Below, in pieces: positions 1 to 64,000 of a DNA stretch of 64,000 nt (its first letter is position 1; the number at the start of each line of letters is the position of its first letter). The position numbers and the translations under genes are program-made. Source of the DNA: Bacteroidota bacterium. GTDB taxonomy: Bacteria; Bacteroidota; Bacteroidia; Cytophagales; UBA9547. A model generated the notes under the pieces. That model ran no database searches, had not been told where the DNA came from, and saw only the letters and a list, made by a program, of their open reading frames with translations. Location of the stretch: contig JBEEOW010000017.1 of NCBI GenBank assembly GCA_041191405.1, forward strand, positions 10,317 to 74,316, in the 5' to 3' direction.

Positions 1-216
1 AAAACTCAAAAACCAAATTAAATAATTGATAGGTGTAGATTTTTTTAAAACAATGGGAACAAGCCAGAAATAGTTGATATAGAATAAGGCTCCTGTAACT
101 AAAGTATTGCCTGCATTCATCCAAAGGTTTGTTGAATCCTCAAAATAATCTCTACTAATATTGGCTACCCAAAATAATAAATGTAGCCAAAATATATTTT
201 TTACTATTTTATTCAT
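1..216 (-). CDS. Sensor histidine kinase paralogue, N-terminal membrane region (partial, runs off window start)
   Basis: My translation of the minus strand from ATG at 216-214 is open to position 1: MNKIVKNIFWLHLLFWVANISRDYFEDSTNLWMNAGNTLVTGALFYINYFWLVPIVLKK... This parallels the N-terminus of the adjacent kinase (FYFNYLYLVPQFLIKK). The start overlaps the upstream stop by 8 nt. Confidence 0.45.
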   Translation of the reverse strand, partial: MNKIVKNIFWLHLLFWVANISRDYFEDSTNLWMNAGNTLVTGALFYINYFWLVPIVLKKSTPINYLIWFLSF

Positions 217-1210
217 TTTTTAATACTAATGCTACAACAAATAAATCGTCAATAATTTCCGTGTGCAAATGGTGTTTACTTGGGAATAGTAGTTGTAGTC
301 TGCGTTGTACATTTTTGATTCCAATACCTCCATTTTTGTCTTTTCTTTTGCTATTATCAATAAGGTTGGTAATTGAAAAATGAATTTCTTTCTCTGTAAA
401 ATTCAATCGAATATTAAATGTTGATTTTTCAGATGTATCACCATGTTTAAAAGCATTTTCAATAAATGGTATAAATAGCATAGGTTCAATACATTTTTGT
501 TGATTTTCAATATTTCCATTTATTTCAAAATTGATAGTGTTGAAATATCTCATTTTGTTCAATGCAATAAAACTTTTTATATGTTCTATTTCTGCCTCCA
601 AACTAATTTTTTCTCCTTTTTCAAAACTTTCAAAATATTGCATCATATTTTTTAGTTGTGCAATAGCAACAGAAGTTAAATTTGATTTTTTTAATGATAA
701 GCTGTAGATGTTGTTCAGGGTGTTAAATAAAAAATGTGGGCTCATTTGTGATTGTAAATACAATAATTCAGTTTTTGATACTTCTTGTTCAAGTTTTTGT
801 TTCTGTTTTTCACTTTCCATCCAATAGTCAAACATACTCAAACCTGTACTTATAAATAAACCATACATCCATGTAAACGAATATACTTTTAGTTGATAAT
901 CATTAAATAGTGGTAAGTTAAAATTGAAATTATTCCACAAAAAAGCATCTGAAACCGTGAGCATTAAAAGGTTAAAACCAACGCCAATTAAATATTTTGA
1001 GTATTGTTTTTTTATCAAAAATTGAGGTACAAGGTATAAATAATTAAAATAAAAATAGGTTATATAACTGCATTGGATACAAAAACTTGCTGTAAAAAAT
1101 ACAACTGCATTTGATTCTGTTAAGTAAGGTAATTGTTGGGTAATAAAATCAATCCCTATGCTAAATAACCAAAATAATACATGTATAAATATTTTTAAAC
1201 TTTTGGGCAT
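209..1210 (-). CDS. LytS/YehU-type sensor histidine kinase (membrane N-terminus, His_kinase and HATPase_c domains)
   Basis: H-box SPHFLFNTLNNIYSL is typical of PF06580-type kinases. C-terminal ATPase motifs IENAFKHG and GGIGIKNVQRRLQLLF. Several N-terminal TM helices. Confidence 0.8.
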   Translation of the reverse strand: MPKSLKIFIHVLFWLFSIGIDFITQQLPYLTESNAVVFFTASFCIQCSYITYFYFNYLYLVPQFLIKKQYSKYLIGVGFNLLMLTVSDAFLWNNFNFNLPLFNDYQLKVYSFTWMYGLFISTGLSMFDYWMESEKQKQKLEQEVSKTELLYLQSQMSPHFLFNTLNNIYSLSLKKSNLTSVAIAQLKNMMQYFESFEKGEKISLEAEIEHIKSFIALNKMRYFNTINFEINGNIENQQKCIEPMLFIPFIENAFKHGDTSEKSTFNIRLNFTEKEIHFSITNLIDNSKRKDKNGGIGIKNVQRRLQLLFPSKHHLHTEIIDDLFVVALVLKNE

Positions 1211-1216
1211 TGGTGG

Positions 1217-1251
1217 TTAATTAATAATTAGCAATTAAGAATTAATAAATT
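1217..1251. repeat. Degenerate tandem heptamer tract (NNAATTA x4-5) abutting the kinase start codon
   Basis: Read directly: TTAATTA ATAATTA GCAATTA AGAATTA ATAAATT. Confidence 0.6.
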
Positions 1252-1983
1252 TTTTGCTCTACTGGATTCAGAATGAATCCCCTTATGTTTACTTAATATT
1301 TTCAACTCATTTATATAAACACAATAGGGATATAGTTTTTAAATTATTAATAATCAGACCTATATATCTGTTGTGGTTAATAAGTATTCCGAAAACATAG
1401 TTTTATTTTCTTCGAAAATCTTTTAAGTCTAATAAATAATTATATAAATTATTTAATCCATTTCTTAAAACTAATAAAACAAATCATAATAATATTCAAC
1501 AATCTTTATAAAGCTTGAAAATGACGATTAATACCATGATTTTATCTATAAATGTAACTTTATGAAGTTCGTCGATAAAAATAAGGTTTATATCTGGTGT
1601 TGTTTGCTTTTGATAGAAACTAATTTTTAGAGTCAATTATATTTTATTGATTTGATAAATAATTAATTAAAATAATTGGTTGGCTTATGGGAACTACAAT
1701 ATTATTACCAGACTTAGGTTATAAAATTTTAAGATTTAAAATTTCATTACCCAAAATTGACGTTTTGTTAGTTATTTTGCATGCTTTTTTGTTACTTGCA
1801 GTGTTTTCTATTTTTTATGTGAATCACCCTCGTATGGTTTTCAAAAAGCCATTCTTAAAGCATAAAGCCAACCTTGTTTATGCTATTAAGCCAATAATTT
1901 AATTTGTATTATTTCTATTTGAAAATAATATATTTTGAAATACAATTTATTAATTCACAATAACTGATAACTTAATTTTACTC

Positions 1984-4353
1984 ATGAAATATTTAATATA
2001 CATTTTATTATTTTGGTTTGGAGCGAGCAATATTGCATTGGCTCAAAATGCTTCAATTACAGGCACAGTAACTGACGAAAATAACAATCCAGTTGAATTT
2101 GTGAATATAAAACTGATTTCTTTACCTGATTCAGCAAAGGTAAAAGTGCAAACTACCAACGAATTTGGGCAATACCGATTTAATGAATTACCTGCTGGTA
2201 AATATGCATTGGTTTCACTGTTAATTGGTTATGATAAAAATGTCAGTGAGTCTATTATTTTGTTGCAAGATGAGAAAAAGACTTTTAAAGTAAGTATAAA
2301 ATCTACAGTTCTTAAAACAGCCGAGATTACTGTTACCGCAAAACGCCCATTAGTACGTGTAGAGGATGGTAAAATGATTGTTGATGTTGAAAATACATTG
2401 TCAAATTCAGGACAATCGGCAATTGAAGTTTTGAGGAAATCACCAGGTGTATTTATTGACCAAGATGGTAAAATTCAGTTAAAAGGGAAGTCAGGTGTGC
2501 AAGTTATGCTTGATGACAAAGTGATGTATATGAGTGAAGATCAATTGGCAAATCTTTTGAAATCTATTCCTGCTGACCAAATTAAAGAAATTGAGTTAAT
2601 TACAAGCCCATCTGCGAAATATGACGCAACTGGTACTGCTGGTATTATAAATATTAAGCTTAAAAAAGGTGCTTATGAAGGTTGGAATGGATCAACAAAT
2701 TTATCAGTGGGTTCTGGGAAATTCAGAAAAAGCAGTGTTGGTGCAAATTTAACTTACAAGAAAAATAAAATATTCTTTAATACAGGTTTGCAACATCAAA
2801 ACAGTGTGAATTACTCTGATTTCTATAACGACAGAAACGATTCGGATCCAACAGTGTTGAATAAAAGAATATACAATTCAACGCAATACGAAATGCCATT
2901 TACAAATACCAATTTCAATTTGAAAGGTGAGTATAAAGTAACTGAAAAAACATCTTTTACTTTTGACTTAAATGATGGTTTTGGTAGATACAATTGGCAT
3001 GGAAACGGATTTTCAAAACAATATAACCAAAGTGATGCTGTACGAAGTTCATTTTCAAATAAAGACGATGGATATACTCAATGGTTTAACGTATACACAA
3101 GTTTAGGTTTTAAACATAAATTTGATACAAATGCTACTGTATTAGATGGTTATGCAGCTTACAATAGTAATTTTGGCCATGAAGAAAAATTGCAAAGTCT
3201 AATCCAATTCGATTCATTAGGTGCTGATGCCAAAAATCCTTTTTATTTTAAAAATAATCTAAACTATTATTCTAATAAATATAATGCACAATTAGATTTT
3301 AAGAAAAAGTTAGGAGAAAAAATAAAAATAGAAACAGGAATTAAAGGTGTGCACTTGGATGATAATAATCCTAATAATATTACAATTACCCAAAATCACG
3401 CAGAGAAAGATGTTAGTAATTATTTTATTTATGAAGAAAATGTGTATGCGGCATATGGTTTAAGTTATTTGAATTTTGGGAAATGGAATATTCAAGCTGG
3501 TTTAAGGGTTGAAAATACACAAACAAAAGGTACTTTGTCATTGATTGATAGTGTGTTTACTCGTAATTATACAAACTTATTTCCAACGGGTAATATTACT
3601 TTTGTACCAAATGACAAACGTTCACATGCCCTGATGTATTCTCGAAGAATTACTCGTCCTGAAGGTGATCAATTAAACCCTGTTTTAAATATTATTGACC
3701 CATATAATGCTTGGGGAGGGGATCCATATTTACTACCTCAATATGCTGATAATACTGAGCTTACTAATACATTCTTTGGAGGAGGTTTAGTAGCTTCAGC
3801 AAATTACACTTATGTTAAAAATCCAATTGTTTGGACAAATAAACTTTCTAAAGTAGATAATAGATTTATTAATGGTCCACGCAATCTTGAATTTCAAAAA
3901 AGTTTTGGTGTAACAATTTCCGTTAATGCTCCAATATTTAAATGGTGGCAAACAAGTAATAGTGGAGCATATATTTATAATCAGTTTGTTGGCACAACAG
4001 ATTTTGGAAAAATTGATAACCAAATGGGAGGTTGGACAGCCAATTCAACACAAACATTTAGTTTGCCAAAGGATTTTACTGTAGAAGCATCTGGAATGTA
4101 TAACTCGCCAACTTCATATGCATTTTCAAAATCTTATGCACGTTGGCAAGTGAACTTATCAGTACAAACAAAAATTTGGAAGAAAAAAGCATCAATAAAA
4201 CTAGCATTTAATGATATGTTTTGGACTTTCCAATATGGAGGTTCAAACCAAATGGGCACATCGTTTCAAAAGTCGGGTTACCGTTGGGATAACAGAACTG
4301 TAATGTTTACTTTCTCATACAGATTTGGAAATCAGTTAATGAAATCGGAGTAG
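1984..4353 (+). CDS. Outer-membrane beta-barrel protein, TonB-dependent-receptor-like, with N-terminal carboxypeptidase-regulatory-like domain
   Basis: Signal peptide ending ALAQ. CarbopepD_reg-like ITGTVTDENNNPVEFVNIKL. Plug-like SPGVFIDQDGKIQLKGKSGVQVMLDDK. Long beta-rich C-terminus ending TFSYRFG. Confidence 0.75.
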   Translation: MKYLIYILLFWFGASNIALAQNASITGTVTDENNNPVEFVNIKLISLPDSAKVKVQTTNEFGQYRFNELPAGKYALVSLLIGYDKNVSESIILLQDEKKTFKVSIKSTVLKTAEITVTAKRPLVRVEDGKMIVDVENTLSNSGQSAIEVLRKSPGVFIDQDGKIQLKGKSGVQVMLDDKVMYMSEDQLANLLKSIPADQIKEIELITSPSAKYDATGTAGIINIKLKKGAYEGWNGSTNLSVGSGKFRKSSVGANLTYKKNKIFFNTGLQHQNSVNYSDFYNDRNDSDPTVLNKRIYNSTQYEMPFTNTNFNLKGEYKVTEKTSFTFDLNDGFGRYNWHGNGFSKQYNQSDAVRSSFSNKDDGYTQWFNVYTSLGFKHKFDTNATVLDGYAAYNSNFGHEEKLQSLIQFDSLGADAKNPFYFKNNLNYYSNKYNAQLDFKKKLGEKIKIETGIKGVHLDDNNPNNITITQNHAEKDVSNYFIYEENVYAAYGLSYLNFGKWNIQAGLRVENTQTKGTLSLIDSVFTRNYTNLFPTGNITFVPNDKRSHALMYSRRITRPEGDQLNPVLNIIDPYNAWGGDPYLLPQYADNTELTNTFFGGGLVASANYTYVKNPIVWTNKLSKVDNRFINGPRNLEFQKSFGVTISVNAPIFKWWQTSNSGAYIYNQFVGTTDFGKIDNQMGGWTANSTQTFSLPKDFTVEASGMYNSPTSYAFSKSYARWQVNLSVQTKIWKKKASIKLAFNDMFWTFQYGGSNQMGTSFQKSGYRWDNRTVMFTFSYRFGNQLMKSE

Positions 4354-4419
4354 CAGTTGTAATTGTTTAGACGAGGCATTCATAGTCACTTCGATAAAAA
4401 ATCAAAAATAAATAATTGT

Positions 4420-4449
4420 AGAGATATGGCATGCCATGTCTCTTTTTTA
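4420..4449 (+). terminator. Rho-independent terminator built on a 12-bp palindrome AGAGATATGGCA/TGCCATGTCTCT plus T-tract
   Basis: Perfect pairing apart from one G.U wobble, followed by TTTTTTATT. Lies 66 nt after the barrel-gene stop. Confidence 0.75.
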
Positions 4450-4567
4450 TTGTAATTTTTTTCTTTTTTACATTCAATTTAACTCCCCAAAAAAATATTT
4501 TTCAAAAAATACCGTGACCTTTTCAAATTTTGACATTAAGTCTACAGAAAGCAATTAATTTTACTGC

Positions 4568-5107
4568 ATGACAGATCAAGAAATCATATCAAGCCTTAAG
4601 TCGAATAGGCCACAACTTGGGCTTAAGGAATTGTACAAACAGTATACGCCAGTTAAAAAGTTTATTATCAATAATGGCGGTTCGGCTGATGATGCTTATG
4701 ATATTTTTCAAGAAGCTATTTTGGTTTTTTATGACAAAGTATTACACACTGAATTTGAACTCAGTAGCACTATTGGCACTTATTTGTTTAGTATTTCAAA
4801 ATACAAATGGAAACAGGTTTTGATTGCAAAAAATAGATTAAACGAATATGTCGGTTTATTTTCAGAAGGGGACTTTATAGTGGAAGAAAATGAATCGTAC
4901 TTTCAAATAGCTGAAAATGCTCTGGCTCAAATTGGCGAAAAGTGTAAAGCTATTTTAGTGTCGTTTTATCACTACAAACTAAGTATGACTAAAATTGCCG
5001 AAACTTATGGTTTTACTTCTGAAAATGTGGCTAAAAATCAGAAATACAAATGTTTAGAAAAAGCTCGAAATGCATTTAAGTCGCTTTTAGTACAAGCCAA
5101 TGTTTAA
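4568..5107 (+). CDS. RNA polymerase sigma-70 family ECF-type sigma factor
   Basis: 179 aa. Region-2-like DIFQEAILVFYDKV...YLFSISKYKW. Region-4 HTH LSMTKIAETYGFTSENVAKNQKYKCLEKA. An anti-sigma-like gene follows 11 nt later. Confidence 0.75.
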   Translation: MTDQEIISSLKSNRPQLGLKELYKQYTPVKKFIINNGGSADDAYDIFQEAILVFYDKVLHTEFELSSTIGTYLFSISKYKWKQVLIAKNRLNEYVGLFSEGDFIVEENESYFQIAENALAQIGEKCKAILVSFYHYKLSMTKIAETYGFTSENVAKNQKYKCLEKARNAFKSLLVQANV

Positions 5108-5118
5108 TTATTGCCAAT

Positions 5119-6384
5119 ATGAGAAATGAATTAAATACCATAGAACAAATTGAGCGATTTTTAAACAATGAACTCAATCCTGATGAAAGAGAAACTTTTA
5201 AACAAGAAATGGCCTTGGATCAAGATTTACAAGAAAATGTAATTGCTCAAAAAGTAATGCAAAGAGCAATTATGCAACTCGGAATGCGAGAAGAAATTGC
5301 AAATGCAGGTAAAAGCTACCAAAAGGAGTTGAAAATAAGAATTACAATTTGGGTAATGGTAGGTATTGGAATGGCTTCTGTAATTGGGTTTTCAATATTT
5401 AAATTATTGCAACACGACTCTACAGGAATTCAGAGGGTTAGGTTTGAGAATAACAAATTGAAAGTATCTAATCAATTATTGGAAAAACCAACATTCAGCA
5501 ATTTAAAACTGGATAATATAAATAATAATTCAACAAAAAAAATATCCAATAATGAAAGTTTAAAAGAAGATATTGCTCATCAAGAACATGATTATAACAA
5601 ATTTGTTCATTCAGATTCTCTTTTAAATAAATCCATTTCTGAATATAATGCAGAAAAACCAAGCTCGAATAAAGAGCATGAAGCGAGTGCTAAAATTCAG
5701 AAACAAGAAATTTTAACATCACAAAATGCCAAACTTATACCTCAAAAAACCAAAAGAAAAGATGAGTCAAAAATGGATGATGTTTTGGAATCTATAGGGG
5801 GAATTTTTAATAATTGGGGCTCAATATTTAAGTCAAAACCCAAAACAAATAAAGGAAAAATTCAAGCAGCTACAATAACCATTACTAATAATTTGTCGAA
5901 GGATGTATTAGTTTTTTGGGTTGATGCTCAGGGGAATGAAATGAAATATAAGTTGATAAGAGCAAACGAAGGTTATGTACAAGAAACATATTTGGGGCAC
6001 GTTTGGGTGTTACGAACATCAGATGATTCTGAGAAAGTAGTTGAGTTTAAAATCACCAAAAGAAATCAACATTTTGATACAGAAGGCGAAGTTTCAAATG
6101 CAAAATTTAAAGAAACTCAGAAAAATATATTTTGGGCACCAGTTTTTAAAGAAGCAATTAAAGCATCAACAATTACTGTAAAAAATACTTTACAAGAAAC
6201 TGTTGCTGTGTATTGGCTTGATTACAGAAATATGGAAATTCAATATTTTAAGCTTGCAGCAAATGAAGAAAAAAAGCAAGCAACATTTATTGACCAAAAT
6301 TGGGTTATTCGCAAATTAAGTGACTCCACAAAGGTGCTCCAATTTACTGTAACTAAGTCTGAAGAATATTTTGAAGTTAAATAA
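5119..6384 (+). CDS. Single-pass anti-sigma-factor-like membrane protein with two C-terminal VHL beta-domain-like repeats
   Basis: Cytoplasmic helical N-terminus (aa 1-70), TM helix aa ~74-96 (IRITIWVMVGIGMASVIGFSIFKLL), then a low-complexity linker. Two ~75-aa repeats (aa ~248-320 and ~346-421) align without gaps to the pVHL core W88..Y98..S111-Y-x-G-H115-x-W117. Confidence 0.65.
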   Translation: MRNELNTIEQIERFLNNELNPDERETFKQEMALDQDLQENVIAQKVMQRAIMQLGMREEIANAGKSYQKELKIRITIWVMVGIGMASVIGFSIFKLLQHDSTGIQRVRFENNKLKVSNQLLEKPTFSNLKLDNINNNSTKKISNNESLKEDIAHQEHDYNKFVHSDSLLNKSISEYNAEKPSSNKEHEASAKIQKQEILTSQNAKLIPQKTKRKDESKMDDVLESIGGIFNNWGSIFKSKPKTNKGKIQAATITITNNLSKDVLVFWVDAQGNEMKYKLIRANEGYVQETYLGHVWVLRTSDDSEKVVEFKITKRNQHFDTEGEVSNAKFKETQKNIFWAPVFKEAIKASTITVKNTLQETVAVYWLDYRNMEIQYFKLAANEEKKQATFIDQNWVIRKLSDSTKVLQFTVTKSEEYFEVK

Positions 6385-6400
6385 TTTTATTACAAACAGT

Positions 6401-8404
6401 ATGAAATATATATTGATATTTATTGTAGTGATAACAAATGTTGTCAATACCTTCGGACAAGGGAATAATACCTTATTAGTGGATGACTTTTCAGGTATTC
6501 ATTTGAAAAATTTATTTAATAATTATTGGTACGAATACACTGATAAGGCAAATAATGGCAACTCAGTGCTAAAGTTCTATTACGAAACCGAGGCAACCAA
6601 CAAAGTATTACGAGTTGATTATAAGCTAAATAAAGGTGCTTGTCCTCTCCATGCTTATGCAGTTTTAAGCTGCCCAATAAAGCCTGAAACCGTTGATACT
6701 GCTGATTTTAATGGTATTGCTTATGATTTCAAAGGCGATGAACACACTTTTAAGTACCGTATTTCTGCGGTAAAAGACTATTCATTTCATGAAAAAAATG
6801 TTGATTACTCAGACGATTGGACTACAGTAATTATCCCGTTTTCTGAATTAAAACAAACTTGGGGAAACCCTGTACCTTTCAATAAAAATTTAATTGAAAC
6901 TCTACAATGGGAAATAGTTAGTTATAGCAATGATACTGGCTATTTTCAAATAGACAATATTCGATTGATAAAGGATATTGATAAATTTAAAGCTGAAGTA
7001 AAACGAACTACGCCTCGTTATAATCTTGATACTACTTTTTCTGCTGAAGGTGTAAAGAAAGATATAATTGCATTCAAAAATGGTTTGGAAGAGGTTCACC
7101 CTAATTTGTATCGTTATATTTCAAAAAAAGCATTAGATTCTTTATTTAATCTAACCATAAATTCAATAAATAAGCCTCTAACAGTTTCTCAAGCATTATT
7201 AAAAATCAAACCAATAAAGATTGCCATAAAAGATGGTTTTGATGTTGCCTTGCCAAGTAAATATCTTGAAGCACTCGAAAACAATAAATTATTCCCTTTT
7301 GATATTAAAATTTTCAATGAAAAACTATATATCTATAATAATTATACTTCTGATACTACCATTAAAAAAGGAGATTTAATTGTTTCAATCAATAATCAGT
7401 CTGCATCTGATATTGTCAAAAATATGCTTGCTCAATGTACCAATGCTGGTAACATTACCTCAAAATCAAAGTATTATGTTGAATGGGCGTTTAATACATT
7501 GTTCCCTACTCTTTATGGGCTTAGCGATTCTTATCAATTAGAATTTAAAAATTCAAAAGGAGAAGTTTTAAACAAAAAAATACAAGGTATAACTGCTGAC
7601 AAAATAGAATATTATCATAATAATAGAAACAAAAAGTCTGATTTTGAGCCTTATAAATTAAGTTTTGATAAAAAGAAAAGTATAGCTACATTAAAAATAT
7701 CAAGCTTTAGAGATGAAGATTTATACAATGATAAATATAAATTTTTCAAATTTTTGAAAGCATCTTTCGAAGAAATAAAGCAGAAAAAAATTAAAAATTT
7801 AATTCTTGACCTTCGATACTGCGATGGTGGAAACGGTTTTAGTGCTTTAGAGTTAATGAAATATGTCAGTGTAAAAGATTTTCATTTCCTTGATTCATTA
7901 AGGTTGAAAATCAATAACAAACCTTCATTTTTTAATGGTAAAAACCCAATAAAAATAGGTAGTAATTTGGTGAAGCGAGCAACAGGTTATTACGGATACG
8001 AAGGATTAATTAAAAATTATGAAAATGAATCGCCAATTACTCCTTATAAATCTCATTTTACAGGTAAAATTTATGTGCTAACAAATGGAGCAAGTTATAA
8101 TCCATTTATGCTGAATGTTGTATTAAAAGAGCAGCCCAAAGTAGTGTTTATTGGAGATGAGAGTATATCGGAACGTTTAGAATTATCAGGTTATGGTGCA
8201 CCTCTTGTTTTGCCCAACACCAAAATTGTTACTTACATCCCGATTCAAAACTATTATTATTCAAAACCTGAGAATGAAATTTATCAAATAGGGCGAGGTT
8301 TAATGCCAGATTACGAAATGCAGGAAGACTTAGAAAGTTTTTTGATTGGCAAAGATAATTTAATGGACTTCACTTTGGACTTAATCAATAAACCAACAAA
8401 ATAA
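6401..8404 (+). CDS. Secreted S41-family (C-terminal processing/tail-specific) peptidase-like protein with N-terminal CIA30/CBM-like domain
   Basis: ATG at 6401 yields signal peptide MKYILIFIVVITNVVNTFGQ; the track's 6371 start is a TTG inside the upstream stop region. S41-like blocks IKNLILDLRYCDGGNG and YVLTNGASYNPF. The N-terminal 170 aa are jelly-roll-like (YWYEYTDKANNGNS...FQIDNIRL). Confidence 0.6.
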   Translation: MKYILIFIVVITNVVNTFGQGNNTLLVDDFSGIHLKNLFNNYWYEYTDKANNGNSVLKFYYETEATNKVLRVDYKLNKGACPLHAYAVLSCPIKPETVDTADFNGIAYDFKGDEHTFKYRISAVKDYSFHEKNVDYSDDWTTVIIPFSELKQTWGNPVPFNKNLIETLQWEIVSYSNDTGYFQIDNIRLIKDIDKFKAEVKRTTPRYNLDTTFSAEGVKKDIIAFKNGLEEVHPNLYRYISKKALDSLFNLTINSINKPLTVSQALLKIKPIKIAIKDGFDVALPSKYLEALENNKLFPFDIKIFNEKLYIYNNYTSDTTIKKGDLIVSINNQSASDIVKNMLAQCTNAGNITSKSKYYVEWAFNTLFPTLYGLSDSYQLEFKNSKGEVLNKKIQGITADKIEYYHNNRNKKSDFEPYKLSFDKKKSIATLKISSFRDEDLYNDKYKFFKFLKASFEEIKQKKIKNLILDLRYCDGGNGFSALELMKYVSVKDFHFLDSLRLKINNKPSFFNGKNPIKIGSNLVKRATGYYGYEGLIKNYENESPITPYKSHFTGKIYVLTNGASYNPFMLNVVLKEQPKVVFIGDESISERLELSGYGAPLVLPNTKIVTYIPIQNYYYSKPENEIYQIGRGLMPDYEMQEDLESFLIGKDNLMDFTLDLINKPTK

Positions 8405-8534
8405 TTCGGTCGATAAAATCAACCCATTTGTCTGCCAAATATAGGTGTGTATATAATCTATTTGGCTAATAATTAATAATTATCTTCTTTTGTATCAATC
8501 ATAAATCAGTTATTATTTATTAAAATTTAGAATT

Positions 8535-9440
8535 ATGAAAAATTGTATTTTATTACTAGCAAGTTTGTTCATTGCTTTCTCAGGAAGTGCCCAAAGATAT
8601 GGCGTTCCTAATTTTAAAATTGTATCTGATTTTACAGATAAAGCATTTGTCAAAAATATTGATGGTATTGCCATTGATAAACGTGGTTATTTATATGTGC
8701 CTAATTTTCAACAAGAAGGTACAATTGGTATAGTTGATTATTTTGGAAAAGTTTCATCATTTGTTACCTTACCAGAAGGTGGCGTTGCGAGTGGCTTAAC
8801 AGTTGATACCATTGCAAATACACTTTATATTGCTGATTATATAGGTAAAAATATTTATAAATGTGATTTGAATACCAAAGTATTAACATTATTTGTTCAT
8901 AATAATAGTTTTTCTTCTTTGAAAGATATTTTATTAACATCAAATGGAAATTTGTACGTTACCGACCAAGATAATACAATTGGTACGGGGAGTATTTGGC
9001 TTGTAAAACCTGATGGACAAGTTACTATGCTTGAAAGTTCATTGGGTCTTACCAAAGGAATTGCAATTAATAATCAACAAGATATACTTTATGTAACTGA
9101 GGAAATTCAAAGAAGTGAGCAAAAGCTTAGAAATCTATTGAGTTTTGAAATTGACTCGAAAGGTTTTTTATCTAATAAAACCAGATTTTCAACTTTCTTT
9201 GATTTTTCACTTGCAGGAATACAGGTTGATAAGTTTGGAAATATATACATTTCTCGAAGTGAAAAAGGCGTAATTACTATTCTAAATCCAGAAGGAAAAG
9301 TAATTAGAGAAATTACCTTGCTTGGCAAGAATCCAAGTGCCATAACTTTTGGAGGTATAGATAAAAAAACTGTATTTGTAACTGTAAATGATTCATTAAC
9401 AGTACAAAGTTTCAGGATGCCATTGTTAGGGCAGAAGTAA
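8535..9440 (+). CDS. Secreted SMP-30/gluconolactonase/LRE-like six-bladed beta-propeller protein
   Basis: Signal peptide ending GSAQ. Repeated blade motifs (LYIADY, LYVTDQ, LYVTEE, IYISRS, VFVTV) and a size of ~300 aa. Confidence 0.6.
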   Translation: MKNCILLLASLFIAFSGSAQRYGVPNFKIVSDFTDKAFVKNIDGIAIDKRGYLYVPNFQQEGTIGIVDYFGKVSSFVTLPEGGVASGLTVDTIANTLYIADYIGKNIYKCDLNTKVLTLFVHNNSFSSLKDILLTSNGNLYVTDQDNTIGTGSIWLVKPDGQVTMLESSLGLTKGIAINNQQDILYVTEEIQRSEQKLRNLLSFEIDSKGFLSNKTRFSTFFDFSLAGIQVDKFGNIYISRSEKGVITILNPEGKVIREITLLGKNPSAITFGGIDKKTVFVTVNDSLTVQSFRMPLLGQK

Positions 9441-9455
9441 TTAAAATATAATATT

Positions 9456-10094
9456 ATGGAATTTAACAAAGTAGTGCGTGGAGCAAACCGTGCAGTAAAC
9501 AACGAAGCTTCAGTTTTTGAAATTTTAGATGCAGGATTTTTGTGTCATGTTTCGTTTCAGCATCAAGGTCAAACCATGATGATACCAACAGCTTATGGTA
9601 GAGATGGTGAGTTTGTTTATTTACATGGCTCAACTAAAAATTTTATGTTGAATCAAATTTTAGACGGACAAACCATTTGTATCGGAGTAACCCATTTAGA
9701 CGGAATTGTGCTAGCTCGTACCTTATTTGATACCTCTGTAAATTATCGCTCGGCAGTTTTATTTGGCAAAGTAGAGCTGGTTACAGACGAAGAAGAACGT
9801 TTGTTTGGTTTAAAACTAATCACCGAAAATGTAGTGAAAGGTCGCTGGGACGAAGTATCAATTGGTACCCAAAATGAGCTCAAAGCAACCATGGTTGTAA
9901 AATTCAAAATAGAAAAGGCCTCAGCTAAAGTGTGTACAGGTGGCCCAGCTGGCGACGAAGAACAAACACAAGATATTTGGTCAGGTCATATTCCTTTAGT
10001 TACCAAAGCCCTTGAACCTGTACAAGATATGAAATTCGGCAAAACCTTACCACTTTGCTATTCAGTAAAAAACTATTGGGAAGTGAATAAGTAA
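9456..10094 (+). CDS. Pyridoxamine 5'-phosphate oxidase-family FMN-binding protein
   Basis: 212 aa. Split-barrel pattern CHVSF...PTAYGRDGEFVYLHGS...RSAVLFGKVELV is typical of the PNPOx-like superfamily. Confidence 0.6.
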   Translation: MEFNKVVRGANRAVNNEASVFEILDAGFLCHVSFQHQGQTMMIPTAYGRDGEFVYLHGSTKNFMLNQILDGQTICIGVTHLDGIVLARTLFDTSVNYRSAVLFGKVELVTDEEERLFGLKLITENVVKGRWDEVSIGTQNELKATMVVKFKIEKASAKVCTGGPAGDEEQTQDIWSGHIPLVTKALEPVQDMKFGKTLPLCYSVKNYWEVNK

Positions 10095-10105
10095 GTTTTT
10101 TAAAC

Positions 10106-10908
10106 TTACTTATCCTCAACCAAACCACTTTCTTTTTTTGTCCAAATTAAAATTGGGTACCCAAAAGTAAAACCAATATACGAACCTCTTGATGCAATAT
10201 CAGCGGTGTATTTATATTGGTTATTAAATTTAAAAGTAAATTTTGCACTTTCCATTACATTTAAACCTTGGTTATACCAAAGCAACATTGATAATCGTTC
10301 TTTACCTGCATGATAAAACAAAAATCTAACACCCGCCTGTAAACTAGCTCCGTACCAATTTGGCTTTTTGAATTCATACCAATATTCCCCCTTGTCATAT
10401 ATTAAAGGTGCAGAAGTTGTATCTTTCATTGATAAACATTACCTCTAATTGTAAACCCCAAACCTAAAAAAGGAGATATTGACATATTTAAGAGATAGCG
10501 TCGTTTCTCATTCAGTTTTATTGGAAACATTGACCTAATTCTTCCATTTTTAAAAATAGTAAATGTAATATAATGTTGCTCTATCCCTTCATTTGAGATT
10601 AATTTAGGGTTTGCATAAGGGTTATTACTCCCCGAATTTGGTTTCATTTTTACAGAGAGATTTGCTTCGCCCAGTTTATAACCAATTGCATAATCATATT
10701 TTTTTGTTTTATAATTTAAATCAGTCGAGAAACAAAAATTAACATCAGTGAAATTTTCGGAACTTAAAACTTTATTGTTTGGTTTTTGATTACTTATTTT
10801 ACATTAAAAACTGCCAAGCCCAGCTTGAGGGCTAATAGTTATTTTTTGAGCAAATGCATTAGTGGCAAATAATGTTGCACAAATAAGTATCAATTTTGTT
10901 CTGTTCAT
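10106..10908 (-). pseudogene. Disrupted outer-membrane beta-barrel (porin-family-like) gene: in-frame TAA plus a frameshift
   Basis: ATG at 10908-10906 gives signal peptide MNRTKLILICATLFATNAFAQKITISPQAGLGSF, then an in-frame TAA at 10806-10804. The same frame reopens and runs to 10426. The last 107 codons (10429-10106) are in a different frame. The pieces add up to ~268 aa of beta-rich sequence. Confidence 0.6.
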
Positions 10909-11108
10909 AATAAATAATTTTATTATTTGGAAACTTCTAGATAAGCGATACTTGAACTTAATATTGTATAAAGTGTATTTTAATTATTTGTTAAATATGT
11001 TAGATGGATTTAAAAATTAATAATTTAACTTTATATTATAACTAGATTATATCCTATATAAACTTAGGTTAGTTTAATTATTTTCACAACGAAAATAACA
11101 TTTACTAA

Positions 11109-11179
11109 GGCTACGCTCAACCAACGTAAACGCTATTTTTCGAGTAAATTCAACTCGAATACGGTCACTGAGCGTAGCC
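11109..11179. repeat. Nested palindromic element (11-bp outer stem, 6-bp inner stem)
   Basis: GGCTACGCTCA (11109-11119) pairs with TGAGCGTAGCC (11169-11179). Inner hairpin TCGAGT (11140-45) / ACTCGA (11153-58). GC-rich island in AT-rich non-coding DNA. Confidence 0.6.
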
Positions 11180-11311
11180 GAAGTGTTAGTTTTCGCTAGA
11201 TCAATTAAGAAAAACAATTGATATTATATTTTACTAATTGAAATTATAAGAAAATATCCTAATTCTCAATTTCAAGAAAGGGGATATTTTTTGACTCTTT
11301 AGTCTAAAAAT

Positions 11312-11770
11312 TTACAAAATCGTTTTCAACGCAAAAATTACCCCTGCATGGTAGCCTTCATGGTGATAACTATACATTATTGCATCATTAATATTTTGTA
11401 ATTCAAGTCCTGCCGAAGTCATATAAGCTTCATAGTTGTTGAATTTTTCTGCTTTAAGGTCAGCCTCAAAAGCATCAACAGTTGATAATGCCAACGCTTT
11501 TAATGTTTCAACATCAATAGGAGATGTCCAATCAGCAGGCGACGAAGCCTTTTTGAATGAATCAACCAATGCCGAAGGAATTTGCAATGGCACATTTGCT
11601 TTAGCATAACATAACAATTGTTGCGAAACAATGATATGTCCAAAATTCCAAAGAATATTATTGTTAAACCCCTTCGGAATAGTAGTTAATTGCTCAGTAC
11701 TTAAACCCTCTATTGCATTAACTAATTGATTTCTTGTGGTTCTCAATGAACCTATTACAGATGATATCAT
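11312..11770 (-). CDS. DinB-family (DinB_2/YfiT-like) four-helix-bundle protein
   Basis: 152 aa. Conserved His pattern WNFGHI...YHHEGYHAG is typical of the DinB superfamily. Confidence 0.65.
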   Translation of the reverse strand: MISSVIGSLRTTRNQLVNAIEGLSTEQLTTIPKGFNNNILWNFGHIIVSQQLLCYAKANVPLQIPSALVDSFKKASSPADWTSPIDVETLKALALSTVDAFEADLKAEKFNNYEAYMTSAGLELQNINDAIMYSYHHEGYHAGVIFALKTIL

Positions 11771-11782
11771 ATATTTATATTA

Positions 11783-11825
11783 GTTTTCGGTTGTCAGTTT
11801 ATTAGTTTTCAGTTGATAGTTTCTA
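11783..11825. repeat. GT-rich degenerate heptamer tract
   Basis: GTTTTCG GTTGTCA GTTTATTA GTTTTCA GTTGATA GTTTCTA, which also reads as a ~22-nt direct repeat. On the sense (minus) strand it is an AC-rich, G-poor leader directly upstream of the DinB-family ATG. Confidence 0.6.
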
Positions 11826-11955
11826 TAAATCTGTAAATAATTTTATGTACTCGTTTTTTGTAGTAAATATTTTTTAATATTCAATTTCTCTTTTCACGTT
11901 GACAACGGTCCAAATACCTTGTCAACCGTAATTTTAATTGAGCTACTACATATTA

Positions 11956-11995
11956 CAGACTACTGAAAACTGAAAACTCAAAAAAACTAAAAACC
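11956..11995. repeat. AC-rich degenerate heptamer tract overlapping the trpS stop codon
   Basis: CAGACTA CTGAAAA CTGAAAA CTCAAAA AAACTAA AAACC. Contains ACTGAAAACT, the exact reverse complement of AGTTTTCAGT in the 11783-11825 tract. Confidence 0.6.
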
Positions 11996-12955
11996 AGTCA
12001 ATTCTCTTACTTTCTTCAAAATTGGCAACGAAATAGCTCTTGCTTTTTGAGCACCAACTTTTAGAGCTTCTTCAATTTCGTTGGTATTAGCCATGTAATA
12101 ATTGAATTTTTCACGTTCAACAGCATATTTTTCTTTAATCAAATCAAATAAAGCTTGTTTTGCATGACCATATCCAAAATTCCCAGCTAAATATTTTGCT
12201 CTTAACTCTTCAATCTGAGCATCATTTCCTATAACCGAATATATTTTAAACACATTACAAGTATCAGGATTTTTTGGCTCTTCTAACGGAGTTGAATCTG
12301 TTTGAATGGTTTTAATAACTTTTAATAACTCTTTGTCAGGCAAGAAAATATCAATAAAATTTCCATACGATTTACTCATTTTCTGCCCATCTGTGCCGGG
12401 AATAGTCATTATTTTTTCATCCACTTTAGCTTGTGGTAACACCAAAGTTTCGCCGTATTGCAAGTTAAATTTAGTAGCTATATCTCTAGCCATTTCAAGG
12501 TGCTGAATTTGATCTTTACCAACAGGCACAATTTCAGCAGCATACATTAAAATATCCGCAGCCATCAATACAGGGTAAGTAAACAAACCCGCATTTACGT
12601 CAGCCAATTTTTCAGATTTATCCTTAAACGAATGTGCATTTGCAAGCATTGGGAAAGGAGTGAGGCAGTTTAAATACCAAGTAAGTTCGCACACTTCAGG
12701 AATATCCGATTGGCGATAAAAAACATTTTTATTTACATCAAATCCAAAAGCAAGCCACGCAGCAGCTGTTGAATACACATTTTGTTTTCTAGTTTCGCCG
12801 TCTCTTAAAGTGGTAAAAGAGTGTAAGTCAGCAATAAAAAATAGCGATTCGTTACCTTCTTTTTCAGATAATTTTATTGCAGGAATAATTGCTCCCAATA
12901 AGTTACCTAAATGTGGGCGTCCTGAACTTTGAACACCAGTTAATATTCTAGCCAT
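11987..12955 (-). CDS. trpS: Tryptophan--tRNA ligase
   Basis: 322 aa. Class I HIGH-like GRPHLGN and KMSKS motifs. Overall TrpRS pattern (ILTGVQSSG..., PVLMAADIL). Confidence 0.95.
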   Translation of the reverse strand: MARILTGVQSSGRPHLGNLLGAIIPAIKLSEKEGNESLFFIADLHSFTTLRDGETRKQNVYSTAAAWLAFGFDVNKNVFYRQSDIPEVCELTWYLNCLTPFPMLANAHSFKDKSEKLADVNAGLFTYPVLMAADILMYAAEIVPVGKDQIQHLEMARDIATKFNLQYGETLVLPQAKVDEKIMTIPGTDGQKMSKSYGNFIDIFLPDKELLKVIKTIQTDSTPLEEPKNPDTCNVFKIYSVIGNDAQIEELRAKYLAGNFGYGHAKQALFDLIKEKYAVEREKFNYYMANTNEIEEALKVGAQKARAISLPILKKVRELTGF

Positions 12956-13075
12956 ATAAATTTGAAATAAAACTCTGAAATTTGCTGCAAATTATGCAAA
13001 TATTTATTATTCACCATAATTGATGTGAAACATATCTTTTTTCTCTATTTTTGTTGAATTGAAAAAGATTGATTT

Positions 13076-14167
13076 ATGAAAAAGATAGTTGTATTAATTA
13101 GTTTAATTTTTAGTGTAATCTCAATGGTTGTGGCACAAAATCAGTTGGTTAAGTTCGAAACCAATTTGTATGATTTTGGAAAAATAAAAGAAGAAGCAAT
13201 CGAACATACTTATGAATTTAAGTTTGCAAATACATCTTCAACTAAAATTTTAATATCGAATGTAATTGCAAGTTGTGGTTGCACTACGCCAACTTGGACA
13301 AAAGATAGCGTTTCTGCTGGCAAAAGTGGCTTTATAAAAGCCGTTTTCAACTCAACCAATCGTCCGGGTTTGTTTGAAAAAACTTTGAAAGTAGTAGTAA
13401 GTTCTCCTACCAAAACTGATACTATTCAATTGGGAATCAAAGGTGAGGTAATGCCCAAACCAAGAACAGGAAAACTTGATTTTCCCGATAAATTGGGAGC
13501 ACTTCGTGTACAATCTCGTTATTTTAATCTTGGAAATGTAAAAACTACAGACAAACCTGCTGAATTTAATTTTGGTATTTATAACGATACCACTTTTGAT
13601 TTAACATTAAAAGTGAAAAGTTTACCAATGCCAAAATACATGAATGTGCAACTTGACCCTGAAGTGCTAAAGCCAGGACAAAGAGGGAATATTAAAATTA
13701 CATTCAATGCAAAAGAACGTGGTGATTATGGTTATGTGTCTGATTATTTTGAACTTGAAACAAATGAAGAGTCAGGTGCTAGTAAATTGATTTATATTGC
13801 TACAACTGTTGAAGAATATTTTCCGCCAATGACTGAAGCGCAACTAGCCTTTGCTCCTAAAATGGCTGTTGATAAAAAAGAATACGATTTCAGAACTGTA
13901 CGTGAAGGAGAATTAGCAAAAGTTGCATTTGTTTTAACAAACACAGGCAAAACAGAATTAGTTATCCGTAAAACAAAAGCAAGTTGTGGTTGTACTGCAT
14001 CTGAACCTGAGAAAAGTAACTTAGCTCCTGGCGAATCAACTAATATTAATGTAACATTTAATTCAGAAGGAAGGTCAGGAACGCAAACAAAAACTATTAC
14101 AGTTTTTACAAACGATCCAACTTCACCTGTTCAATATTTAACAATTAAAGCTTTTGTTGTTAAATAG
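13076..14167 (+). CDS. Secreted tandem DUF1573 domain protein
   Basis: Signal peptide. Two copies of the DUF1573 signature (ASCGCTTPTW...; ASCGCTASEP...) with the Ig-like F.F.N.G pattern. Confidence 0.75.
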   Translation: MKKIVVLISLIFSVISMVVAQNQLVKFETNLYDFGKIKEEAIEHTYEFKFANTSSTKILISNVIASCGCTTPTWTKDSVSAGKSGFIKAVFNSTNRPGLFEKTLKVVVSSPTKTDTIQLGIKGEVMPKPRTGKLDFPDKLGALRVQSRYFNLGNVKTTDKPAEFNFGIYNDTTFDLTLKVKSLPMPKYMNVQLDPEVLKPGQRGNIKITFNAKERGDYGYVSDYFELETNEESGASKLIYIATTVEEYFPPMTEAQLAFAPKMAVDKKEYDFRTVREGELAKVAFVLTNTGKTELVIRKTKASCGCTASEPEKSNLAPGESTNINVTFNSEGRSGTQTKTITVFTNDPTSPVQYLTIKAFVVK

Positions 14168-14302
14168 TAGAGCTTTAAATTAATATAAAATCAAGTATTT
14201 ATAAATTTAATTATAAAAAATATGTAAATACTTGTAACTTGTTTCCTGAAATTCGTACAAGCTAATTACTAAGAATAAATTGTTCAATTAAAACATATTG
14301 TT

Positions 14303-15013
14303 ATGAAACGTTTAATTATTGCATTCTCACTATTATTTACTTCAATTTTTAGAGTTTCTGCTCAAGATTCTCAAAAAGAGCAATTGAATTCAGATGCATA
14401 TGAAGTAATAATCCAATATTTAGATGGTACTTCCGAAACCATTCAGTCTGAATTTTATGCAGATGAAATTACAGGGAAACCATTTTTATTTAAAAACAGT
14501 TGCGAGCGAATCTATGCTGATCAAACAAAGCAATTGATTGTAAAAAATTCAAAAAATGAAGTTGAAAAAGCAATTTCTTTTGATAACTCTTGGTACTTTG
14601 AAGTTGAGGAGTTATCAGGACCTAAATTGAAAGTATATAATGATCGTCCTTACAAACAATCTATTAAAAGTTATTATTTTAGAAAAGGCGATGGACCATT
14701 TTTAGCATACAGTGGTCACAACGTACATGATGTTTTTGGAGATAATCCTTTTGCTTACAAATACGCACAAAAACATTTGTTACTTAGAGATATTAGGTCT
14801 TTTGCAACTTACGGTTCTGCTGTGGGAGGCTTAGTATGTTTGTTTACACTTAAAGGATTAGTAGTTGTAGGTTCTGCATCATTACCTGCTTCATTATTAG
14901 TATTTGGAGGAGCAATTGTAGTTTCTTCTGTAGCGTATCCTTTATTAAGAGGTCCATCAGATAAAGCACTTATCAAAGCAATCAAGATTTATAACGGTCA
15001 AAAAGTTGAATAA
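14303..15013 (+). CDS. Hypothetical secreted/membrane protein (signal peptide, two C-terminal TM helices)
   Basis: Signal peptide ending VSAQ and hydrophobic C-terminal segments. I recognise no family. The 3' end overlaps the convergent gene by 32 nt. Confidence 0.5.
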   Translation: MKRLIIAFSLLFTSIFRVSAQDSQKEQLNSDAYEVIIQYLDGTSETIQSEFYADEITGKPFLFKNSCERIYADQTKQLIVKNSKNEVEKAISFDNSWYFEVEELSGPKLKVYNDRPYKQSIKSYYFRKGDGPFLAYSGHNVHDVFGDNPFAYKYAQKHLLLRDIRSFATYGSAVGGLVCLFTLKGLVVVGSASLPASLLVFGGAIVVSSVAYPLLRGPSDKALIKAIKIYNGQKVE

Positions 15014-15635
15014 ACTTTTGTAATTCAGATATTGGATTGGGAGCTAACCAAATAGCTCCCAAAATTCCAGCTCCTTTAAAATGTAACGATTTTAATTTTT
15101 CAATATTTTCTAAACTTACGCCGCCTAAAGCAATAGCATTTTGTGTTGATAAATTTAAATGAATCAATTCATCTTCATTAAAGTTTCCTTCGTAATTTTG
15201 CTTTGATATACTTTTAAATATCGGACTTATAAAATAATACTCAAACCTTTCTCCATTTTTTATAGCATCTTCAATCTTGTGAAATGAAGTTGAAATCACC
15301 TTTTTGTAATCAATTTGAATTGGTCTATCTTTTTCTTTTAAATGAAACCCTTTTAGGTTTTTGAATTCTTTGATTAACTCATGATGTTCGTGAATAACAA
15401 TTCTATTGTGGAAATTTTCATTTATTGATTCAATAAAAATTCTGTACTCAACTTTTGATAAACTTGGTTTTCGGAGATGAAATACAAAAGCTGTATTTTT
15501 AAAAAAATAGTCAATTATTGCTAACTCATTATTAAGGTTAGTTTCTGAACTAATTAAAATTAAATCTTTAAAGTGATTCATAGTCAGTTCGTTGAGTTTT
15601 TTGTAGGATTCTGCAAGAATCCTCTTTTGTTTCAT
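14982..15635 (-). CDS. Thiamine-phosphate synthase (ThiE/TenI) family protein
   Basis: TMP-TENI-like C-terminus ISPIFKSISK...ALGGVSLENIEKL...GAGILGAIW. An alternative start at M19 (15581) is possible because codons 5-11 form the hairpin AGGATTC-TTGCA-GAATCCT. Confidence 0.65.
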   Translation of the reverse strand: MKQKRILAESYKKLNELTMNHFKDLILISSETNLNNELAIIDYFFKNTAFVFHLRKPSLSKVEYRIFIESINENFHNRIVIHEHHELIKEFKNLKGFHLKEKDRPIQIDYKKVISTSFHKIEDAIKNGERFEYYFISPIFKSISKQNYEGNFNEDELIHLNLSTQNAIALGGVSLENIEKLKSLHFKGAGILGAIWLAPNPISELQKFIQLFDRYKS

Positions 15636-15720
15636 TAAAAATTTTAAATCAATCTGTTTGTTTTTAATCTTCTAATCTATAATCCTATGTGGCAGATAGT
15701 TGATTAATTTAAATAAGTCT

Positions 15721-15758
15721 AAAATAAAAAAAAGCGTTAAGAAAACTTCTTAACGCTT
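15721..15758 (-). terminator. Rho-independent terminator downstream of tRNA-Met
   Basis: 12-bp stem AAGCGTTAAGAA/TTCTTAACGCTT (15732-15758), followed on the minus strand by TTTTTTTATTTT. Confidence 0.8.
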
Positions 15759-15762
15759 TGTG

Positions 15763-15836
15763 TAGCGAAAACGGGATTTGAACCCGTGACCTCAGGGTTA
15801 TGAATCCTGCGCTCTAACCAACTGAGCTACCTCGCC
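15763..15836 (-). tRNA. tRNA-Met (anticodon CAT); elongator versus lysidine-modified Ile2 identity not resolved
   Basis: Hand-folded 74-nt cloverleaf: GGCGAGG-TA-GCTC-AGTTGGTTA-GAGC-G-CAGGA-TTCATAA-CCCTG-AGGTC-ACGGG-TTCAAAT-CCCGT-TTTCGCT-A. Canonical D and T arms. CCA is not encoded. Confidence 0.85.
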
Positions 15837-15849
15837 ATTTTTGAGAACA

Positions 15850-15857
15850 CAAAGGTA
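15850..15857 (-). promoter_or_regulatory. Candidate Bacteroidota sigma-A -7 box (TACCTTTG) for the tRNA gene
   Basis: Matches the TAnnTTTG consensus on the minus strand, 13 nt upstream of the tRNA 5' end. Confidence 0.5.
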
Positions 15858-15949
15858 GCCTTTTTTTCTTAAAGTCAAAATATAATTGCCAATTTTACGT
15901 TTAAAAAATCAAAAAATAAATTGATGACTCAAATTTCACTTATTTAATT

Positions 15950-15957
15950 TATATTTG
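15950..15957 (+). promoter_or_regulatory. Candidate -7 box (TATATTTG) for the LptF/LptG-family gene
   Basis: TAnnTTTG match 29 nt upstream of the ATG at 15986. Confidence 0.4.
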
Positions 15958-15985
15958 GACTTCCTTTGCGATTCTCGTTTTTTTA

Positions 15986-17395
15986 ATGAAAAAGATAGAT
16001 AAATTAGTATTTAAAGCATTCATCGGGCCATTTATTTTAACATTGGCTGTAGTGATATTTATACTCTTAACCCAACAAATGATTCGTTATTTCGAAGATT
16101 TTATTGGGAAAGGTCTTGGTTTTGAAGTGTATGCTGAATTATGTTACTATTTTAGTTTAACATTAACACCTATGGCTTTGCCTTTAGCAATTTTGATTGC
16201 TTCATTAATGACATATGGTAATTTAGGAGAACATTTTGAGTTGACTGCAATTAAAAGTGCAGGAATTTCTATGGTCAGAACCTTATTGCCAATTTTTGTT
16301 TTTGTGCTATTGCTGACTTACGTAGGGTATTTGTTTAATAATATAGTAGTTCCTTATGCAAATTTAAAGGCTTATAGTTTACTGTATGATATTAGGCAAC
16401 AAAAACCAAGTTTAGATTTGAAAGAAGGTGGATTTTATAATGGAATTCCTGGTTATAGTATTAAAGTTGCAAAAAAGTACCCTGATGGGAAAACACTAAA
16501 AGGGGTAATAATATATGATCATTCTGAAGCAAGAGGCAATACTGATGTTATTCTTGCCGACTCAGGGATTATGCAAACAGTTTTACATGACCAATATCTT
16601 GAATTAAAATTGTTTAATGGTAACCAATACAGTGAAGTTGCTAATGCAAACAATGCTCCTACAAATGAATTTATTAAAAGTAAATTTGATAAAACCAATA
16701 TCATGTTTAGTTTGGAGTCGTTTAATATGCAACGTACTGATGAAGAGTTATTTAAAACAAATAAGATAATGCTATCTGTGGATAAGCTTAAGTTTGCTGT
16801 GGATTCAATTAGAAAAGATAGAGATACTATGATTACATCATTATATCCTAACTTAAAACCATTTTTTAATTTTAACTTGAGAGACGATAGGAAATTTGAC
16901 ACAACAATAACAGCAAAAGTGCCTGATTATTCAAAACTTACGCAAGAACAAAAAATTAGAATTTTGGGAAATGCTATAAATAATGCTAGGAATGTTGCAA
17001 ATTGGACCGAAAGTTTCAAGTCTAGAATTCAAACTTTGAGTAGAGATGCAAATGATTTTGATATTGAAAGAGTAAGGAAGTATTCGCAATCAATAGCAAT
17101 AATTATTATGTTTTTAATTGGGGCTCCTCTAGGAGCAATTATTAAAAAAGGAGGTTTAGGTGTGCCTATATTGGTGTCTGTGATTTTCTTTATTGTATAT
17201 TTTGTGTTAATGACTTTAGGTCAAAAATACGCTAAAGAAGGAGTTTTGTCAGTATTAAATGGAATTTGGATGGCCAATTATGCATTGCTACCCTTCGGAT
17301 TGTTCTTTTTAAAACAAGCTCGAACAGATTCAAGGTTATTTGAACTTGATTATTTTTCAGTAATGTGGGATAGATTGAAATTGAAATTTAAGTAG
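15986..17395 (+). CDS. LptF/LptG (YjgP/YjgQ) family LPS export permease
   Basis: 469 aa. N-terminal FKAFIGPFILTLAVVIFIL and the family's 3+3 TM topology with a large periplasmic loop. Confidence 0.8.
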   Translation: MKKIDKLVFKAFIGPFILTLAVVIFILLTQQMIRYFEDFIGKGLGFEVYAELCYYFSLTLTPMALPLAILIASLMTYGNLGEHFELTAIKSAGISMVRTLLPIFVFVLLLTYVGYLFNNIVVPYANLKAYSLLYDIRQQKPSLDLKEGGFYNGIPGYSIKVAKKYPDGKTLKGVIIYDHSEARGNTDVILADSGIMQTVLHDQYLELKLFNGNQYSEVANANNAPTNEFIKSKFDKTNIMFSLESFNMQRTDEELFKTNKIMLSVDKLKFAVDSIRKDRDTMITSLYPNLKPFFNFNLRDDRKFDTTITAKVPDYSKLTQEQKIRILGNAINNARNVANWTESFKSRIQTLSRDANDFDIERVRKYSQSIAIIIMFLIGAPLGAIIKKGGLGVPILVSVIFFIVYFVLMTLGQKYAKEGVLSVLNGIWMANYALLPFGLFFLKQARTDSRLFELDYFSVMWDRLKLKFK

Positions 17396-17437
17396 TAATA
17401 AAATTATATAAAGATTTTATTTACACAATTAATTCAT

Positions 17438-17445
17438 TATCTTTG
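17438..17445 (+). promoter_or_regulatory. Candidate -7 box (TATCTTTG) for rpsO
   Basis: TAnnTTTG match 35 nt upstream of the rpsO ATG. Confidence 0.45.
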
Positions 17446-17479
17446 CAAGCTAGTAAGTAGAATTACAAAATTATATAAG

Positions 17480-17755
17480 ATGTATTTAAACAAAGAATTC
17501 AAGGAAGAGATTTTTGCAAAAAACAGTCCAGCTAAATCTAAAACTGACACTGGTTCTGTAGAATCTCAAGTGGCATTGTTTACTGCTCGTATTAATCATT
17601 TAAATGAGCATTTAAAACAAAACCACAAAGACTATTCTACCCGTCTTGGCTTATTAAAGCTAGTGGGCAAGAGAAGAAGCCTATTAGATTATCTTAATAG
17701 AAAAGATGTGGCGAGATACAGAGCATTAATTGCTGAGTTGGGTATTAGAAAATAA
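17480..17755 (+). CDS. rpsO: 30S ribosomal protein S15
   Basis: 91 aa. [48 protein letters not shown] is the S15 signature. Confidence 0.95.
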
Positions 17756-17779
17756 TATTTCTATCCAATATAAAAGGAC

Positions 17780-17820
17780 AAAAGGGGATTCTGCAAAGAG
17801 TTCCCTTTTGTTTCTTTTAT
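17780..17820 (+). terminator. rpsO-pnp intergenic hairpin with T-tract (terminator/attenuator)
   Basis: ~12-bp stem AAAAGGGGATTC / GAGTTCCCTTTT with two wobble pairs, then TTTTGTTTCTTTT. Its position matches the classical rpsO terminator and pnp leader. Confidence 0.6.
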
Positions 17821-17874
17821 CAAGTATTGAAAAAAGCCTTTTAGATTGATTCATTTCCAATTAAAAAATATTTT

Positions 17875-20076
17875 ATGCTCCGTAACGTAGTAACGAAATC
17901 GTTAACACTTAATGATGGGAGAACAATAACACTTGAAACAGGAAAGTTGGCAAAACAAGCTGATGGTTCAGTTGTTCTTCGTTGTGGAAACACAATGTTG
18001 CTTGCAACTATAGTTTCAAATGTAGATGCTAAAGAAGGTATAGATTTCTTGCCTCTTTCTGTTGATTATCAAGAAAAGTTTGCATCTGCAGGTCGTATAC
18101 CTGGAGGATTCCTTCGTCGTGAAGGCAAATTAAGCGATCACGAGGTTCTTGTTTCTCGTTTAGTTGACCGTGCACTTCGTCCACTTTTCCCTGAAGATTA
18201 TCACTCTGATACTCAGGTGATAATTACTTTAATTTCTGCTGATGCAGAAGTTTTACCTGATGCTTTGGCTGCATTGGCAGCATCTGCTGCAATTGCAGTT
18301 TCTGATATTCCTTTTAATGGTCCAATTTCAGAAGTTAGAGTTGGTAAGTTAGATGGTAAATTAATCATTAACCCAACATCTTCTCAATTAAAAGATTCTA
18401 CTATTGATATGATTATTGCAGCTTCGGCTGACAATATTTTGATGGTTGAAGGTGAAATGAAAGAAGTTGCAGAAGAGGAAATGATTGAAGTTATAGCATT
18501 CGCTCATGAAGCAATCAGAGAGCAAATCAAACTTCAAATCGAACTGGCTGAAGCTGTAGGCGTGAAAGAAAAACGCACTTACTGTCATGAAACAAATGAT
18601 GAAGAACTTAGAGAGTTCATCAATAAAGAGTTTTATGATAAAGTGTTGGCAGCTGCTCGTTTGTGTCACAACGACAAAAACTTAAGAAAAGAAGTATTAA
18701 ATGCTCCGTTTAAAGAATATGTAGCTTCTTTACCAGAAGATCATACTGTTAATTTAGACTTAGCTAAAAAATATTATGGCGACGTAATTTATGAAGCATC
18801 AAGAAACTTGGTGTTAGAATATGGCGTTCGTTTAGATGGTAGAAAAACTGAAGAAATTCGTCAGATTACTTCTGAGGTTGATTATTTACCTTCTCCACAT
18901 GGTTCAGCTTTATTTACAAGAGGCGAAACTCAGTCTCTAACTACTGTTACTTTAGGTACTAAGTTAGATGAACAAATGATTGATTCTGCAATGTTTAATG
19001 GAACAAGTAATTTCATTTTACATTACAATTTCCCATCATTTAGTACAGGAGAAATAAAACCAAATCGTGGTCCAGGTCGTAGAGAGGTAGGGCATGGTAA
19101 CCTAGCTTTACGTGGATTAAAAAATGTATTGCCAACAGGCGATGACAATCCATATACAATTCGTGTTGTTTCTGATATTTTAGAGTCGAATGGTTCGTCG
19201 TCAATGGCAACTGTTTGTGCAGGAACGCTTGCATTAATGGATGCTGGTGTTAAAATTAAAGCACCAGTTTCAGGAATTGCAATGGGATTAATCCTAAATG
19301 AAAAAACAGGTAAATATGCAATTCTTTCAGATATCTTAGGTGATGAAGATCATTTAGGTGACATGGACTTTAAAGTTGTTGGTACTGCTAATGGTATTAC
19401 AGCTTGTCAAATGGATATCAAAATCAATGGTTTATCATTTGAAGTTTTAAAAGAAGCTTTACACCAAGCAAAACGTGGTCGTTTACACATCTTAAATGAG
19501 ATGGCTAAAACTATCACTGAGCCAAGAGAAGACATGAAAGCGCATGCTCCACGTTCAATTAAATTGAGAGTTGAGAAAGAGTTTATTGGTGCTATCATTG
19601 GGCCTGGAGGTAAAATTATTCAAGATATTCAAAAAACTACAGGAGCAACTGTTGTTATAGAAGAAATTGATAACGTAGGTGTTGTAAGTATTTTTGCTAC
19701 AAGCAAAGATGCGATGAATGCAGCAGTGAAACGTATCAAAGATATTGTAGCAATTCCTGAAGTTGGCGAAACTTACGAAGGTGTAGTTAAAGCTATTCAA
19801 GCATTTGGCGCATTTGTTGAGTTTATGCCTGGAAAAGATGGTTTATTACATATCTCAGAAATTAAATGGGAAAGACTTGATTCTATGGAAGGTGTACTTG
19901 AAATAGGAGAAAAAGTTAAAGTTCAGTTAGTTGAGATAGATAAAAAAACGGGTAAATATCGTTTATCAAGAAAAGTTTTGTTGCCACGTCCTGAAAAACC
20001 AGCATCGGCAGAAAAAACAAGTACTGACGAACAAGCTGCACCTGCAGCAAGCAAATTTACAAGACAAAATCCTTAA
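17875..20076 (+). CDS. pnp: Polyribonucleotide nucleotidyltransferase (PNPase)
   Basis: 733 aa. Two RNase PH domains, KH ([16 protein letters not shown]) and S1 ([20 protein letters not shown]). Confidence 0.97.
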
Positions 20077-20106
20077 TACTTTTTATTACAAGTATTACAA
20101 AAATAA

Positions 20107-20970
20107 ATGAGGCAGCTTAAGATAAGTAAACAAATTACCAACCGTGAGAGTCAATCGCTTGACAAATACTTACAGGAAATTGGTAAAGTAGATTTGTTAA
20201 CACCTGATGAAGAGGTAGATTTAGCAAAACGAATAAGAGATGGGGACCAGTTGGCTTTAGAGAAGTTGACCAAAGCCAATTTAAGATTCGTGGTTTCTGT
20301 AGCTAAACAGTACCAAAATCAAGGTTTATCTCTAGGTGATTTAATTAATGAAGGAAACTTGGGTTTGATTAAAGCAGCTCAACGTTTTGACGAAACTCGT
20401 GGTTTTAAGTTTATTTCTTATGCCGTTTGGTGGATTCGTCAGTCTATTCTTCAAGCTTTAGCAGAGCAATCTCGTATTGTACGTCTGCCATTGAATAGAG
20501 TAGGTTCTTTAAATAAAATCTCTAAAACTTTCTCAGAACTAGAGCAAAAATTCGAGCGTGAACCATCACCAGACGAGCTTGCTGAAGTACTTGAAGTATC
20601 AACTGCAGAAGTTGTAGATACTTTGAAAATCTCAGGCCGTCATGTATCAATGGATGCTCCATTTGTTCAAGGTGAAGAAAACAGTTTGTTAGATGTTCTT
20701 GAAAACGATAGTGAAGATAAACCTGATTCAGCATTAATTAACGACTCATTACGTCGTGAGGTGCAAAGAGCTTTATCTACATTAACACCAAGAGAGGCAG
20801 ATGTAATTACATATTACTTTGGTTTGAATGGAGAGCATTCAATGACATTAGAAGAGATTGGAGAGAAATTTAATTTAACTCGTGAGCGTGTACGTCAGAT
20901 AAAAGAAAAAGCTATTCGTCGTTTACGTCATACAAGTAGAAGCAAAGCATTAAAAGCTTACTTAGGTTAA
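20107..20970 (+). CDS. rpoD: Primary RNA polymerase sigma factor (Bacteroidota-type RpoD/SigA)
   Basis: 287 aa. Regions 2-4 are clear: [56 protein letters not shown]. Confidence 0.93.
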
Positions 20971-20995
20971 TATCTAAGTGTTTTTGAAAATACAA

Positions 20996-21029
20996 AAGGC
21001 TTCTCAATCCATATTGAGAAGCCTTTTTT
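20996..21029 (+). terminator. Rho-independent terminator after rpoD
   Basis: Perfect 13-bp stem AAGGCTTCTCAAT/ATTGAGAAGCCTT, 4-nt loop, T-tract. Confidence 0.85.
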
Positions 21030-21162
21030 AATGAAATTCTAAGTCATTTTATTAAAATTGTTAAAGGTTGAAAATTTTCAAAAATAAATTTTCCAAACTA
21101 CTTTATAAACTTTAAAAAAATGATTTAATTGCTAATCAAAACTGAAAAACTCGTCGGAAGTT

Positions 21163-21474
21163 ATGAGCGATTTAAAAGATGATTTCGAATTAGAAGATTC
21201 GGCCTTATATGCAAATTATGATGCATTTAAAACCTTAGTAGATGCTGGATTAACAAGAGCTGAAGCTCTTGAAAGAGTTGGTTTAACCGCAGCTGAGCTT
21301 AAAGAATTAGAAGATGAAGAAGCTTCTCTTGAATTTCAAGATGAATTTAAAGATGAAGTTTGGGAGGATGGAGATGATTTTGATGATGAGTGGGGATCGG
21401 AAGGTGAAGACGAGTTTGGAGAAGATGACGAATTTGGTGGTAGCGGCGGAGGTGGCTACGACGATTTTGATTAA
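21163..21474 (+). CDS. Hyper-acidic small protein of unknown function
   Basis: 103 aa. The C-terminal half is almost entirely D/E/F/G/W (EDGDDFDDEWGSEGEDEFGEDDEFGGSGGGGYDDFD). It has its own terminator at 21547-21578. Confidence 0.55.
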   Translation: MSDLKDDFELEDSALYANYDAFKTLVDAGLTRAEALERVGLTAAELKELEDEEASLEFQDEFKDEVWEDGDDFDDEWGSEGEDEFGEDDEFGGSGGGGYDDFD

Positions 21475-21546
21475 TTCTGATTAGTATTTTGCAATCAAAG
21501 TATTATCTTTGTAAAAGCAAACAAAAATATATTATAGAATTATAGA

Positions 21547-21578
21547 AAACGGTTAAAACTTAACCGTTTTTTTTATTG
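21547..21578 (+). terminator. Rho-independent terminator
   Basis: AAAACGGTTAA-AAC-TTAACCGTTTT followed by TTTTTATT. Confidence 0.8.
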
Positions 21579-21608
21579 TGCTGACATTAAATAAATTATA
21601 AGAATATT

Positions 21609-22091
21609 ATGGCAAAGTTTACCTATTACACAGAAGAAGGATTGGCTAAGTTAAAAGAAAAATTACATCATTTAACTACCAAAGGGAGGTCAGATATGGC
21701 AAAACAAATTGCTGAAGCTCGTGATAAAGGTGATTTAAGTGAAAATGCAGAATACGATGCTGCTAAAGATGCGCAAGGCTTATTAGAGTTAGAGATTTCA
21801 AAATTAAATGAAGTTATTGCTAATGCTAGAGTAATAAATGAAGCTGAAATTGATACATCTAAAGTTTCAATTCTTTCAAAAGTAAAGATTAAAAATATTG
21901 CAAACGGCGCTACTGTAGTTTATTCACTTGTTGCTGAAGAAGAAGCTGATTTAAAACAAAATAAAATATCTGTTAAATCTCCATTCGGACAAGGTTTACT
22001 TGGTAAAAAAGTTGGAGAAACAGCTGAAATTAAAGCTCCTGCTGGCGTTGTTAAATTCGAAATTCTTGAGATTAGCTTGATGTCTAACTAG
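21609..22091 (+). CDS. greA: Transcription elongation factor GreA
   Basis: 160 aa. ARDKGDLSENAEYDAAKDAQ signature and a C-terminal FKBP-like domain. Confidence 0.93.
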   Translation: MAKFTYYTEEGLAKLKEKLHHLTTKGRSDMAKQIAEARDKGDLSENAEYDAAKDAQGLLELEISKLNEVIANARVINEAEIDTSKVSILSKVKIKNIANGATVVYSLVAEEEADLKQNKISVKSPFGQGLLGKKVGETAEIKAPAGVVKFEILEISLMSN

Positions 22092-22119
22092 TTCAGTGTT
22101 TAGTGTTCAGAGTTTTTCA
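22092..22119. repeat. GT-rich heptamer tract starting at the base after the greA stop
   Basis: TTCAGTG TTTAGTG TTCAGAG TTTTTCA. Confidence 0.65.
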
Positions 22120-22137
22120 AAAAAATATAACTATTAA

Positions 22138-22179
22138 CTCTTAACCCTAAATTCTTAACCCTAAACTCTTAACTTAAAA
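22138..22179. repeat. G-free AC-rich heptamer/14-mer tract ending at the HIT-gene ATG
   Basis: CTCTTAA CCCTAAA TTCTTAA CCCTAAA CTCTTAA CTTAAAA, i.e. a 14-mer repeated three times. TAA triplets at 22142, 22148, 22156, 22162, 22170 and 22175 cover all three frames. Confidence 0.7.
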
Positions 22180-22571
22180 TGTCTTCTATATTTTCTAAAA
22201 TTATTGCTGGAGAAATTCCTTGTTATAAAGTTGCTGAAAATGATAACTTTATTGCTTTTTTAGATGTAATGCCATTAGTACCTGGGCATGTTTTGGTAGT
22301 ACCTAAAAAAGAAGTAGATTATATTTTTGATTTAGATTCAGAAACGTATCAAGGTTTATGGAATTTTGCTCATACTGTGTCGCATGCAGTAAAAAAAGCA
22401 ATTCCATGTAAAAGAGTAGGGGTAGCAGTAATTGGCTTAGAAGTGCCTCATACACATATTCATTTAGTACCTTTGAATGGGATTGATGATATAAATTTTA
22501 CCAGACCTAAATTAAAGTTAAGTCCGGAGGAAATGAATAAAACCCTTGAAAAAATAAAAGCTTGTTTATAA
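22179..22571 (+). CDS. HIT (histidine triad) family protein
   Basis: 130 aa. PLVPGHVLVVPK and the triad HTHIHLVP. Confidence 0.9.
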   Translation: MSSIFSKIIAGEIPCYKVAENDNFIAFLDVMPLVPGHVLVVPKKEVDYIFDLDSETYQGLWNFAHTVSHAVKKAIPCKRVGVAVIGLEVPHTHIHLVPLNGIDDINFTRPKLKLSPEEMNKTLEKIKACL

Positions 22572-22588
22572 AACAAGCTTTTATTTTT
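22556..22588 (+). terminator. Rho-independent terminator overlapping the HIT stop codon
   Basis: AAGCTTGTT-TATAA-AACAAGCTT followed by TTATTTTTAT. Confidence 0.7.
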
Positions 22589-22658
22589 ATAATATCTAGT
22601 ATTCGGTATTTAAATTTTATTTTTTTAATTTATATTGTATAAAAATTACTTGGTTATA

Positions 22659-23213
22659 ATGGAAGATATTATTTTAGACGAAATTCCAAATGAAAAACAA
22701 ATGGAGTATGCAGGTTTTTGGGTAAGAATATTAGCTATGATTGCTGATTTTTTTATTCTTCTTGCAATAATGTTTATGCTATCTATACTTTTTTTATTTT
22801 TCGGGCTGACTTCTGTTCCGTTAAAAGAGGTATTTAGTGGGTATGCTAGTTTTTTGAAATTTATGTCATTGTCTTCTTTAGGGATATTTGGGAATATTTT
22901 ATCAGTTGTTTTTACAATTACAATTGCTACAATGTTTGATATTTCAAAATGGCATGGTACTCCAGGTAAACATTTTTGTGGTGTTCAAATAACTGAAATA
23001 AAATCCAATGAACCAATATCATTGAATACTTCTATATTAAGGAACGTAATAAAAAATAGTTCATCAATTTTAGCTCTTGTTCCTGTATTTGGTGCATTAA
23101 GTGGTTTAGCAGGAATAGTTTTGTTTTTTGGTTTTTTTGCTTGTGCATTTACTTCTAAAAAACAAGCTCTTCATGATATTTTGGCAGGAACAACGGTAAC
23201 TTATAGATATTAA
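22659..23213 (+). CDS. RDD family membrane protein
   Basis: YAGFWVRILAMIADFFIL... and C-terminal KQALHDILAGTTV match the RDD domain. I prefer the ATG at 22659 to the track's TTG at 22635. Confidence 0.7.
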   Translation: MEDIILDEIPNEKQMEYAGFWVRILAMIADFFILLAIMFMLSILFLFFGLTSVPLKEVFSGYASFLKFMSLSSLGIFGNILSVVFTITIATMFDISKWHGTPGKHFCGVQITEIKSNEPISLNTSILRNVIKNSSSILALVPVFGALSGLAGIVLFFGFFACAFTSKKQALHDILAGTTVTYRY

Positions 23214-23704
23214 AGTTTTAGATACGAATAGATGTCAAAATCATTTAACAAGATGTTGATATCTATATTTTTAGTGATTACTTCAGTATTGGGTCCGTAA
23301 TGTTTATTTGCTATTTGTGTCAAATAGATGAAATTACCTAATATTTCAAATTTGAAATCTGTATCATAAATATTATTTCCTCCACCCCAATTTGTAGAAA
23401 TTGAAAATCCGTTTTGAGTTTCAATTATTTTTGAAATTGAAAAATTTTTAACTTCTATATCTGCAATAGGAAGTTTTATTGAGTTGATAATTTTATTTTC
23501 TTGGAGAATAATTATTTGGCTTGTGAGTATAGAATCATTAGTATATTTGGAATATAGTATTGTAGTTTTTGGGTAAGCGATATTTGAACTTTTTAAAGTT
23601 AAATATGAAATAGTATCAGTTTTAAATATAGTTGTTTGTCCTTTACATAAAAGAGAAGCGAATATAGATATCGCTAGGAAAATAGCTTTATTTAATTTTT
23701 TCAT
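23210..23704 (-). CDS. Hypothetical secreted protein
   Basis: Signal peptide MKKLNKAIFLAISIFASLLCKGQ. I recognise no family. Confidence 0.5.
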   Translation of the reverse strand: MKKLNKAIFLAISIFASLLCKGQTTIFKTDTISYLTLKSSNIAYPKTTILYSKYTNDSILTSQIIILQENKIINSIKLPIADIEVKNFSISKIIETQNGFSISTNWGGGNNIYDTDFKFEILGNFIYLTQIANKHYGPNTEVITKNIDINILLNDFDIYSYLKL

Positions 23705-23745
23705 ATCAAATTATGAATTGATAGTTTTTGTTGTTTATTTAAACC

Positions 23746-23775
23746 AAAAAAAGCTTGTCCTAGAACAAGCTTTTT
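23746..23775. terminator. Bidirectional hairpin terminator after the OmpA-family gene
   Basis: AAAAAGCTTGT / ACAAGCTTTTT stem flanked by an A-run and a T-run. Confidence 0.7.
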
Positions 23776-23799
23776 AATAATGATATTATGATTTGAATA

Positions 23800-25734
23800 T
23801 TATTTTATTTCAACATCTATTCTATTATTTTCATTCAAATCTTTAGTATTTAGAGGCTGTACATTTCCTGCAGGTTTGTATGAAAGCCTCGTTGCTAAAA
23901 TTCCTTTAGATTTTAAATAATCAACAACTGCTTTTGCTCTTTCCTCTGAAAGTTTCATGTTGGATTCAGCGTCTTTTTCAGTAAAGCAATGAGCTACTAT
24001 TTGTATTTTCATTGATTTATGACTTGTCATAAGAGTGATTATTTTTCCTAACTCTATACTGCTTTGCTCTTCTTTAATTTTTGATTTTCCATCTTCAAAG
24101 AAAATGTTGTATAAAGTTGATTTATGACCCGATTTTGGAATTTCCATAAAAATTGAATCTGTTATCAATTGAAAGCTTTTGCTACTTGGTACATTAATAT
24201 TTCTTGACGAGAATAAATGTTTAGCAGCATCAAATTCAAATCCATAATCTTTTCCAGGTTGTAGTACTACAAGGAATTTACCTGTTGAGCTGTTTGATGA
24301 AGTTGTGGCAATAACTTTATCTGTGGCTTCATCAACGATTGTTATATTGGCTCCAATTGGTGTTTTACTTGTTGCATCTTTTATTTTTCCACGATACACT
24401 ACTAAATGTGAAGCTTCGTTAGTTTTAGGTAAGGATAAAACAAAAATATCTTCTTCTCCAAGTGAACCTTCTCTTACTGATGAAAAATATGCTCTTAAAC
24501 CATCTGCAGACCATGATATAAATGTTTCATCAGCATAGGTATTGATTGGGTATCCTAAATTTTCTACTTCAGAAACTACTGAACCATCAACAGGATTAAT
24601 TTCAACATCAAATATGTCGAATCCTCCCATTGAATTTAATCCTTTTGAACTAAAGTATAAGTGTTTCCCATCAGCATGAATAAATGGTGATTCTTCATCG
24701 TATGAAGAGTTAACTTTAGGTCCTAGGTTTATAGGTGTTCCCCATTCTCCTTTTTCATTTAATTTACTCATCCAAATATCTAATCCTCCTTGACCTCCTG
24801 GTCTATCTGAACTAAAAAATAATATTCTACCATCAGGAGTTATAGAACATGAATTTTCATTAGTAGTTGGTAGGTTAATTACACTTCCTAAACTTTTTGG
24901 AGCTAACCAGCCTTTTCCTTTTAGGTCACTTACATACAAATCTCCCAGACCTTTGCTGTTTATGATATGAATAAATATTTGTTGACCATTTGGAGAAATT
25001 CCCACTGCTGCGTCGTGTGATGGAGTATTTATTGTTGGTCCAATGTTTTTTGGAGCGCCCCAAGTGGTGTCGTTTTTCTTTTCAACAATGTAAATATCTT
25101 CGTAATATTTTGAATCGTGATCGTCAAGTTGTCCTCCTGTACTTCCTTGTCTTCTTGACGTAAATATCATTGTATTCTCATCTGCAGAAACTAAAGGCAT
25201 GTAGTCAGCAGCTTTGGTATTGATACCCTTTCCTAAGTTTTTAATTTCAACTTTTACTGGTTTTTTTACAAGTTCTTTACCATTCTGGCAATTTTCAATG
25301 AGTCGTTCTGTGGTTGAAATTGCTTTATCTTTGTCTTTTAGAGTAGCTTTGTATTTTTCAAATGCAGCAATTGCTTCATCAAATTTATTTACTGATTGGC
25401 AAGCTAAACCTAATTCAAGATTTAGTGTTTTTTCATCATAATTTGCATCAGAAGCTACTTGTAGATATGAAACAGCTTTATCTGGTCGTTTAATTTTTAT
25501 ATAAACTTTTCCTAATAAATAGCTGATTTCTGGGTGTTTAGGTTGAAGTTTATCAGCTTGGGTTAAATATTTAATTGCTTGGTCATATTCATCTATATCA
25601 AGATGCCCTTCTCCTGTATTAACTAGTTCTTTTACTCCTTTTTCGTATTCAGGAACATTACTTTTCTTTTGCGCTACAACAATTGTTGATAACAAAAGAA
25701 ATATGATTGCGAGGATATTTTTATTTCTTTTCAT
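23800..25734 (-). CDS. OmpA-family protein with TPR, TolB-like (PD40) beta-propeller repeats and C-terminal OmpA domain
   Basis: 644 aa. Signal peptide, TPR-like N-terminus, repeated PD40 motifs (FTSRRQG, FFSSDRPGGQGGLDIW, YFSSKG, YFSSVREG) and an OmpA-like C-terminus (LSEERAKAVVDYL...NRIDVEI). Confidence 0.8.
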   Translation of the reverse strand: MKRNKNILAIIFLLLSTIVVAQKKSNVPEYEKGVKELVNTGEGHLDIDEYDQAIKYLTQADKLQPKHPEISYLLGKVYIKIKRPDKAVSYLQVASDANYDEKTLNLELGLACQSVNKFDEAIAAFEKYKATLKDKDKAISTTERLIENCQNGKELVKKPVKVEIKNLGKGINTKAADYMPLVSADENTMIFTSRRQGSTGGQLDDHDSKYYEDIYIVEKKNDTTWGAPKNIGPTINTPSHDAAVGISPNGQQIFIHIINSKGLGDLYVSDLKGKGWLAPKSLGSVINLPTTNENSCSITPDGRILFFSSDRPGGQGGLDIWMSKLNEKGEWGTPINLGPKVNSSYDEESPFIHADGKHLYFSSKGLNSMGGFDIFDVEINPVDGSVVSEVENLGYPINTYADETFISWSADGLRAYFSSVREGSLGEEDIFVLSLPKTNEASHLVVYRGKIKDATSKTPIGANITIVDEATDKVIATTSSNSSTGKFLVVLQPGKDYGFEFDAAKHLFSSRNINVPSSKSFQLITDSIFMEIPKSGHKSTLYNIFFEDGKSKIKEEQSSIELGKIITLMTSHKSMKIQIVAHCFTEKDAESNMKLSEERAKAVVDYLKSKGILATRLSYKPAGNVQPLNTKDLNENNRIDVEIK

Positions 25735-25832
25735 TTTTAGGATTAATAAAAATTAATATTTAGGGTATTAATACTTCAAAGATATTGATTTTGCATTATT
25801 TTTTATTGGTTTAATGCAAAAAAAACTTTTTT

Positions 25833-26336
25833 TTAAAACAACATTCCTTTTAAATATTCAAGATTGATGTTTGGGTCAAGTATTTCTACCTGAGATTCTT
25901 GATAAAATTTAATTCTTTCGGCTAATTTTTCATTAATAAATACTTCGATTTCACTAGCAGATTTCCCTTTGAGCATGGGTCTGTGTTCGTTATTTGCTTT
26001 TGTTAATCGATTTGCAATTTCTTTAGCTGAAATATTTAAGAAAATTGTTGAACCTTGTTTGTTCATAAATTCCATATTGTCAAAAAAACATGGAGTACCT
26101 CCACCTGTTGCTATTACAATATTGGTTTGGTTTTCAGAAGCTTGGTGTAAATATTTTTTTTCAATTTCTCTGAATAAATTTTCACCACCTTCTTCAAATA
26201 TTTGTGGAATAGATTTATTGGTTTCAGAAACGATATATTCATCTAAATCTAAAAATGGATATTTAAATTTTAGTGCAAGTTGACGTCCGAAGGTTGATTT
26301 ACCAGCGCCTGTCATTCCAACAAGATAAATTTTCAT
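25833..26336 (-). CDS. aroK: Shikimate kinase
   Basis: 167 aa. Walker A GMTGAGKST, then FLDLDEYI and ATGGG motifs. Confidence 0.9.
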   Translation of the reverse strand: MKIYLVGMTGAGKSTFGRQLALKFKYPFLDLDEYIVSETNKSIPQIFEEGGENLFREIEKKYLHQASENQTNIVIATGGGTPCFFDNMEFMNKQGSTIFLNISAKEIANRLTKANNEHRPMLKGKSASEIEVFINEKLAERIKFYQESQVEILDPNINLEYLKGMLF

Positions 26337-26361
26337 ATTTTTTTAGTTTAAATGATGTAAA

Positions 26362-27339
26362 CTAGTTTCCTTTTTTCTTAAAAGCAATAAAAGCTATCCA
26401 AGATAATACCCAAAGAATTAATATACCAATACTTTGGATACCATGTGCAACTGCAGCGAATGGGGCAGCTTGAATATGAGTCATTCCGAAGATGATAAGT
26501 CCTTCAGTAACAAATGTGTGAAATGTACCAACACCGCCTGGGGATGGCAAAATCATTCCTAAGCTTCCCATAGTAAATATTACTAAAATAACATCTAAAC
26601 CAAATACGGATGTTTGAGTAAATGCTTTAAATAAACATAATGTGCCACCATAATACATTACCCAAATTAATGATGAATAAAATATAAATAATGGAATGTT
26701 TTTTACATTTTTAAAACTAAGTATTCCACTTAATAAACCTTTGAAAAAGTTTATTATACCATTATATACTTTTGTAAATAATTCTTTTTTAGTAAAATAT
26801 AAAATTGTTCCTATAATTAATATTGCAAGAAATCCAATTTGATAATAATTTATACCTGTATCGGCATTTACTTTAGCTGGAGCATTTAAACGTGCAGAAA
26901 TAAAATTAATTACAGTATCTTTTTCAACCCAAAGCGTAAGTAAAATTACTGCTACCATGAATAATAAATCCATCAGTCTTTCAGCAAGTACAGTTCCCAT
27001 GTTATTTTCAATGGGTATATCTTCTTCTTTGGTTAAAATAGCACATCTCGAAACTTCTCCTAATCGAGTTACAGCCATATTAATAGCATAACCTGACATT
27101 ACAGCGTAAAATGAAGTTGAAACTGCTGGAGTTTTACCAAGTGGACCAAGCAACATTCTCCATCGCATGGCTCTAGCCCAATGTGCAAAAAATGCGGTAA
27201 TTATACATGCTATAACCCAATAGATGTTAGCAGCTTGTAATTGTTTTATTAATGAAGCTGAATCTATATCACGATATACATACCATAATAAACCTCCGCC
27301 AAGTCCGAATGAGATGAAGTATTTTAAAAAAGTTTTCAT
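26362..27339 (-). CDS. UPF0104 / lysylphosphatidylglycerol-synthase-TM-domain (flippase-like) membrane protein
   Basis: 325 aa polytopic. RWRMLL and PSPGGVGTFH motifs are typical of this family. Confidence 0.7.
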   Translation of the reverse strand: MKTFLKYFISFGLGGGLLWYVYRDIDSASLIKQLQAANIYWVIACIITAFFAHWARAMRWRMLLGPLGKTPAVSTSFYAVMSGYAINMAVTRLGEVSRCAILTKEEDIPIENNMGTVLAERLMDLLFMVAVILLTLWVEKDTVINFISARLNAPAKVNADTGINYYQIGFLAILIIGTILYFTKKELFTKVYNGIINFFKGLLSGILSFKNVKNIPLFIFYSSLIWVMYYGGTLCLFKAFTQTSVFGLDVILVIFTMGSLGMILPSPGGVGTFHTFVTEGLIIFGMTHIQAAPFAAVAHGIQSIGILILWVLSWIAFIAFKKKGN

Positions 27340-27351
27340 AAATATTGGATA

Positions 27352-27696
27352 TTATAAACGATTATCTTCGTTAGGGAAAACCAAAGTAGGAACGTGATTT
27401 TTAGCTTCGTTTAAGTCAACAGTTCCATAAGCAATGATTATAATAATATCACCTGCCTGACATTTTCGTGCAGCAGGTCCATTCATACAAATTACACCAG
27501 AATTTCGCTCACCTTTGATTACATACGTTTCTAAACGTTCACCATTGTTTAAATTAACAACTTGAACTTTTTGATTTTCTACAAGATTGGCAGCATCCAT
27601 TAATGCTTCATCAATAGTAATTGAACCTACGTAATGTAGTTCGGCCTGTGTAATTTTTACACGGTGAATTTTTGAATATAAAACTTCAATAAGCAT
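27352..27696 (-). CDS. panD: Aspartate 1-decarboxylase
   Basis: 114 aa. [22 protein letters not shown] includes the G-S self-processing site. Confidence 0.95.
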
Positions 27697-27726
27697 TATT
27701 CTACTGGGTTTACAACACCTACAAAA

Positions 27727-28569
27727 TTACACATTAAATGTTAAATTATCTATTAATCTCACATCTCCTATGTAAACTGCTATACAAATAGCTATTTTTC
27801 TGTCAGTTATAGATGGTTGGAGTAATGTTTTTGCAGATACTATTTCTAAATATTCCAACTTTATGTTTTCAAATGTGTTTAAAAAGGCAAGTGCTTTACT
27901 AATTGCATCCTCTTGATTTTGAAAAAAAGTGTATTCTTTTTGTGCAATTTGTAAAGTTTTATAAATGTTGGAAGCCAGATTTTTTTGGTCTTCAGAAAGC
28001 CTTTGGTTGCGAGACGACATTGCTAAACCATTTTTTTCTCGCATAATTTCACATCTAATAATTTCAACATCAATTGCTAAATCATTTACTAACGTTTCAA
28101 TAACAATACATTGTTGAAGGTCTTTTTCTCCGAAATAAGCTTTATGTGGGGATACAATATTTAATAGTTTTGAAACAATGATTCCAACACCGTTAAAGTG
28201 ACCTGGTCTAAATTCTCCTTCAAGAATAGTATTAAGGTATCCAAAGTCAATTGAAATAGTTGATTGAGAAGGGTAAATTTCATCAACACTGGGTAAAAAT
28301 AGAATATCACAGTTTACTGATTTTAATAATTCTGTATCTGCTTCAACTGTTCGAGGGTAAAACTGGAAGTCTTTAGTGTTATTAAATTGTGAAGGATTTA
28401 CGAAAATGCTACAAACAGTTAAATCATTTTCTTGTTTAGATTGTTGTATTAAACTAAGATGCCCTTGGTGTAAAGCGCCCATAGTAGGAACAAAACCAAT
28501 ACGTTGCCTATTATTTTTGGCGTTTGAAATACAATTTTTTAATTCGTTAATTTTCGTAAATACTTGCAT
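27727..28569 (-). CDS. panC: Pantoate--beta-alanine ligase
   Basis: 280 aa. GFVPTMGALHQGHLSL and FGEKDLQQ motifs. Confidence 0.95.
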   Translation of the reverse strand: MQVFTKINELKNCISNAKNNRQRIGFVPTMGALHQGHLSLIQQSKQENDLTVCSIFVNPSQFNNTKDFQFYPRTVEADTELLKSVNCDILFLPSVDEIYPSQSTISIDFGYLNTILEGEFRPGHFNGVGIIVSKLLNIVSPHKAYFGEKDLQQCIVIETLVNDLAIDVEIIRCEIMREKNGLAMSSRNQRLSEDQKNLASNIYKTLQIAQKEYTFFQNQEDAISKALAFLNTFENIKLEYLEIVSAKTLLQPSITDRKIAICIAVYIGDVRLIDNLTFNV

Positions 28570-28609
28570 TACACAATAATGTTGCTGTATGGAAATAGTT
28601 TTTAAACGC

Positions 28610-28617
28610 CAAAACTA
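28610..28617 (-). promoter_or_regulatory. Candidate -7 box (TAGTTTTG on the minus strand) for panC
   Basis: TAnnTTTG match ~41 nt upstream of the panC start, in the divergent panC/glgA-like intergenic region. Confidence 0.4.
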
Positions 28618-28660
28618 AAGGTTAAAATGATAATTCCTTGAAAATACGAGATTTTTTTTG

Positions 28661-28668
28661 TAATTTTG
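28661..28668 (+). promoter_or_regulatory. Candidate -7 box (TAATTTTG) for the glgA-like gene
   Basis: TAnnTTTG match 43 nt upstream of the ATG at 28711. Confidence 0.45.
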
Positions 28669-28710
28669 TAAAAGTAATTTAGCAATTCCGCATATTTCTA
28701 ACCCAATTTT

Positions 28711-29523
28711 ATGTCAAAAGTGAAAGTTCTGTATGTGGCCAACGAAATGAATCCTTTTCTTGAAACCTCAGATGTGGCAAATTTCTTAAGAATGTTGCCT
28801 CAATATATGCAAGAGAAAGGATTGGAAGTGAGAATTCTTGTACCTAGGTTTGGGATAATTAATGAGCGTAAAAATAGACTGCATGAAGTTGTAAGACTTT
28901 CGGGAATTAATATTGCAGTAGGGGACGATGAAAAACCATTAGTAATTAAAGTAGCTTCAGTTCCTAACGCAAAACTGCAGGTTTATTTTATTGATAATGA
29001 TGACTATTTCCATAGGAAATCAGTATTTGCAGATGATAAAAATAATCTACATCCAGATAATGATGAAAGAGCAATTTTTTTCTGTAAAGGTGTTTTAGAG
29101 ACTGTAAAAAAACTTGGTTGGTCGCCAGATATTATTCACTGTACAGATTGGATGACAGGTTTAATACCAATGTATTTGAAAACAACTTATGCAAAAGATC
29201 CTGTTTTTAAAGATACTAAGTGTGTATTCTCTGTTTACAATAATCCTTTTAAATATACGTTTGAAGGTAACTTAGCAACCAAAGCAAAAATGTTTGATTT
29301 GGATGCTAGCGTATTTGATACTTTAGAAAATGCAAATTGCGAATCGTTCATTCAAATGGGAATGCAATACGCAGATGCAGTGATTAAAGGAGATGAAGAT
29401 TTAAGTCCTACTTTAAATGAATTATTTGCTGGTGTGGAGTCAAAAATCAAACGTCATATCAATATGGAAGACGAAAATGTATCTGAAACACACTTTGACT
29501 TATACAATGAACTTATTGGCTAA
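28711..29523 (+). CDS. Short glycogen/starch-synthase-like protein (N-terminal GT5 half only; KTGGL motif degenerate)
   Basis: 270 aa. VLYVANEMNPFLETSDVANF aligns with GlgA's ..E..PF.KTGGLADV, but K is replaced by E and GG by SD. The C-terminal Rossmann half is absent. Confidence 0.7.
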   Translation: MSKVKVLYVANEMNPFLETSDVANFLRMLPQYMQEKGLEVRILVPRFGIINERKNRLHEVVRLSGINIAVGDDEKPLVIKVASVPNAKLQVYFIDNDDYFHRKSVFADDKNNLHPDNDERAIFFCKGVLETVKKLGWSPDIIHCTDWMTGLIPMYLKTTYAKDPVFKDTKCVFSVYNNPFKYTFEGNLATKAKMFDLDASVFDTLENANCESFIQMGMQYADAVIKGDEDLSPTLNELFAGVESKIKRHINMEDENVSETHFDLYNELIG

Positions 29524-30844
29524 ACTTACCTTAATTTGTGTAAGTAGTATAATTTTATTTTCGTGTAAATATAATCAAAACGAGCTTGGCCTTGATGAAA
29601 AACCTGATGGCGGGCTCGTAAATGCTATTTTTACAGACACTGTTGGTTTTAATATGTCAACAGTAATGCTTGATACTGCAGGTAATACGGATATTCTTCA
29701 AAACAAAGATTTTATTATTGGTACCTACACTGATCCTGTTGTTGGTAAAATTAACGCAAGTTTTTATACCCAATTTGTGCCAAATACTTTATTGACAAGT
29801 GCTTTTAACGCTAATTGTGTTTTTGACTCGATTCAATTTGTGTATTACTATGGAGGTTCGTTTACAGGAGATATTTCGAGTTCTCCATTTAATATAAATG
29901 TTTTCCGACTCACTGATAGTATATATAGTGCTAGAAAATATTTGTATAACTCTCCGGAAATTGCATCTGAAAATACTCCATTAGGGACATTTAATGGTAT
30001 TTTAAATTTTAAAGTTAGAGGGGCAGATTCTGTAGCATTTAAGTTGGATAATGCTTTTGGGGCAGATTTGTTTTCTAAGTTGACTTCGTTTACTGCTGAA
30101 GCTAAATCAAATTTAGATTTTGTAAAGTACTTTAAAGGTGTCAAAATTACTTCAAATAGCAACAATGCAATTGTTGGAGGTGTATGGGGGAGCAGTGGAA
30201 CCGGTTTAGTAATTTATTACAGAGATGAGAATGGAACACCCAAAAAATTCAGGTACTCTATTAATTCAAACAGATTTACTAAATATAATTTTGATAGAAG
30301 CTCAACTTCGTTTAGTAGTTTGGTGAATTATCGAGATTCAATTTCTTCTAATTCTACCAATAACGTATCTATACTTCAGGGAGGAAGTCCTTTAGCAATT
30401 AAAATTTCATTTAATGATATTAAAAATTTACAAAAAGCAACAGGGTATAATATTGCTGTAAATAAAGCGATATTAGAGTTGAAAAATACTTTTGTTAAAG
30501 ATACCCTAGGTCAGCCTGTGATTTCTAATTTAAAATTAATTGAATGTGATTCTGAAGGGAAAATATTGCTGAATTCATCTGATTCAAAAGCAACTGTTCA
30601 AAAAGAAAAGGTAAATATTTACGGAGGTTCAAATACTCAATCAGCTATTTATAATTCAACATCTAATTCTTACATTTTCTATATCTCTGATTATATTCAA
30701 GCTCAATTGTTTGATAAAAAAACAAGGTATTATTTAATTGTATCTGACGACACTTTTGGTTATGGAAACAAAGTTGTTTTAGGAGACAATAAAAATGTGA
30801 ATTTTGCATCTAAATTAAAACTTTATTACACTGTTATAAAATAA
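29507..30844 (+). CDS. DUF4270-family lipoprotein
   Basis: ATG at 29507 yields the lipoprotein signal MNLLAKLTLICVSSIILFSC. Its position after the short glgA-like gene matches the usual Bacteroidota synteny. The track's 29417 start lies inside the upstream CDS. Confidence 0.65.
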   Translation: MNLLAKLTLICVSSIILFSCKYNQNELGLDEKPDGGLVNAIFTDTVGFNMSTVMLDTAGNTDILQNKDFIIGTYTDPVVGKINASFYTQFVPNTLLTSAFNANCVFDSIQFVYYYGGSFTGDISSSPFNINVFRLTDSIYSARKYLYNSPEIASENTPLGTFNGILNFKVRGADSVAFKLDNAFGADLFSKLTSFTAEAKSNLDFVKYFKGVKITSNSNNAIVGGVWGSSGTGLVIYYRDENGTPKKFRYSINSNRFTKYNFDRSSTSFSSLVNYRDSISSNSTNNVSILQGGSPLAIKISFNDIKNLQKATGYNIAVNKAILELKNTFVKDTLGQPVISNLKLIECDSEGKILLNSSDSKATVQKEKVNIYGGSNTQSAIYNSTSNSYIFYISDYIQAQLFDKKTRYYLIVSDDTFGYGNKVVLGDNKNVNFASKLKLYYTVIK

Positions 30845-31224
30845 TGAGCAAAACTATAATCAATAGTAATTTGGCTCCAGCACCTATTGGGCCATATAGT
30901 CAAGCTGTTTTAGCTGGAAATACTTTATTTATTTCTGGGCAAATAGCTATTAATCAAGCTACAGGAGCGTTGGTTACAAACGACATTGTAGCAGAAACGA
31001 ACCAAGTAATGAAAAACTTAGAAGCTATATTAAATGAAGCTGGTTTTTCATTTAGTGATGTTGTTAAAAGTGGAATTTTTGTAAAAGATTTAAATAATTT
31101 TGGCGCAATCAATGAAACTTATGGCAAATATTTTTCAGCTAATCCTCCTGCTAGAGAAACTGTAGAGGTTAGCAGATTACCCAAAGATGTTAATGTTGAA
31201 ATTTCTATGATTGCTATTAAATAA
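30844..31224 (+). CDS. ridA: RidA/YjgF/L-PSP family protein
   Basis: 126 aa. APAPIGPYSQA...GQI...ARETVEVSRLPKDVNVEI signature. Confidence 0.9.
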   Translation: MSKTIINSNLAPAPIGPYSQAVLAGNTLFISGQIAINQATGALVTNDIVAETNQVMKNLEAILNEAGFSFSDVVKSGIFVKDLNNFGAINETYGKYFSANPPARETVEVSRLPKDVNVEISMIAIK

Positions 31225-31232
31225 ATTAAAAA

Positions 31233-31964
31233 ATGAAGAAACTGTTTGTACTTTCAATTGCGTTTGTAATTTCAAATACAATTTTTGCTCAAAGCGAAAA
31301 ATTAATTACAAAATTAAATGCAGAAATTTGTCCTTGCATTGAAGAAGCTGTAAAGAAAAATCCTAAAGTTGGCGTAATGGAAGTTACTCAAACTTGTATG
31401 GTTGAAGCTTTTAAAAATAATGCTGATGAGGTTGGAGCTGTAACTGATAAATTTCAAAGTGAAACAAAACTACGTAAATTAGGTGAAAAACTTGGAGGGA
31501 ATTTAGCTCAAACTTGTCCTGCTTTTGCTGCACTTGCAGTTGAACAAGCTGGTAGTTTAATGAAAGAAAATGATAAAAATCCTTTTGACGAAACTCTTTA
31601 TACAACTACAGATTGTAATGCATTTAACTCAGGTAAATTTGTTACACTTGTAAGTTATATGAATGGCAAAGTTGTTCCAGAATCTGATAAATCAGCATAT
31701 TCATTAGTAAGTAATAATGAATGGACTGATGTAACAGAAAATGGTAAATATAAGTCAATCTCTACAGTAGCGAAAACAGATGATTGTAATTTAAATTTAA
31801 CTTTAAAATCAAATACTAATCCTAAATTTGATTCATTTCTTAAAGTTGGAGCAAAAATGAGTATAACTATTTTAGGTGTTGATAAAAAGAATCCTAAAAT
31901 ATTTTATGTATTGATGACTTTTAATGGTATGAATATCTACCAAAAAATTGAAAAGAAAGCATAA
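31233..31964 (+). CDS. Hypothetical secreted protein
   Basis: Signal peptide ending IFAQ. I recognise no family. Confidence 0.5.
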   Translation: MKKLFVLSIAFVISNTIFAQSEKLITKLNAEICPCIEEAVKKNPKVGVMEVTQTCMVEAFKNNADEVGAVTDKFQSETKLRKLGEKLGGNLAQTCPAFAALAVEQAGSLMKENDKNPFDETLYTTTDCNAFNSGKFVTLVSYMNGKVVPESDKSAYSLVSNNEWTDVTENGKYKSISTVAKTDDCNLNLTLKSNTNPKFDSFLKVGAKMSITILGVDKKNPKIFYVLMTFNGMNIYQKIEKKA

Positions 31965-31980
31965 TCGAAATAATTACTAA

Positions 31981-32028
31981 AAAATAAAAATCCCTTTTGA
32001 TTGAGTTCAAAAGGGATTTTTATTTTTT
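31981..32028. terminator. Bidirectional terminator (perfect 15-bp stem)
   Basis: AAAAATCCCTTTTGA-TTGAGT-TCAAAAGGGATTTTT flanked by A and T runs. Overlaps the last codons of the convergent gene. Confidence 0.85.
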
Positions 32029-32711
32029 AGTGTTTCATCTTTTTCTTCAAAAATCTTTTTCATTAACCAACCCATCATCACCAACGAAATCAATAATAAA
32101 ACTACAAATGACCAAATATCTTTTGGGGCATCGGTAGGGGAGAGTAATGCTTGTTTTATTTTAATTCCTGCCCATACAGCTAAAGTTGTTCGTGGTATCA
32201 TACCAACAGCTCCAGCAATCATAAATGCTTTTAAATCGCATCGAACATAGCCTAAAAGTGCATTCATAAATGCAAATGGTAAAACTGGCGAAAGGCGGCC
32301 ACCAATTACTAACAAATATTGATTTTTAGATAATCCTTTTACAATTTTTTGACCTTTGCTTGAGTTTAAAATATCTGATAATTGAGCATCTCCCAAAAGG
32401 TATCTATAAAATTGATATCCTATTAATGCAGCAAGTGTGTAGGATGGAATCATAATCACTAAACCTGTCCAACTCCAAAAATACCCAACTATAATTGAAG
32501 CAAATGTGGTAGGTAATAAGCCAAATGACATTAAAAATACACCAATAAGCACCACTGCAACAAAATACCACGAAAAAAATGGAATCATACCTAAAGATTG
32601 CTTGTAGGCCCAAGTGCTTACTAATGAAGCTCCTAGCAGTGGCAAGACCAATGCAAAAAGCATGTACCACAAGCCTTTTGTTTTTTTATTAAATATTTTT
32701 TGCAAAAACAT
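32007..32711 (-). CDS. VTT-domain (TVP38/TMEM64/DedA-like) membrane protein
   Basis: 234 aa polytopic. Central RLSPVLPFAFMNALLG is characteristic of SNARE-associated/VTT domains. Confidence 0.65.
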   Translation of the reverse strand: MFLQKIFNKKTKGLWYMLFALVLPLLGASLVSTWAYKQSLGMIPFFSWYFVAVVLIGVFLMSFGLLPTTFASIIVGYFWSWTGLVIMIPSYTLAALIGYQFYRYLLGDAQLSDILNSSKGQKIVKGLSKNQYLLVIGGRLSPVLPFAFMNALLGYVRCDLKAFMIAGAVGMIPRTTLAVWAGIKIKQALLSPTDAPKDIWSFVVLLLISLVMMGWLMKKIFEEKDETLKNKNPF

Positions 32712-32764
32712 AGTTTAAAGATAGTCTTTTTTTGAAATTTGCAAGATAAGATATTGTTAAAATT

Positions 32765-33904
32765 ATGAAATTCGGAACTAAAGCTATACATGCAGGTGTA
32801 AATCCTGACCCATCTACAGGAGCAATTATGACTCCTATTTTCCAAACTTCAACTTATGTACAAGAAGCTCCAGGTGTACATAAAGGTTATGAGTATGCTC
32901 GTACCCAAAACCCAACTCGTGATGCATTACAAGCAAACTTAGCTGCGCTTGAAAATGGTAAATATGGTTTGTGTTATGCATCTGGTTTAGCAGCTACTGA
33001 CAATGTAATGAAACTTTTACAACCAGGCGATGAGGTAATATGTACAAACGACCTTTACGGTGGTACTTACAGAATTTTTACAAAAGTTTTTGCAAAATAT
33101 GGTATTAAATTTCAGTTTATTTCATTAGAAAACGCTGAAAATCTAAAATCATATATTACTCCAAACACTAAAATGATTTGGATTGAAACACCAACTAATC
33201 CATTGTTGAATATTGTTGATATTGCTGCGGTTAGTGCTATTGCTAAAGAAAACAATATTTTAACAGTTGTTGATAATACATTTGCAACACCGTATTTACA
33301 AACTCCTTTAGATTTAGGTGCTGATATAATTGTACACTCAGTTACTAAATATCTTGGCGGACACTCAGATGTGGTGATGGGAGCTGTAATTACAAGTAAT
33401 GACAAAGTGTATGAGGAATTAAAATTCCTTCAAAATGCGTGTGGAGCAATTCCTGGTCCACAGGATTGTTTCTTGGTATTGAGAGGTATCAAAACCTTGC
33501 ATTTGCGTATGGAACGTCACTGTCAAAACGGTGAGAAAATCGCTAACTATTTAAAAAATCACCCTAAAGTAGATGAGGTTTTCTGGCCAGGATTTACAAC
33601 TCACAAAAACCATGATGTTGCTAAAAAGCAAATGAAAGGTTTTGGTGGAATGATTTCATTTAGTTTAAAAGGCGATAAAATTGAAGATGCACTTGCAACT
33701 TTGAAAAACTTTAAATTATTCTGTTTGGCTGAATCTCTTGGTGGAGTTGAATCACTTTGCGGACATCCATCAAGTATGACACACGCAAGTATTCCAAAAG
33801 AAGAACGTTTGAAAGCTGGATTAAAAGATACCTTGATTCGTTTGAGTGTTGGTGTTGAAGATGCAGAAGATTTAATTGCTGATTTAGAACAAGCAATTGG
33901 GTAA
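32765..33904 (+). CDS. PLP-dependent trans-sulfuration enzyme (cystathionine gamma-synthase/gamma-lyase/beta-lyase family)
   Basis: 379 aa. YARTQNPT, DNTFATPY and the PLP lysine in HSVTKYLGGHSD. Confidence 0.88.
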   Translation: MKFGTKAIHAGVNPDPSTGAIMTPIFQTSTYVQEAPGVHKGYEYARTQNPTRDALQANLAALENGKYGLCYASGLAATDNVMKLLQPGDEVICTNDLYGGTYRIFTKVFAKYGIKFQFISLENAENLKSYITPNTKMIWIETPTNPLLNIVDIAAVSAIAKENNILTVVDNTFATPYLQTPLDLGADIIVHSVTKYLGGHSDVVMGAVITSNDKVYEELKFLQNACGAIPGPQDCFLVLRGIKTLHLRMERHCQNGEKIANYLKNHPKVDEVFWPGFTTHKNHDVAKKQMKGFGGMISFSLKGDKIEDALATLKNFKLFCLAESLGGVESLCGHPSSMTHASIPKEERLKAGLKDTLIRLSVGVEDAEDLIADLEQAIG

Positions 33905-33927
33905 TATTTTAATTAAATTATAATTTT

Positions 33928-33968
33928 AATCCTTGCAAGAGTAATAATACTTTTGCAAGGATTTTTTT
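33928..33968 (+). terminator. Rho-independent terminator
   Basis: AATCCTTGCAA ... TTGCAAGGATT stem followed by TTTTTTATTT. Confidence 0.75.
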
Positions 33969-34019
33969 ATTTAGCATCTTATATTTTTGTATCTTTATAA
34001 AAGTAAAACTTCAAATTAA

Positions 34020-34601
34020 ATGTTAGGATTAAAATTAGCCACTGACCCACGTTGGGTAGATATTGTAGAAAGTAATATTTCTGAGATTTTAACTGACCAT
34101 GCCTATTGCGAACAAAAAGCAACGTCAAATGCTATTTTTTTAATTGTCAACTTTCCTGAATATACTGATTTAGTTACAGATATGATTAAGTTGGCGCAAG
34201 AAGAACTTTCTCATTTTGAAATGGTTCACGAGAAAATTAAAGCGAGAGGTTTGGTACTTGGTCGTGAACGAAAAGATGAATATGTTGGCGAATTATATGC
34301 TTTTATGCGTAAAGGTTATCAACGTAAATTTGTTTTGATAGACCGTTTATTGTTTGCAGCCTTAATTGAAGCACGTTCATGTGAACGATTTAAATTGCTT
34401 AGTGAACAAATTAAAGATAAAGAACTTAGTGAGTTTTATCGTGAATTAATGATAAGTGAAGCAGGGCATTATAAAACCTTTATTTCTTATGCTCGCCAAT
34501 ATGCAGAAGGAGAGGATATTGATAAACGTTGGCAAGAATTTCTTGATTATGAAGCATCAATTTTAAGTAAATACGGAAAAAAAGAAACCATTCACGGTTA
34601 A
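34020..34601 (+). CDS. miaE: tRNA-(ms2io6A37)-hydroxylase MiaE
   Basis: 193 aa. Di-iron ferritin-like motifs DHAYCEQKA, EELSHFEMV, EARSCERF and SEAGHY. Confidence 0.85.
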   Translation: MLGLKLATDPRWVDIVESNISEILTDHAYCEQKATSNAIFLIVNFPEYTDLVTDMIKLAQEELSHFEMVHEKIKARGLVLGRERKDEYVGELYAFMRKGYQRKFVLIDRLLFAALIEARSCERFKLLSEQIKDKELSEFYRELMISEAGHYKTFISYARQYAEGEDIDKRWQEFLDYEASILSKYGKKETIHG

Positions 34602-34605
34602 AAAT

Positions 34606-35025
34606 ATGGCTCATACAAAAAACTGGCATCAAACGCATAAAGACTCCTTATCTTTAGGCAACAAAATTGCCGATGCTGTAGCAAACGGTATGGGCTCCTG
34701 GACATTCATCATCATTCAAACAGTTTTTGTAGTAATTTGGATGGGATTGAACTTCGTTGGTTTTGTGTATAAATGGGATCCATATCCTTTTATATTACTT
34801 AATCTTGTGTTTTCTACCCAAGCAGCCTATGCAGCGCCTATTATAATGATGGCACAAAATAGGCAAAGCGAACGTGATAGAATGCAAGCACAAGCTGATT
34901 TTCAAACAAATTTAGATGCCAAACAGGAAATTGAAGCTTTAACCCAAAAACTCAATGCACTTGAAATAGAAAAAATTGACCAAATGATTATTTTACTTCA
35001 AGAGATTAAAAAACAGAAAAACTAA
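34606..35025 (+). CDS. DUF1003 domain membrane protein
   Basis: 139 aa. Two TM helices followed by MMAQNRQSERDR...NLDAKQEIE, the DUF1003 signature. Confidence 0.8.
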   Translation: MAHTKNWHQTHKDSLSLGNKIADAVANGMGSWTFIIIQTVFVVIWMGLNFVGFVYKWDPYPFILLNLVFSTQAAYAAPIIMMAQNRQSERDRMQAQADFQTNLDAKQEIEALTQKLNALEIEKIDQMIILLQEIKKQKN

Positions 35026-35099
35026 ATGAAACAAAGAAGACTTTTTAGTCAGAGAAATGCGTACACATGTTTTTGTTTTTTGCATTTTTATTGTTTAGA

Positions 35100-35645
35100 T
35101 TAATGTTGCCATAAATAAACTAAATATTCAATCCATTTCCCATTTTCGTATTTTAAAATAGAAAACATACCATAATTGAAATTTATTTCATGATAAAATG
35201 CGCATAATTTGTTTTTACGTAGAAATATTGGCATTGAAAATCTATGAAAATCTTTGCCATATTTTTGTTCAATGAAATTCCATCCTTTATTTGGGTCGTT
35301 TAAAATTTCATTATACTTCTTTGATGACATTTTTTCAGAATTGGGAATATTTATTGAATCTTTTGCAAGATCATTTTGAGTATTTAATGCTTCAATTATA
35401 TAATTAATCTCTGAATTAGTTAATGTAATAGTCCCTTTTGATGTTGAATTTGAATTTAAAATCGCAAAAGTATTACGAGTTTTTAAATCTTCAATTATAA
35501 TTTTTTTATCAGTAAAATTATAATTAACAGAATATGCAAACGTTGTTTTATTGTTTAAATAGTTGGAGTAATATTGTTTCAAAAAACTATTTCTTAATTG
35601 ACTTAAATTTTGAGCATTTGTTGAAATAGAATTAAATAAAAACAA
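35100..35645 (-). CDS. Hypothetical protein, probably secreted; start codon uncertain
   Basis: The frame is open upstream to 35687 and there encodes a full signal peptide (IKTRNWRNILFLLFLFNSISTNAQ). The only canonical start (TTG 35645) truncates that peptide. Confidence 0.45.
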   Translation of the reverse strand: MFLFNSISTNAQNLSQLRNSFLKQYYSNYLNNKTTFAYSVNYNFTDKKIIIEDLKTRNTFAILNSNSTSKGTITLTNSEINYIIEALNTQNDLAKDSINIPNSEKMSSKKYNEILNDPNKGWNFIEQKYGKDFHRFSMPIFLRKNKLCAFYHEINFNYGMFSILKYENGKWIEYLVYLWQH

Positions 35646-35707
35646 TAAAAATAGAATATTTCTCCAATTTCTCGTTTTAATTAAATGTTAATTTACAAAT
35701 GATATTT

Positions 35708-35744
35708 TTAGCCCTTATTAGTTTTATAATCCAACAAGGGCTAA
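35708..35744. repeat. GC-core hairpin downstream of the Ldh-family gene
   Basis: TTAGCCCTT (35708-16) pairs perfectly with AAGGGCTAA (35736-44). Confidence 0.55.
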
Positions 35745-35754
35745 GATTTCTTTA

Positions 35755-36825
35755 TTACAATTTTATCTCAAACTGTTTACCCAAAATTTCTAAATCATCT
35801 ATTACTGGTTTAAGTAATGGAATTCCTTTGGTAATTCTTTCGGCTTCAAATTCACGTTCTGGGTCGCCAGGTATAATTACTTTTTGGTTAATGTCAACTG
35901 GGTTTGCATTTCTAAAGGTACGAATCCAATTGTCCATGTGATTTTTAAAATCATCAGCTGGTCTGAATGCATCTACTCGCATTGCTCCAAAGAAATGCCC
36001 TATTCCATTTCCTACTGGGTTTGCTGGTGGTGCTAAAAAACTAACAAATGGAGGCACCCACGGGCCGTAATTCGCCCCTGAAAGTACTGCAGAAAATATA
36101 TCAACAATTGCCCCTAAACAATACCCTTTATGACTACTATGTTCACGGTCTCCTCCAAGTGGTAACAATGCACCTCCTGATTTTAAAGCATTTGCGTTTT
36201 GGGTATTATTACCTTCTGCATCTTGAATCCAACCAATGGGAGCATCTAAATTTTTTCTTTGTAAAATTTCTAGTTTGCCATTTGCTGCTGTAGTAGTTGC
36301 AAAGTCTGCAACAAATGCTGGTTCTTCATTGGCAGGTATTGCTACTGCAATTGGATTGGTTCCCAACAATCTGTCTTTTGAGAAAGTAGGAGCAACCAAT
36401 GGAGATGCATTGGTCATTGCAATACCTATCATATCTTTATCAAGGGCTTTCATTGCATGATGCCCTGCAATTCCAAAGTGATTTGAATGTTGCACTGAAA
36501 CCCAACCTGTACCTACATTGGTTGATTTATTAATCGCAATTTGCATCGCTACTGGCGCAACAACTAAACCTAAACCTCCATCACCATCAACTGTTGCAGT
36601 AGAAGGTGTTTCGTGGATAATTTTAACGTTAGGTTTTGGGTTTATTCTTCCTGCTTGCCATAAACGAACATAGCCTGAAAGTCTGGCAATACCGTGCGAA
36701 TCTACACCTCTTAAATCAGCCGACAATAAAACAGTACTTGCTGTAACTGCATCTGCTTCACTACAACCTATTTGTGTAAATACAGATAAACAAAAATTAT
36801 ATAGTTGTTTGTATTCGAATGTCAT
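35755..36825 (-). CDS. Ldh_2 family (malate/L-lactate/ureidoglycolate dehydrogenase-like) oxidoreductase
   Basis: 356 aa. GVDSHGIARL and HFGIAGHH motifs. Confidence 0.85.
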   Translation of the reverse strand: MTFEYKQLYNFCLSVFTQIGCSEADAVTASTVLLSADLRGVDSHGIARLSGYVRLWQAGRINPKPNVKIIHETPSTATVDGDGGLGLVVAPVAMQIAINKSTNVGTGWVSVQHSNHFGIAGHHAMKALDKDMIGIAMTNASPLVAPTFSKDRLLGTNPIAVAIPANEEPAFVADFATTTAANGKLEILQRKNLDAPIGWIQDAEGNNTQNANALKSGGALLPLGGDREHSSHKGYCLGAIVDIFSAVLSGANYGPWVPPFVSFLAPPANPVGNGIGHFFGAMRVDAFRPADDFKNHMDNWIRTFRNANPVDINQKVIIPGDPEREFEAERITKGIPLLKPVIDDLEILGKQFEIKL

Positions 36826-36829
36826 TTTT

Positions 36830-36871
36830 TTTTCAGTTTAGGGTTGAGAGTTGAGAGTTTAGGGTTTGAAA
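36830..36871. repeat. GT-rich tandem heptamer tract
   Basis: TTTTCAG TTTAGGG TTGAGAG TTGAGAG TTTAGGG TTTGAAA. On the sense (minus) strand it is a G-free AC-rich leader ending 5 nt before the Ldh-family ATG. Confidence 0.75.
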
Positions 36872-36875
36872 AAAG

Positions 36876-36910
36876 AAAACTCTAAACCCTGAACTCTTGA
36901 CTCTAAACTA
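36876..36910. repeat. AC-rich tandem heptamer tract overlapping the rlmB stop codon
   Basis: AAAACTC TAAACCC TGAACTC TTGACTC TAAACTA. It is an imperfect reverse complement of the 36830-36871 tract (~24 pairs counting wobbles). Confidence 0.75.
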
Positions 36911-37909
36911 AATTGCTCTCTGTCTCAATGCTTCATAAACAATTACCGCTGCAGAAACCGACACGTTTAACGAGCCAACTTTTCCGTGCATTGGTATTTT
37001 AACCATTTCGTCAGCTACACGAATAACTTCGTCAGAAATACCTGTTTCTTCTGAACCCATTACAATTGCAATTGGTTGAGAATAATCAAATTCGTACATC
37101 GTTTTCTTTGCTTTTTCGCTACAAGCAACCACTGCAATTCCTCTATCTTGTAGGTATTGAATGGTTTTTTGTAGATTATCTTCTCTGCACACTGGAATAA
37201 AATGCAAAGCCCCTGCTGATGTTTTTACAGCATCCGCATTGATTTGAGCATTTCCTCTTGCAGGAACTATAATGCCATCTAAACCAGCTACTTCTGCTGT
37301 ACGAGCTATTGCTCCAAAATTACGAACATCAGTAATATGGTCAGTAATTAATAAAAATGGAAGCTTTCCTTTTTCGTAGCAAGTATCAATAATATGATCT
37401 AATGTAGAATAAGTAATTGCAGAAATAAATGCTACCACACCTTGATGTGTAGCTCTCGTTAATGCATTTAATTTTTCAATTGGCACTTGCTGAACAGGAA
37501 TTTTAAAAGTCCTTGCAAGTGTCATAATTTCGGTGTGTTGAGTACCGCTTGCACCTTTTTGAAGTAATATTTTTTCAATTTCTTTACCTGCGTCAATTGC
37601 TTCAATAATCGGACGGGTACCAAAAATCATTTCTTCTTTGCTTGGAGCTGGTTTGGTGAAATGTTTACGAGGAGCTGAAAAACTACCTTCTCTACTTTCT
37701 CTGTTTGCAGCTTCTGAGCGACCCCCATCGCTTATTCTACTGCTTCCACTTGTTGGTCTTGAAAAACGAGTAGATTCGCCTTTGTTTTCAAAACTACGTC
37801 CGCCTTCTGGTCTCGAATAGCCACCTCTTTTTTCGCCACTTCTACCTTCGTTTCTATTGTCACCACCTTTGTAGTCTTTACGATCTACCTTATTAAACCT
37901 TTTCTCCAT
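36908..37909 (-). CDS. rlmB: 23S rRNA (guanosine-2'-O)-methyltransferase RlmB (SpoU/TrmH family) with ~95-aa Arg/Gly/Ser-rich N-terminal extension
   Basis: SpoU substrate-binding and methylase domains (IFGTRPIIEAI..., GAIARTAEVAGLDGIIV, VMGSEETGIS, IPMHGKVGSLNVSVSAAV). Confidence 0.88.
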   Translation of the reverse strand: MEKRFNKVDRKDYKGGDNRNEGRSGEKRGGYSRPEGGRSFENKGESTRFSRPTSGSSRISDGGRSEAANRESREGSFSAPRKHFTKPAPSKEEMIFGTRPIIEAIDAGKEIEKILLQKGASGTQHTEIMTLARTFKIPVQQVPIEKLNALTRATHQGVVAFISAITYSTLDHIIDTCYEKGKLPFLLITDHITDVRNFGAIARTAEVAGLDGIIVPARGNAQINADAVKTSAGALHFIPVCREDNLQKTIQYLQDRGIAVVACSEKAKKTMYEFDYSQPIAIVMGSEETGISDEVIRVADEMVKIPMHGKVGSLNVSVSAAVIVYEALRQRAI

Positions 37910-39090
37910 TTGTCAATTAATCCGTACCAAATTTCTTTATAATCACCTAGACGTTCCAAGTGTAAATTCCTTCCTTTTGTATAATTATCAGCTTTTGTAA
38001 AATAAAAGTTCAATTCATTGTACAAAGCATTTTTTTCATAACTCCAATCTTCGGCATTATTTTCTTGGTAAACCCTATCTGGCATACCAAAAATAATAAA
38101 AATCATGCCTTTGTCGGTTTGCCAACCTTCGGCAGAGGAGCTAAATAATTCATTTGCCAAAGTTACTCTTTGAAAATAACTTTTCATAAATCTTCTTGAT
38201 TGTTCTCTTGTTCCGTGAACAGTTAACAAGTAATCATCAAGTGAAAGTTTAAAATCTTTATTCTTTTTTAGATAAGTATCAACTTCTTCATCTGTACTAA
38301 TATAATGAAGTGGTTTTAATAAATCCTTTGCTTTGGTGTATTGAGGAAATGTTTTTATATCAGTACTATAGATATATGTTTGGTGTTCGGCAGCCGAAAT
38401 AATGTACGAACCAGCTTGGTTTGGTGCAAAATAGTGTCCGTTTTTAACCCAAAAACTTCTTATTTGTCTAATTGGCTTTTTCACATCGCCAGTAAACATG
38501 GGCGGCAAAGGAAATGAATCAGGCATAAAATGGCGAACCAAAACACTATCCAACGACGATTGTACTAAAAAACTATCTTTCACGGAGCAATAATTAGCCA
38601 TGTAAGGCAACTTCCCAGATTTACCTTTTAAAAGAGTATAGTTTTTTTGAGTGCTAGTCGGAATATTTAAATATTTTGCTGTAAATAATCTGTTGCCTCG
38701 AACTGTTTGTTTAAAACGAAGCGACATAAATGCCGTTTCTTTCTCAATTTTGGGCAAAGTTATTTTTACAACTGCATATTTATTATTGTAAAATAAATTG
38801 TCGGTACTTAAAACAACTGAATCTCGAACCAATGGAGGATTATCTTCTGGTTTTTCTTGTACATTCCATGATAAAGTCATTTCACCACTTTGTTCTAAAA
38901 AATCAAACAACATATCGTTACCTGCATAAGTGATATGCACATATAAATCAAAACCTCCATCTGCCCGAGGAACAAAGGTAGTTTTTGCTTGTTCAGCCAA
39001 GGGCATACGCCAAATTAACTTACTTTGCGAGTAAGCATTTTGTACCAAAATCAGGGCTAAAAACAACGTATAGAAATAAACTTTCAACAA
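37885..39090 (-). CDS. GWxTD domain-containing protein
   Basis: 401 aa. Signal peptide and diagnostic EGWQTDKGMIFIIFGMPD. TTG start as given by the track. Overlaps rlmB by 25 nt. Confidence 0.8.
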   Translation of the reverse strand: MLKVYFYTLFLALILVQNAYSQSKLIWRMPLAEQAKTTFVPRADGGFDLYVHITYAGNDMLFDFLEQSGEMTLSWNVQEKPEDNPPLVRDSVVLSTDNLFYNNKYAVVKITLPKIEKETAFMSLRFKQTVRGNRLFTAKYLNIPTSTQKNYTLLKGKSGKLPYMANYCSVKDSFLVQSSLDSVLVRHFMPDSFPLPPMFTGDVKKPIRQIRSFWVKNGHYFAPNQAGSYIISAAEHQTYIYSTDIKTFPQYTKAKDLLKPLHYISTDEEVDTYLKKNKDFKLSLDDYLLTVHGTREQSRRFMKSYFQRVTLANELFSSSAEGWQTDKGMIFIIFGMPDRVYQENNAEDWSYEKNALYNELNFYFTKADNYTKGRNLHLERLGDYKEIWYGLIDKWRKGLIR

Positions 39091-39192
39091 ACCTTATCAA
39101 TATTTTACCATAAAGTTGCAATATTTTTTTAATAAAGCTTAATTTGTGAAAGTATTTGCTTCAAAATTTAGTTTTTATTTAGATAAAAGGAT

Positions 39193-39969
39193 ATGTCAAC
39201 ACATTATACAACCGAGATTGCTTCTGCTGAAATTCCATCAGACAATCCTGTACATCAAAGACTTAGATATGCTTACGTGGCAGCAACTCAGTTTGTACAA
39301 GGCGATTTATTAGAGATAGGTTGCGGAGATGGTCGTGGTGTTGAATTACTACATCCTTTGGTAAAATCGTACACTGCCATTGATAAAAATGATTTATTGA
39401 TAGCTCAGTTAGGGAAAAAATATCCAGACATAAAATTTATCTCCACTTTTGTTCCTCCACTTGCTGATTTACCAGATAATAGTTTTGATACTGTGGTAAC
39501 TTTTCAAGTTATTGAGCACATTGGGCCAGATAAAGAATTTGTAAAAGAAATTCACAGAGTATTACGCCCAGGAGGAAAAGCATTGATAAGTACAGTGAAC
39601 CGTAAATTTTCACTAGCTCGTAACCCTTGGCATGTACGTGAATATTATGCTGATACATTAAAACAATTATTAGCAAAGCATTTTACCAAAATCACCACCA
39701 AAGGTGTTCATGGAAATGCAGATGTAATGGCATATTATGAACAAAACAAAAAAGAAGTTCAAAAAATAACTCGTTTTGATATTTTCAATATGCAATGGTG
39801 GTTACCAGCGGCTATTTTGAGAGTTCCTTATGATTATTTGAATCGTAGAAACAGAAAAAATTTAATGGTTGATAATGATAGTTTAGTTGCAAAAATCACA
39901 ACTGACGACTTCTTCTTAACAGACACACCTGCAGATTCTCTTGATTTATATTTTATAGTTGAGAAATAA
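39193..39969 (+). CDS. Class I SAM-dependent methyltransferase
   Basis: 258 aa. Motif I LLEIGCGDGRG, then VVTFQVIEH and LRPGGKALIST. Confidence 0.85.
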   Translation: MSTHYTTEIASAEIPSDNPVHQRLRYAYVAATQFVQGDLLEIGCGDGRGVELLHPLVKSYTAIDKNDLLIAQLGKKYPDIKFISTFVPPLADLPDNSFDTVVTFQVIEHIGPDKEFVKEIHRVLRPGGKALISTVNRKFSLARNPWHVREYYADTLKQLLAKHFTKITTKGVHGNADVMAYYEQNKKEVQKITRFDIFNMQWWLPAAILRVPYDYLNRRNRKNLMVDNDSLVAKITTDDFFLTDTPADSLDLYFIVEK

Positions 39970-39978
39970 AAATTAGAG

Positions 39979-40010
39979 AGCCATTCAAGTAAAATTGGAT
40001 GGCTTTTTTT
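39979..40010 (+). terminator. Rho-independent terminator after the methyltransferase
   Basis: AGCCATTCA / TGGATGGCT stem (one wobble), 8-nt loop, TTTTTTT. Confidence 0.75.
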
Positions 40011-40018
40011 GTGAATTT

Positions 40019-40336
40019 ATGATGAAAAATAAAATCTTAAAATTTCAATACGTAGCAATTTTAATTGTTTCAATATTTTTATTTTTCAAACATCAAGAGT
40101 TTGTTAAATTATTAATCTTAACTGAAGATTCTTCATGTTTCAAACTTAAATATCTAGAAACTAAAACCATATTAGATTTTGCAATTTATACATCAGTATT
40201 TGCTTTTTTATTAAAAATATACCTTGACATTAAAGGAAAAAGTTACATTTCATTATTGCCATTTATTTTAATTGTAACAATACCATTATTCCTTTTTATT
40301 TATGAAAAATACAATGAAATTTATTTCAAATGTTAG
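40019..40336 (+). CDS. Hypothetical small membrane protein
   Basis: Three hydrophobic helices. I prefer the ATG at 40019 because the track's TTG at 39995 lies inside the terminator hairpin. Confidence 0.4.
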   Translation: MMKNKILKFQYVAILIVSIFLFFKHQEFVKLLILTEDSSCFKLKYLETKTILDFAIYTSVFAFLLKIYLDIKGKSYISLLPFILIVTIPLFLFIYEKYNEIYFKC

Positions 40337-40347
40337 GTTTCGTTTAA

Positions 40348-40611
40348 TTAATAATGACCTTTCGCTGAATGAATTATTGCAAAATTTTCTTCTATAGAAT
40401 ACACAATTCTGTCTTCATTATTGATTCTTCTAGACCATTTGCCTGCAAGTTGATGTTTTAAGGGTTCTGGTTTTCCTGTACCTTCGTATGGATGATCACA
40501 AATTTCAGTAAGTAGTACTGCAATTTTTCTCAACAAAGATTTATTTCCACTTTTTTTGTGCTCATCTATATCATTTTGAGCATCTTTAGAAATTTTTAAC
40601 TCAAAAGCCAT
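40348..40611 (-). CDS. yoeB: Type II toxin, YoeB/Txe family mRNA interferase
   Basis: 87 aa. [31 protein letters not shown]...GHY is near-identical in pattern to E. coli YoeB ([31 protein letters not shown]...YHY). Confidence 0.92.
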   Translation of the reverse strand: [87 protein letters not shown]

Positions 40612-40823
40612 TACAAACCAAGCAAATTGTTTATATCATCTTTTTTTACAGTAATATAATTTCTGTCCTTAATTTGTTCTTCACTTTTTTTGATTTTTGA
40701 AACAAATTTAGGGTCATATTTTTTCTCATTGCTTACTGTAAATTTTATTTTAAGTGCTTTAAGTAAAGCTTTTACAGTATCAAGTTGACTATCGTCATTT
40801 AGGTTTAAGGTTACAGAGTTCAT
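40611..40823 (-). CDS. Cognate antitoxin, not Phd/YefM-like (possibly DUF2683-type)
   Basis: 70 aa. Its stop overlaps the toxin start (TAATG). Position and size fit an antitoxin. The family assignment is from memory only. Confidence 0.6.
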   Translation of the reverse strand: MNSVTLNLNDDSQLDTVKALLKALKIKFTVSNEKKYDPKFVSKIKKSEEQIKDRNYITVKKDDINNLLGL

Positions 40824-41035
40824 TTTAGAATATTTTTATTATTTATGTCTATAAAACTTAGATATTTATTTTAAGTTCAAAAATAGATAAAAATAATTAA
40901 TAATTTGAAATGAATTTTATTTGATTAACACCTTAAAATTGACTCAACAAAATTTTTATTTAAATTTTCAATTCATATTTCAAAAATCCTACAACAAAAA
41001 ATACAATTCATCGCTTAATATCTCTAATTAATTAC

Positions 41036-41043
41036 TATATTTG
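41036..41043 (+). promoter_or_regulatory. Candidate -7 box (TATATTTG) for dnaN
   Basis: TAnnTTTG match 32 nt upstream of the dnaN ATG. Confidence 0.45.
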
Positions 41044-41074
41044 TAGCTTAAGTATTATTATATAAATAACGAAG

Positions 41075-42202
41075 ATGAAATTCGTAGTTTCTTCCCAAAC
41101 ATTACTTAACCAGTTAAATGCATTATATGGTGTAGTTACCACTAATCCTGTTGTGCCTATTTTAGAGAATTTTCTTTTTGAATTAGGTGATAATAGCTTG
41201 GTAATTACAGCTTCTGACTTGCAGACTTCCATTGTTGCGGAGATGACTGTTGAGTCAAAATCAAGTGTAAGTATTTGTGTGCCAGCAAAATTATTGATTG
41301 ACACACTTAAAAACTTACCAGAACAACCTGTTACTTTCACTATCGACGAAAATACTTACAGTATTGAGTTGAGTTCAGATAATGGTAGATACAAGCTTGC
41401 TGGCGAAAACGCTACAGACTTCCCTCGTATTCCTGCTGTAAAAAATGGTTTCTCTGTTAATGTATCTTCTGATGTATTAGCTCAAGCTATTTCGTGCACT
41501 ATGTTTGCGACAAGTACTGATGATATGCGTCCTGCTATGACTGGTGTTTACTTTAGTTTAGGTGAAAGTTATTCTACTTTTGCTGCAACTGATGGACATC
41601 GTTTGGTTCGTTATCGTAGAGTTGATGTTACTTCTGACAGTGGTATGTCGATTATTATTCCTCGTAAAGCATTGAGCTTATTGGAAAAATCGTTACCAAA
41701 AGAAAATGCTAATATCGAAGTTGAGTTCAATCCTTCAAATGCATATTTCAGTTTCAACAATATCAAAATGATTTGTAGATTGATAGATGAGCGTTTCCCT
41801 GATTTTGAAAACGCAATTCCTCTTGATAATCCAAATGTATTGACAATTGACAAAGCTGAGTTAATTAGTTCTTTAAAACGTATTCAAATTTACGCTAACA
41901 AAACTACGCATCAAGTTAGATTAAAAATCTCTGGTTCTGAATTGCAAATTTCAGCAGAGGATTTAGATTTCTCTAATGAGGCAAATGAGCGTTTAGCTTG
42001 TGAATATTCTGGTGAGGATATGGAGATTGGTTTTAACTCAAAATTATTAATTGAGGTATTAAACAATATCACTCCAAGAATGATTAAATTAAATATGTCA
42101 ACACCAAGTAGAGCTGGTATTATTACTCCTCTTGAAAATGGTGAAAATGAGGATTTATTAATGTTGGTAATGCCAGTGTTATTAAACTCTGTTTCGGCAT
42201 AA
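41075..42202 (+). CDS. dnaN: DNA polymerase III subunit beta (sliding clamp)
   Basis: 375 aa. MKFVVSSQTLLNQL..., ATDGHRLV, and a three-domain length. Confidence 0.95.
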   Translation: MKFVVSSQTLLNQLNALYGVVTTNPVVPILENFLFELGDNSLVITASDLQTSIVAEMTVESKSSVSICVPAKLLIDTLKNLPEQPVTFTIDENTYSIELSSDNGRYKLAGENATDFPRIPAVKNGFSVNVSSDVLAQAISCTMFATSTDDMRPAMTGVYFSLGESYSTFAATDGHRLVRYRRVDVTSDSGMSIIIPRKALSLLEKSLPKENANIEVEFNPSNAYFSFNNIKMICRLIDERFPDFENAIPLDNPNVLTIDKAELISSLKRIQIYANKTTHQVRLKISGSELQISAEDLDFSNEANERLACEYSGEDMEIGFNSKLLIEVLNNITPRMIKLNMSTPSRAGIITPLENGENEDLLMLVMPVLLNSVSA

Positions 42203-42244
42203 TTAAATAGACTGAAGACTAAAGACATAAGAATTAAGAATTAT
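42203..42244. repeat. Purine-rich tandem heptamer tract immediately after the dnaN stop
   Basis: TTAAATA GACTGAA GACTAAA GACATAA GAATTAA GAATTAT. Stops at 42200 (native), 42204 and 42208 close all three frames within 11 nt. Confidence 0.7.
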
Positions 42245-42271
42245 TTCTTTTAAAATAATTAATATAAAAAC

Positions 42272-42313
42272 AAAAATGCCTAGCAATGTAAAATTTGCTA
42301 GGCATTTTTGGTT
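42272..42313 (+). terminator. Rho-independent terminator (perfect 15-bp stem)
   Basis: AAAAATGCCTAGCAA-TGTAAAAT-TTGCTAGGCATTTTT followed by GGTTT. Confidence 0.85.
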
Positions 42314-42331
42314 TATAACTTTTTTAATTTT

Positions 42332-42376
42332 CATGGGTTAAAACCCATGGCTATGATATCTTCGTCCCTATGGGAC
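42332..42376. repeat. Pair of short GC-rich hairpins (REP-like)
   Basis: CATGGGTT/AACCCATG (42332-49) and GTCCC-TAT-GGGAC (42364-76). Confidence 0.5.
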
Positions 42377-42390
42377 TAATCGTTTATTAA

Positions 42391-42446
42391 CTGATTACCG
42401 AAAACTGACAACTGAAAACCCTTAACTCTCAATCCTTAACTCTTTA
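42391..42446. repeat. Eight-unit heptamer tract spanning the 3' end of the RND permease CDS
   Basis: CTGATTA CCGAAAA CTGACAA CTGAAAA CCCTTAA CTCTCAA TCCTTAA CTCTTTA. The last four units encode (minus strand) the C-terminal ..YKELRIES and the stop. Confidence 0.75.
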
Positions 42447-45400
42447 TACGCCGGTTCAAGTAATTCTGGTTCAATGTTTTCCTTGTTCCAAATTTTGTAA
42501 AAGAATACTCTTATATCACTAAAAATGAGTATCAAACATGGGAAAAATAATAAAGTAAATATGGTAACAAAAAATAATCCCCAAGCTATTGATACCGCCA
42601 TTGGTATTAGAAATTGTGCCTGACGACTTTTTTCAAGTATTAATGGATACAAACCAACTATGTTTGCAAATGAGTTTAAGGCTATGGCTCTAAATCTTGA
42701 CACACCAGCATTATAAATTGCATCGTGAATTTTCATTCCTTCGGCAATGTTTCGGTTAAATGTATCTAAAAACACAACCGAATCATTTACCACAATTCCT
42801 GCAAGGGCAATGATACCATAAAAACTAAGTACTGAAATAGGTTTATCTTCAATGCCATGTCCTAAAAATGCACCAAATACACCCAATGGAATCATTAAAA
42901 ATATTAGTACTGTTTGAGATTTTGACCTAAATGTTAATATAATTGTGATAATTAAAAAGGCAATTGCCATTGGGAAAACTTTTTTTGCTGATTTCGCAAA
43001 TTTTTGGGTTTCTTTGTCTTGCCCTTCCATTACAATATGAATATCAGGATATTTGCTTTCTATTTGAGGAATTAACTCAGCTTTTATTTTTTCAACAATA
43101 GGAGGGAGAGGTTCTTTTTGATTCGCTAAATCGGCTTCTACTTTTATTTCCCTAGCTCCATTGGCGTGGTTTATACTTACAACACCTCTTTCAATTTCAA
43201 AATCAGCCAAAGAGGTGAGTGGATATTCTTTATCTGCAACTTTAATGTTTACATTTTCAAGTTGAAAAATATCTTTTCTTTCAATATTCGGGTATCGTAC
43301 CCAAACTTTAACTTCATCTTTGCCAACTTGTAATTTCTGTGCTTCTTCACCCCAAAAGCCTTGTCTTATTTGTTTTGCAATATCCGCAGTTGTTAAGCCT
43401 AAAAAATAAGCATTTGGTTTAAGTTTTAGTGAAATTTCTCTTCTACCTACTAAATTATTATCAACTACATCTTTTAAGGTTGAAAAGTTTTTAAGTGCTA
43501 GTTTGAATTCATTTTTTGCTAGTTCTAATGCTTCAAGATTTTTCCCTCGTAAACTCACTACTATAGGTTTCCCGAAAATTTGTTTTGTACCAATGGTGAA
43601 TTTCTCTGCACCAATAATGTTACCCACTTTTTCTCTTATCGCCTCAGTAATTTCATAACTATACTGATTTCTAATTTCACCATTGAGTAATTGGATATCA
43701 ATATTGCCTTTTTCTTCACTGCCATCTTTGCCTATTTCTATTCTAACAGACTCGATAACAGATAATTTATCATCTCTTTTTGCAGAAATTTGCTTGTTTA
43801 CTTCCCAAATGTCGTTTTCAATTTCTTTAAGAATAGATTCAGTTTGTGTGGCTCTAGCTCCTGGTTGTAAAGCCAATTCAATTGTATTATTGTCGCCATC
43901 CACAAAAGGGAAAAAGGTTGATTGTATAAAATCTCCTTTCATTAATCCTAAAGTAATTACAATAAATGCAATTGCAAATGCGAGTGGTAAATATTTGTTT
44001 TGTAGTAATTTTAGCAATGTTTTTCCATAAAAATCAATTCTTATTTTTTCAATTAATTTTTCGGTAAATACTCGTAATTTATTTTTAGGTTTTGGTTCAA
44101 ATGCTTTTGAATGAGCTAAATGGGAAGGTAAAAAGAAAGCAGCATCCAATAACGAAATCCCCAAACACGCCACCACAACTAATGCCATGTCCCAAAACAT
44201 TTCGCCCATTACACCATCTAAAAAGAAAAATGGACTAAACATCACCATGGTTGCAAAAACGGAGGTAAACACCGAAGGGAAAACTTCCCAAGTTCCATCA
44301 ATGGCAGCTTGTGTTCTGGATTTTCCCATTTCGTAATGCGTAAACACATTTTCTGAAATCACAATGGCATCATCAACCAAAATTCCAGAAACCAAAATCA
44401 TCCCAAAAAGCGAAACAGAATTAATAGTTATACCACAATAATAAGCAATGATAAACATGCCCATGTATGAAATTGGAATGCCGAAAGCTACCCAAAATGC
44501 AATTCGTGTATTTAAAAATAAGCCTAAAAGTATCAGAATTAATGCTAATCCAGTCCAACCATCTTGAACCAATAAATCAATTCGTTCTTTTACAATTTTT
44601 GAGGTATCATTTAAAACCGTTAATTTAATATGTTGGTTATTATTGCTTTTGTTGAAATTTGTTACATATTGATTTACTGTATTGGCAACATCAAGTAAAT
44701 CTTCATCAATAGTTTTGTTAATGTTAATAATTACACTTCTTTTTTGGTTAAAAAGCGTTTTATTGGGTATTTCTGCAAATTGAAGTTTAACATTGGCAAT
44801 GTCTTTAAGTTGAACCAAAGCAGCATTGTTATTTGATTTTATTACAATATTTTGAATATGTTCAACACTTGCCGATTTGTTTTTGAATCGAATTAATAAC
44901 TCTTCTTTTGCACCTTTTAAAGCTCCGGCAGTAATGTCGATATTGTTTCTTTTGATGGCATTGGCAATGTCATCAAATGTAATGTGGTATTTTTTTAGAT
45001 TTGCTTCATTTACTTCTATAGCTATTTCTTGGCTTGGTAAACCTTTGATTTCTAATTGAGTAATAATGTTGGTTGCCAATAAATCATCTTCAATTTTATC
45101 AGCTTGTAGTTTCAGGGTTTCTAGTGAAACATCTTTGCCTTGTAAAACTATGGTAGCAACTCTATCGGTGTATCTAACTTTAAAAATTGCAGGTTTTTCA
45201 GCTCCAACTGGGAAAGAGTTTATCTTGTCAATTGTGTTTTTTACATTGCTTAATAATTCGTCAGTATCAAATCCTTTTTTCCCTTCGATATAAATTATTG
45301 CTCCGTTTTCTTTTGAGGTTGAATTGATTTGTTCAATGCCTTGCATGCCTCTTAAAGCATTTTCGGCTTTCAAAACCATACCTTCTTCAATTTCTTGAGG

Positions 45401-45568
45401 TGATGATCCTGGAAAAATTAACTGAACACTTATAACTCTTGATTCAACTTCGGGGAAATAACTTACTTTCATTGAAAGCATGCAAATAAGGCCCACAATT
45501 AAAATGGATGCAATCAGTAGCTGACCCCAAATTGGATATTTTACAAAAAGTCCTACTAATTTTTTCAT
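42422..45568 (-). CDS. RND efflux transporter permease (AcrB/HAE family)
   Basis: 1048 aa, 12-TM architecture with two large periplasmic loops. Typical motifs GILVDDAIV and GIVVNDSVV. Confidence 0.92.
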   Translation of the reverse strand: MKKLVGLFVKYPIWGQLLIASILIVGLICMLSMKVSYFPEVESRVISVQLIFPGSSPQEIEEGMVLKAENALRGMQGIEQINSTSKENGAIIYIEGKKGFDTDELLSNVKNTIDKINSFPVGAEKPAIFKVRYTDRVATIVLQGKDVSLETLKLQADKIEDDLLATNIITQLEIKGLPSQEIAIEVNEANLKKYHITFDDIANAIKRNNIDITAGALKGAKEELLIRFKNKSASVEHIQNIVIKSNNNAALVQLKDIANVKLQFAEIPNKTLFNQKRSVIININKTIDEDLLDVANTVNQYVTNFNKSNNNQHIKLTVLNDTSKIVKERIDLLVQDGWTGLALILILLGLFLNTRIAFWVAFGIPISYMGMFIIAYYCGITINSVSLFGMILVSGILVDDAIVISENVFTHYEMGKSRTQAAIDGTWEVFPSVFTSVFATMVMFSPFFFLDGVMGEMFWDMALVVVACLGISLLDAAFFLPSHLAHSKAFEPKPKNKLRVFTEKLIEKIRIDFYGKTLLKLLQNKYLPLAFAIAFIVITLGLMKGDFIQSTFFPFVDGDNNTIELALQPGARATQTESILKEIENDIWEVNKQISAKRDDKLSVIESVRIEIGKDGSEEKGNIDIQLLNGEIRNQYSYEITEAIREKVGNIIGAEKFTIGTKQIFGKPIVVSLRGKNLEALELAKNEFKLALKNFSTLKDVVDNNLVGRREISLKLKPNAYFLGLTTADIAKQIRQGFWGEEAQKLQVGKDEVKVWVRYPNIERKDIFQLENVNIKVADKEYPLTSLADFEIERGVVSINHANGAREIKVEADLANQKEPLPPIVEKIKAELIPQIESKYPDIHIVMEGQDKETQKFAKSAKKVFPMAIAFLIITIILTFRSKSQTVLIFLMIPLGVFGAFLGHGIEDKPISVLSFYGIIALAGIVVNDSVVFLDTFNRNIAEGMKIHDAIYNAGVSRFRAIALNSFANIVGLYPLILEKSRQAQFLIPMAVSIAWGLFFVTIFTLLFFPCLILIFSDIRVFFYKIWNKENIEPELLEPAYKELRIES

Positions 45569-46686
45569 TTTATTTTTACAATATCGCCTTCAATTGCATT
45601 GCTAATGCTTTCGTTTACAATAGTTTCGCCTTCTTTTAAACCTTTTATAAAAGCTTTGTCTTCAAATGTTTTTAAAACGAATACTTCTTTCAATTGAAGT
45701 TTATTATTTTCAACTAACCAAACTTTTTTTTCTTGAAAAATAGCGCTTCTTGGAATTTCTATTACATTTTTAAGAGATTGATTGCCAAGTTTTATATTGA
45801 CATACATACCTTCAAAAATGGTGTTTTCTTTTGAAATATTTACATGAGCAAAAACAGTGATTGATTGCGTATTTGCATCAATGCTTTCACTTATTCTTGA
45901 TACATTCGCTGAAGCTATTGGATTTCCTTCTAAATTATAAAGTTGAAGGTTCTGCCCAATTTTTAACCAATGAATATCTTCAACTTTTACAGGAATTTCA
46001 ACTTCTAAATCGGCAGATGAAATAATGCGACCAAGATTAGTATTTTGACTAACAGCAGCCCCTGCTTCAATTTTTAAATCAGCAAAACTACCATTATATG
46101 GTGCTACAAAATTTGTTTTTCCAAGTTTTTCTTCGTTTGCTTGAATATTATAATATAGGCTAAATATTCTTTTAGTAGTTAAAAAGTTCTTTAGCGTTTT
46201 ATTTTGTGAATCAGGAAGTTTAGGGAATTTGTTGTAGATATTTAATTGATTTAAATAATTTTCCCAAACAGCATATTCCGCTTTAAAATCCATTTTCAAA
46301 TCAGGAATAATGGCAGTTAATGCAGTAATGAAATCACTTTTTTGGGCTTGTAAATTAAGTTTTGTGTCAGATGATTCAATACTAAATAGAATATCTCCTT
46401 TTTTGAATTTTTGTGCTTTCTTTAATGGAATTGAACCTTGAAGTAATCTGCCATTTGCTTCAGCAACCAAGTTTATTGGTGAAGCAGCAATTATTTTTCC
46501 GTTTAATGCTATTGAAAATGAAGCATCTTTATAAAATACTTTTGAAGTACTTACATATTTTATTGGAGCTAAATCTAACTTTTTGTCAGTATTTTTTTTG
46601 AATGAAGCTAGCCAAAAATAGCCAACTACACTCAATGTGATAATTACACTTACTAAAATATGTTGTTTATACTGCTTCATTAACAA
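45565..46686 (-). CDS. RND efflux periplasmic adaptor (membrane fusion protein)
   Basis: 373 aa. N-terminal TM anchor, lipoyl/barrel-sandwich motifs. 4-nt overlap with the permease. Confidence 0.8.
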   Translation of the reverse strand: MLMKQYKQHILVSVIITLSVVGYFWLASFKKNTDKKLDLAPIKYVSTSKVFYKDASFSIALNGKIIAASPINLVAEANGRLLQGSIPLKKAQKFKKGDILFSIESSDTKLNLQAQKSDFITALTAIIPDLKMDFKAEYAVWENYLNQLNIYNKFPKLPDSQNKTLKNFLTTKRIFSLYYNIQANEEKLGKTNFVAPYNGSFADLKIEAGAAVSQNTNLGRIISSADLEVEIPVKVEDIHWLKIGQNLQLYNLEGNPIASANVSRISESIDANTQSITVFAHVNISKENTIFEGMYVNIKLGNQSLKNVIEIPRSAIFQEKKVWLVENNKLQLKEVFVLKTFEDKAFIKGLKEGETIVNESISNAIEGDIVKIK

Positions 46687-46804
46687 ATTGAATGTTTGAA
46701 AACTAAAATAATTGCTAATCTAATAAAAAAATCACAATCCATAAGCTTGTAATAATTCGGTATAATTTTTGTTAATTTGCTACCGAACAAAAAATGTTAA
46801 AAAA

Positions 46805-47533
46805 ATGAGAAGCTCAAATCCTATTTTAGATTCAAATGCTTTCGAAATTAGAGGCAAAGTCGCTTATGATGGCGGAATGACAATAAGCGGAACAGTAAAC
46901 AAAAGTTTAATGTTATTGGCGTTAGTTAGTACAACAGCTTTGTTTACATATTTAAATCTTGGTGCTGCCACAATGCCAATAGCAATTGGAGGAGCAATTG
47001 GAGGTTTTATTTTCGCATTAATTACAACATTCAAAAAAGAATGGTCGCCTATAACGGCACCAATTTATGCATTACTTGAAGGCTTATTCCTTGGAGGAAT
47101 TTCAGGTGTGTTTAACCAAATGTATCCTGGAATAGCAATTCAAGCAGTTATGTTAACATTTGGTGTTTTCTTTTGTTTATTAGCTGCTTACAAAAGTGGC
47201 TTAATTAAAGCAACTGAAAACTTTAAGCTTGGAATAGTTGCTGCAACTGGAGCTATTTTCATGGTTTACATGGCAAGTATGATTTTAGGTTTATTCAATA
47301 TTGAAATGCCATTAATTCATAGCAACGGTACATTCGGTATTATATTTAGTTTAGTTGTTGTTGTAATAGCTGCTTTAAATTTAGTATTAGACTTTGACTT
47401 TATTGAAGAAGCTGCAGCAAATGGTTCACCTAAATATATGGAATGGTACGCTGCATTTGGCTTACTTGTAACATTGGTTTGGTTATACCTTGAAATTTTA
47501 AAATTATTAGCTAAACTTAGTAAAAGAGACTAA
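46805..47533 (+). CDS. Bax inhibitor-1/YccA family membrane protein
   Basis: N-terminal MRSSNPIL followed by 7 TM helices. I prefer the ATG at 46805 to the track's TTG at 46769. Confidence 0.75.
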   Translation: MRSSNPILDSNAFEIRGKVAYDGGMTISGTVNKSLMLLALVSTTALFTYLNLGAATMPIAIGGAIGGFIFALITTFKKEWSPITAPIYALLEGLFLGGISGVFNQMYPGIAIQAVMLTFGVFFCLLAAYKSGLIKATENFKLGIVAATGAIFMVYMASMILGLFNIEMPLIHSNGTFGIIFSLVVVVIAALNLVLDFDFIEEAAANGSPKYMEWYAAFGLLVTLVWLYLEILKLLAKLSKRD

Positions 47534-47554
47534 GCTTAAAACAATTAAAATTCC

Positions 47555-47591
47555 AAAGCTCCGTATCTGAAAATGATGCAGAGCTTTTTTT
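47555..47591 (+). terminator. Rho-independent terminator
   Basis: AAAGCTCCGTATC / GATGCAGAGCTTT stem (one mismatch, one wobble), then TTTTTTTGTTTT. Confidence 0.7.
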
Positions 47592-47732
47592 GTTTTAAAC
47601 TAAAAACCTATACCAAAGGAGCTTACATAAAATGCATTTTTTCAACTATACAAAACAATAAAATCATAGTAACACTAAACGTATTTTTTGTATATTAGCG
47701 AATTCATATCATTTGCTTGCAAACATATCTTT

Positions 47733-50141
47733 ATGAAGATTTCATACAACTGGATAAAACAATTAATTGCCCTTAATAATACACCTGAAGAAATTTCAGC
47801 ACTTTTAACTAAATCAGGACTTGAGGTTGAAGGACTTGAGCCTTTTGAAAGTTTAAAAGGTGGACTTAATGGCTTTGTTGTTGCAGAAGTTTTAACTTGC
47901 GAACGTCACCCTGATGCTGATAAATTAAGCAAAACCACTGTTGACTTAGGAAATAATGTTGTAGTGCCAATTGTTTGTGGTGCTCCAAACGTTGCTGCTG
48001 GTCAAAAAGTGATTGTTGCTACAGTTGGAGCTACGGTTTATCCTTTAACTGGAGAGCCTTTTGCTATCAAAAAAGCTAAAATCAGAGGAGAGGTTTCGGA
48101 AGGAATGATTTGTGCCGAAGATGAAATTGGAATTGGTTCTGGCCATGATGGTATTTTGGTTTTAAATACTGATTTACCAAACGGAACGCCTGCCGCTGAT
48201 TATTTTGGAATCGAGAATGATATTGTTATTGAAATTGGTTTAACGCCCAATCGTGCTGATGCAGCTTCACACTTAGGTGTAGCTAGAGATTTAAAAGCTT
48301 TATTGAATGCTGAAATTTGTTTGCCAGAAAACAATATTGTTGCAGGTAATCAAAATAAAGTAAAAGTTACTGTTGAAAATGCAGAAGCTGCTCCAAGATA
48401 CACAGGTTTAGTAATCGAAAATCTTGAAGTGAAATCTTCACCAGATTGGTTGAAAAACAGATTAAAAGCCATAGGTTTAAATCCAATCAATAACATTGTG
48501 GATGCAACTAATTATGTTTTGCATGAATTAGGGCAACCATTACACGCTTTTGATTTAGCCAAAATCAAAGGCAATGAAATAAATGTAAAATTTGCAGCTG
48601 AAGGAACTAAATTCGTAACGCTTGATGGTGTTGAAAGAACCTTAAAAGCAAATGATTTAGTAATTGCAAATGCAGAAGAGCCAATGTGTTTGGCAGGAGT
48701 ATTTGGAGGAAAAGATAGTGGAGTAAGTGATTCAACTACTGCAATTTTCCTTGAAAGTGCGTATTTTAATCCAGCTGTTGTGCGTAAATCATCGTTACAA
48801 CATGGCTTAAAAACCGATTCTTCTTTCCGTTTTGAAAGAGGTACCGACCCAAATATGCCAGCTTATGCTTTACAAAGAGCTGCAAAATTAATTTTAGAAG
48901 TTGCTGGAGGTACAATTACTTCGCCAGTAAATGATTTGTATCCAAATCCAATCGCTGATTTTGAAGTTAATGTAACATTTAAAAACATTAAAAGATTAAT
49001 CGGAATTGAAATTCCAAAGGAGCAAATCAAAACAATACTTACCAATTTAGGTATTTCTATAGCCCAAGAAACTGAAGAAGGTTTACAATTACTTGTTCCA
49101 CCTTTCAAAGTAGATGTACAACGTGAAGCTGATATTGTTGAAGAAATTATTCGTATTTTCGGATTCGACAATATTCCAACAGCTCCACATTTGGGTGCAG
49201 CTTTCTTGGCAAACTTTCCTGAAAAAAATCCTGAAAACATTACCAATACATTAGCAAATGATTTGGTTGCAAAAGGATTTAATGAAATAATAAGTAACTC
49301 ATTAACCAAACCTTCGTATTTTGAATCATTGCCTCAATATCCTGCTGAAAAGCATGTTGAGATTTTGAATAAATTGAGCGAGGAATTGGCAATTATGCGT
49401 CCGTCATTATTGTTTTCAGGCTTAGAAGCATTGGCTTTCAATATTAATCGTAAACAAAATAATCTTAAACTTTTTGAAATTGGTAAAACGTATCAAAAAG
49501 GAGAAGATAAATATGTGGAGGAGAATGTGTTGGGCTTGTGGTTAAGTGGTAATGTAAGTGACGAAACTTGGTTAGCAAAAAACAAGAAATTTGAGTTTAG
49601 CGACCTTGCAACTGCACTTCAAGATATTTTTTCAAAGTTAAACTTGAAAAATATCTCAACTGAAAAAATAAGCAATGAAATATTTGCTTATGGAATAGAA
49701 ATAAAATTAAACAACAAAACAATAGGCTTTGCTGGTTTGGTAAATAAAGTTATTGCAAAACTAGCTGATTTAAAACAGGAAGTTTTTTATGCAGAACTGA
49801 ACCTTAAATCACTGATAAAAGCTTATTCTTCAAGTACTAAGTATGCTGAAATCTCTAAATTTCCTGAAGTAAGAAGAGATTTAGCCTTAGTAATTGATAA
49901 AAAAATTAGCTTCGACGAGATTAAAAAACTTGCTTTTAAAGCAGAAAAGAAGCTACTTAAAGAAATTAATGTTTTTGATGTATTTGAAGGAGAACAAATT
50001 GGTGCTGATAAAAAATCGTATTCAGTTTCGTTTATTTTGCAAGATGCAACGCAAACATTAACCGACAAACAAATTGACCAAAGCATGGCAAAGCTTATGG
50101 AAACATTTGAAAAAGAAATTAATGCATTAATCAGGAAGTAA
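47733..50141 (+). CDS. pheT: Phenylalanine--tRNA ligase beta subunit
   Basis: MKISYNWIKQL start, tRNA-binding domain (HPDADKL), and B3/4, B5 and FDX-ACB domains. I prefer the ATG at 47733. Confidence 0.95.
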   Translation: MKISYNWIKQLIALNNTPEEISALLTKSGLEVEGLEPFESLKGGLNGFVVAEVLTCERHPDADKLSKTTVDLGNNVVVPIVCGAPNVAAGQKVIVATVGATVYPLTGEPFAIKKAKIRGEVSEGMICAEDEIGIGSGHDGILVLNTDLPNGTPAADYFGIENDIVIEIGLTPNRADAASHLGVARDLKALLNAEICLPENNIVAGNQNKVKVTVENAEAAPRYTGLVIENLEVKSSPDWLKNRLKAIGLNPINNIVDATNYVLHELGQPLHAFDLAKIKGNEINVKFAAEGTKFVTLDGVERTLKANDLVIANAEEPMCLAGVFGGKDSGVSDSTTAIFLESAYFNPAVVRKSSLQHGLKTDSSFRFERGTDPNMPAYALQRAAKLILEVAGGTITSPVNDLYPNPIADFEVNVTFKNIKRLIGIEIPKEQIKTILTNLGISIAQETEEGLQLLVPPFKVDVQREADIVEEIIRIFGFDNIPTAPHLGAAFLANFPEKNPENITNTLANDLVAKGFNEIISNSLTKPSYFESLPQYPAEKHVEILNKLSEELAIMRPSLLFSGLEALAFNINRKQNNLKLFEIGKTYQKGEDKYVEENVLGLWLSGNVSDETWLAKNKKFEFSDLATALQDIFSKLNLKNISTEKISNEIFAYGIEIKLNNKTIGFAGLVNKVIAKLADLKQEVFYAELNLKSLIKAYSSSTKYAEISKFPEVRRDLALVIDKKISFDEIKKLAFKAEKKLLKEINVFDVFEGEQIGADKKSYSVSFILQDATQTLTDKQIDQSMAKLMETFEKEINALIRK

Positions 50142-50143
50142 TC

Positions 50144-50443
50144 ATGAGAGATGAAACAGTGTTAAATAAACTCAATCATTTTGAGATAAGTGTACGTAAA
50201 CTTGTTGAAGCTTATTTGAATTTAAAATCTAAATATCAAGAAGCTCAAAATGAAATACATACATTAAAAACGAGTCTTCAAGAGAAAGAGGAACTATTAT
50301 CACAGTTTCAAAATCAAGATAAAATTAGTAATTTTGTATCTTCATTAGCAGAAAACAATCCTGAAATGGCAGAGTTGAAGTTAAAAATCGACGATATTAT
50401 TCAGGAAATTGATAAGTGCATAGCCCAACTGAGCGAACAATAG
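50144..50443 (+). CDS. Small coiled-coil protein (ZapB-like position upstream of zapA)
   Basis: 99 aa with heptad-rich sequence. Tightly packed between pheT and zapA. Confidence 0.5.
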   Translation: MRDETVLNKLNHFEISVRKLVEAYLNLKSKYQEAQNEIHTLKTSLQEKEELLSQFQNQDKISNFVSSLAENNPEMAELKLKIDDIIQEIDKCIAQLSEQ

Positions 50444-50456
50444 AGCAAGATTTACG

Positions 50457-50747
50457 ATGGGAGAACTTTCAATCAAAATAAAAATAGCCGACAAAGAATA
50501 CCCTATGAGGGTGGAGGCTAGCGAAGAAGAGATTATAAGAACTGCAGCCAAACAGGTGAATGAAAAGCTGAAAACTTTTAAAGATCTGTATGGCATTGAC
50601 GATAAACAGGATTTATTAGCAATGGTAGCTTTTGACGCTATTATTCATCACATGCGTGCAAGTGATGTTGACAATGGTGCTGCGAGTAAAATCACAGAAA
50701 AAATGGCTTACCTTGAATCTTTAATCTCATCTACTTTAAAAGATTGA
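50457..50747 (+). CDS. zapA: Cell division protein ZapA
   Basis: 96 aa. LSIKIKIADKEYPMRVEASEEEIIRTAAKQVNEKL fits the ZapA pattern. Confidence 0.85.
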   Translation: MGELSIKIKIADKEYPMRVEASEEEIIRTAAKQVNEKLKTFKDLYGIDDKQDLLAMVAFDAIIHHMRASDVDNGAASKITEKMAYLESLISSTLKD

Positions 50748-50754
50748 TTGTTTT

Positions 50755-50809
50755 TATTAGTACAAGGTATTAAGTACAAAGTATTGTTAAGTTAGAATTA
50801 TTAGGAGCA
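50755..50809. repeat. Tandem 13/14-nt repeat after the zapA stop
   Basis: TATTAGTACAAGG TATTAAGTACAAAG TATTGTTAAGTTAG AATTATTAGGAGCA. C-poor. Confidence 0.6.
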
Positions 50810-50825
50810 AAGTGTTGGAGTTGAG

Positions 50826-50867
50826 TATTAATTATTAATTATTAATTAAAAATTATTAATTAATAAG
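50826..50867. repeat. Tandem heptamer TATTAAT array
   Basis: TATTAAT x3 (perfect), then TAAAAAT, TATTAAT, TAATAAG. Confidence 0.75.
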
Positions 50868-50909
50868 TTTTTCTGCCAATGGAATTAACCTTTATTTAGT
50901 TATTTTAAA

Positions 50910-52475
50910 ATGGAAACGATTATAATAGTAGCACTTACAGCAATAGTTTCTATTGGTGTGGGGATAGTTGTAAGTAAAAATTTACTACAAAAAGCAAACA
51001 ATAAGTTAGTTGAATCGGCTGAGGAAAAAGCAAAACTTATTATTAGAGAAGCAGAAGTAAATGCCGAAGATTTGAAAAAAACTCGTATTATGGAAGCTAA
51101 AGAGAAATTTTTAGCACTTAAAACTGAGTTTGAAGAGGAATCTAACAAAAAGAAAAACCTTATCATTGCTAATGAAAATAAGGTAAAAGAACGTGAATTA
51201 AAAGCCCAAAAATTAATAGAGCAAAACGCAAGAAAAGAAGCGGAATTAGATGCTTTAAAAGAAAATCTTGCAGCTCAAATTGAGATTACTAACAAAAGAA
51301 AAGAAGAAGTTGAAAAACTTCGTTTATCGCAAGTATCTAAATTAGAAAAAATTGCAAACCTTACTGCTGATGAAGCTAAAGAGCAATTAGTTGAAACTTT
51401 AAAAGGTGAGGCACAATCAAGAGCTAACTCTTATGTAAAAGATATTGTTGAAGAAGCAAAATTAACTGCAACCAAAGAAGCTAAAAAGATTGTAATTCAA
51501 ACTATACAACGTACTGCTGCTGAGCATGCTATTGAAAACTGTGTATCTGTTTTCAATATTGAAAATGACGATATCAAAGGTAAAATTATTGGTAGAGAAG
51601 GTAGAAATATCAGGGCTTTAGAGGCTGCTACTGGTGTTGAAATTATTGTTGATGATACCCCTGAGGCAATCATTATTTCTGGCTTTGACCCTGTTCGTAG
51701 AGAAATAGCTCGTTTATCTTTACACCGTTTGGTTCAAGATGGACGTATTCACCCAGCTCGTATTGAAGAGGTGGTGTTGAAAACCGCAAAAAATATTGAT
51801 GATGAAATAGTTGAAATTGGTGAGCGTACAGCAATTGATTTAGGGATTCATGGTTTACACCCTGAGTTGATTAAAATGGTTGGTAGAATGCGTTTCCGAT
51901 CATCTTACGGACAAAATTTATTACAACACTCTCGTGAAGTAGCTAAGTTGTGTGCTACTATGGCAGCTGAATTAGGCTTAAATGCTAAAATGGCTAAACG
52001 TGCAGGTTTGTTACACGATATTGGAAAAGTTTGGCCAGAAGAAGCTGAATTACCTCACGCATTGTTGGGTATGGAGCTTGCAAAAAAATACAAAGAACAT
52101 CCAGATGTTGTAAATGCAATTGGAGCTCACCATGATGAGATTGAGATGACTTCAATGATTTCTCCAATTATTCAGGTGTGTGATGCTATTTCAGGTTCTC
52201 GTCCGGGTGCACGTAGAGAAATGTCAGAATCGTATGTAAAACGATTGAAAGAGTTAGAGCAACTAGCTTTATCATTTGACGGAGTAACAAAATGCTACGC
52301 AATACAAGCAGGTAGAGAATTACGTGTATTAGTTGATGCCGACAATGTAACAGACGATAAATCAAGTATGTTATCATTTGAGATTTCGCAAAAAATAGAA
52401 AAAGAAATGCAATACCCAGGTCAGATTAAAGTAACGGTAATTCGTGAAACAAGATCTGTAAGTTTTGCAAAGTAA
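50910..52475 (+). CDS. rny: Ribonuclease Y
   Basis: 521 aa. N-terminal TM helix, coiled coil, KH ([13 protein letters not shown]) and HD domain (LLHDIGK). Confidence 0.95.
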
Positions 52476-52500
52476 TATTTAAGAAAATATAGTTTTTAGG

Positions 52501-52532
52501 AAAGCTTATCGTGAAAACGGTAGGCTTTTTTT
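52501..52532 (+). terminator. Rho-independent terminator after rny
   Basis: AAAGCTTATCG-TGAAAA-CGGTAGGCTTT (two G.U wobbles) followed by TTTTTGTG. Confidence 0.7.
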
Positions 52533-52632
52533 GTGTCCTCAACCCTCAAAACAAAAATATCTTTTTCAAGAAATAAAATACTCTTACTTTTTAATTATCT
52601 TTCAAAAACATTTCTAATCCTCATATTATCAA

Positions 52633-55600
52633 ATGAAAAGATTTAAAAATAAGGCTGATATTTTCTGGCTTTCTTTTGCTGTAATTTTATTAATTGGTTT
52701 TGCTTATCGAATTTTTACTAAAGAAAGGTTGTCGACAACTGCAAGTATTGAACGTTCATTTGCAGCGCCTGATACTGCCTATGCTGAATATGTGTACGCT
52801 TATACAAATGGAATTATTTCTTCGCATGATAAAATCAAAATTATTTTAACAGCTGATATTACTGATTCTTTAGAAAGAAGTGAATTGTTAACCAGCGATT
52901 TATTCGATTTTTCTCCTGAAATAAAAGGCAAACTTTCGTGGGAAGGTACCAATGCTTTGGTTTTTACACCTGATGCTCCACTTCCTTCGGGAATAGAATA
53001 TGCGGGTACTTTTGCCTTGAAAAAGGTTTATAAAGATATTGATGATAAGCTTGCTGAGTTTCCACTACACTTTAAAGTTATAAAACAAACTTTTGAAACT
53101 GATGAACCAACTTTGGGGTATCCTGAGAAATCGGATACAAGAAAGGTGGCTTTTACTGGGGTACTTTATAGTGCTGATATTGCCACGCCTGCCGAAGCTG
53201 AAAAACAATTGAAAGCTACTCAAAATGGTAAGGATTTGAAAATAACTTGGGTTCATGATGCAAACGGAACTACGCATAGGTATAACATTGAAGGTGCTGA
53301 GCGAACTTCTTCAAATGAAACGGTTAAAATTATTTGCGCTGAAAATACTGATGACGAACAAATTATCGAAACTGAAATTCCTGCCTTGGGTGTATTTAAA
53401 GTAGTGAAATTTAAAGTGGTGAATGAAGGAGAGCAATATTTGAGTGTGTTGTTTTCTGATCCATTACTTGAAAATCAGGATTACAATGGTATGGTTTCTA
53501 TTGATAACAATAACAACAATTTTAGATTTTTGGCTATTGATAATGAATTAAGAGTTTATCCTGAAAATACTTTTGATAGAGAGGTAAATGTGAATATTTC
53601 TGGTGCAATTAGAAATATTACTGCAGCCATGATGGGTGATGATAGAAATGAAAAAGTAGATTTTTCGGATGAGTTACCAGCTATTGCTTTGCTTTCAAGT
53701 GGAACTATTTTGCCAAGTTCAGCAAATCAAAAAGTGAGTTTTAAAGCAAAAGCGATTAAATCTGTAAATATTGAAATTGTTAGAATTTATGAAACGAATG
53801 TGCCTCAATTTTTGCAAACAAATGAACTAAACGGACAAAGTGAAGTGAAACGAGTTGGGCGACCAGTATTTCAACGCAAAGTTTCTTTGAAAAAAAGCAA
53901 TGCATCTAATCTTAAAAAATGGAACAATTTTCAATTCAATATTAGTGAATATATTCAACAAGAACCAGGTGCAATTTATCAAGTAAGTTTTAGGTTTGGA
54001 AAAGCCGATGTTTTGTGTGAATGTGCTGATAGTGATGAAAATAAAGATTGGAATTTGTTGAAACAAGGTTTGTCGTGGTTTGCTGATGTTGACGACAAAG
54101 ACTACGATAATGTAGAAAATTACTATTATGATGATTATTACGAAGGAGAAGGTGATTATTACGAAGAGTATGACTGGAAAAAACGTAATGACCCTTGCAA
54201 TAGTGCCTTTTATAATAGTAATCCAACATCGGTACAATTAAATATTTTGTCATCGGATATTGGATTAATTGCAAAAGCGGGCATAAATAATCAATACCAA
54301 ATTTTTGCTACCAATTTGGTAACAGCTCAAATTGAACAAGGTGTAAGTATTGAATTAATCAATTATCAAAAACAATCAATTGCAAAAGCAGTAACCGATG
54401 CAGAGGGAAAAGTTGTATTTGATTTAGGTAAAAATATTCCATTTTTAGCGATTGCAAGTAAGGGAAAAGAAAAAGCATATTTGAAATTATTAGACGGTGA
54501 TGCCTTATCAATGTCGAATTTTGAAGTAAGTGGAGAGTATATTCAAAAAGGATTAAAAGGCTTTATTTATGGAGAAAGAGGCGTTTGGCGTCCGGGAGAT
54601 AGTTTGTTTTTAACATTTGTGTTGGATGCTCAAAATGGTAAAGTTTCTCCAAATCAACCAATTGTAATGGAATTGCAAACACCACTTGACCAAGTTTATA
54701 CCAGAAAAGTATTAAACAAAGGAGTAGATGGAATGTATGTTTTCAAATTAAAAACAGAGCCAGATGCACCAACAGGAAACTGGTTTGTGAATGTAAATGT
54801 GGGCGGAGTAAAGTTTAGCAAAAAAATAAAAATTGAAGCCGTTAAACCTAATCGCTTAAAAATCAATTTGCAATTTGCCGAAAAAGAAATTTACAATATC
54901 AATAAAAATTCAATTGCAACCATTTCAAGTGCTTGGATGCATGGAGCTCCTGCGGCAAATTTAAGAGCTACTTATGATGTGTTTTATGGTAAATCGGTAT
55001 TTGAGGCTGGAAAGAAATTTGAAAATTATACTTTTGAAATTCCAGGGATAAGTATTGATGTGCCTGAAAGTAAAGTGTTTGATGGAGCATTAAGTGCACA
55101 AGGTGTGGCTACATTTAACCCTAATTTTAATAATTTAAAAGGTAATTTAAGTCCTGCGGTAAGTGCATATTTTAGAGGAAAGGTATATGAAAAAAGTGGA
55201 GATTTTAGTACAGATTTTACTACTGTTACCATTTATCCTTACCAAACAATTGCAGGTTTAAACATTAAGCAAGATGAAGGTAGATACAATTATGCTGTAA
55301 ATGAAGAGATTGATTTAGATGTAGTTAGTATTAATCCTAAAGGCGAATATACCTCAAATAGTGCATTACAAGTTTCAATTGTGAAGTTGAACTGGCAATG
55401 GTGGTGGGAAAGTACAAGCGATGGCGGTGTAACCAATTATATGTACAACGACAATGCATCGGAAGTAACAAGTGCATCTATTCCATTAAGTAGAGGAAAA
55501 GGAAAATTCTCATTTAAATTAGATGATAAACAATGGGGTAGGTATTTGGTAAAAGTTACAGACCCAAATTCGGGTCACGTAACTGGTGAAATTATCTACG

Positions 55601-58230
55601 TTGGTACGCCTTACGATTACAGCGATAAATCAACTTATGCTACAATGCTTACTTTTTCAGCAAAGAAAACGGTGTATAAAGTGGGCGAAAATGTTGAATT
55701 TTCATTCCCATCAGAAGCTGGAGGAAATGCTTTGGTATCTATTGAAAATGGAACATCGGTTGTAAAAACATTTTGGACTAAAACCAAACAAGGTAAAACT
55801 GACGTTGCCTTTTTAGCTGCATCAGGTATGGCACCGAATATTTATGTAAATGTTACGCTTTTATATCCACATGCTTACACGGCAAAAGGCAAACCTATGC
55901 GTTTGTATGGGGTAGTTTCTGTAGATATTGAAGACCCTGCAACGCATTTAGAACCAGTAATTTCTGCACCAGAATCAATAAAACCTGAGCAAACTTATAA
56001 TGTAACTGTTAAGGAAACACAAGGAAAACCAATGACTTACACCTTGGCTGTGGTTGATGAAGGTTTGCTTGATCTAACAAAATATACCTTACCTGAAATT
56101 TGGAAATCATTTTATGCTAAAGAAGCCTTAGGGGTTAAATCATGGGATTTCTTTGATAAGGTGATTAATGCTTTAGGAAGTGATATTGGTAAAATGTTTG
56201 CTATTGGTGGTGATGATTTTGCAAAACGTAAAGCTGGTGTGAAAGCAAATAGATTTAAGCCTGTGGTAACTTTTGTTGGTCCGTTTACAATTCCAGCAGG
56301 TGGACAAGCAACGCACAAACTGAAAATGCCAAACTATGTAGGTTCGGTTAAAATAATGGTTGTTGCTGCCAAGAATGGTGCTTACGGTACAGCTGAACGT
56401 ACCATGAAAGTGAAACAAGATTTAATGGTGTTGGCTACTTTGCCTCGTGTGGCAACTCCAAATGATGAGTTTTATATTCCGGTTACTATTTTTAATTATT
56501 CAAATGTGAAAACGGTAAATGTTTCATTACAAACCAATGCTATTTTCAAACCTTTGCAAGGAACTAATTTGAAAGTAAATTTTGGAAATGAGCAAGAAAA
56601 AGTGGTTTACTTTAAAGTGAAAGTTGCCAATGAAACAGGTATTGCAAATGTGAAAATTGCTGCAACGGCGGGTGCTGCAAGTTCAAAAGATGTTCAAGAA
56701 CTTGAAGTTAGACCAAGTAATCCTGTTACAACACAAATTAAATCATATACCGTGAAAGCTGGTTCAAATGGTGTAATTGCTTACACTCCATTTGGTACAA
56801 AAGGTACTAATTCGGTTTATGCTGAATTTGCATCCATGCCACAAATTAGCACAAGGTCTTTACAAGGGTATCTGGAAAAATATCCACATGGTTGTTTAGA
56901 GCAAGTAACTTCTGCGGCTTTCCCGCAGTTGTTTGTGTCAAATTTAATTGAAATGGATAGTCGCCAAAAATCACTTGCCGACTTACACATTAAAGCTGCA
57001 ATAAATAAACTTAGTACTTATCAAGTGGCAAGTGGTGGTTTTGCTTATTGGCCAGGAGCAGCACAAGTAGAAGAGTGGGTTACAAGTTATGCCGGTATGT
57101 TTCTTTGTCAGGCAGAGAAACAAGGGTATTATATTCCGTCATCCATGTTGAAAAAATGGAAAGTTTCGCAAACTAAACTTGCACAAACATTTTTACCAAG
57201 TTCAAAAAATCAATTTGAGCATCAAACCCAAGCGTATCGTTTATATAGTTTGGCGTATGCTGGTGCTCCTGATTTAGGTTCGATGAATAGGTTAAAAGAA
57301 TATGCACAGCTTGATAATCAGTCACGTTGGTTGTTGGTGGCAGCTTATGCTTATGCAGGTCAAACTACAGTAGCTAATAATTTAAGATTGAAATGTAATC
57401 CAAATTTATTTGAATCATATTACTACTATTATACATTTGGTTCAGTTACTAGAGACCAAGCCATTGTATTGGATGTATTGTGTTTACTAAAACAAAAAGA
57501 TGCGGCAGTGACTATGTTCAAAAAAGTTGCACAAAGTATTTCGGCAGATAATTATAATACTCAGGATGTTGCAATGAGTTTACTAGCGGTGAGTAATTTT
57601 GCAAAAACATTTGGTTTAGGTACTGGCGTCTATGGAAATTACACAAATGATGGAGCAGCTTCTGTGAATATCAATGCTACACAATCGTTGGTGAAAACCT
57701 TGAATGTATCAGGAACAAATAACCATCAATTAAAAGTAAATAATACAGGCAAATCAATTTTGTATGTAAATGTGGTATCGCAAGGAGCAAGTGCAACTCC
57801 AATTACTGTAGCTCAAAATAATGGTTTGAAGATTGATATACAATATGTTGATGCAAGTAACAGACCAGTAAATATATTGCAATTACCACAAGGTACGGAG
57901 TTTAAGGCAATTATTTCAGTAAGTAATATTTCAGCCGAACCGCAAACTCGTTTAGCATTAACACAAACATTGCCATCGGGCTGGGAGTTTATTAAATTAA
58001 AACAAAATGAAGAAACAAGTTCAGCAACCTATGATTACAAAAATGTACGAGATGCAAGTGCTTCATTCTATTTTGATTTAGGTAGAAACGAGAAAAAAAC
58101 ATTTACCTTAACATTACACGCCTCATTTGCTGGAACATATTATATGCCACCTGTATTGTGTGAAAATATGTACAACAGAAAGGTAATTGCTTATACAGCT
58201 GGCAAAAATGTAAATGTTGGGTTGAGGTAG
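52633..58230 (+). CDS. Bacterial alpha-2-macroglobulin family protein with intact thioester motif
   Basis: 1865 aa. N-terminal TM anchor, repeated MG domains. Thioester GCLEQ at Cys1421 (nt 56893-56904) within YPHGCLEQVTSAAFP. Confidence 0.9.
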   Translation: MKRFKNKADIFWLSFAVILLIGFAYRIFTKERLSTTASIERSFAAPDTAYAEYVYAYTNGIISSHDKIKIILTADITDSLERSELLTSDLFDFSPEIKGKLSWEGTNALVFTPDAPLPSGIEYAGTFALKKVYKDIDDKLAEFPLHFKVIKQTFETDEPTLGYPEKSDTRKVAFTGVLYSADIATPAEAEKQLKATQNGKDLKITWVHDANGTTHRYNIEGAERTSSNETVKIICAENTDDEQIIETEIPALGVFKVVKFKVVNEGEQYLSVLFSDPLLENQDYNGMVSIDNNNNNFRFLAIDNELRVYPENTFDREVNVNISGAIRNITAAMMGDDRNEKVDFSDELPAIALLSSGTILPSSANQKVSFKAKAIKSVNIEIVRIYETNVPQFLQTNELNGQSEVKRVGRPVFQRKVSLKKSNASNLKKWNNFQFNISEYIQQEPGAIYQVSFRFGKADVLCECADSDENKDWNLLKQGLSWFADVDDKDYDNVENYYYDDYYEGEGDYYEEYDWKKRNDPCNSAFYNSNPTSVQLNILSSDIGLIAKAGINNQYQIFATNLVTAQIEQGVSIELINYQKQSIAKAVTDAEGKVVFDLGKNIPFLAIASKGKEKAYLKLLDGDALSMSNFEVSGEYIQKGLKGFIYGERGVWRPGDSLFLTFVLDAQNGKVSPNQPIVMELQTPLDQVYTRKVLNKGVDGMYVFKLKTEPDAPTGNWFVNVNVGGVKFSKKIKIEAVKPNRLKINLQFAEKEIYNINKNSIATISSAWMHGAPAANLRATYDVFYGKSVFEAGKKFENYTFEIPGISIDVPESKVFDGALSAQGVATFNPNFNNLKGNLSPAVSAYFRGKVYEKSGDFSTDFTTVTIYPYQTIAGLNIKQDEGRYNYAVNEEIDLDVVSINPKGEYTSNSALQVSIVKLNWQWWWESTSDGGVTNYMYNDNASEVTSASIPLSRGKGKFSFKLDDKQWGRYLVKVTDPNSGHVTGEIIYVGTPYDYSDKSTYATMLTFSAKKTVYKVGENVEFSFPSEAGGNALVSIENGTSVVKTFWTKTKQGKTDVAFLAASGMAPNIYVNVTLLYPHAYTAKGKPMRLYGVVSVDIEDPATHLEPVISAPESIKPEQTYNVTVKETQGKPMTYTLAVVDEGLLDLTKYTLPEIWKSFYAKEALGVKSWDFFDKVINALGSDIGKMFAIGGDDFAKRKAGVKANRFKPVVTFVGPFTIPAGGQATHKLKMPNYVGSVKIMVVAAKNGAYGTAERTMKVKQDLMVLATLPRVATPNDEFYIPVTIFNYSNVKTVNVSLQTNAIFKPLQGTNLKVNFGNEQEKVVYFKVKVANETGIANVKIAATAGAASSKDVQELEVRPSNPVTTQIKSYTVKAGSNGVIAYTPFGTKGTNSVYAEFASMPQISTRSLQGYLEKYPHGCLEQVTSAAFPQLFVSNLIEMDSRQKSLADLHIKAAINKLSTYQVASGGFAYWPGAAQVEEWVTSYAGMFLCQAEKQGYYIPSSMLKKWKVSQTKLAQTFLPSSKNQFEHQTQAYRLYSLAYAGAPDLGSMNRLKEYAQLDNQSRWLLVAAYAYAGQTTVANNLRLKCNPNLFESYYYYYTFGSVTRDQAIVLDVLCLLKQKDAAVTMFKKVAQSISADNYNTQDVAMSLLAVSNFAKTFGLGTGVYGNYTNDGAASVNINATQSLVKTLNVSGTNNHQLKVNNTGKSILYVNVVSQGASATPITVAQNNGLKIDIQYVDASNRPVNILQLPQGTEFKAIISVSNISAEPQTRLALTQTLPSGWEFIKLKQNEETSSATYDYKNVRDASASFYFDLGRNEKKTFTLTLHASFAGTYYMPPVLCENMYNRKVIAYTAGKNVNVGLR

Positions 58231-58231
58231 G

Positions 58232-58340
58232 AATAGGGCTGTACCCTATTTGGGCAAATGTCGCCCTTTCAGGGCTATAATTTTGTAATAAAGCCCTGAA
58301 AGGGCGACATTTACTAGCTAGGGGTGAAGCCCCTAGCTAG
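58232..58340. repeat. Three consecutive perfect GC-rich hairpins (7-, 21- and 11-bp stems)
   Basis: AATAGGG/CCCTATT (58232-50). AAATGTCGCCCTTTCAGGGCT/AGCCCTGAAAGGGCGACATTT (58256-76 / 58292-312). CTAGCTAGGGG/CCCCTAGCTAG (58314-24 / 58330-40). Confidence 0.85.
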
Positions 58341-58393
58341 TATTTATTCCATAAACAATCAACAAAATATATTTTTAGAAGAAATAAAAAGTT

Positions 58394-58401
58394 TAGATTT
58401 G
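58394..58401 (+). promoter_or_regulatory. Candidate -7 box (TAGATTTG)
   Basis: TAnnTTTG match 24 nt upstream of the ATG at 58425. Confidence 0.45.
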
Positions 58402-58424
58402 TAAAATTCACCTAAATGTAAATT

Positions 58425-59018
58425 ATGTCAATCCCTCAAAATAATCAATCACGAACAAGGTATGCTATAGGTTTTATAGTATTTACATTTATAATCAATG
58501 TAGTTTTATTGTTTGTACATTATAGATATTATAGGGAAATACAACATTTGAATACAGCTCAGGTGGTAGAAATTGTACAATATTTTGCATACCACTGGAT
58601 TAAAATTATTTTAAAAATGGTGAGTATAATAGTATTTATATTTTCAGCTATTACTTTTATTCAATGGTTTAGAAGAGCTTACACCAATGTTGAAATTGAT
58701 AATGCAGGTCTGAAATTTAAAAATGATGAGATAGTTTTAAGTTTCTTAAACCCAATAACATTTTTCAATAAACCTTATTTTATTATGAAAGAACTTTTTG
58801 AGACACTAAAACTTAAAACAGATATTTTAAAAGTTTGGTGGGGAACTTGGATTTTTAATCTATTGCTGAATGCTTTAGTAATTCCATTTTTAAAACAAAA
58901 CACAGTTGGAGAGTTAAGTTTTAATTTGCAAATCAACATAATTTCAAATATCGTTTGGATTGTGTTGTCATTGTTAACAATTAAAGTTATTCAAATGGTT
59001 TCGAGTAAGGGTGATTAA
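58425..59018 (+). CDS. Hypothetical polytopic membrane protein (about 4 TM helices)
   Basis: 197 aa, hydrophobic helices. I cannot assign a family with confidence. It is the first gene after the hairpin array and lies 91 nt upstream of the carrier-protein gene. Confidence 0.5.
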   Translation: MSIPQNNQSRTRYAIGFIVFTFIINVVLLFVHYRYYREIQHLNTAQVVEIVQYFAYHWIKIILKMVSIIVFIFSAITFIQWFRRAYTNVEIDNAGLKFKNDEIVLSFLNPITFFNKPYFIMKELFETLKLKTDILKVWWGTWIFNLLLNALVIPFLKQNTVGELSFNLQINIISNIVWIVLSLLTIKVIQMVSSKGD

Positions 59019-59109
59019 TTTTTTGAGATATAAAAAACATATTTGACCGAATATTTATTTTTTATCGTGAACTTACGATTGTATATTCGCAATAACAAAA
59101 AAATATATA

Positions 59110-59358
59110 ATGGATAAATATTCAACTGAGGAATTGACTCTGTGGTTCAAAAAACAATTAGCAGCAGAATTAAATGTACCTAGTGAAAATGTAGATTTAA
59201 ATGCAACAATATCAAGTTTCGGTTTAGATTCTTTATCAAATTTAACATTGGTTTTTTCAATTGAAGAATATACTAATTTAAGTATTGATCCAACTGTTTT
59301 TGAGGAATTTAATACATTTGAAGAAGTGATAGAATGGATTCAGAATCAAAAAAAATAG
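59110..59358 (+). CDS. Acyl/peptidyl carrier protein (phosphopantetheine attachment site)
   Basis: 82 aa. Canonical FGLDSL with Ser41 (nt 59230-59232), followed by helix II/III-like LTLVFSIEE. Confidence 0.8.
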   Translation: MDKYSTEELTLWFKKQLAAELNVPSENVDLNATISSFGLDSLSNLTLVFSIEEYTNLSIDPTVFEEFNTFEEVIEWIQNQKK

Positions 59359-60575
59359 TAAAGTGGAACCCTTACTCAGAAGGATATTTTGAAAATCCTT
59401 ATAAGCATTTGGCTGAATGTAAAAAATCGTCTCCAGTACAAATTGGATTAAAAAACTATTATATTTTATTCAATCATAGTGATGTGCGAAATGTAATTAA
59501 AAATCCAGATTTTTTAACTTCTGATTTTAGTGAATTTTTTAAAGAAAAAGAACCCTATATTTTTAAAGAGTCTAATGCATGTCCATATTTATCAAAAAGT
59601 ACATCAAAATGGTTGATGTATTTGGATGGAGAAGATCATTTAAAAGCTAGAGAGCTTGTAGAGAAGGGTTTGTCAGTGTTTAATTATGATGAATTAACAA
59701 ACCAAGCTATTGATGAAATTTTAGTTGAATTAAAAGCTTTAAAAGTAAACAATGAAATTGATTTAGTTGATGTTGCTGCAAAGTTACCTGTGATTATTAC
59801 TAATAAAATGTTAGGGTTAAGTAATCATTTTGATTTTTATGAATCTAAAACTTTAGCACATTCATTGGCTTATTCTCAAGATTTATTTCTTCCTCGACAA
59901 GTATATTTAAAAATTAATTCAGATATGGAGTTGATGTTTGAATTTTTGTCAGAAAAATATGAATCTTTATTAATAAATCCTGATGAATCGTTTTTTTCAA
60001 TTATAATAAAGTTAAATAATGAATTTAATTATAATTTTTCAAAAAGTGAATTAATTTCAGTAATCATGGTTTTGTTTTTAGGTTCTATTGAAACCTCTAA
60101 AGATACATTATCAATGATTTTTTTAGAGTTATTAAGAGATAAGTCGCTTTTAAAAACCATACAAAATAATACACAAATTGAAAATAATATTTTAGTTGAA
60201 GAGTTTTTGAGATACAGTTCACCTTTACAATATACCGTTAGGGTCAGTACCCTTGATTATACTATTGGAGATATTACAATTCCTGCAAATTCAAAATTAC
60301 TTCTATGTTTAGCTTCTGCAAATAGAGACGAAGAGGTTTTTGACGATGCTCAAAATATTGTTCCAAATCGAAAATATAATCCTCATTTTGCTTTTGGCGG
60401 AGGCTTGCATTCATGCGTAGGTGCCAAACTTGCAAGAATTGAATTAAGGGCATTTATTCCTAAAATAGCTTCATTTTTAAGTAGATGTGATATAAGTATT
60501 GAAAATGCACCTGTTTGGCAAAAAACTATTATGATGAGAGGTTTGAAGAGCTTAAATGTGGTTGTGAAAAAATAG
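59334..60575 (+). CDS. Cytochrome P450
   Basis: 413 aa. I-helix GSIETS, ExxR (EEFLRY), and heme loop FAFGGGLHSCVGAKLA with Cys361 (nt 60414-60416). Confidence 0.9.
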   Translation: MDSESKKIVKWNPYSEGYFENPYKHLAECKKSSPVQIGLKNYYILFNHSDVRNVIKNPDFLTSDFSEFFKEKEPYIFKESNACPYLSKSTSKWLMYLDGEDHLKARELVEKGLSVFNYDELTNQAIDEILVELKALKVNNEIDLVDVAAKLPVIITNKMLGLSNHFDFYESKTLAHSLAYSQDLFLPRQVYLKINSDMELMFEFLSEKYESLLINPDESFFSIIIKLNNEFNYNFSKSELISVIMVLFLGSIETSKDTLSMIFLELLRDKSLLKTIQNNTQIENNILVEEFLRYSSPLQYTVRVSTLDYTIGDITIPANSKLLLCLASANRDEEVFDDAQNIVPNRKYNPHFAFGGGLHSCVGAKLARIELRAFIPKIASFLSRCDISIENAPVWQKTIMMRGLKSLNVVVKK

Positions 60576-60576
60576 T

Positions 60577-61923
60577 ATGATAGTTCATTTAATAATTATT
60601 TTCTTTTTCATATTTACTGGAATAGGGTTTTATGTTTTAGTAAAAAATCAATCATACAAATGGATAGCCTTATTAGTTCCAAGCTTAATAATCTATTGTT
60701 ATTATATAAAGTGGTTATTTTTAATAGTGTTGTTAATCACTATTTTCGTATATTTTGCTTCTATTTATTTAGATAATAAGAGAAAAATATTAAATAAACT
60801 TAGTTATTATTTTGTTGTATTTGTTACTTTATTACCCTTGTTTTTTTTCAAAATCAACGAAACGTTGAATGTAAAATGGTTAACTGATGCATCATTTTTG
60901 GGATTATCATTCGTTACATTTAATGCTTTAAGCTATTTGATTGATATAAAAAAAGGTTATCTCCAGCCTGAAAAAAATATACTTTTATTGTTGTTATTTA
61001 TTTGTTTTTACCCGCATATTTTAGCCGGACCCTTGCATAAAGTAAAGTATTTATTACCTCAATTTATGCAGATTTGTATCACCCCAAACAATATAAGTTT
61101 AGGTTGTAGATTGATTTTGTGGGGAATTTTTAAAAAATATGCAATTGCTCAAAATTTAGCAATAACAGTTTCTTCAATCATTGATAAGCCTGAAAGTCAC
61201 TGTAATATTAACTTGTTGGTTGGTGGTACTATTTTCTTTTTTCAAATTTATTGCGATTTTTCAGCTTATGTAGACATTATGAAAGGTGTGGCTAAAATTT
61301 TTAATATTGACATCAAAACTAATTTTAAAGACAGAATATATCTTGCAAATTCAAGACTTGCATTTTGGAGTGGATGGCATGTTACCTTGAATAATTGGTT
61401 TAGAGATTATGTTTTTTACGCTATTGCCAAAAATTATAAGAAACAATGGCAACTTGATATTGTAACAATTTTTACATTTGTTTTAATTGGGCTATGGCAT
61501 GGATTTACAATTTCATTCATTATATGGGGTTTAATTAACGGGGTTTGGTTCGTATTTGAAAAATATTTGAAAGTATATTTTGATTTTTTACCAAATACGA
61601 TTCGAAATTATTTGGGTATCATTTATCATATCACACTAGCTTCTTTTGTTGCACTTTTATTTAGAAGTAAATCTATATCATTAACAATTTCAAACTTATT
61701 TAACTTTCAATCTTTAAAATTTGATAAAATTGAAATTTCTTCAGGCGCAATTTTGTCATTTATACTAATGGACTTATTTTATATGTATGCAAAAGGAAAA
61801 CCTATTGAAGAATTCATTGGTCAAATGTCTGTAACAAAACGTTGGGTAGTTTATTTTATATTAAGCTTTTCAATAATTACATGGCAAATAGGTAAAAGTG
61901 ATTTTTATTATTTTAAATTTTAG
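60577..61923 (+). CDS. MBOAT family membrane-bound O-acyltransferase (DltB/AlgI/PatA-like)
   Basis: 448 aa polytopic. FWSGWHVTLNNWFRDYVFY, and the invariant His in IGLWHG (His308, nt 61498-61500). Confidence 0.88.
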   Translation: MIVHLIIIFFFIFTGIGFYVLVKNQSYKWIALLVPSLIIYCYYIKWLFLIVLLITIFVYFASIYLDNKRKILNKLSYYFVVFVTLLPLFFFKINETLNVKWLTDASFLGLSFVTFNALSYLIDIKKGYLQPEKNILLLLLFICFYPHILAGPLHKVKYLLPQFMQICITPNNISLGCRLILWGIFKKYAIAQNLAITVSSIIDKPESHCNINLLVGGTIFFFQIYCDFSAYVDIMKGVAKIFNIDIKTNFKDRIYLANSRLAFWSGWHVTLNNWFRDYVFYAIAKNYKKQWQLDIVTIFTFVLIGLWHGFTISFIIWGLINGVWFVFEKYLKVYFDFLPNTIRNYLGIIYHITLASFVALLFRSKSISLTISNLFNFQSLKFDKIEISSGAILSFILMDLFYMYAKGKPIEEFIGQMSVTKRWVVYFILSFSIITWQIGKSDFYYFKF

Positions 61924-61925
61924 CT

Positions 61926-62837
61926 ATGAGGAAAGTAGTGATTAAGTTGTTGATTTTTATTGTATTGGTTATAGGTTTAGGACTTATAGCTAGATATTCT
62001 GTGTTGAATTTTATTTATAAAAACCAGCCTACTTCAATTTACGAAACCAAGAAAATACCCCAATGTGTATTTGTCGGTAATAGTCGAATAAATAATGCTT
62101 TGAATGATTCTGTTTTTGCGAATGAAATTAAAGATTTTGAAATTCATAATTATGCAATACCCGGAATGAGCTTCAATTATAGTTTAAAAATGATTGAAAA
62201 ACTCTCAACTCAAACTTCAAATAGTGTTTTTTATGTTGAACTCGGACAAATGCATACTTCTATTCCTTATAGAGCATTTCCCTATTTCTCAATTGGTGAC
62301 CAAGTTGAAGCGACTCAATATTTTTATCAAAATTATAATTTGGGAAATATGAGGAGTATTAAAAAGTGGCTTTTTGAATCAACTAATTTGGTTTATAACA
62401 CAATTACAAGCCAAAAATATTTCAATATTTTATCAGGTAAAGTAAAACTAAATAATAACTTAAAGTATTCACCAAGATGTGATAAATACAGCGGGGATTT
62501 TATTATGATTTCTAAAAATAATTTTGCATATCAACAAGTTGTATTAGAAAATAAACAATATAAATATTTGATTACTAGTGTGATTGTGGAGTTGTCAAAG
62601 CAAAATAATAGAATATATTTTTTATTGCCAGTAACCTTTAAAGATGCAAATGAAAAACAAATTGTAAGTTCAATTTATAGACAAATACCAATTGAAAATA
62701 AGTTGATTTACTCTGATAATTTTCTAAATCAAATCAGTAGTAATAAAAATTTAGCGGATAATAATCATCTAAATGTATTTGGGAGTAATATTTTTACACA
62801 AGAAATGATTTATCAATTTAAGAAAGCTAAACATTAA
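61926..62837 (+). CDS. Membrane-anchored SGNH/GDSL-like (DltD-like) protein
   Basis: 303 aa. N-terminal TM anchor. Block-I-like VFVGNSR (Ser53) and block-V-like DNNHLNVFG (Asp278/His281). Lies directly after the MBOAT gene with a 2-nt gap. Confidence 0.6.
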   Translation: MRKVVIKLLIFIVLVIGLGLIARYSVLNFIYKNQPTSIYETKKIPQCVFVGNSRINNALNDSVFANEIKDFEIHNYAIPGMSFNYSLKMIEKLSTQTSNSVFYVELGQMHTSIPYRAFPYFSIGDQVEATQYFYQNYNLGNMRSIKKWLFESTNLVYNTITSQKYFNILSGKVKLNNNLKYSPRCDKYSGDFIMISKNNFAYQQVVLENKQYKYLITSVIVELSKQNNRIYFLLPVTFKDANEKQIVSSIYRQIPIENKLIYSDNFLNQISSNKNLADNNHLNVFGSNIFTQEMIYQFKKAKH

Positions 62838-62848
62838 TATTTTACTTT

Positions 62849-62856
62849 TACCTTTG
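62849..62856 (+). promoter_or_regulatory. Candidate -7 box (TACCTTTG)
   Basis: TAnnTTTG match 18 nt upstream of the ATG at 62874. Suggests the upstream operon ends at 62837. Confidence 0.45.
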
Positions 62857-62873
62857 CACCAAACCATTTCCTC

Positions 62874-63251
62874 ATGAGCACCGAAATTATAGCTTGGACC
62901 AAAGAACCTGAACCCAAAGGAACATTATTTACTGCACAAGATTTAGCAAACCGTGAAAATGTAATTGCATTGTTTTGGGCGTGTAAACTAAAAGTAGGCT
63001 ATATCACCGCCGATGGCTGGGAATATTTGTTTCATAAATATGGTTTAAGTGAATTGCTTCATATAGATTTAGATATCAAATGGTTTGATTCACAAGATTT
63101 AAAATCGCAAACCTGTGATTTAATTTACGAATCTTTGATTGCCGGTTACAACCCAATTCATACACAAAAAGGAGATTACGATACAGAAACTCGTACTTTT
63201 TTGAATCTTGATGGTTCAACACAAATAATTGATTGGGATAATTTGGTTTAA
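62874..63251 (+). CDS. Hypothetical cytoplasmic protein
   Basis: 125 aa, no signal peptide or TM helix. I recognise no family. Confidence 0.5.
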   Translation: MSTEIIAWTKEPEPKGTLFTAQDLANRENVIALFWACKLKVGYITADGWEYLFHKYGLSELLHIDLDIKWFDSQDLKSQTCDLIYESLIAGYNPIHTQKGDYDTETRTFLNLDGSTQIIDWDNLV

Positions 63252-63255
63252 TTCT

Positions 63256-63280
63256 GTAGAGACGTGGTATGCCACGTCTA
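63256..63280. repeat. Palindromic element GTAGAGACGTGGTATGCCACGTCTA (paralogue of the 4418-4442 element)
   Basis: 8-bp stem AGACGTGG/CCACGTCT. 20 of 25 positions are identical to GTAGAGATATGGCATGCCATGTCTC at 4418-4442, with changes on both arms that preserve pairing. Confidence 0.7.
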
Positions 63281-63392
63281 ATATAAAACATCGTTCATTT
63301 TTTTATTATCTATTAATAACTTCGTTTTTCTAGTATTTAAATTTTTAATTGAAAACCTTTTTTGCATCTTTACTATTCATAATATTTTGAAG

Positions 63393-64000
63393 ATGGCAAA
63401 AAATAAATTATTTCTTTTAGATGCAATGGCTTTGATATACAGAGCTCATTTTGCGTTCAGTAAAGCACCACGAGTAAACTCAAAAGGCGTAAATACCAGT
63501 GCATCTTTCGGTTTTTTAAACACACTTTTAGAGGTAATTAACAAAGAAAAACCTACTCATATTGGCGTTGCATTTGATTCAAAAGGTCCAACCTTTAGGC
63601 ATGATGATTTTGCTGAATACAAAGCTAACCGTCAGGCACAGCCCGAAGATATTACTGTAAATATTCCTTTTTGTATCAAATTGATTGAAGGTTTTGGAAT
63701 TCCTGTTTTGATTTTACAAGGATATGAGGCTGATGACATTATCGGAACTTTTGCTAAAAAAGTAGCTAGTCCTGATTTTGAAGTTTATATGATGACTTCT
63801 GATAAGGATTATGGTCAATTAGTGGATGAAAATATTTTTGTGTACCGACCAGCTTTTATGGGTAAAGGTCCGGAAGTATATGATATTCAAAAGGTATTAG
63901 AAAAATTTGGAATAAAAAATACAGACCAAGTACGTGATATTCTTGGTTTAATGGGCGATGCTGTAGATAATATTCCAGGTATTCCAGGTATTGGTGAAAA
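63393..64000 (+). CDS. polA: DNA polymerase I, N-terminal 5'-3' exonuclease domain (partial, runs off window end)
   Basis: My translation: MAKNKLFLLDAMALIYRAHFAF...THIGVAFDSKGPTFRHDDFAEYKANRQAQPEDI...GLMGDAVDNIPGIPGIGE, the classic Pol I/FEN signature. Absent from the ORF track because there is no stop in the window. Confidence 0.93.
   Translation, partial: MAKNKLFLLDAMALIYRAHFAFSKAPRVNSKGVNTSASFGFLNTLLEVINKEKPTHIGVAFDSKGPTFRHDDFAEYKANRQAQPEDITVNIPFCIKLIEGFGIPVLILQGYEADDIIGTFAKKVASPDFEVYMMTSDKDYGQLVDENIFVYRPAFMGKGPEVYDIQKVLEKFGIKNTDQVRDILGLMGDAVDNIPGIPGIGE

Follow-up and report, generated by a model that had tools for sequence, protein, structure and literature searches.

What kind of signalling circuit is encoded by three closely spaced genes of a freshwater Cytophagales-like Bacteroidota bacterium, and does the S41-fold protein that closes the series act as its protease? 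The genes lie on the forward strand of the stretch of DNA analysed here (64,000 nucleotides; hereafter the window). With roughly even confidence, we read them as a self-contained, probably autoregulated operon of ECF sigma factor, anti-sigma factor and periplasmic partner, arranged in the manner of RpoE-RseA-RseB, with a VHL sensor and a non-catalytic third protein.

An operon of three genes and its putative promoter

The genes and the region that precedes them comprise the following features:

4420..4449, + strand: intrinsic terminator of the upstream OMP_b-brl_3 gene (10-bp stem, 4-nt loop, T-run)
4491..4567, + strand: conserved non-coding block with an AT-rich stretch (4491-4513), promoter elements and a short 5' leader (near-identity in the distant relative L001)
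4514..4540, + strand: putative ECF-type promoter (motif shared across sigma loci)
4568..5107, + strand: ORF1, ECF-type sigma factor (TIGR02937, homologues, PDB 2Q1Z, dN/dS)
5119..6384, + strand: ORF2, single-pass anti-sigma candidate, 421 aa (Pfam VHL, sequence reading, module pairing)
6401..8404, + strand: ORF3, secreted protein with CIA30, PDZ-like and S41-fold regions, 667 aa, probably not catalytic (Pfam, family alignment, model)

The gaps between the open reading frames measure 11 nt (ORF1/ORF2) and 16 nt (ORF2/ORF3). Upstream, the terminator hairpin (4420-4443) and its T-run fold at -15.3 kcal/mol (z = -4.4), a value equalled by none of 200 shuffles, and the terminator insulates the operon from upstream transcription. 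Metatranscriptome contigs, which were assembled from one run of a related strain (mostly 90-99% identical) and may include DNA carry-over, span the sigma/ORF2 junction (4637-5137) and also cover the 5' portion of ORF2 and segments of ORF3. We read the three genes as an operon because of the short gaps, the upstream terminator and these contigs. The first-pass annotation had described the same spacings and a strong terminator, and its gene identities (ECF sigma, VHL-domain protein, S41-fold protein) are confirmed by Pfam, TIGR02937 and structure matches. From the ATG at 6401, ORF3 begins with what is plausibly a signal peptide (MKYILIFIVVITNVVNTFG/Q); the same start is called in Logan contigs. 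The longest open frame of ORF3 runs back to a TTG at 6371.

ORF1 (179 aa) fits an ECF (group 4) sigma-70 factor, a small protein with sigma-2 and sigma-4 regions only. Its TIGR02937 match (residues 20-168) scores 42.8 bits, 0.1 below the cut-off, and the window protein has no Pfam score of its own in the Pfam search; of its 365 homologues, most have a PF04542 listing and some a PF08281 listing as well. Among PDB structures, SigE of R. sphaeroides matches best (2Q1Z, E = 0.002), and dN/dS against L014 is 0.10. ORF1 belongs to a large Bacteroidota sigma family in which the next gene starts with a common N-terminal module, an adjacency found at all five loci with DNA (the window, L001, L007, L008 and L009).

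A family motif, GWGACCTTT-N14/15-CATTAAG, precedes the sigma gene at the same five loci. Each sigma locus retrieved has a single copy, immediately before the sigma start, the distant members L007-L009 included. The window version consists of a -35-like GTGACCTTT (4514-4522), N11 and a -10-like CATTAAG (4534-4540), with 14 nt from GACC to CATTAA, and is the only occurrence in 64 kb (0.02 expected). The surrounding block (4491..4567) is identical in L014 and almost identical in L001, despite proteins only 56-79% identical. Since the partner module follows the sigma gene and one motif precedes it at five of five loci, the common motif and the family-wide gene pairing support an autoregulated sigma/anti-sigma pair, and the ECF promoter that had been proposed for the operon has its candidate directly upstream of the sigma gene. 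The combination of ECF sigma, FecR and SusC that had been taken as the Bacteroidota norm proved too narrow, the ORF1 family having its own partner module with varied periplasmic domains.

Comparative genomics indicates that the three genes are conserved together. The triad recurs in two further genomes, GCA_964419685.1 and GCA_027488865.1 (a Cytophagaceae MAG). One of the two, the distant relative whose triad proteins are 56-79% identical to those of the window, has unrelated flanking genes. The upstream barrel gene is absent beside the triad in L001, and the OMP_b-brl_3 protein that it encodes has a sub-threshold Plug match only and no signalling-domain match in the domain search. This gene is not part of the three-gene unit, and its transcriptional separation, as first proposed, stands with the terminator.

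It is possible, although we think it rather unlikely, that ORF1 and ORF2 are the entire signalling pair and that ORF3 is no more than a product under their control, an exported envelope protein that binds glycans or peptides and takes no part in sensing. In many ECF operons effector genes belong to the same transcript, other ORF1-family members form a two-gene pair followed by unrelated genes, and most of the checked ORF3 relatives are not adjacent to sigma genes. Furthermore, the promoter motif occurs in the window solely at the operon, which may be the main regulon. However, the CIA30-S41 fusion found in ORF3 occurs only alongside the VHL anti-sigma candidate in 5.8 billion sequences searched, and the arrangement, with its 16-nt gap, is kept across 56-79% divergence and changed flanks. 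This co-occurrence and the retained arrangement argue for a functional unit, without settling the role of ORF3.

An S41 fold with replaced catalytic residues

The features of ORF3 are as follows:

6527..6907, + strand: CIA30 domain, galactose-binding-like beta-sandwich, residues 43-169 (Pfam PF08547)
7238..7240, + strand: codon TTT of Phe280, at the conserved His position of the family (family alignment; catalytic His by analogy)
7682..8317, + strand: S41 core domain, residues 428-639 (Pfam PF03572)
8099..8101, + strand: codon AAT of Asn567, at the S41 nucleophile Ser position (family alignment)

Both domain matches exceed their cut-off of 24 bits, Peptidase_S41 with 40.1 bits and CIA30, a domain that the first-pass annotation had not mentioned, with 31.6 bits. 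The N-terminal extension that carries the CIA30 match is found only in the three orthologues of the family alignment, and this part of the structural model is poor (pLDDT < 50). The CIA30 region also has a weak SGBP_B_XBD match. A PDZ region is indicated by a sub-threshold Pfam match (13.7 bits) and by weak family-profile matches to PDZ structures, and the model contains a beta-rich insert at residues 300-395. In Foldseek searches the model matches CPAF, CtpA, CtpB, D1P, Prc and tricorn, CPAF being the closest.

The catalytic triad of CPAF consists of His105, Ser499 and Glu558 (PMC8787135). The corresponding His and Ser were assigned in the ORF3 family from the family alignment and fold similarity rather than from a residue-level superposition on CPAF. 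Every non-orthologous family member has the His, as do three Bacteroides S41 structures, but all three ORF3 orthologues have Phe at this position (Phe280). The nucleophile position holds Ser in 10 of 11 aligned family members and in the PDB relatives, and Asn567 in the window and in its close relative P0003/L014; the distant orthologue P0004 retains the Ser. Asn567 is not a sequencing error, because L014 has AAT at this codon too. The Lys of the S41A dyad is absent from ORF3, with Glu591 at that position in a register that we take to follow from S430/K455 of Prc, while the DLRxxxGG motif is kept. The best profile match of the family is IRBP (E = 2.7e-25).

ORF3 is nevertheless under strong purifying selection and still functional. 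Its dN/dS against L014 is 0.13 overall and 0.057 for residues 416-667 (S41 core), and identity to the distant orthologue is 74%. With the His replaced by Phe280 in three of three orthologues and the Ser by Asn567 in two, we consider that ORF3 is probably a non-catalytic binding protein, although activity with an unconventional base is possible, the distant orthologue having kept its Ser.

These replacements bear directly on the role that the first-pass annotation had given to ORF3, that of an S41 site-1 protease dedicated to the circuit and co-transcribed with it; the same annotation had counted a catalytically dead S41 protein as evidence to the contrary, and the catalytic residues were found replaced within a CPAF-like fold. 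According to the original proposal, an active enzyme like Prc or CtpB would cleave the periplasmic part of the anti-sigma factor upon binding of a ligand to the VHL domains and initiate regulated intramembrane proteolysis. Anti-sigma-type signalling proteins are established targets of Prc and CtpB, and ORF3 is conserved and transcribed together with the anti-sigma candidate and combines the S41 fold with a PDZ-like region and the retained DLRxxxGG. Moreover, in L011 another member of the S41 subfamily, with intact His and Ser, lies downstream of an ECF sigma/ZAS anti-sigma pair, and P0004 has the Ser. Set against the loss of the His from every orthologue, the Asn codon shared by the window and L014, the missing dyad Lys and the non-enzymatic nature of IRBP, this evidence leaves an active protease improbable.

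A partner module joined to tandem VHL domains

ORF2 is organised as follows:

5119..5334, + strand: cytoplasmic N-terminal module, residues 1-72 (MRNELxxIExIERYL...), presumed sigma-binding domain (module shared with family partners)
5335..5409, + strand: predicted transmembrane helix, residues 73-97, K/R on the N-terminal side (sequence reading)
5410..5769, + strand: K/S/N/E-rich periplasmic linker, residues 98-217 (poorly conserved)
5863..6093, + strand: VHL-beta domain 1, residues 249-325 (Pfam VHL, pVHL alignment, AF2, Foldseek)
6160..6381, + strand: VHL-beta domain 2, residues 348-421 (Pfam VHL, AF2, Foldseek; pLDDT 90-98)

The N-terminal module opens the gene right after the sigma homologue in L007, L008 and L009, where the C-terminal domains differ, and it also opens many proteins of the representative library that end in TonB_C, cytochrome c or unassigned domains. 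Among 1.84 billion representatives, no further protein joins the module to VHL domains. Residues 1-72 contain no HxxxCxxC zinc motif and no other Cys or His motif. Pfam gave no zf-HC2 or RskA match in ORF2 and, in agreement with the description of an anti-sigma factor without a FecR domain, no FecR match at E < 0.1. Both the sigma binding and the membrane topology that we propose for ORF2 are predictions. That ORF2 is instead a membrane-anchored periplasmic binding protein merely sharing an operon with the sigma factor seems to us unlikely: no anti-sigma model of Pfam or NCBIfam matches its first 97 residues, no solved structure is related to them by sequence, and the zinc motif is absent, but the module accompanies the sigma family at every locus examined, with genes overlapping or nearly abutting, and interchangeable C-terminal domains on such a module are the usual anti-sigma pattern.

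ORF2 matches Pfam PF01847 in two stretches (38.6 bits; cut-off 21). Its AF2 model, in which the first residues, within the linker, have pLDDT below 50, shows two beta-sandwiches of seven strands each, and Foldseek ranks chains of pVHL first among their PDB matches (E about 1e-5, rmsd 1.3-2.8 A). Identity to the orthologue is 33% in the linker as against 56-78% in the ORF2 domains, and residues 218-421 (204 codons) show no non-synonymous change relative to L014.

A gap-free alignment with human pVHL places W88, Y98, S111, H115 and W117 at W267, Y277, T290, H294 and W296 of repeat 1, which keeps the pentad of the hydroxyproline pocket at five of five positions (Thr for S111). In repeat 2 the residues are W366, Y376, T389, Q393 and W395, Gln replacing His. 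Note that the pentad is a conserved family core (198 of 271 domain copies have it), and its residues could be partly structural. The resemblance to the beta domain of human pVHL, the reader of hydroxyproline in HIF-alpha, extends to fold, Pfam membership and the repeat 1 pocket. In contrast to pVHL, the domains of ORF2 are tandemly duplicated, predicted to be periplasmic and fused to a putative anti-sigma module; the protein stops at the second beta domain, with no helical domain after it, and the alpha domain and BC-box, and with them Elongin C and E3 ligase function, are absent.

A model of the circuit and its relation to known systems

In the RpoE-RseA-RseB-like arrangement that we favour, the cytoplasmic N-terminal module of ORF2 (about 70 residues), a partner presumably specific to the ORF1 sigma family, would tether the ORF1 sigma factor to the inner membrane. 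ORF2 would cross the membrane once, and its long, flexible periplasmic linker would bear the pair of VHL-beta domains that acts as the sensor. Because repeat 1 keeps the full 4-hydroxyproline pocket of pVHL, a peptide or protein segment with proline or hydroxyproline is the likely ligand. ORF3 would be exported as a carbohydrate-binding-like CIA30 domain on a CPAF-like PDZ/S41 body; having lost the catalytic His and, in the window lineage, the Ser, it is probably not a site-1 protease and most likely a non-catalytic binder, as IRBP is within the S41 family. Acting like RseB, it may bind the ligand, the VHL domains or both, and so control whether the anti-sigma factor is inactivated, presumably by housekeeping proteases. 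The freed sigma factor would then transcribe the operon from GTGACCTTT-N11-CATTAAG (4514-4540). We infer the ligand, the role of ORF3 and the mode of anti-sigma inactivation.

The E. coli rpoE-rseA-rseB operon shares the order of sigma factor, single-pass anti-sigma factor and exported non-catalytic protein, as well as autoregulation from an ECF promoter (putative in the window operon). By analogy with RseB, ORF3 might bind the periplasmic part of the anti-sigma factor and gate its inactivation. However, RseA and RseB have no sequence or fold relation to ORF2 and ORF3, and here the sensor is a VHL-beta pair and the third protein joins CIA30 to an S41 fold. Prc and CtpB, which act in Pseudomonas cell-surface signalling and in Bacillus sigma-K control respectively, likewise tie an S41-fold protein to a transmembrane sigma-controlling pathway, but they are active Ser/Lys enzymes encoded outside the sigma operon, whereas ORF3 belongs to the CPAF/IRBP-like branch. 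The window operon also differs from Prc-type signalling in lacking a FecR domain and a TonB-dependent transducer with a signalling domain, from FecR-type signalling (ECF, FecR and TonB-dependent transducer) in having no conserved transducer adjacent within the triad, and from class I/ZAS anti-sigma factors in having an N-terminal module without HxxxCxxC.

IRBP (retinol-binding protein 3) reuses the S41 fold as a binding module without protease activity; unlike ORF3, it is an extracellular carrier of lipids and retinoids in vertebrates, consists of four modules, lacks a CIA30 domain and is not linked to the control of transcription. Clostridial SigI/RsgI systems similarly combine one family of sigma/anti-sigma N-terminal pairs with many exchangeable extracytoplasmic sensors, which in the ORF2 family are VHL, TonB_C, cytochrome c and unassigned domains. 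Their sigma and anti-sigma families are nonetheless unrelated to ORF1 and ORF2, and the conserved periplasmic domain through whose autoproteolysis RsgI signals (PMC10328401) is absent from ORF2.

A more specific hydroxyproline-sensing pathway can be envisaged, which we regard as speculative and improbable. The ORF3 pseudo-protease, binding glycan with CIA30 and peptide with its S41 fold, would capture periplasmic hydroxyproline-rich (glyco)peptides, for which algal or plant cell-wall glycoproteins and collagen are candidate sources, and present them to the hydroxyproline pocket of the VHL domain, resulting in release of the sigma factor. The function of prokaryotic VHL domains is unassigned (PMC7736814). 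If true, this pathway would be the first case of a prokaryotic VHL domain with an assigned function, and hydroxyproline reading by the VHL fold would predate, or have arisen independently of, the animal HIF pathway.

Layout and conservation of the triad

The three genes were re-called at the coordinates given in the first-pass annotation, all on the forward strand:

4568-5107, + strand: ORF1, 179 aa, ECF-type sigma factor by sequence
5119-6384, + strand: ORF2, 421 aa, VHL-beta membrane protein, candidate anti-sigma factor
6401-8404, + strand: ORF3, 667 aa, CIA30 and S41-fold protein

Gaps of 11 nt (ORF1/ORF2) and 16 nt (ORF2/ORF3) separate them. The longest reading frame of ORF3 reaches a TTG at 6371; Logan contigs call the start at ATG 6401, from which the sequence reads as a typical signal peptide, MKYILIFIVVITNVVNTFG/Q. 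A strong terminator had been proposed ahead of the triad, and fold statistics bear it out: the hairpin at 4420-4443, with its T-run, folds at -15.3 kcal/mol (z = -4.4; 0 of 200 shuffles fold equally well) and is convincing as an intrinsic terminator of the upstream gene. Rfam returned no RNA element in 4300-8600. Metatranscriptome contigs of a related strain from one freshwater dataset, mostly 90-99% identical, bridge ORF1 and ORF2 (4637-5137) and include parts of ORF2 and ORF3, with greater assembler depth over the sigma gene and the 5' part of ORF2. Being assembled and open to DNA carry-over, these contigs are loosely consistent with expression of the triad as one unit. In one of them the 114 nt between ORF3 and the SGL gene (8409-8524) are replaced by an unrelated 32-nt stretch; this intergenic region differs among strains.

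Among 5.8 billion clustered proteins and 1.84 billion representatives, searches with ORF2 returned only its own cluster and one orthologue (56% identity), from the pond Cytophagaceae MAG GCA_027488865.1. This genome encodes the sigma factor (79%, BLASTP), the VHL protein and the CIA30-S41 protein (74%) in the same order as the window, within wholly different flanks (a VanW gene upstream, a small unknown ORF downstream) and with no OMP_b-brl_3 gene beside the triad. The third triad genome, GCA_964419685.1, is a close relative, syntenic with the window at 94-98% identity. Since gene order persists despite changed flanks and recurs in a third genome, the three genes constitute a unit, and the co-occurrence that the first-pass annotation had named as a check extends to two further genomes. 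The upstream barrel, which that annotation thought might share the circuit, lies outside the unit: it is separately terminated and is not adjacent to the triad in the distant orthologous locus. A scan of metagenome contigs with the ORF2 alignment revealed no further relatives, and a scan of genome contigs gave nothing beyond the Cytophagaceae MAG described above; the triad is accordingly rare. The organism of the window is itself present in many freshwater and riverine metagenomes.

Several features of the neighbourhood deserve record. The product of the upstream gene (1984-4353) is an OMP_b-brl_3 barrel of 789 aa that has a CarboxypepD_reg domain and matches Plug below threshold; in the locus of the close relative, L014 (685-3064), gene calling splits this gene into ORFs of 200 and 546 aa, through either a frameshift/pseudogene or an assembly error. 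Synonymous divergence between window 4568-10094 and L014 3956-9842 is patchy, at 0.068 for the sigma gene, 0.064 for the anti-sigma gene, 0.19 for the S41-like gene (0.35 in its CIA30 part, 0.086 in its S41 core), 0.30 for SGL and 0.30 for Pyridox_ox, a pattern resembling a recombination mosaic across the operon. Two tandem LytS-type His_kinase genes and a LytTR response regulator occupy 209-1210 (- strand) and continue past the window start (L003 3359-6092), with a 7TMR-DISM protein still further upstream. A bacterial alpha-2-macroglobulin of 1865 aa (bMG3/5/6/10, bait-region and A2M domains) is encoded at 52633-58230, and a cytochrome P450 gene adjoins an MBOAT O-acyltransferase gene at 59334-61923, with 1 nt between them.

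The sigma factor, its promoter and the candidate anti-sigma factor

Pairs of ECF sigma and anti-sigma factors are a major form of bacterial signalling, and their signals are mostly unknown, notably in Bacteroidota beyond the SusC/FecR type. ORF1 matched the ECF sigma superfamily model TIGR02937 over residues 20-168 with 42.8 bits, 0.1 under the cut-off, and had no score against Pfam sigma models. It has 365 homologues at E <= 1e-3; among the 120 listed, most carry PF04542 and some also PF08281, and several, from Chitinophagaceae-type Bacteroidota, bear the name sigma-70 family factor. Its sole PDB sequence match was R. sphaeroides SigE. Judged by these matches, ORF1 is a divergent yet genuine ECF-type sigma factor, in agreement with its first annotation.

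The 77 nt ahead of the sigma start are almost identical in the window and the distant orthologue, and are conserved far better than coding DNA. Alignment of upstream regions revealed a bipartite motif, G(T/A)GACCTTT-N14/15-CATTAAG, common to the window, the distant orthologue and three distant members of the sigma family. A pattern search recovered it once in the 64-kb window (4516-4539; 0.02 copies expected by chance), and each of nine loci holds exactly one copy, every time 25-50 nt 5' of the sigma start. The motif looks like a putative autoregulated ECF promoter. An AT-rich block of 23 nt (4491-4513), immediately 5' of the -35-like element, is also conserved with the distant orthologue and could be an UP element or the site of a second regulator.

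ORF2, as had been claimed, has no FecR domain (no match at E < 0.1); it is divided as follows:

Residues 1-72: N-terminal module, conserved
Residues 73-97: hydrophobic helix, preceded by K/R
Residues 98-217: linker, K/S/N/E-rich, just 33% identity between orthologues
C-terminal part: two VHL-beta domains

We looked up four other members of the sigma family (44-47% identity), in which the next gene overlaps by 4 nt or starts at most about 40 nt away. In the three loci with DNA (L007-L009), the gene after the sigma factor opens with the ORF2 module, MRNELxxIExIERYLxxELxxxExxxFExxM...LQR, followed by a TM helix; the downstream parts vary, carrying TonB_C, cytochrome c or no known domain. A search of the representative library independently placed the module on proteins of 72-1049 aa with the same range of partners (TonB_C, cytochrome c or no known domain). 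Constant association of a single N-terminal module with one sigma family, while the extracytoplasmic domains joined to it are exchanged, is the pattern by which anti-sigma factors are typically recognised. Because its module pairs with one sigma family and its extracytoplasmic domains are swappable, ORF2 is read as an anti-sigma factor, and comparative evidence suggests that its cytoplasmic module sequesters ORF1. We infer this binding, since the module lacks a zinc motif, matches no curated family and, by profile search of the PDB, has no structural relative.

The VHL-beta domains of ORF2

The VHL domains noted in the first pass were recovered by profile and by structure. Pfam VHL scores 38.6 bits on ORF2 (gathering score 21), and AF2 models residues 218-421 as a pair of seven-stranded beta-sandwiches, in which pLDDT reaches 98 (repeat 2); the top PDB structure matches are chains of pVHL, the human reader of hydroxyproline in HIF-alpha, at rmsd 1.3-2.8 Å. 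A single-sequence PDB search with ORF2 returned nothing significant, with pVHL at a mere E = 0.7. The pocket was mapped by a gap-free alignment of repeat 1 to pVHL.

Residues of pVHL that we take, with their numbering, to contact hydroxyproline-564 of HIF-1alpha, and their ORF2 repeat 1 counterparts
W88: W267
Y98: Y277
S111: T290
H115: H294
W117: W296

Further matches are N78 with N257 and Y112 with Y291; repeat 2 has Q393 where the pocket His is expected. The pentad W-Y-(T/S)-H-W is kept in 198 of 271 VHL-like domain copies taken from the best 150 representative hits, which makes the pocket the conserved core of the VHL-like family as a whole. Between the window and the close relative, the 204 codons spanning both VHL domains hold no amino-acid change, at dS 0.078.

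VHL-beta-like domains are widespread (555 matches at E < 1e-3 in the representative library). They include proteins of 1900-2000 aa with 6-10 matched VHL stretches (among P0014-P0017, P0023, P0024, P0028 and P0045) and fusions to ricin-B lectin, MACPF, CAP and SAM-TIR modules, architectures that fit a general binding module. The literature describes prokaryotic VHL domains as being of unknown function (PMC7736814). Within the representative library (1.84 billion), the anti-sigma module is joined to VHL domains in no other protein, and our literature search for a link between VHL domains and anti-sigma factors found nothing relevant.

The S41-like partner and the proposed circuit

Behind its signal peptide, ORF3 matches CIA30 (31.6 bits against 24) and Peptidase_S41 (40.1 against 24). 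Residues 210-667 model well, with CPAF as the best structural match, then CtpA, CtpB, D1P, Prc and tricorn; a single-sequence PDB search gave nothing significant (a chance match at E = 0.3). Family alignments and the rank of fold matches underlie our mapping of catalytic positions. In the alignment of ORF3 with ten relatives the nucleophile column is Ser in 10 of 11 and aligns with the S41-motif Ser of the Bacteroides structures 4GHN, 8VCB and 4L8K. The window ORF3 has Asn567 here, as does the 94%-identical protein (codon AAT in both); the 74% orthologue retains the Ser. Ser565 as nucleophile by a register shift was rejected, its column not being conserved in the family. In the N-terminal helical domain, 8/8 non-orthologous relatives and the structures 8VCB, 4L8K and 4GHN share a His (motif ..DGH..), which is replaced by Phe280 in 3/3 triad orthologues. 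Relatives of ORF3 read G-E-E-T-G-G where Ser/Lys enzymes read T-F-G-K-G, and its branch is therefore not of the Prc/CtpB dyad type; the dyad Lys presumably corresponds to Glu591, in a register that we take from Prc S430/K455. The best profile match of the ORF3 family is IRBP, a non-enzymatic S41 relative. In CPAF the triad is His105-Ser499-Glu558, the His coming from the N-terminal part (PMC8787135).

By this distribution, loss of the His dates to the common ancestor of the triad, and loss of the Ser came later, in one lineage; this second loss fits relaxed constraint on catalysis. ORF3 is nonetheless under clear purifying selection. Comparison with the close relative gives a dN/dS of 0.13 for the whole protein and 0.057 for the S41 core, the best-conserved part of ORF3 (76% and 98.8% identity in the two orthologue comparisons), and the DLRxxxGG motif is kept. 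The simplest reading is a conserved, non-catalytic role, probably in peptide binding.

We propose an autoregulated ECF module with a logic like that of rpoE-rseA-rseB. Comparative evidence supports its first steps, in which the sigma factor would be sequestered by the cytoplasmic module of ORF2, with the periplasmic VHL pair as sensor. ORF3 would be an exported non-catalytic partner whose CIA30 (glycan-binding-like) domain and S41 (peptide-binding-like) body bind a ligand and/or the VHL domains, and may thereby modulate inactivation of the anti-sigma factor by other, housekeeping proteases. ORF3, encoded beside ORF1 and ORF2 in all three genomes, could instead be merely an output of the regulon, a possible if doubtful reading. 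The first-pass annotation had cast ORF3 as an active site-1 protease acting on ORF2; given Phe280 (3/3), Asn567, the missing dyad Lys and a CPAF/IRBP-like branch, this is improbable. There is little chance that ORF2, with its recurrent module, is no anti-sigma factor.

A Bacteroidia MAG (GCA_039915075.1, L011 2188-5497) encodes on one strand an ECF sigma factor, a ZAS-type anti-sigma factor (HxxxCxxC), a 142-aa membrane protein and a relative of ORF3 with both His and Ser intact. Such a cluster could represent a counterpart of the triad that is competent for catalysis, and it keeps open a link between the S41 subfamily of ORF3 and ECF systems. The neighbourhood could be due to chance, because two other ORF3 relatives have neighbours without ECF sigma or anti-sigma genes and Bacteroidota hold about 22 ECFs per genome (bioRxiv 10.1101/2019.12.11.873521).

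The triad belongs to the ECF sigma/anti-sigma kind. Unlike FecR/TonB cell-surface signalling, it lacks both a FecR domain and a conserved transducer; unlike ZAS pairs, its candidate anti-sigma factor has no zinc motif; and unlike S41 peptidases, ORF3 lacks the catalytic residues and is probably no protease. Two elements are new: tandem VHL-beta domains with an intact Hyp pocket as sensor on a candidate anti-sigma factor, and a dedicated pseudo-S41 partner with a CIA30 domain. Both are restricted to three related genomes of uncultured freshwater bacteria.

By carrying a eukaryotic reader fold that is well understood and has its hydroxyproline pocket intact, the candidate anti-sigma factor provides a concrete ligand hypothesis for prokaryotic VHL domains. 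That the triad forms a periplasmic pathway for sensing hydroxyproline peptides is a long shot; if true, a bacterial VHL domain would for the first time have a function assigned. ORF3 is a clear bacterial case of an S41 protease fold turned into a conserved, selected and probably non-catalytic partner, and it cautions against equating an 'S41 peptidase' annotation with a protease when signalling models are built. Finally, the common promoter motif and swappable sensor domains mark out a family of Bacteroidota ECF systems that may be mined for sensor/ligand pairs.

Follow-up and report, generated by a model that had tools for sequence, protein, structure and literature searches.

Paired von Hippel-Lindau beta domains on a putative anti-sigma factor encoded between ECF-type sigma factor and S41 peptidase genes in a Bacteroidota bacterium

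The 64,000-nucleotide stretch of Bacteroidota DNA analysed here (the window) contains a gene, 5119-6384, encoding a predicted single-pass membrane protein whose two C-terminal domains belong to the von Hippel-Lindau (VHL) beta domain family. Human pVHL, which acts in oxygen sensing and serves as a handle for PROTACs, is among the best-studied human recognition modules. The first of the two bacterial domains (repeat 1) carries the complete set of residues with which pVHL contacts hydroxyproline (Hyp). VHL domains in bacteria are not new, and the pocket residues are a signature of the family. The new part is the wiring, in which the gene for a stress-type (ECF-type) sigma factor is followed by a gene of anti-sigma layout with two VHL domains and then by an S41 peptidase gene (Table 1). 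With the pocket of repeat 1 complete, bacteria may use the old pVHL pocket for sensing peptides.

Table 1. Features of the locus, with coordinates in the window
Feature	Coordinates	Strand	Basis or position
TonB-dependent-receptor-like outer-membrane protein (signal peptide, CarboxypepD_reg, Plug, OMP_b-brl_3)	1984..4353	+	Pfam
Terminator-like hairpin, 10-bp stem with 4 GC pairs, then TTTTTATTGT	4420..4443	+	Between outer-membrane protein and sigma factor genes
Divergent ECF-type sigma factor (probable), 179 aa	4568..5107	+	NCBIfam, PDB match
Single-pass membrane protein, 421 aa, two C-terminal VHL beta domains, anti-sigma-like layout	5119..6384	+	ORF listing
Putative sigma-binding (anti-sigma) domain, cytoplasmic N-terminus, aa 1-73	5119..5337	+	Position and topology
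Single transmembrane helix, ~aa 74-96 (RITIWVMVGIGMASVIGFSIFKL)	5338..5406	+	Hydropathy
Linker, aa 97-245, low-complexity, N/K/S/E-rich	5407..5853	+	No family match
VHL beta repeat 1, aa 250-320, full hydroxyproline-pocket signature	5866..6078	+	Pfam VHL, AF2 model
VHL beta repeat 2, aa 349-420, altered pocket	6163..6378	+	Pfam VHL, AF2 model
S41-family (C-terminal-processing type) serine peptidase	6401..8404	+	PF03572, E=3.7e-10

The VHL domains and their pockets

A sequence-only reading of this DNA had recognised tandem VHL-like repeats, and the translation of the ORF agrees with the protein sequence it quoted. The Pfam VHL beta domain family (PF01847) matches the whole protein in two stretches, with E=1.1e-9 and 38.6 bits against a gathering cutoff of 21. 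Taken alone, repeat 1 scores 26.1 bits (E=8.8e-6) and repeat 2 scores 19.3 bits (E=1.2e-3), slightly below the cutoff. A gap-free alignment of the two repeats covers 73 residues at 40% identity (E=8e-20). A phmmer search against PDB sequences returned human pVHL chains only and reproduced the gapless alignment previously claimed for repeat 1, placing query residues 7-55 on pVHL I75-G123, although by itself this alignment is not significant (E 0.4-2). An AF2 model built from a 39-sequence alignment is confident (pLDDT 86.6) and contains two domains of seven strands each, with pLDDT above 90 in repeat 1 and of 90-98 in repeat 2; it was used in place of a single-sequence model (pLDDT 48), which was set aside. 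The best Foldseek matches in the PDB are to pVHL (rmsd 1.2-2.4 Å), with chain 1vcb_C at the top (E=7.7e-6, probability 1.00, rmsd 1.2 Å over 81 columns). Some 45 of the 50 PDB matches listed are pVHL chains, mostly with an rmsd of ~2.4-2.8 Å over 81-87 columns.

W88, Y98, S111, H115, and W117 have known roles in the hydroxyproline pocket of pVHL (PMC9528729). All five positions are filled in repeat 1, with the spacing and residues that had been read from the sequence: W267, Y277, T290, H294 (codon 5998-6000), and W296. Repeat 1 also has N257, equivalent to the structural N78, as well as Y291 (Y112) and G293 (G114). A degenerate DNA pattern written from the signature matches a single site in the window (5887-6006), and 100 shuffles gave no match. 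That the alignment has no gaps and the rmsd is low suggests an equivalent pocket geometry in repeat 1. The substitution of Ser111 by Thr was likewise correctly read, and Thr is the norm in the family (Thr in 315 and Ser in 63 of 405 domains).

Repeat 2 has N356, W366, Y376, T389, F390, D392, Q393 (codon 6295-6297), and W395 at the corresponding positions and lacks an equivalent of His115; Gly93 is also replaced, by N371. Its earlier description as degenerate stands only in part. The His to Gln, Gly to Asp, and Tyr112 to Phe changes are all present, but in the family Phe at position 112 is unremarkable (143 of 405 domains), as is variation at position 114. Repeat 2 is unusual solely because of the His to Gln change, Gln being found in 11 of the 405 domains. 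Since it keeps the W, Y, T, and W residues, the site appears altered rather than clearly dead.

The likeness to pVHL, the hydroxyproline reader of CRL2-VHL, thus comprises the seven-strand beta sandwich, the gapless match, the pocket set, and N78 in repeat 1. Unlike pVHL, the protein has no alpha domain or VHL box (PF17211), and therefore no link to elongin C and cullin, so it is not an E3 subunit. As it has no VHL_C match in Pfam, it is a domain homologue rather than a pVHL orthologue. Further differences are that the two domains here lie in tandem, apparently outside the cytoplasm, and are anchored through a membrane helix. The pVHL residues that read HIF around the Hyp (F76, I109, R107, P99, and others) are not conserved, and overall identity to pVHL is ~15-24%.

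Gene neighbourhood and membrane topology

The gene preceding that of the VHL-repeat protein probably encodes a divergent ECF sigma factor, judging from its profile matches. It matches TIGR02937 (sigma70-ECF) with E=4.2e-11 and 42.8 bits, slightly below the cutoff of 42.9, and TIGR02985 with E=1.9e-8, while its Pfam r2 and r4 matches are weak. Its best match among PDB sequences is the ECF sigma factor RpoE of R. sphaeroides (2q1z, E=0.0023). The start codon of the VHL-repeat gene lies 11 nt past the sigma stop codon in the same orientation, and the S41 peptidase gene, assuming an ATG start at 6401, begins 17 nt after the VHL-repeat stop codon, again in the same orientation. No terminator-like site was found on the plus strand from 4568 to 8404. 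The order of the outer-membrane protein, sigma factor, and anti-sigma-like genes is kept on all four of the metagenome contigs shown, out of seven read. The short gaps, the lack of an internal terminator-like site, and the same order on four contigs together argue for an operon. A sigma-70 promoter scan gave 61 sites against 46 expected and is uninformative in such AT-rich DNA.

The S41 protein has a signal peptide, an N-terminal CIA30-like domain (PF08547, E=2.1e-7), and a weak PDZ match; a search of PDB sequences with it gave no match. The outer-membrane protein upstream matches PF14905 (E=1.7e-88), PF13620 (E=6.5e-12), and Plug (E=1e-4). In Pfam searches at E values up to 10, no STN domain was found on this protein and no FecR domain on the VHL-repeat protein. 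The hairpin between the outer-membrane protein and sigma genes is a consensus match only, such sites being as numerous in the window as expected from shuffling. The outer-membrane protein gene is probably transcribed separately and is a possible member of the regulon.

Simple hydropathy analysis finds one hydrophobic segment in the VHL-repeat protein, at approximately aa 71-96 (Kyte-Doolittle mean 1.73 for window 71-89). Four of the ten residues preceding the transmembrane helix are K or R, a cluster that points to an N-in, C-out orientation. Gene order and topology together suggest a cytoplasmic N-terminus, a single membrane crossing, and periplasmic VHL repeats. The linker of ~150 aa is presumably disordered and crosses the periplasm, and the protein stops one residue past repeat 2. 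Comparison of four strain variants revealed 14 variable sites in the protein, 12 of which lie in the transmembrane helix and linker (nine in the linker alone) and none in the N-terminus or repeat 1.

Searches with the N-terminal 100 aa gave no match in Pfam, NCBIfam, or a protein word index and only noise among PDB sequences; no anti-sigma domain of a recognisable type, such as zf-HC2 or RskA, was found by these searches. Sequence divergence often puts such domains beyond the reach of profiles, and the missing match therefore lowers the anti-sigma claim without excluding it. Gene order and topology suggest that the protein is an anti-sigma factor. It might instead be a binding or adaptor protein that is anchored in the membrane and acts in the periplasm, for example by presenting substrates to the S41 peptidase. 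This is consistent with the N-terminus lacking anti-sigma homology, with the S41 gene lying immediately downstream, and with protease association being the dominant theme among relatives, some of which have VHL domains fused directly to a protease. However, a cytoplasmic helical head of 73 aa, one transmembrane helix, and a start codon just after an ECF-type sigma gene make up the arrangement typical of anti-sigma factors. The strain variants also differ in the transmembrane helix and linker but not in the head, which suggests that the head has a function of its own. We therefore consider the adaptor role improbable.

Bacterial relatives

An exhaustive HMMER search identified at least 372 protein clusters with a VHL domain (E<1e-3), mostly bacterial, and PF01847 was confirmed in 106 of 110 family members scanned. 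Previously described examples include the retron type X accessory protein, an IHF-TM-VHL protein (PMC7736814), and a hypothetical protein of Litorilituus (PMC9002001); published work describes the function of bacterial VHL homologues as unknown (PMC7736814). Searches of a word index with the C-terminal region of the protein found no homologues and with the 39-sequence alignment only eight proteins, and tblastn against plasmids gave no match. The VHL-repeat protein is 24-40% identical to family members and is the sole member of its own 50%-identity cluster. The GC content of its host is 31%, lower than at all 120 other VHL loci (36-74%); this value and the presence of DUF1573, GWxTD, and a SusC-like outer-membrane protein in the window point to Bacteroidota.

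Over 405 domains, N78 is conserved in 97%, W88 in 88%, Thr or Ser at 111 in 92%, H115 in 82%, and W117 in 88%. Domains without the His also show fewer of the other pocket residues: W88 falls from 96 to 51%, Thr or Ser at 111 from 99 to 67%, Tyr or Phe at 112 from 88 to 42%, and W117 from 93 to 67%, whereas N78 is unaffected (98 versus 97%). Because the pocket residues are lost jointly and Asn78 is retained, the pocket appears to function as a single unit, separate from the core of the fold, with Hyp-contacting residues conserved from bacteria to man. This pattern also bears on whether the repeats are generic beta-sandwich spacers whose likeness to the pocket reflects fold-stabilising aromatics only. 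In pVHL the aromatic side chains of W88 and W117 are indeed buried (PMC9528729), and an aromatic cluster, with aromatic pocket residues contributing, stabilises the protein (PMC3688787), but the conservation of the polar Thr/Ser111 and His115, the joint loss of pocket residues while the structural Asn stays, and the invariance of repeat 1 among strain variants make the spacer reading highly implausible.

The commonest layout is a tandem pair of VHL domains (94 of 150), and both pockets are intact in 60 of the 94 two-domain relatives; giants with 8-12 repeats also occur. Fusion to DPPIV_N/Peptidase_S9 is the most frequent, at 32 of 86 among the metagenome-contig matches listed, a biased sample since the scan pattern picks up pocket-intact domains only and the figure covers listed matches rather than a total. 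At 41-96% identity, the DPP-IV fusions belong to a single orthologous family and so count as one event. Other proteases fused to VHL domains are of the calpain, caspase, astacin, reprolysin, matrixin, and rhomboid types, and the protease inhibitor domains cystatin and I36 are found fused as well. The VHL domain thus travels mainly with peptidases, above all with proline-specific DPP-IV-like enzymes. Some members are instead fused to or located beside sulfatase, NPCBM, RicinB lectin, GH32, or SBP_bac_5/Opp-type transporter components. Two eukaryote-like metagenome matches carry VHL_C.

The family also contains single-pass TIR-TM-VHL proteins, with the TIR domain in the cytoplasm, and GYF-TM-VHL proteins, both of which support a use of VHL domains as sensors. 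The VHL domain can evidently be wired across the membrane to TIR domains and, here, to an apparent anti-sigma head. The protein described here shares with its bacterial relatives the two-domain module, Thr at position 111, and this recurrent wiring of a cytoplasmic module to VHL domains through a transmembrane helix. It differs from them in its anti-sigma-like head and its position beside a sigma gene, of which the survey of architectures found no second example, bearing out the earlier impression that the fusion is unusual. At most one of 102 ORFs neighbouring VHL loci matches sigma families, and a phmmer comparison of the window's sigma factor with every ORF in the 120 VHL loci, though of low sensitivity, found nothing even at E=10.

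Proposed signalling mechanism and alternatives

We propose that the three genes from 4568 to 8404 form one signalling unit, with an ECF sigma factor, an anti-sigma factor that crosses the inner membrane once, and an S41 peptidase that is secreted. In this unit, repeat 1 would act as a sensor of proline- or hydroxyproline-containing peptides that gates the sigma factor via proteolysis. We regard this proposal as about evenly balanced between right and wrong. The 73-aa cytoplasmic N-terminus would hold the sigma factor, and the linker would place the two VHL-type beta sandwiches in the periplasm. In the predicted pocket of repeat 1, two Trp residues and the Tyr would form the walls, with the Thr and His as hydrogen-bond partners. 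Repeat 1 may bind a short peptide element centred on proline or hydroxyproline, supplied either by a partner protein or by a peptide that reaches the periplasm, while repeat 2 would provide an altered or auxiliary site. The recurrent peptidase and inhibitor fusions in the family point to peptides as the ligand class. Pocket occupancy would then alter the exposure of the periplasmic part to proteolysis. The S41 peptidase is a candidate site-1 protease, whose cut would be followed by intramembrane cleavage and release of the sigma factor. There is precedent for such a role, as anti-sigma factors of cell-surface signalling are targets of the S41 peptidases Prc and CtpA (PMC10392083).

Two known systems resemble this proposal. 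RsgI, the anti-sigma-I factor of cellulolytic clostridia (PMC6852018), is likewise a single-pass protein with a swappable C-terminal ligand module on a long linker, and by analogy a swappable-module mode is most likely how the VHL-repeat protein would work. There is no homology between the two, however: sigma-I is not an ECF sigma factor, the N-terminal domain of RsgI is different, its ligand modules are carbohydrate-binding modules, and its hosts are Gram-positive. FecR-type signalling with Prc/CtpA and RseP (PMC10392083, PMC11637429) has the set of parts predicted for the locus, with an ECF sigma factor, a single-pass anti-sigma factor, a TonB-type outer-membrane protein, and an S41 peptidase that can serve as site-1 protease. 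In contrast to FecR-type systems, the locus lacks a FecR domain and an STN domain, its S41 gene lies within the operon, and its signal input would be direct binding to the VHL domains.

The sigma/anti-sigma unit could operate as proposed with a different ligand. Like the carbohydrate-binding modules of RsgI, the VHL domains may recognise a non-peptide ligand, either a glycan or some small hydroxylated molecule, and the location of VHL relatives beside sulfatases, GH32 enzymes, and lectin domains makes a glycan or other ligand possible, as does their association with NPCBM domains and SBP_bac_5/Opp-type transporters. The CIA30 fold is carbohydrate-binding-like, and the adjoining S41 peptidase carries such a domain. 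Aromatic-walled pockets with polar hydrogen-bond partners fit sugars too, and anti-sigma factors with modular sensor domains are known (PMC6852018). Nevertheless, peptidase and inhibitor fusions are far more numerous than glycan-related ones, and the exact Hyp-contacting set, including the pair of Thr/Ser and His, is conserved from bacteria to man. A glycan or small-molecule ligand therefore seems to us rather unlikely.

We assign a similarly low probability to the VHL domains docking a proline-containing loop or tail of a partner, such as the S41 peptidase, the outer-membrane protein, or another envelope protein, with the state of that partner as the signal. As a protein-protein recognition module, pVHL offers a model for such docking, and the outer-membrane protein, anti-sigma-like, and S41 genes occur together on all contigs shown. 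The long linker could span to the outer membrane, and in a TonB-dependent system the transducer contacts the anti-sigma factor and shields it from proteolysis (PMC11637429). Against this, the outer-membrane protein has no STN signalling domain, a terminator-like hairpin lies between its gene and the sigma gene, and no partner motif was identified. Docking overlaps with the preferred peptide-sensing mechanism, because a proline motif on a partner is a peptide ligand too.

A bolder extension of the peptide-sensing mechanism, which we consider doubtful, is that the pVHL pocket is an ancient bacterial peptide reader, here gating an ECF sigma factor directly by a proline- or hydroxyproline-containing peptide, and that bacterial VHL domains were the source of the animal oxygen-sensing reader. 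Such peptides might derive from collagen, from the breakdown of Hyp-rich glycoproteins of plants or algae, or from a hydroxylated envelope protein. If binding of these peptides were shown, it would explain the origin of the eukaryotic hydroxyproline reader, establish a new class of sensor for ECF signalling, and make bacterial Hyp-binding domains, being small and stable, available as tools. Against the peptide-sensing mechanism, a scan of 30 of the 44 ORFs in the window that are at least 150 aa long found no prolyl hydroxylase.

Tandem VHL beta domains in the anti-sigma-like protein

The sequence-only reading held that the anti-sigma-like protein ends in two repeats resembling the beta domain of human pVHL, and profile and structure searches bear this out. 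Pfam VHL (PF01847) matches the whole protein in two stretches (E=1.1e-9, 38.6 bits against a cutoff of 21); scored singly, repeat 1 reaches 26.1 bits and repeat 2 19.3 bits. Aligned to one another without gaps, the repeats show 40% identity (E=8e-20). A phmmer search of PDB sequences returned human pVHL chains only, aligned without gaps over pVHL I75-G123, the same pairing as first proposed. This pairwise match is not significant alone (E 0.4-2), so the statistics rest on the PF01847 profile hit. A faint VHL hit on the protein was already present in the JGI precomputed annotation.

An AlphaFold model built from a 39-sequence two-domain alignment (A1) is confident (pLDDT 86.6) and gives each repeat seven strands. 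Its top Foldseek match in the PDB is pVHL (1vcb_C; E=7.7e-6, probability 1.00, rmsd 1.2 A over 81 columns), and pVHL chains make up about 45 of the best 50 matches, mostly at rmsd ~2.4-2.8 A over 81-87 columns. In pVHL the hydroxyproline (Hyp) site is built by W88, Y98, H110, S111, H115, and W117, with S111 and H115 bonding the Hyp hydroxyl and Y98 the Hyp carbonyl (PMC9528729). Repeat 1 retains the pocket residues that the earlier reading had assigned, including Thr for Ser111 and the His codon, and has N257 at the N78 position; the geometry of its pocket is inferred from the alignment and the fold match. Profile, fold, and the pocket of repeat 1 place the protein in the VHL beta domain family. 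Repeat 2 does not keep the full pocket. Orthology with pVHL is ruled out, as both the alpha domain and the VHL box are missing.

No homologues of the head were found in Pfam, NCBIfam, PDB sequences, or a protein word index, and the linker has no family match. The K/R cluster preceding the hydrophobic helix suggests an N-in, C-out topology. Four strain variants (98-99% identical; alignment A6) differ at 14 sites: none in the head or repeat 1, three in the transmembrane helix, nine in the 149-aa linker (window 5407-5853), and two in repeat 2 (Y369N and R398S, both in one variant).

Table. Features of the sigma-linked gene unit, regions of the anti-sigma-like protein, and two metagenome protease fusions
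Feature	Position	Strand	Remarks
TonB-dependent-receptor-like outer-membrane protein gene	1984-4353	+	upstream of sigma gene
Terminator-like hairpin	4420-4443		between outer-membrane protein gene and sigma gene
Probable ECF-type sigma gene	4568-5107	+	179 aa; TIGR02937 and TIGR02985 matches
Anti-sigma-like gene	5119-6384	+	421 aa; starts 11 nt after sigma gene
Head	aa 1-73		hydrophilic
Sole hydrophobic helix	aa 74-96		K/R cluster on its N-terminal side
Linker	aa 97-245		N/K/S/E-rich
Repeat 1	aa 250-320		W267=W88, Y277=Y98, T290=S111, Y291=Y112, G293=G114, H294=H115 (codon 5998-6000), W296=W117; low-confidence loop to repeat 2 (AlphaFold)
Repeat 2	aa 349-420		pocket positions W366, Y376, T389, F390, D392, Q393, W395
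S41 peptidase gene	6401 (ATG)-8404	+	signal peptide, CIA30-like N-terminal domain; 17 nt downstream of anti-sigma-like gene
Rhomboid intramembrane protease with C-terminal pocket-intact VHL	L024:695-1753	-	metagenome locus
Caspase-like C14 peptidase with C-terminal pocket-intact VHL	L088:979-2427	-	metagenome locus

The VHL family in bacteria

When 1.84 billion cluster representatives were searched exhaustively with HMMER, 372 clusters matched at E<1e-3. Identity to the query exceeds 50% only in its own cluster and is 24-40% in the remainder, while PF01847 matches 106 of the 110 representatives scanned (E down to 1.7e-36); the family, of which this protein is a divergent member, is therefore one already covered by Pfam. 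Two tandem domains are the commonest layout (94 of 150 proteins), with both pockets intact in 60 of these 94 and one in 31. Giant proteins of 1,700-2,140 aa, built mainly from 7-12 tandem VHL beta repeats, also occur (representatives P0002-P0007, P0011, P0012, P0019, P0051, and P0054); several lack a signal peptide at the first repeat, and other Pfam domains are almost absent from them.

The 405 domain copies collected by iterated HMM share the consensus F.N....V.vyW.D..G.E..Y..L.PG....Q.T[YF]..H.W..R, with N78 conserved in 97%, W88 in 88%, G93 in 81%, Y98 in 68%, H115 in 82%, and W117 in 88%. Position 111 is Thr in 77% and Ser in 15%, so Thr at "Ser111" is the family rule; position 112 is Tyr in 44% and Phe in 35%. 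Of the 177 copies fitting the signature regex, 171 have a G93-to-T111 spacing of 17 residues. The description of repeat 2 as degenerate stands in part: Gln for His115 is rare (11 of 405 copies) and is the sole feature distinguishing this repeat, but Phe at 112 and a variable residue at 114 are normal in the family.

Pocket residues are lost together with the His. Between copies with and without it, retention falls from 96 to 51% for W88, 79 to 52% for Y98, 99 to 67% for T/S111, 88 to 42% for Y/F112, and 93 to 67% for W117 (Fisher p 7e-6 to 2e-20, values overstated because domain copies are phylogenetically related). N78 is kept equally in both groups (98 and 97%) and G93 nearly so. Judged from sequence conservation, this is the pattern that a ligand pocket separate from the fold core would give.

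The prokaryotic VHL domain is known but unstudied, its mentions in the searchable literature being limited to an accessory protein of type X retrons, where the function of prokaryotic VHL is stated to be unknown (PMC7736814), and an in-silico note on a Litorilituus protein (PMC9002001).

Fusion partners of VHL domains

Fusion partners among the representatives are chiefly peptidase-type domains (calpain C2 (5), caspase C14, CHAT, astacin, reprolysin, matrixin, and M90) and peptidase inhibitors (cystatin/SQAPI and I36); others are CAP, RicinB, OmpA, PG_binding, lipase, and the T9SS sorting domain. A degenerate DNA pattern encoding the pocket signature, which matches once in the window and not at all in shuffles, retrieved at least 120 metagenome loci, 118 of them with a VHL ORF. 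Among the 86 ORFs from these loci that do not run off the locus 5' end, a sample biased by the pattern itself, 83 carry VHL, 32 DPPIV_N, and 27 Peptidase_S9.

In the DPP-IV-like proteins, which have the catalytic motif [YF]G[GT]SAGG, the VHL domain lies directly N-terminal of the propeller. The 32 VHL-DPPIV_N proteins are 41-96% identical (median 51%) and form one orthologous family, so this fusion to a proline-specific exopeptidase counts as one old, well-maintained event and not as many independent ones. The term VHL is absent from two surveys of prolyl-oligopeptidase architecture (PMC4522959, bioRxiv 2024.09.22.614393). DPP-IV-like S9 peptidases with a pocket-intact VHL domain are widespread in GC-rich metagenome bacteria (e.g. 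L078:5001-7715:+, L109:2126-4915:+, L027:2740-5205:+, L045:243-2918:-). The rhomboid and caspase proteins (Table) are further independent protease fusions.

In three proteins (P0061, P0152, and P0155; L129:6001-6831), a single TM helix connects a cytoplasmic TIR domain to one or two VHL domains on the extracytoplasmic side; these proteins look like transmembrane sensors with NADase-type output. Together with one GYF-TM-VHL protein (P0124, GYF_2 head), they show VHL serving as the outward-facing part of proteins that span the membrane once. TIR-TM-VHL, the DPP-IV fusion, and pocket co-loss appear undescribed so far.

P0152 has as neighbours DUF6894 and small ORFs that carry no annotation. The gene for the two-domain VHL protein P0151 (L007:8001-9020, on a 642-kb contig) is followed directly by two genes for Opp-type ABC permeases, with a sulfatase and an SBP_bac_5 solute-binding protein nearby. 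Two metagenome matches (ORF set A4) also carry the VHL box (PF17211) and are probably true eukaryotic VHL genes; that the same DNA pattern catches both shows how close the bacterial and eukaryotic signatures are.

The gene unit and its candidate role

The sigma, anti-sigma-like, and S41 genes are arranged as in an operon, and no terminator-like site was found on the + strand within 4568-8404. The sigma gene product matches TIGR02937 (E=4.2e-11, 42.8 bits, cutoff 42.9) and TIGR02985 (E=1.9e-8); its top solved relative in a PDB sequence search is the Rhodobacter sphaeroides ECF RpoE (2q1z, E=0.0023). A family profile search found no STN extension on the TonB-dependent-receptor-like protein. Matches to the anti-sigma-like protein were found only on metagenome contigs (JGI 3300046808, Logan runs SRR3518558x), and the four contigs listed, of seven read, all share the order outer-membrane protein, sigma, anti-sigma-like, S41.

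No recurrent sigma or anti-sigma family was found in VHL proteins or their neighbours (matches in at most 1 of 102 neighbours), and no relatives of the window's sigma were found in 120 VHL loci. This is weak evidence because the profiles miss the window's own head too. The coupling of VHL domains to a sigma gene is a new architecture, unique to this locus as far as can be seen. The fusion looks as unusual as the sequence-only reading supposed, but the anti-sigma role and periplasmic side that it assumed are putative.

We propose, with about even confidence, an ECF sigma/anti-sigma/S41 unit in which the tandem VHL domains are the periplasmic input. The head would bind sigma, the C-terminus would lie in the periplasm, the ligand would be a short peptide element centred on Pro or Hyp, and the S41 enzyme would make the first cut, followed by sigma release. 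In Pseudomonas cell-surface signalling, anti-sigma factors are processed in this way by the S41 proteases Prc and CtpA (PMC10392083, PMC11637429); by analogy, this is a candidate function of the S41 enzyme here. RsgI anti-sigma factors sense polysaccharides with a ligand-binding module carried on a long linker (PMC6852018), an arrangement like that of the VHL domains on their linker.

Against this proposal, the head lacks homology, the sigma match is borderline, no prolyl hydroxylase was found among the 30 window ORFs scanned, and some relatives have glycan-related partners. These partners would suit a non-peptide ligand, which we consider unlikely. In a similarly improbable reading, the protein is no anti-sigma factor but an adaptor that delivers substrates to the S41 peptidase, and the head's lack of detectable homologues is compatible with this; at the same low level of probability, the VHL domains would serve as a docking site for a partner protein. 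An inert spacer is very improbable, since pocket residues are lost together while N78 stays. The evolutionary link to the well-known human pocket is striking and can be put to the test. The locus stands alone as an orphan, its key functional steps are inferred, and bacterial VHL was already in databases.

The remainder of the window (31% GC) is ordinary chromosome, encoding PNPase, RpoD, DnaN, PheT, RNase Y, an RND pump, and others; its gene content suggests that the DNA is probably from a member of the Bacteroidota. A second regulatory system adjoins the sigma unit just upstream of the outer-membrane protein gene: on the other strand lie two His_kinase (PF06580) genes in tandem, together with a LytTR response regulator (window 209-1210 (-), L001:3359-6092), and a 7TMR-DISM protein is encoded further along. 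A 1,865-aa bacterial alpha-2-macroglobulin (52633-58230 (+); MG2, bMG3/5/6/10, bait region, A2M) is a periplasmic protease trap with no relation to the VHL finding. Consecutive genes at 59334-62837 (+) encode a cytochrome P450, an MBOAT acyltransferase, and a 303-aa product without annotation; they may be a small cluster modifying a lipid or secondary metabolite. Finally, 13076-14167 (+) encodes a protein of three DUF1573/HYDIN-like Ig domains (E=1e-62), a type associated with Bacteroidota.
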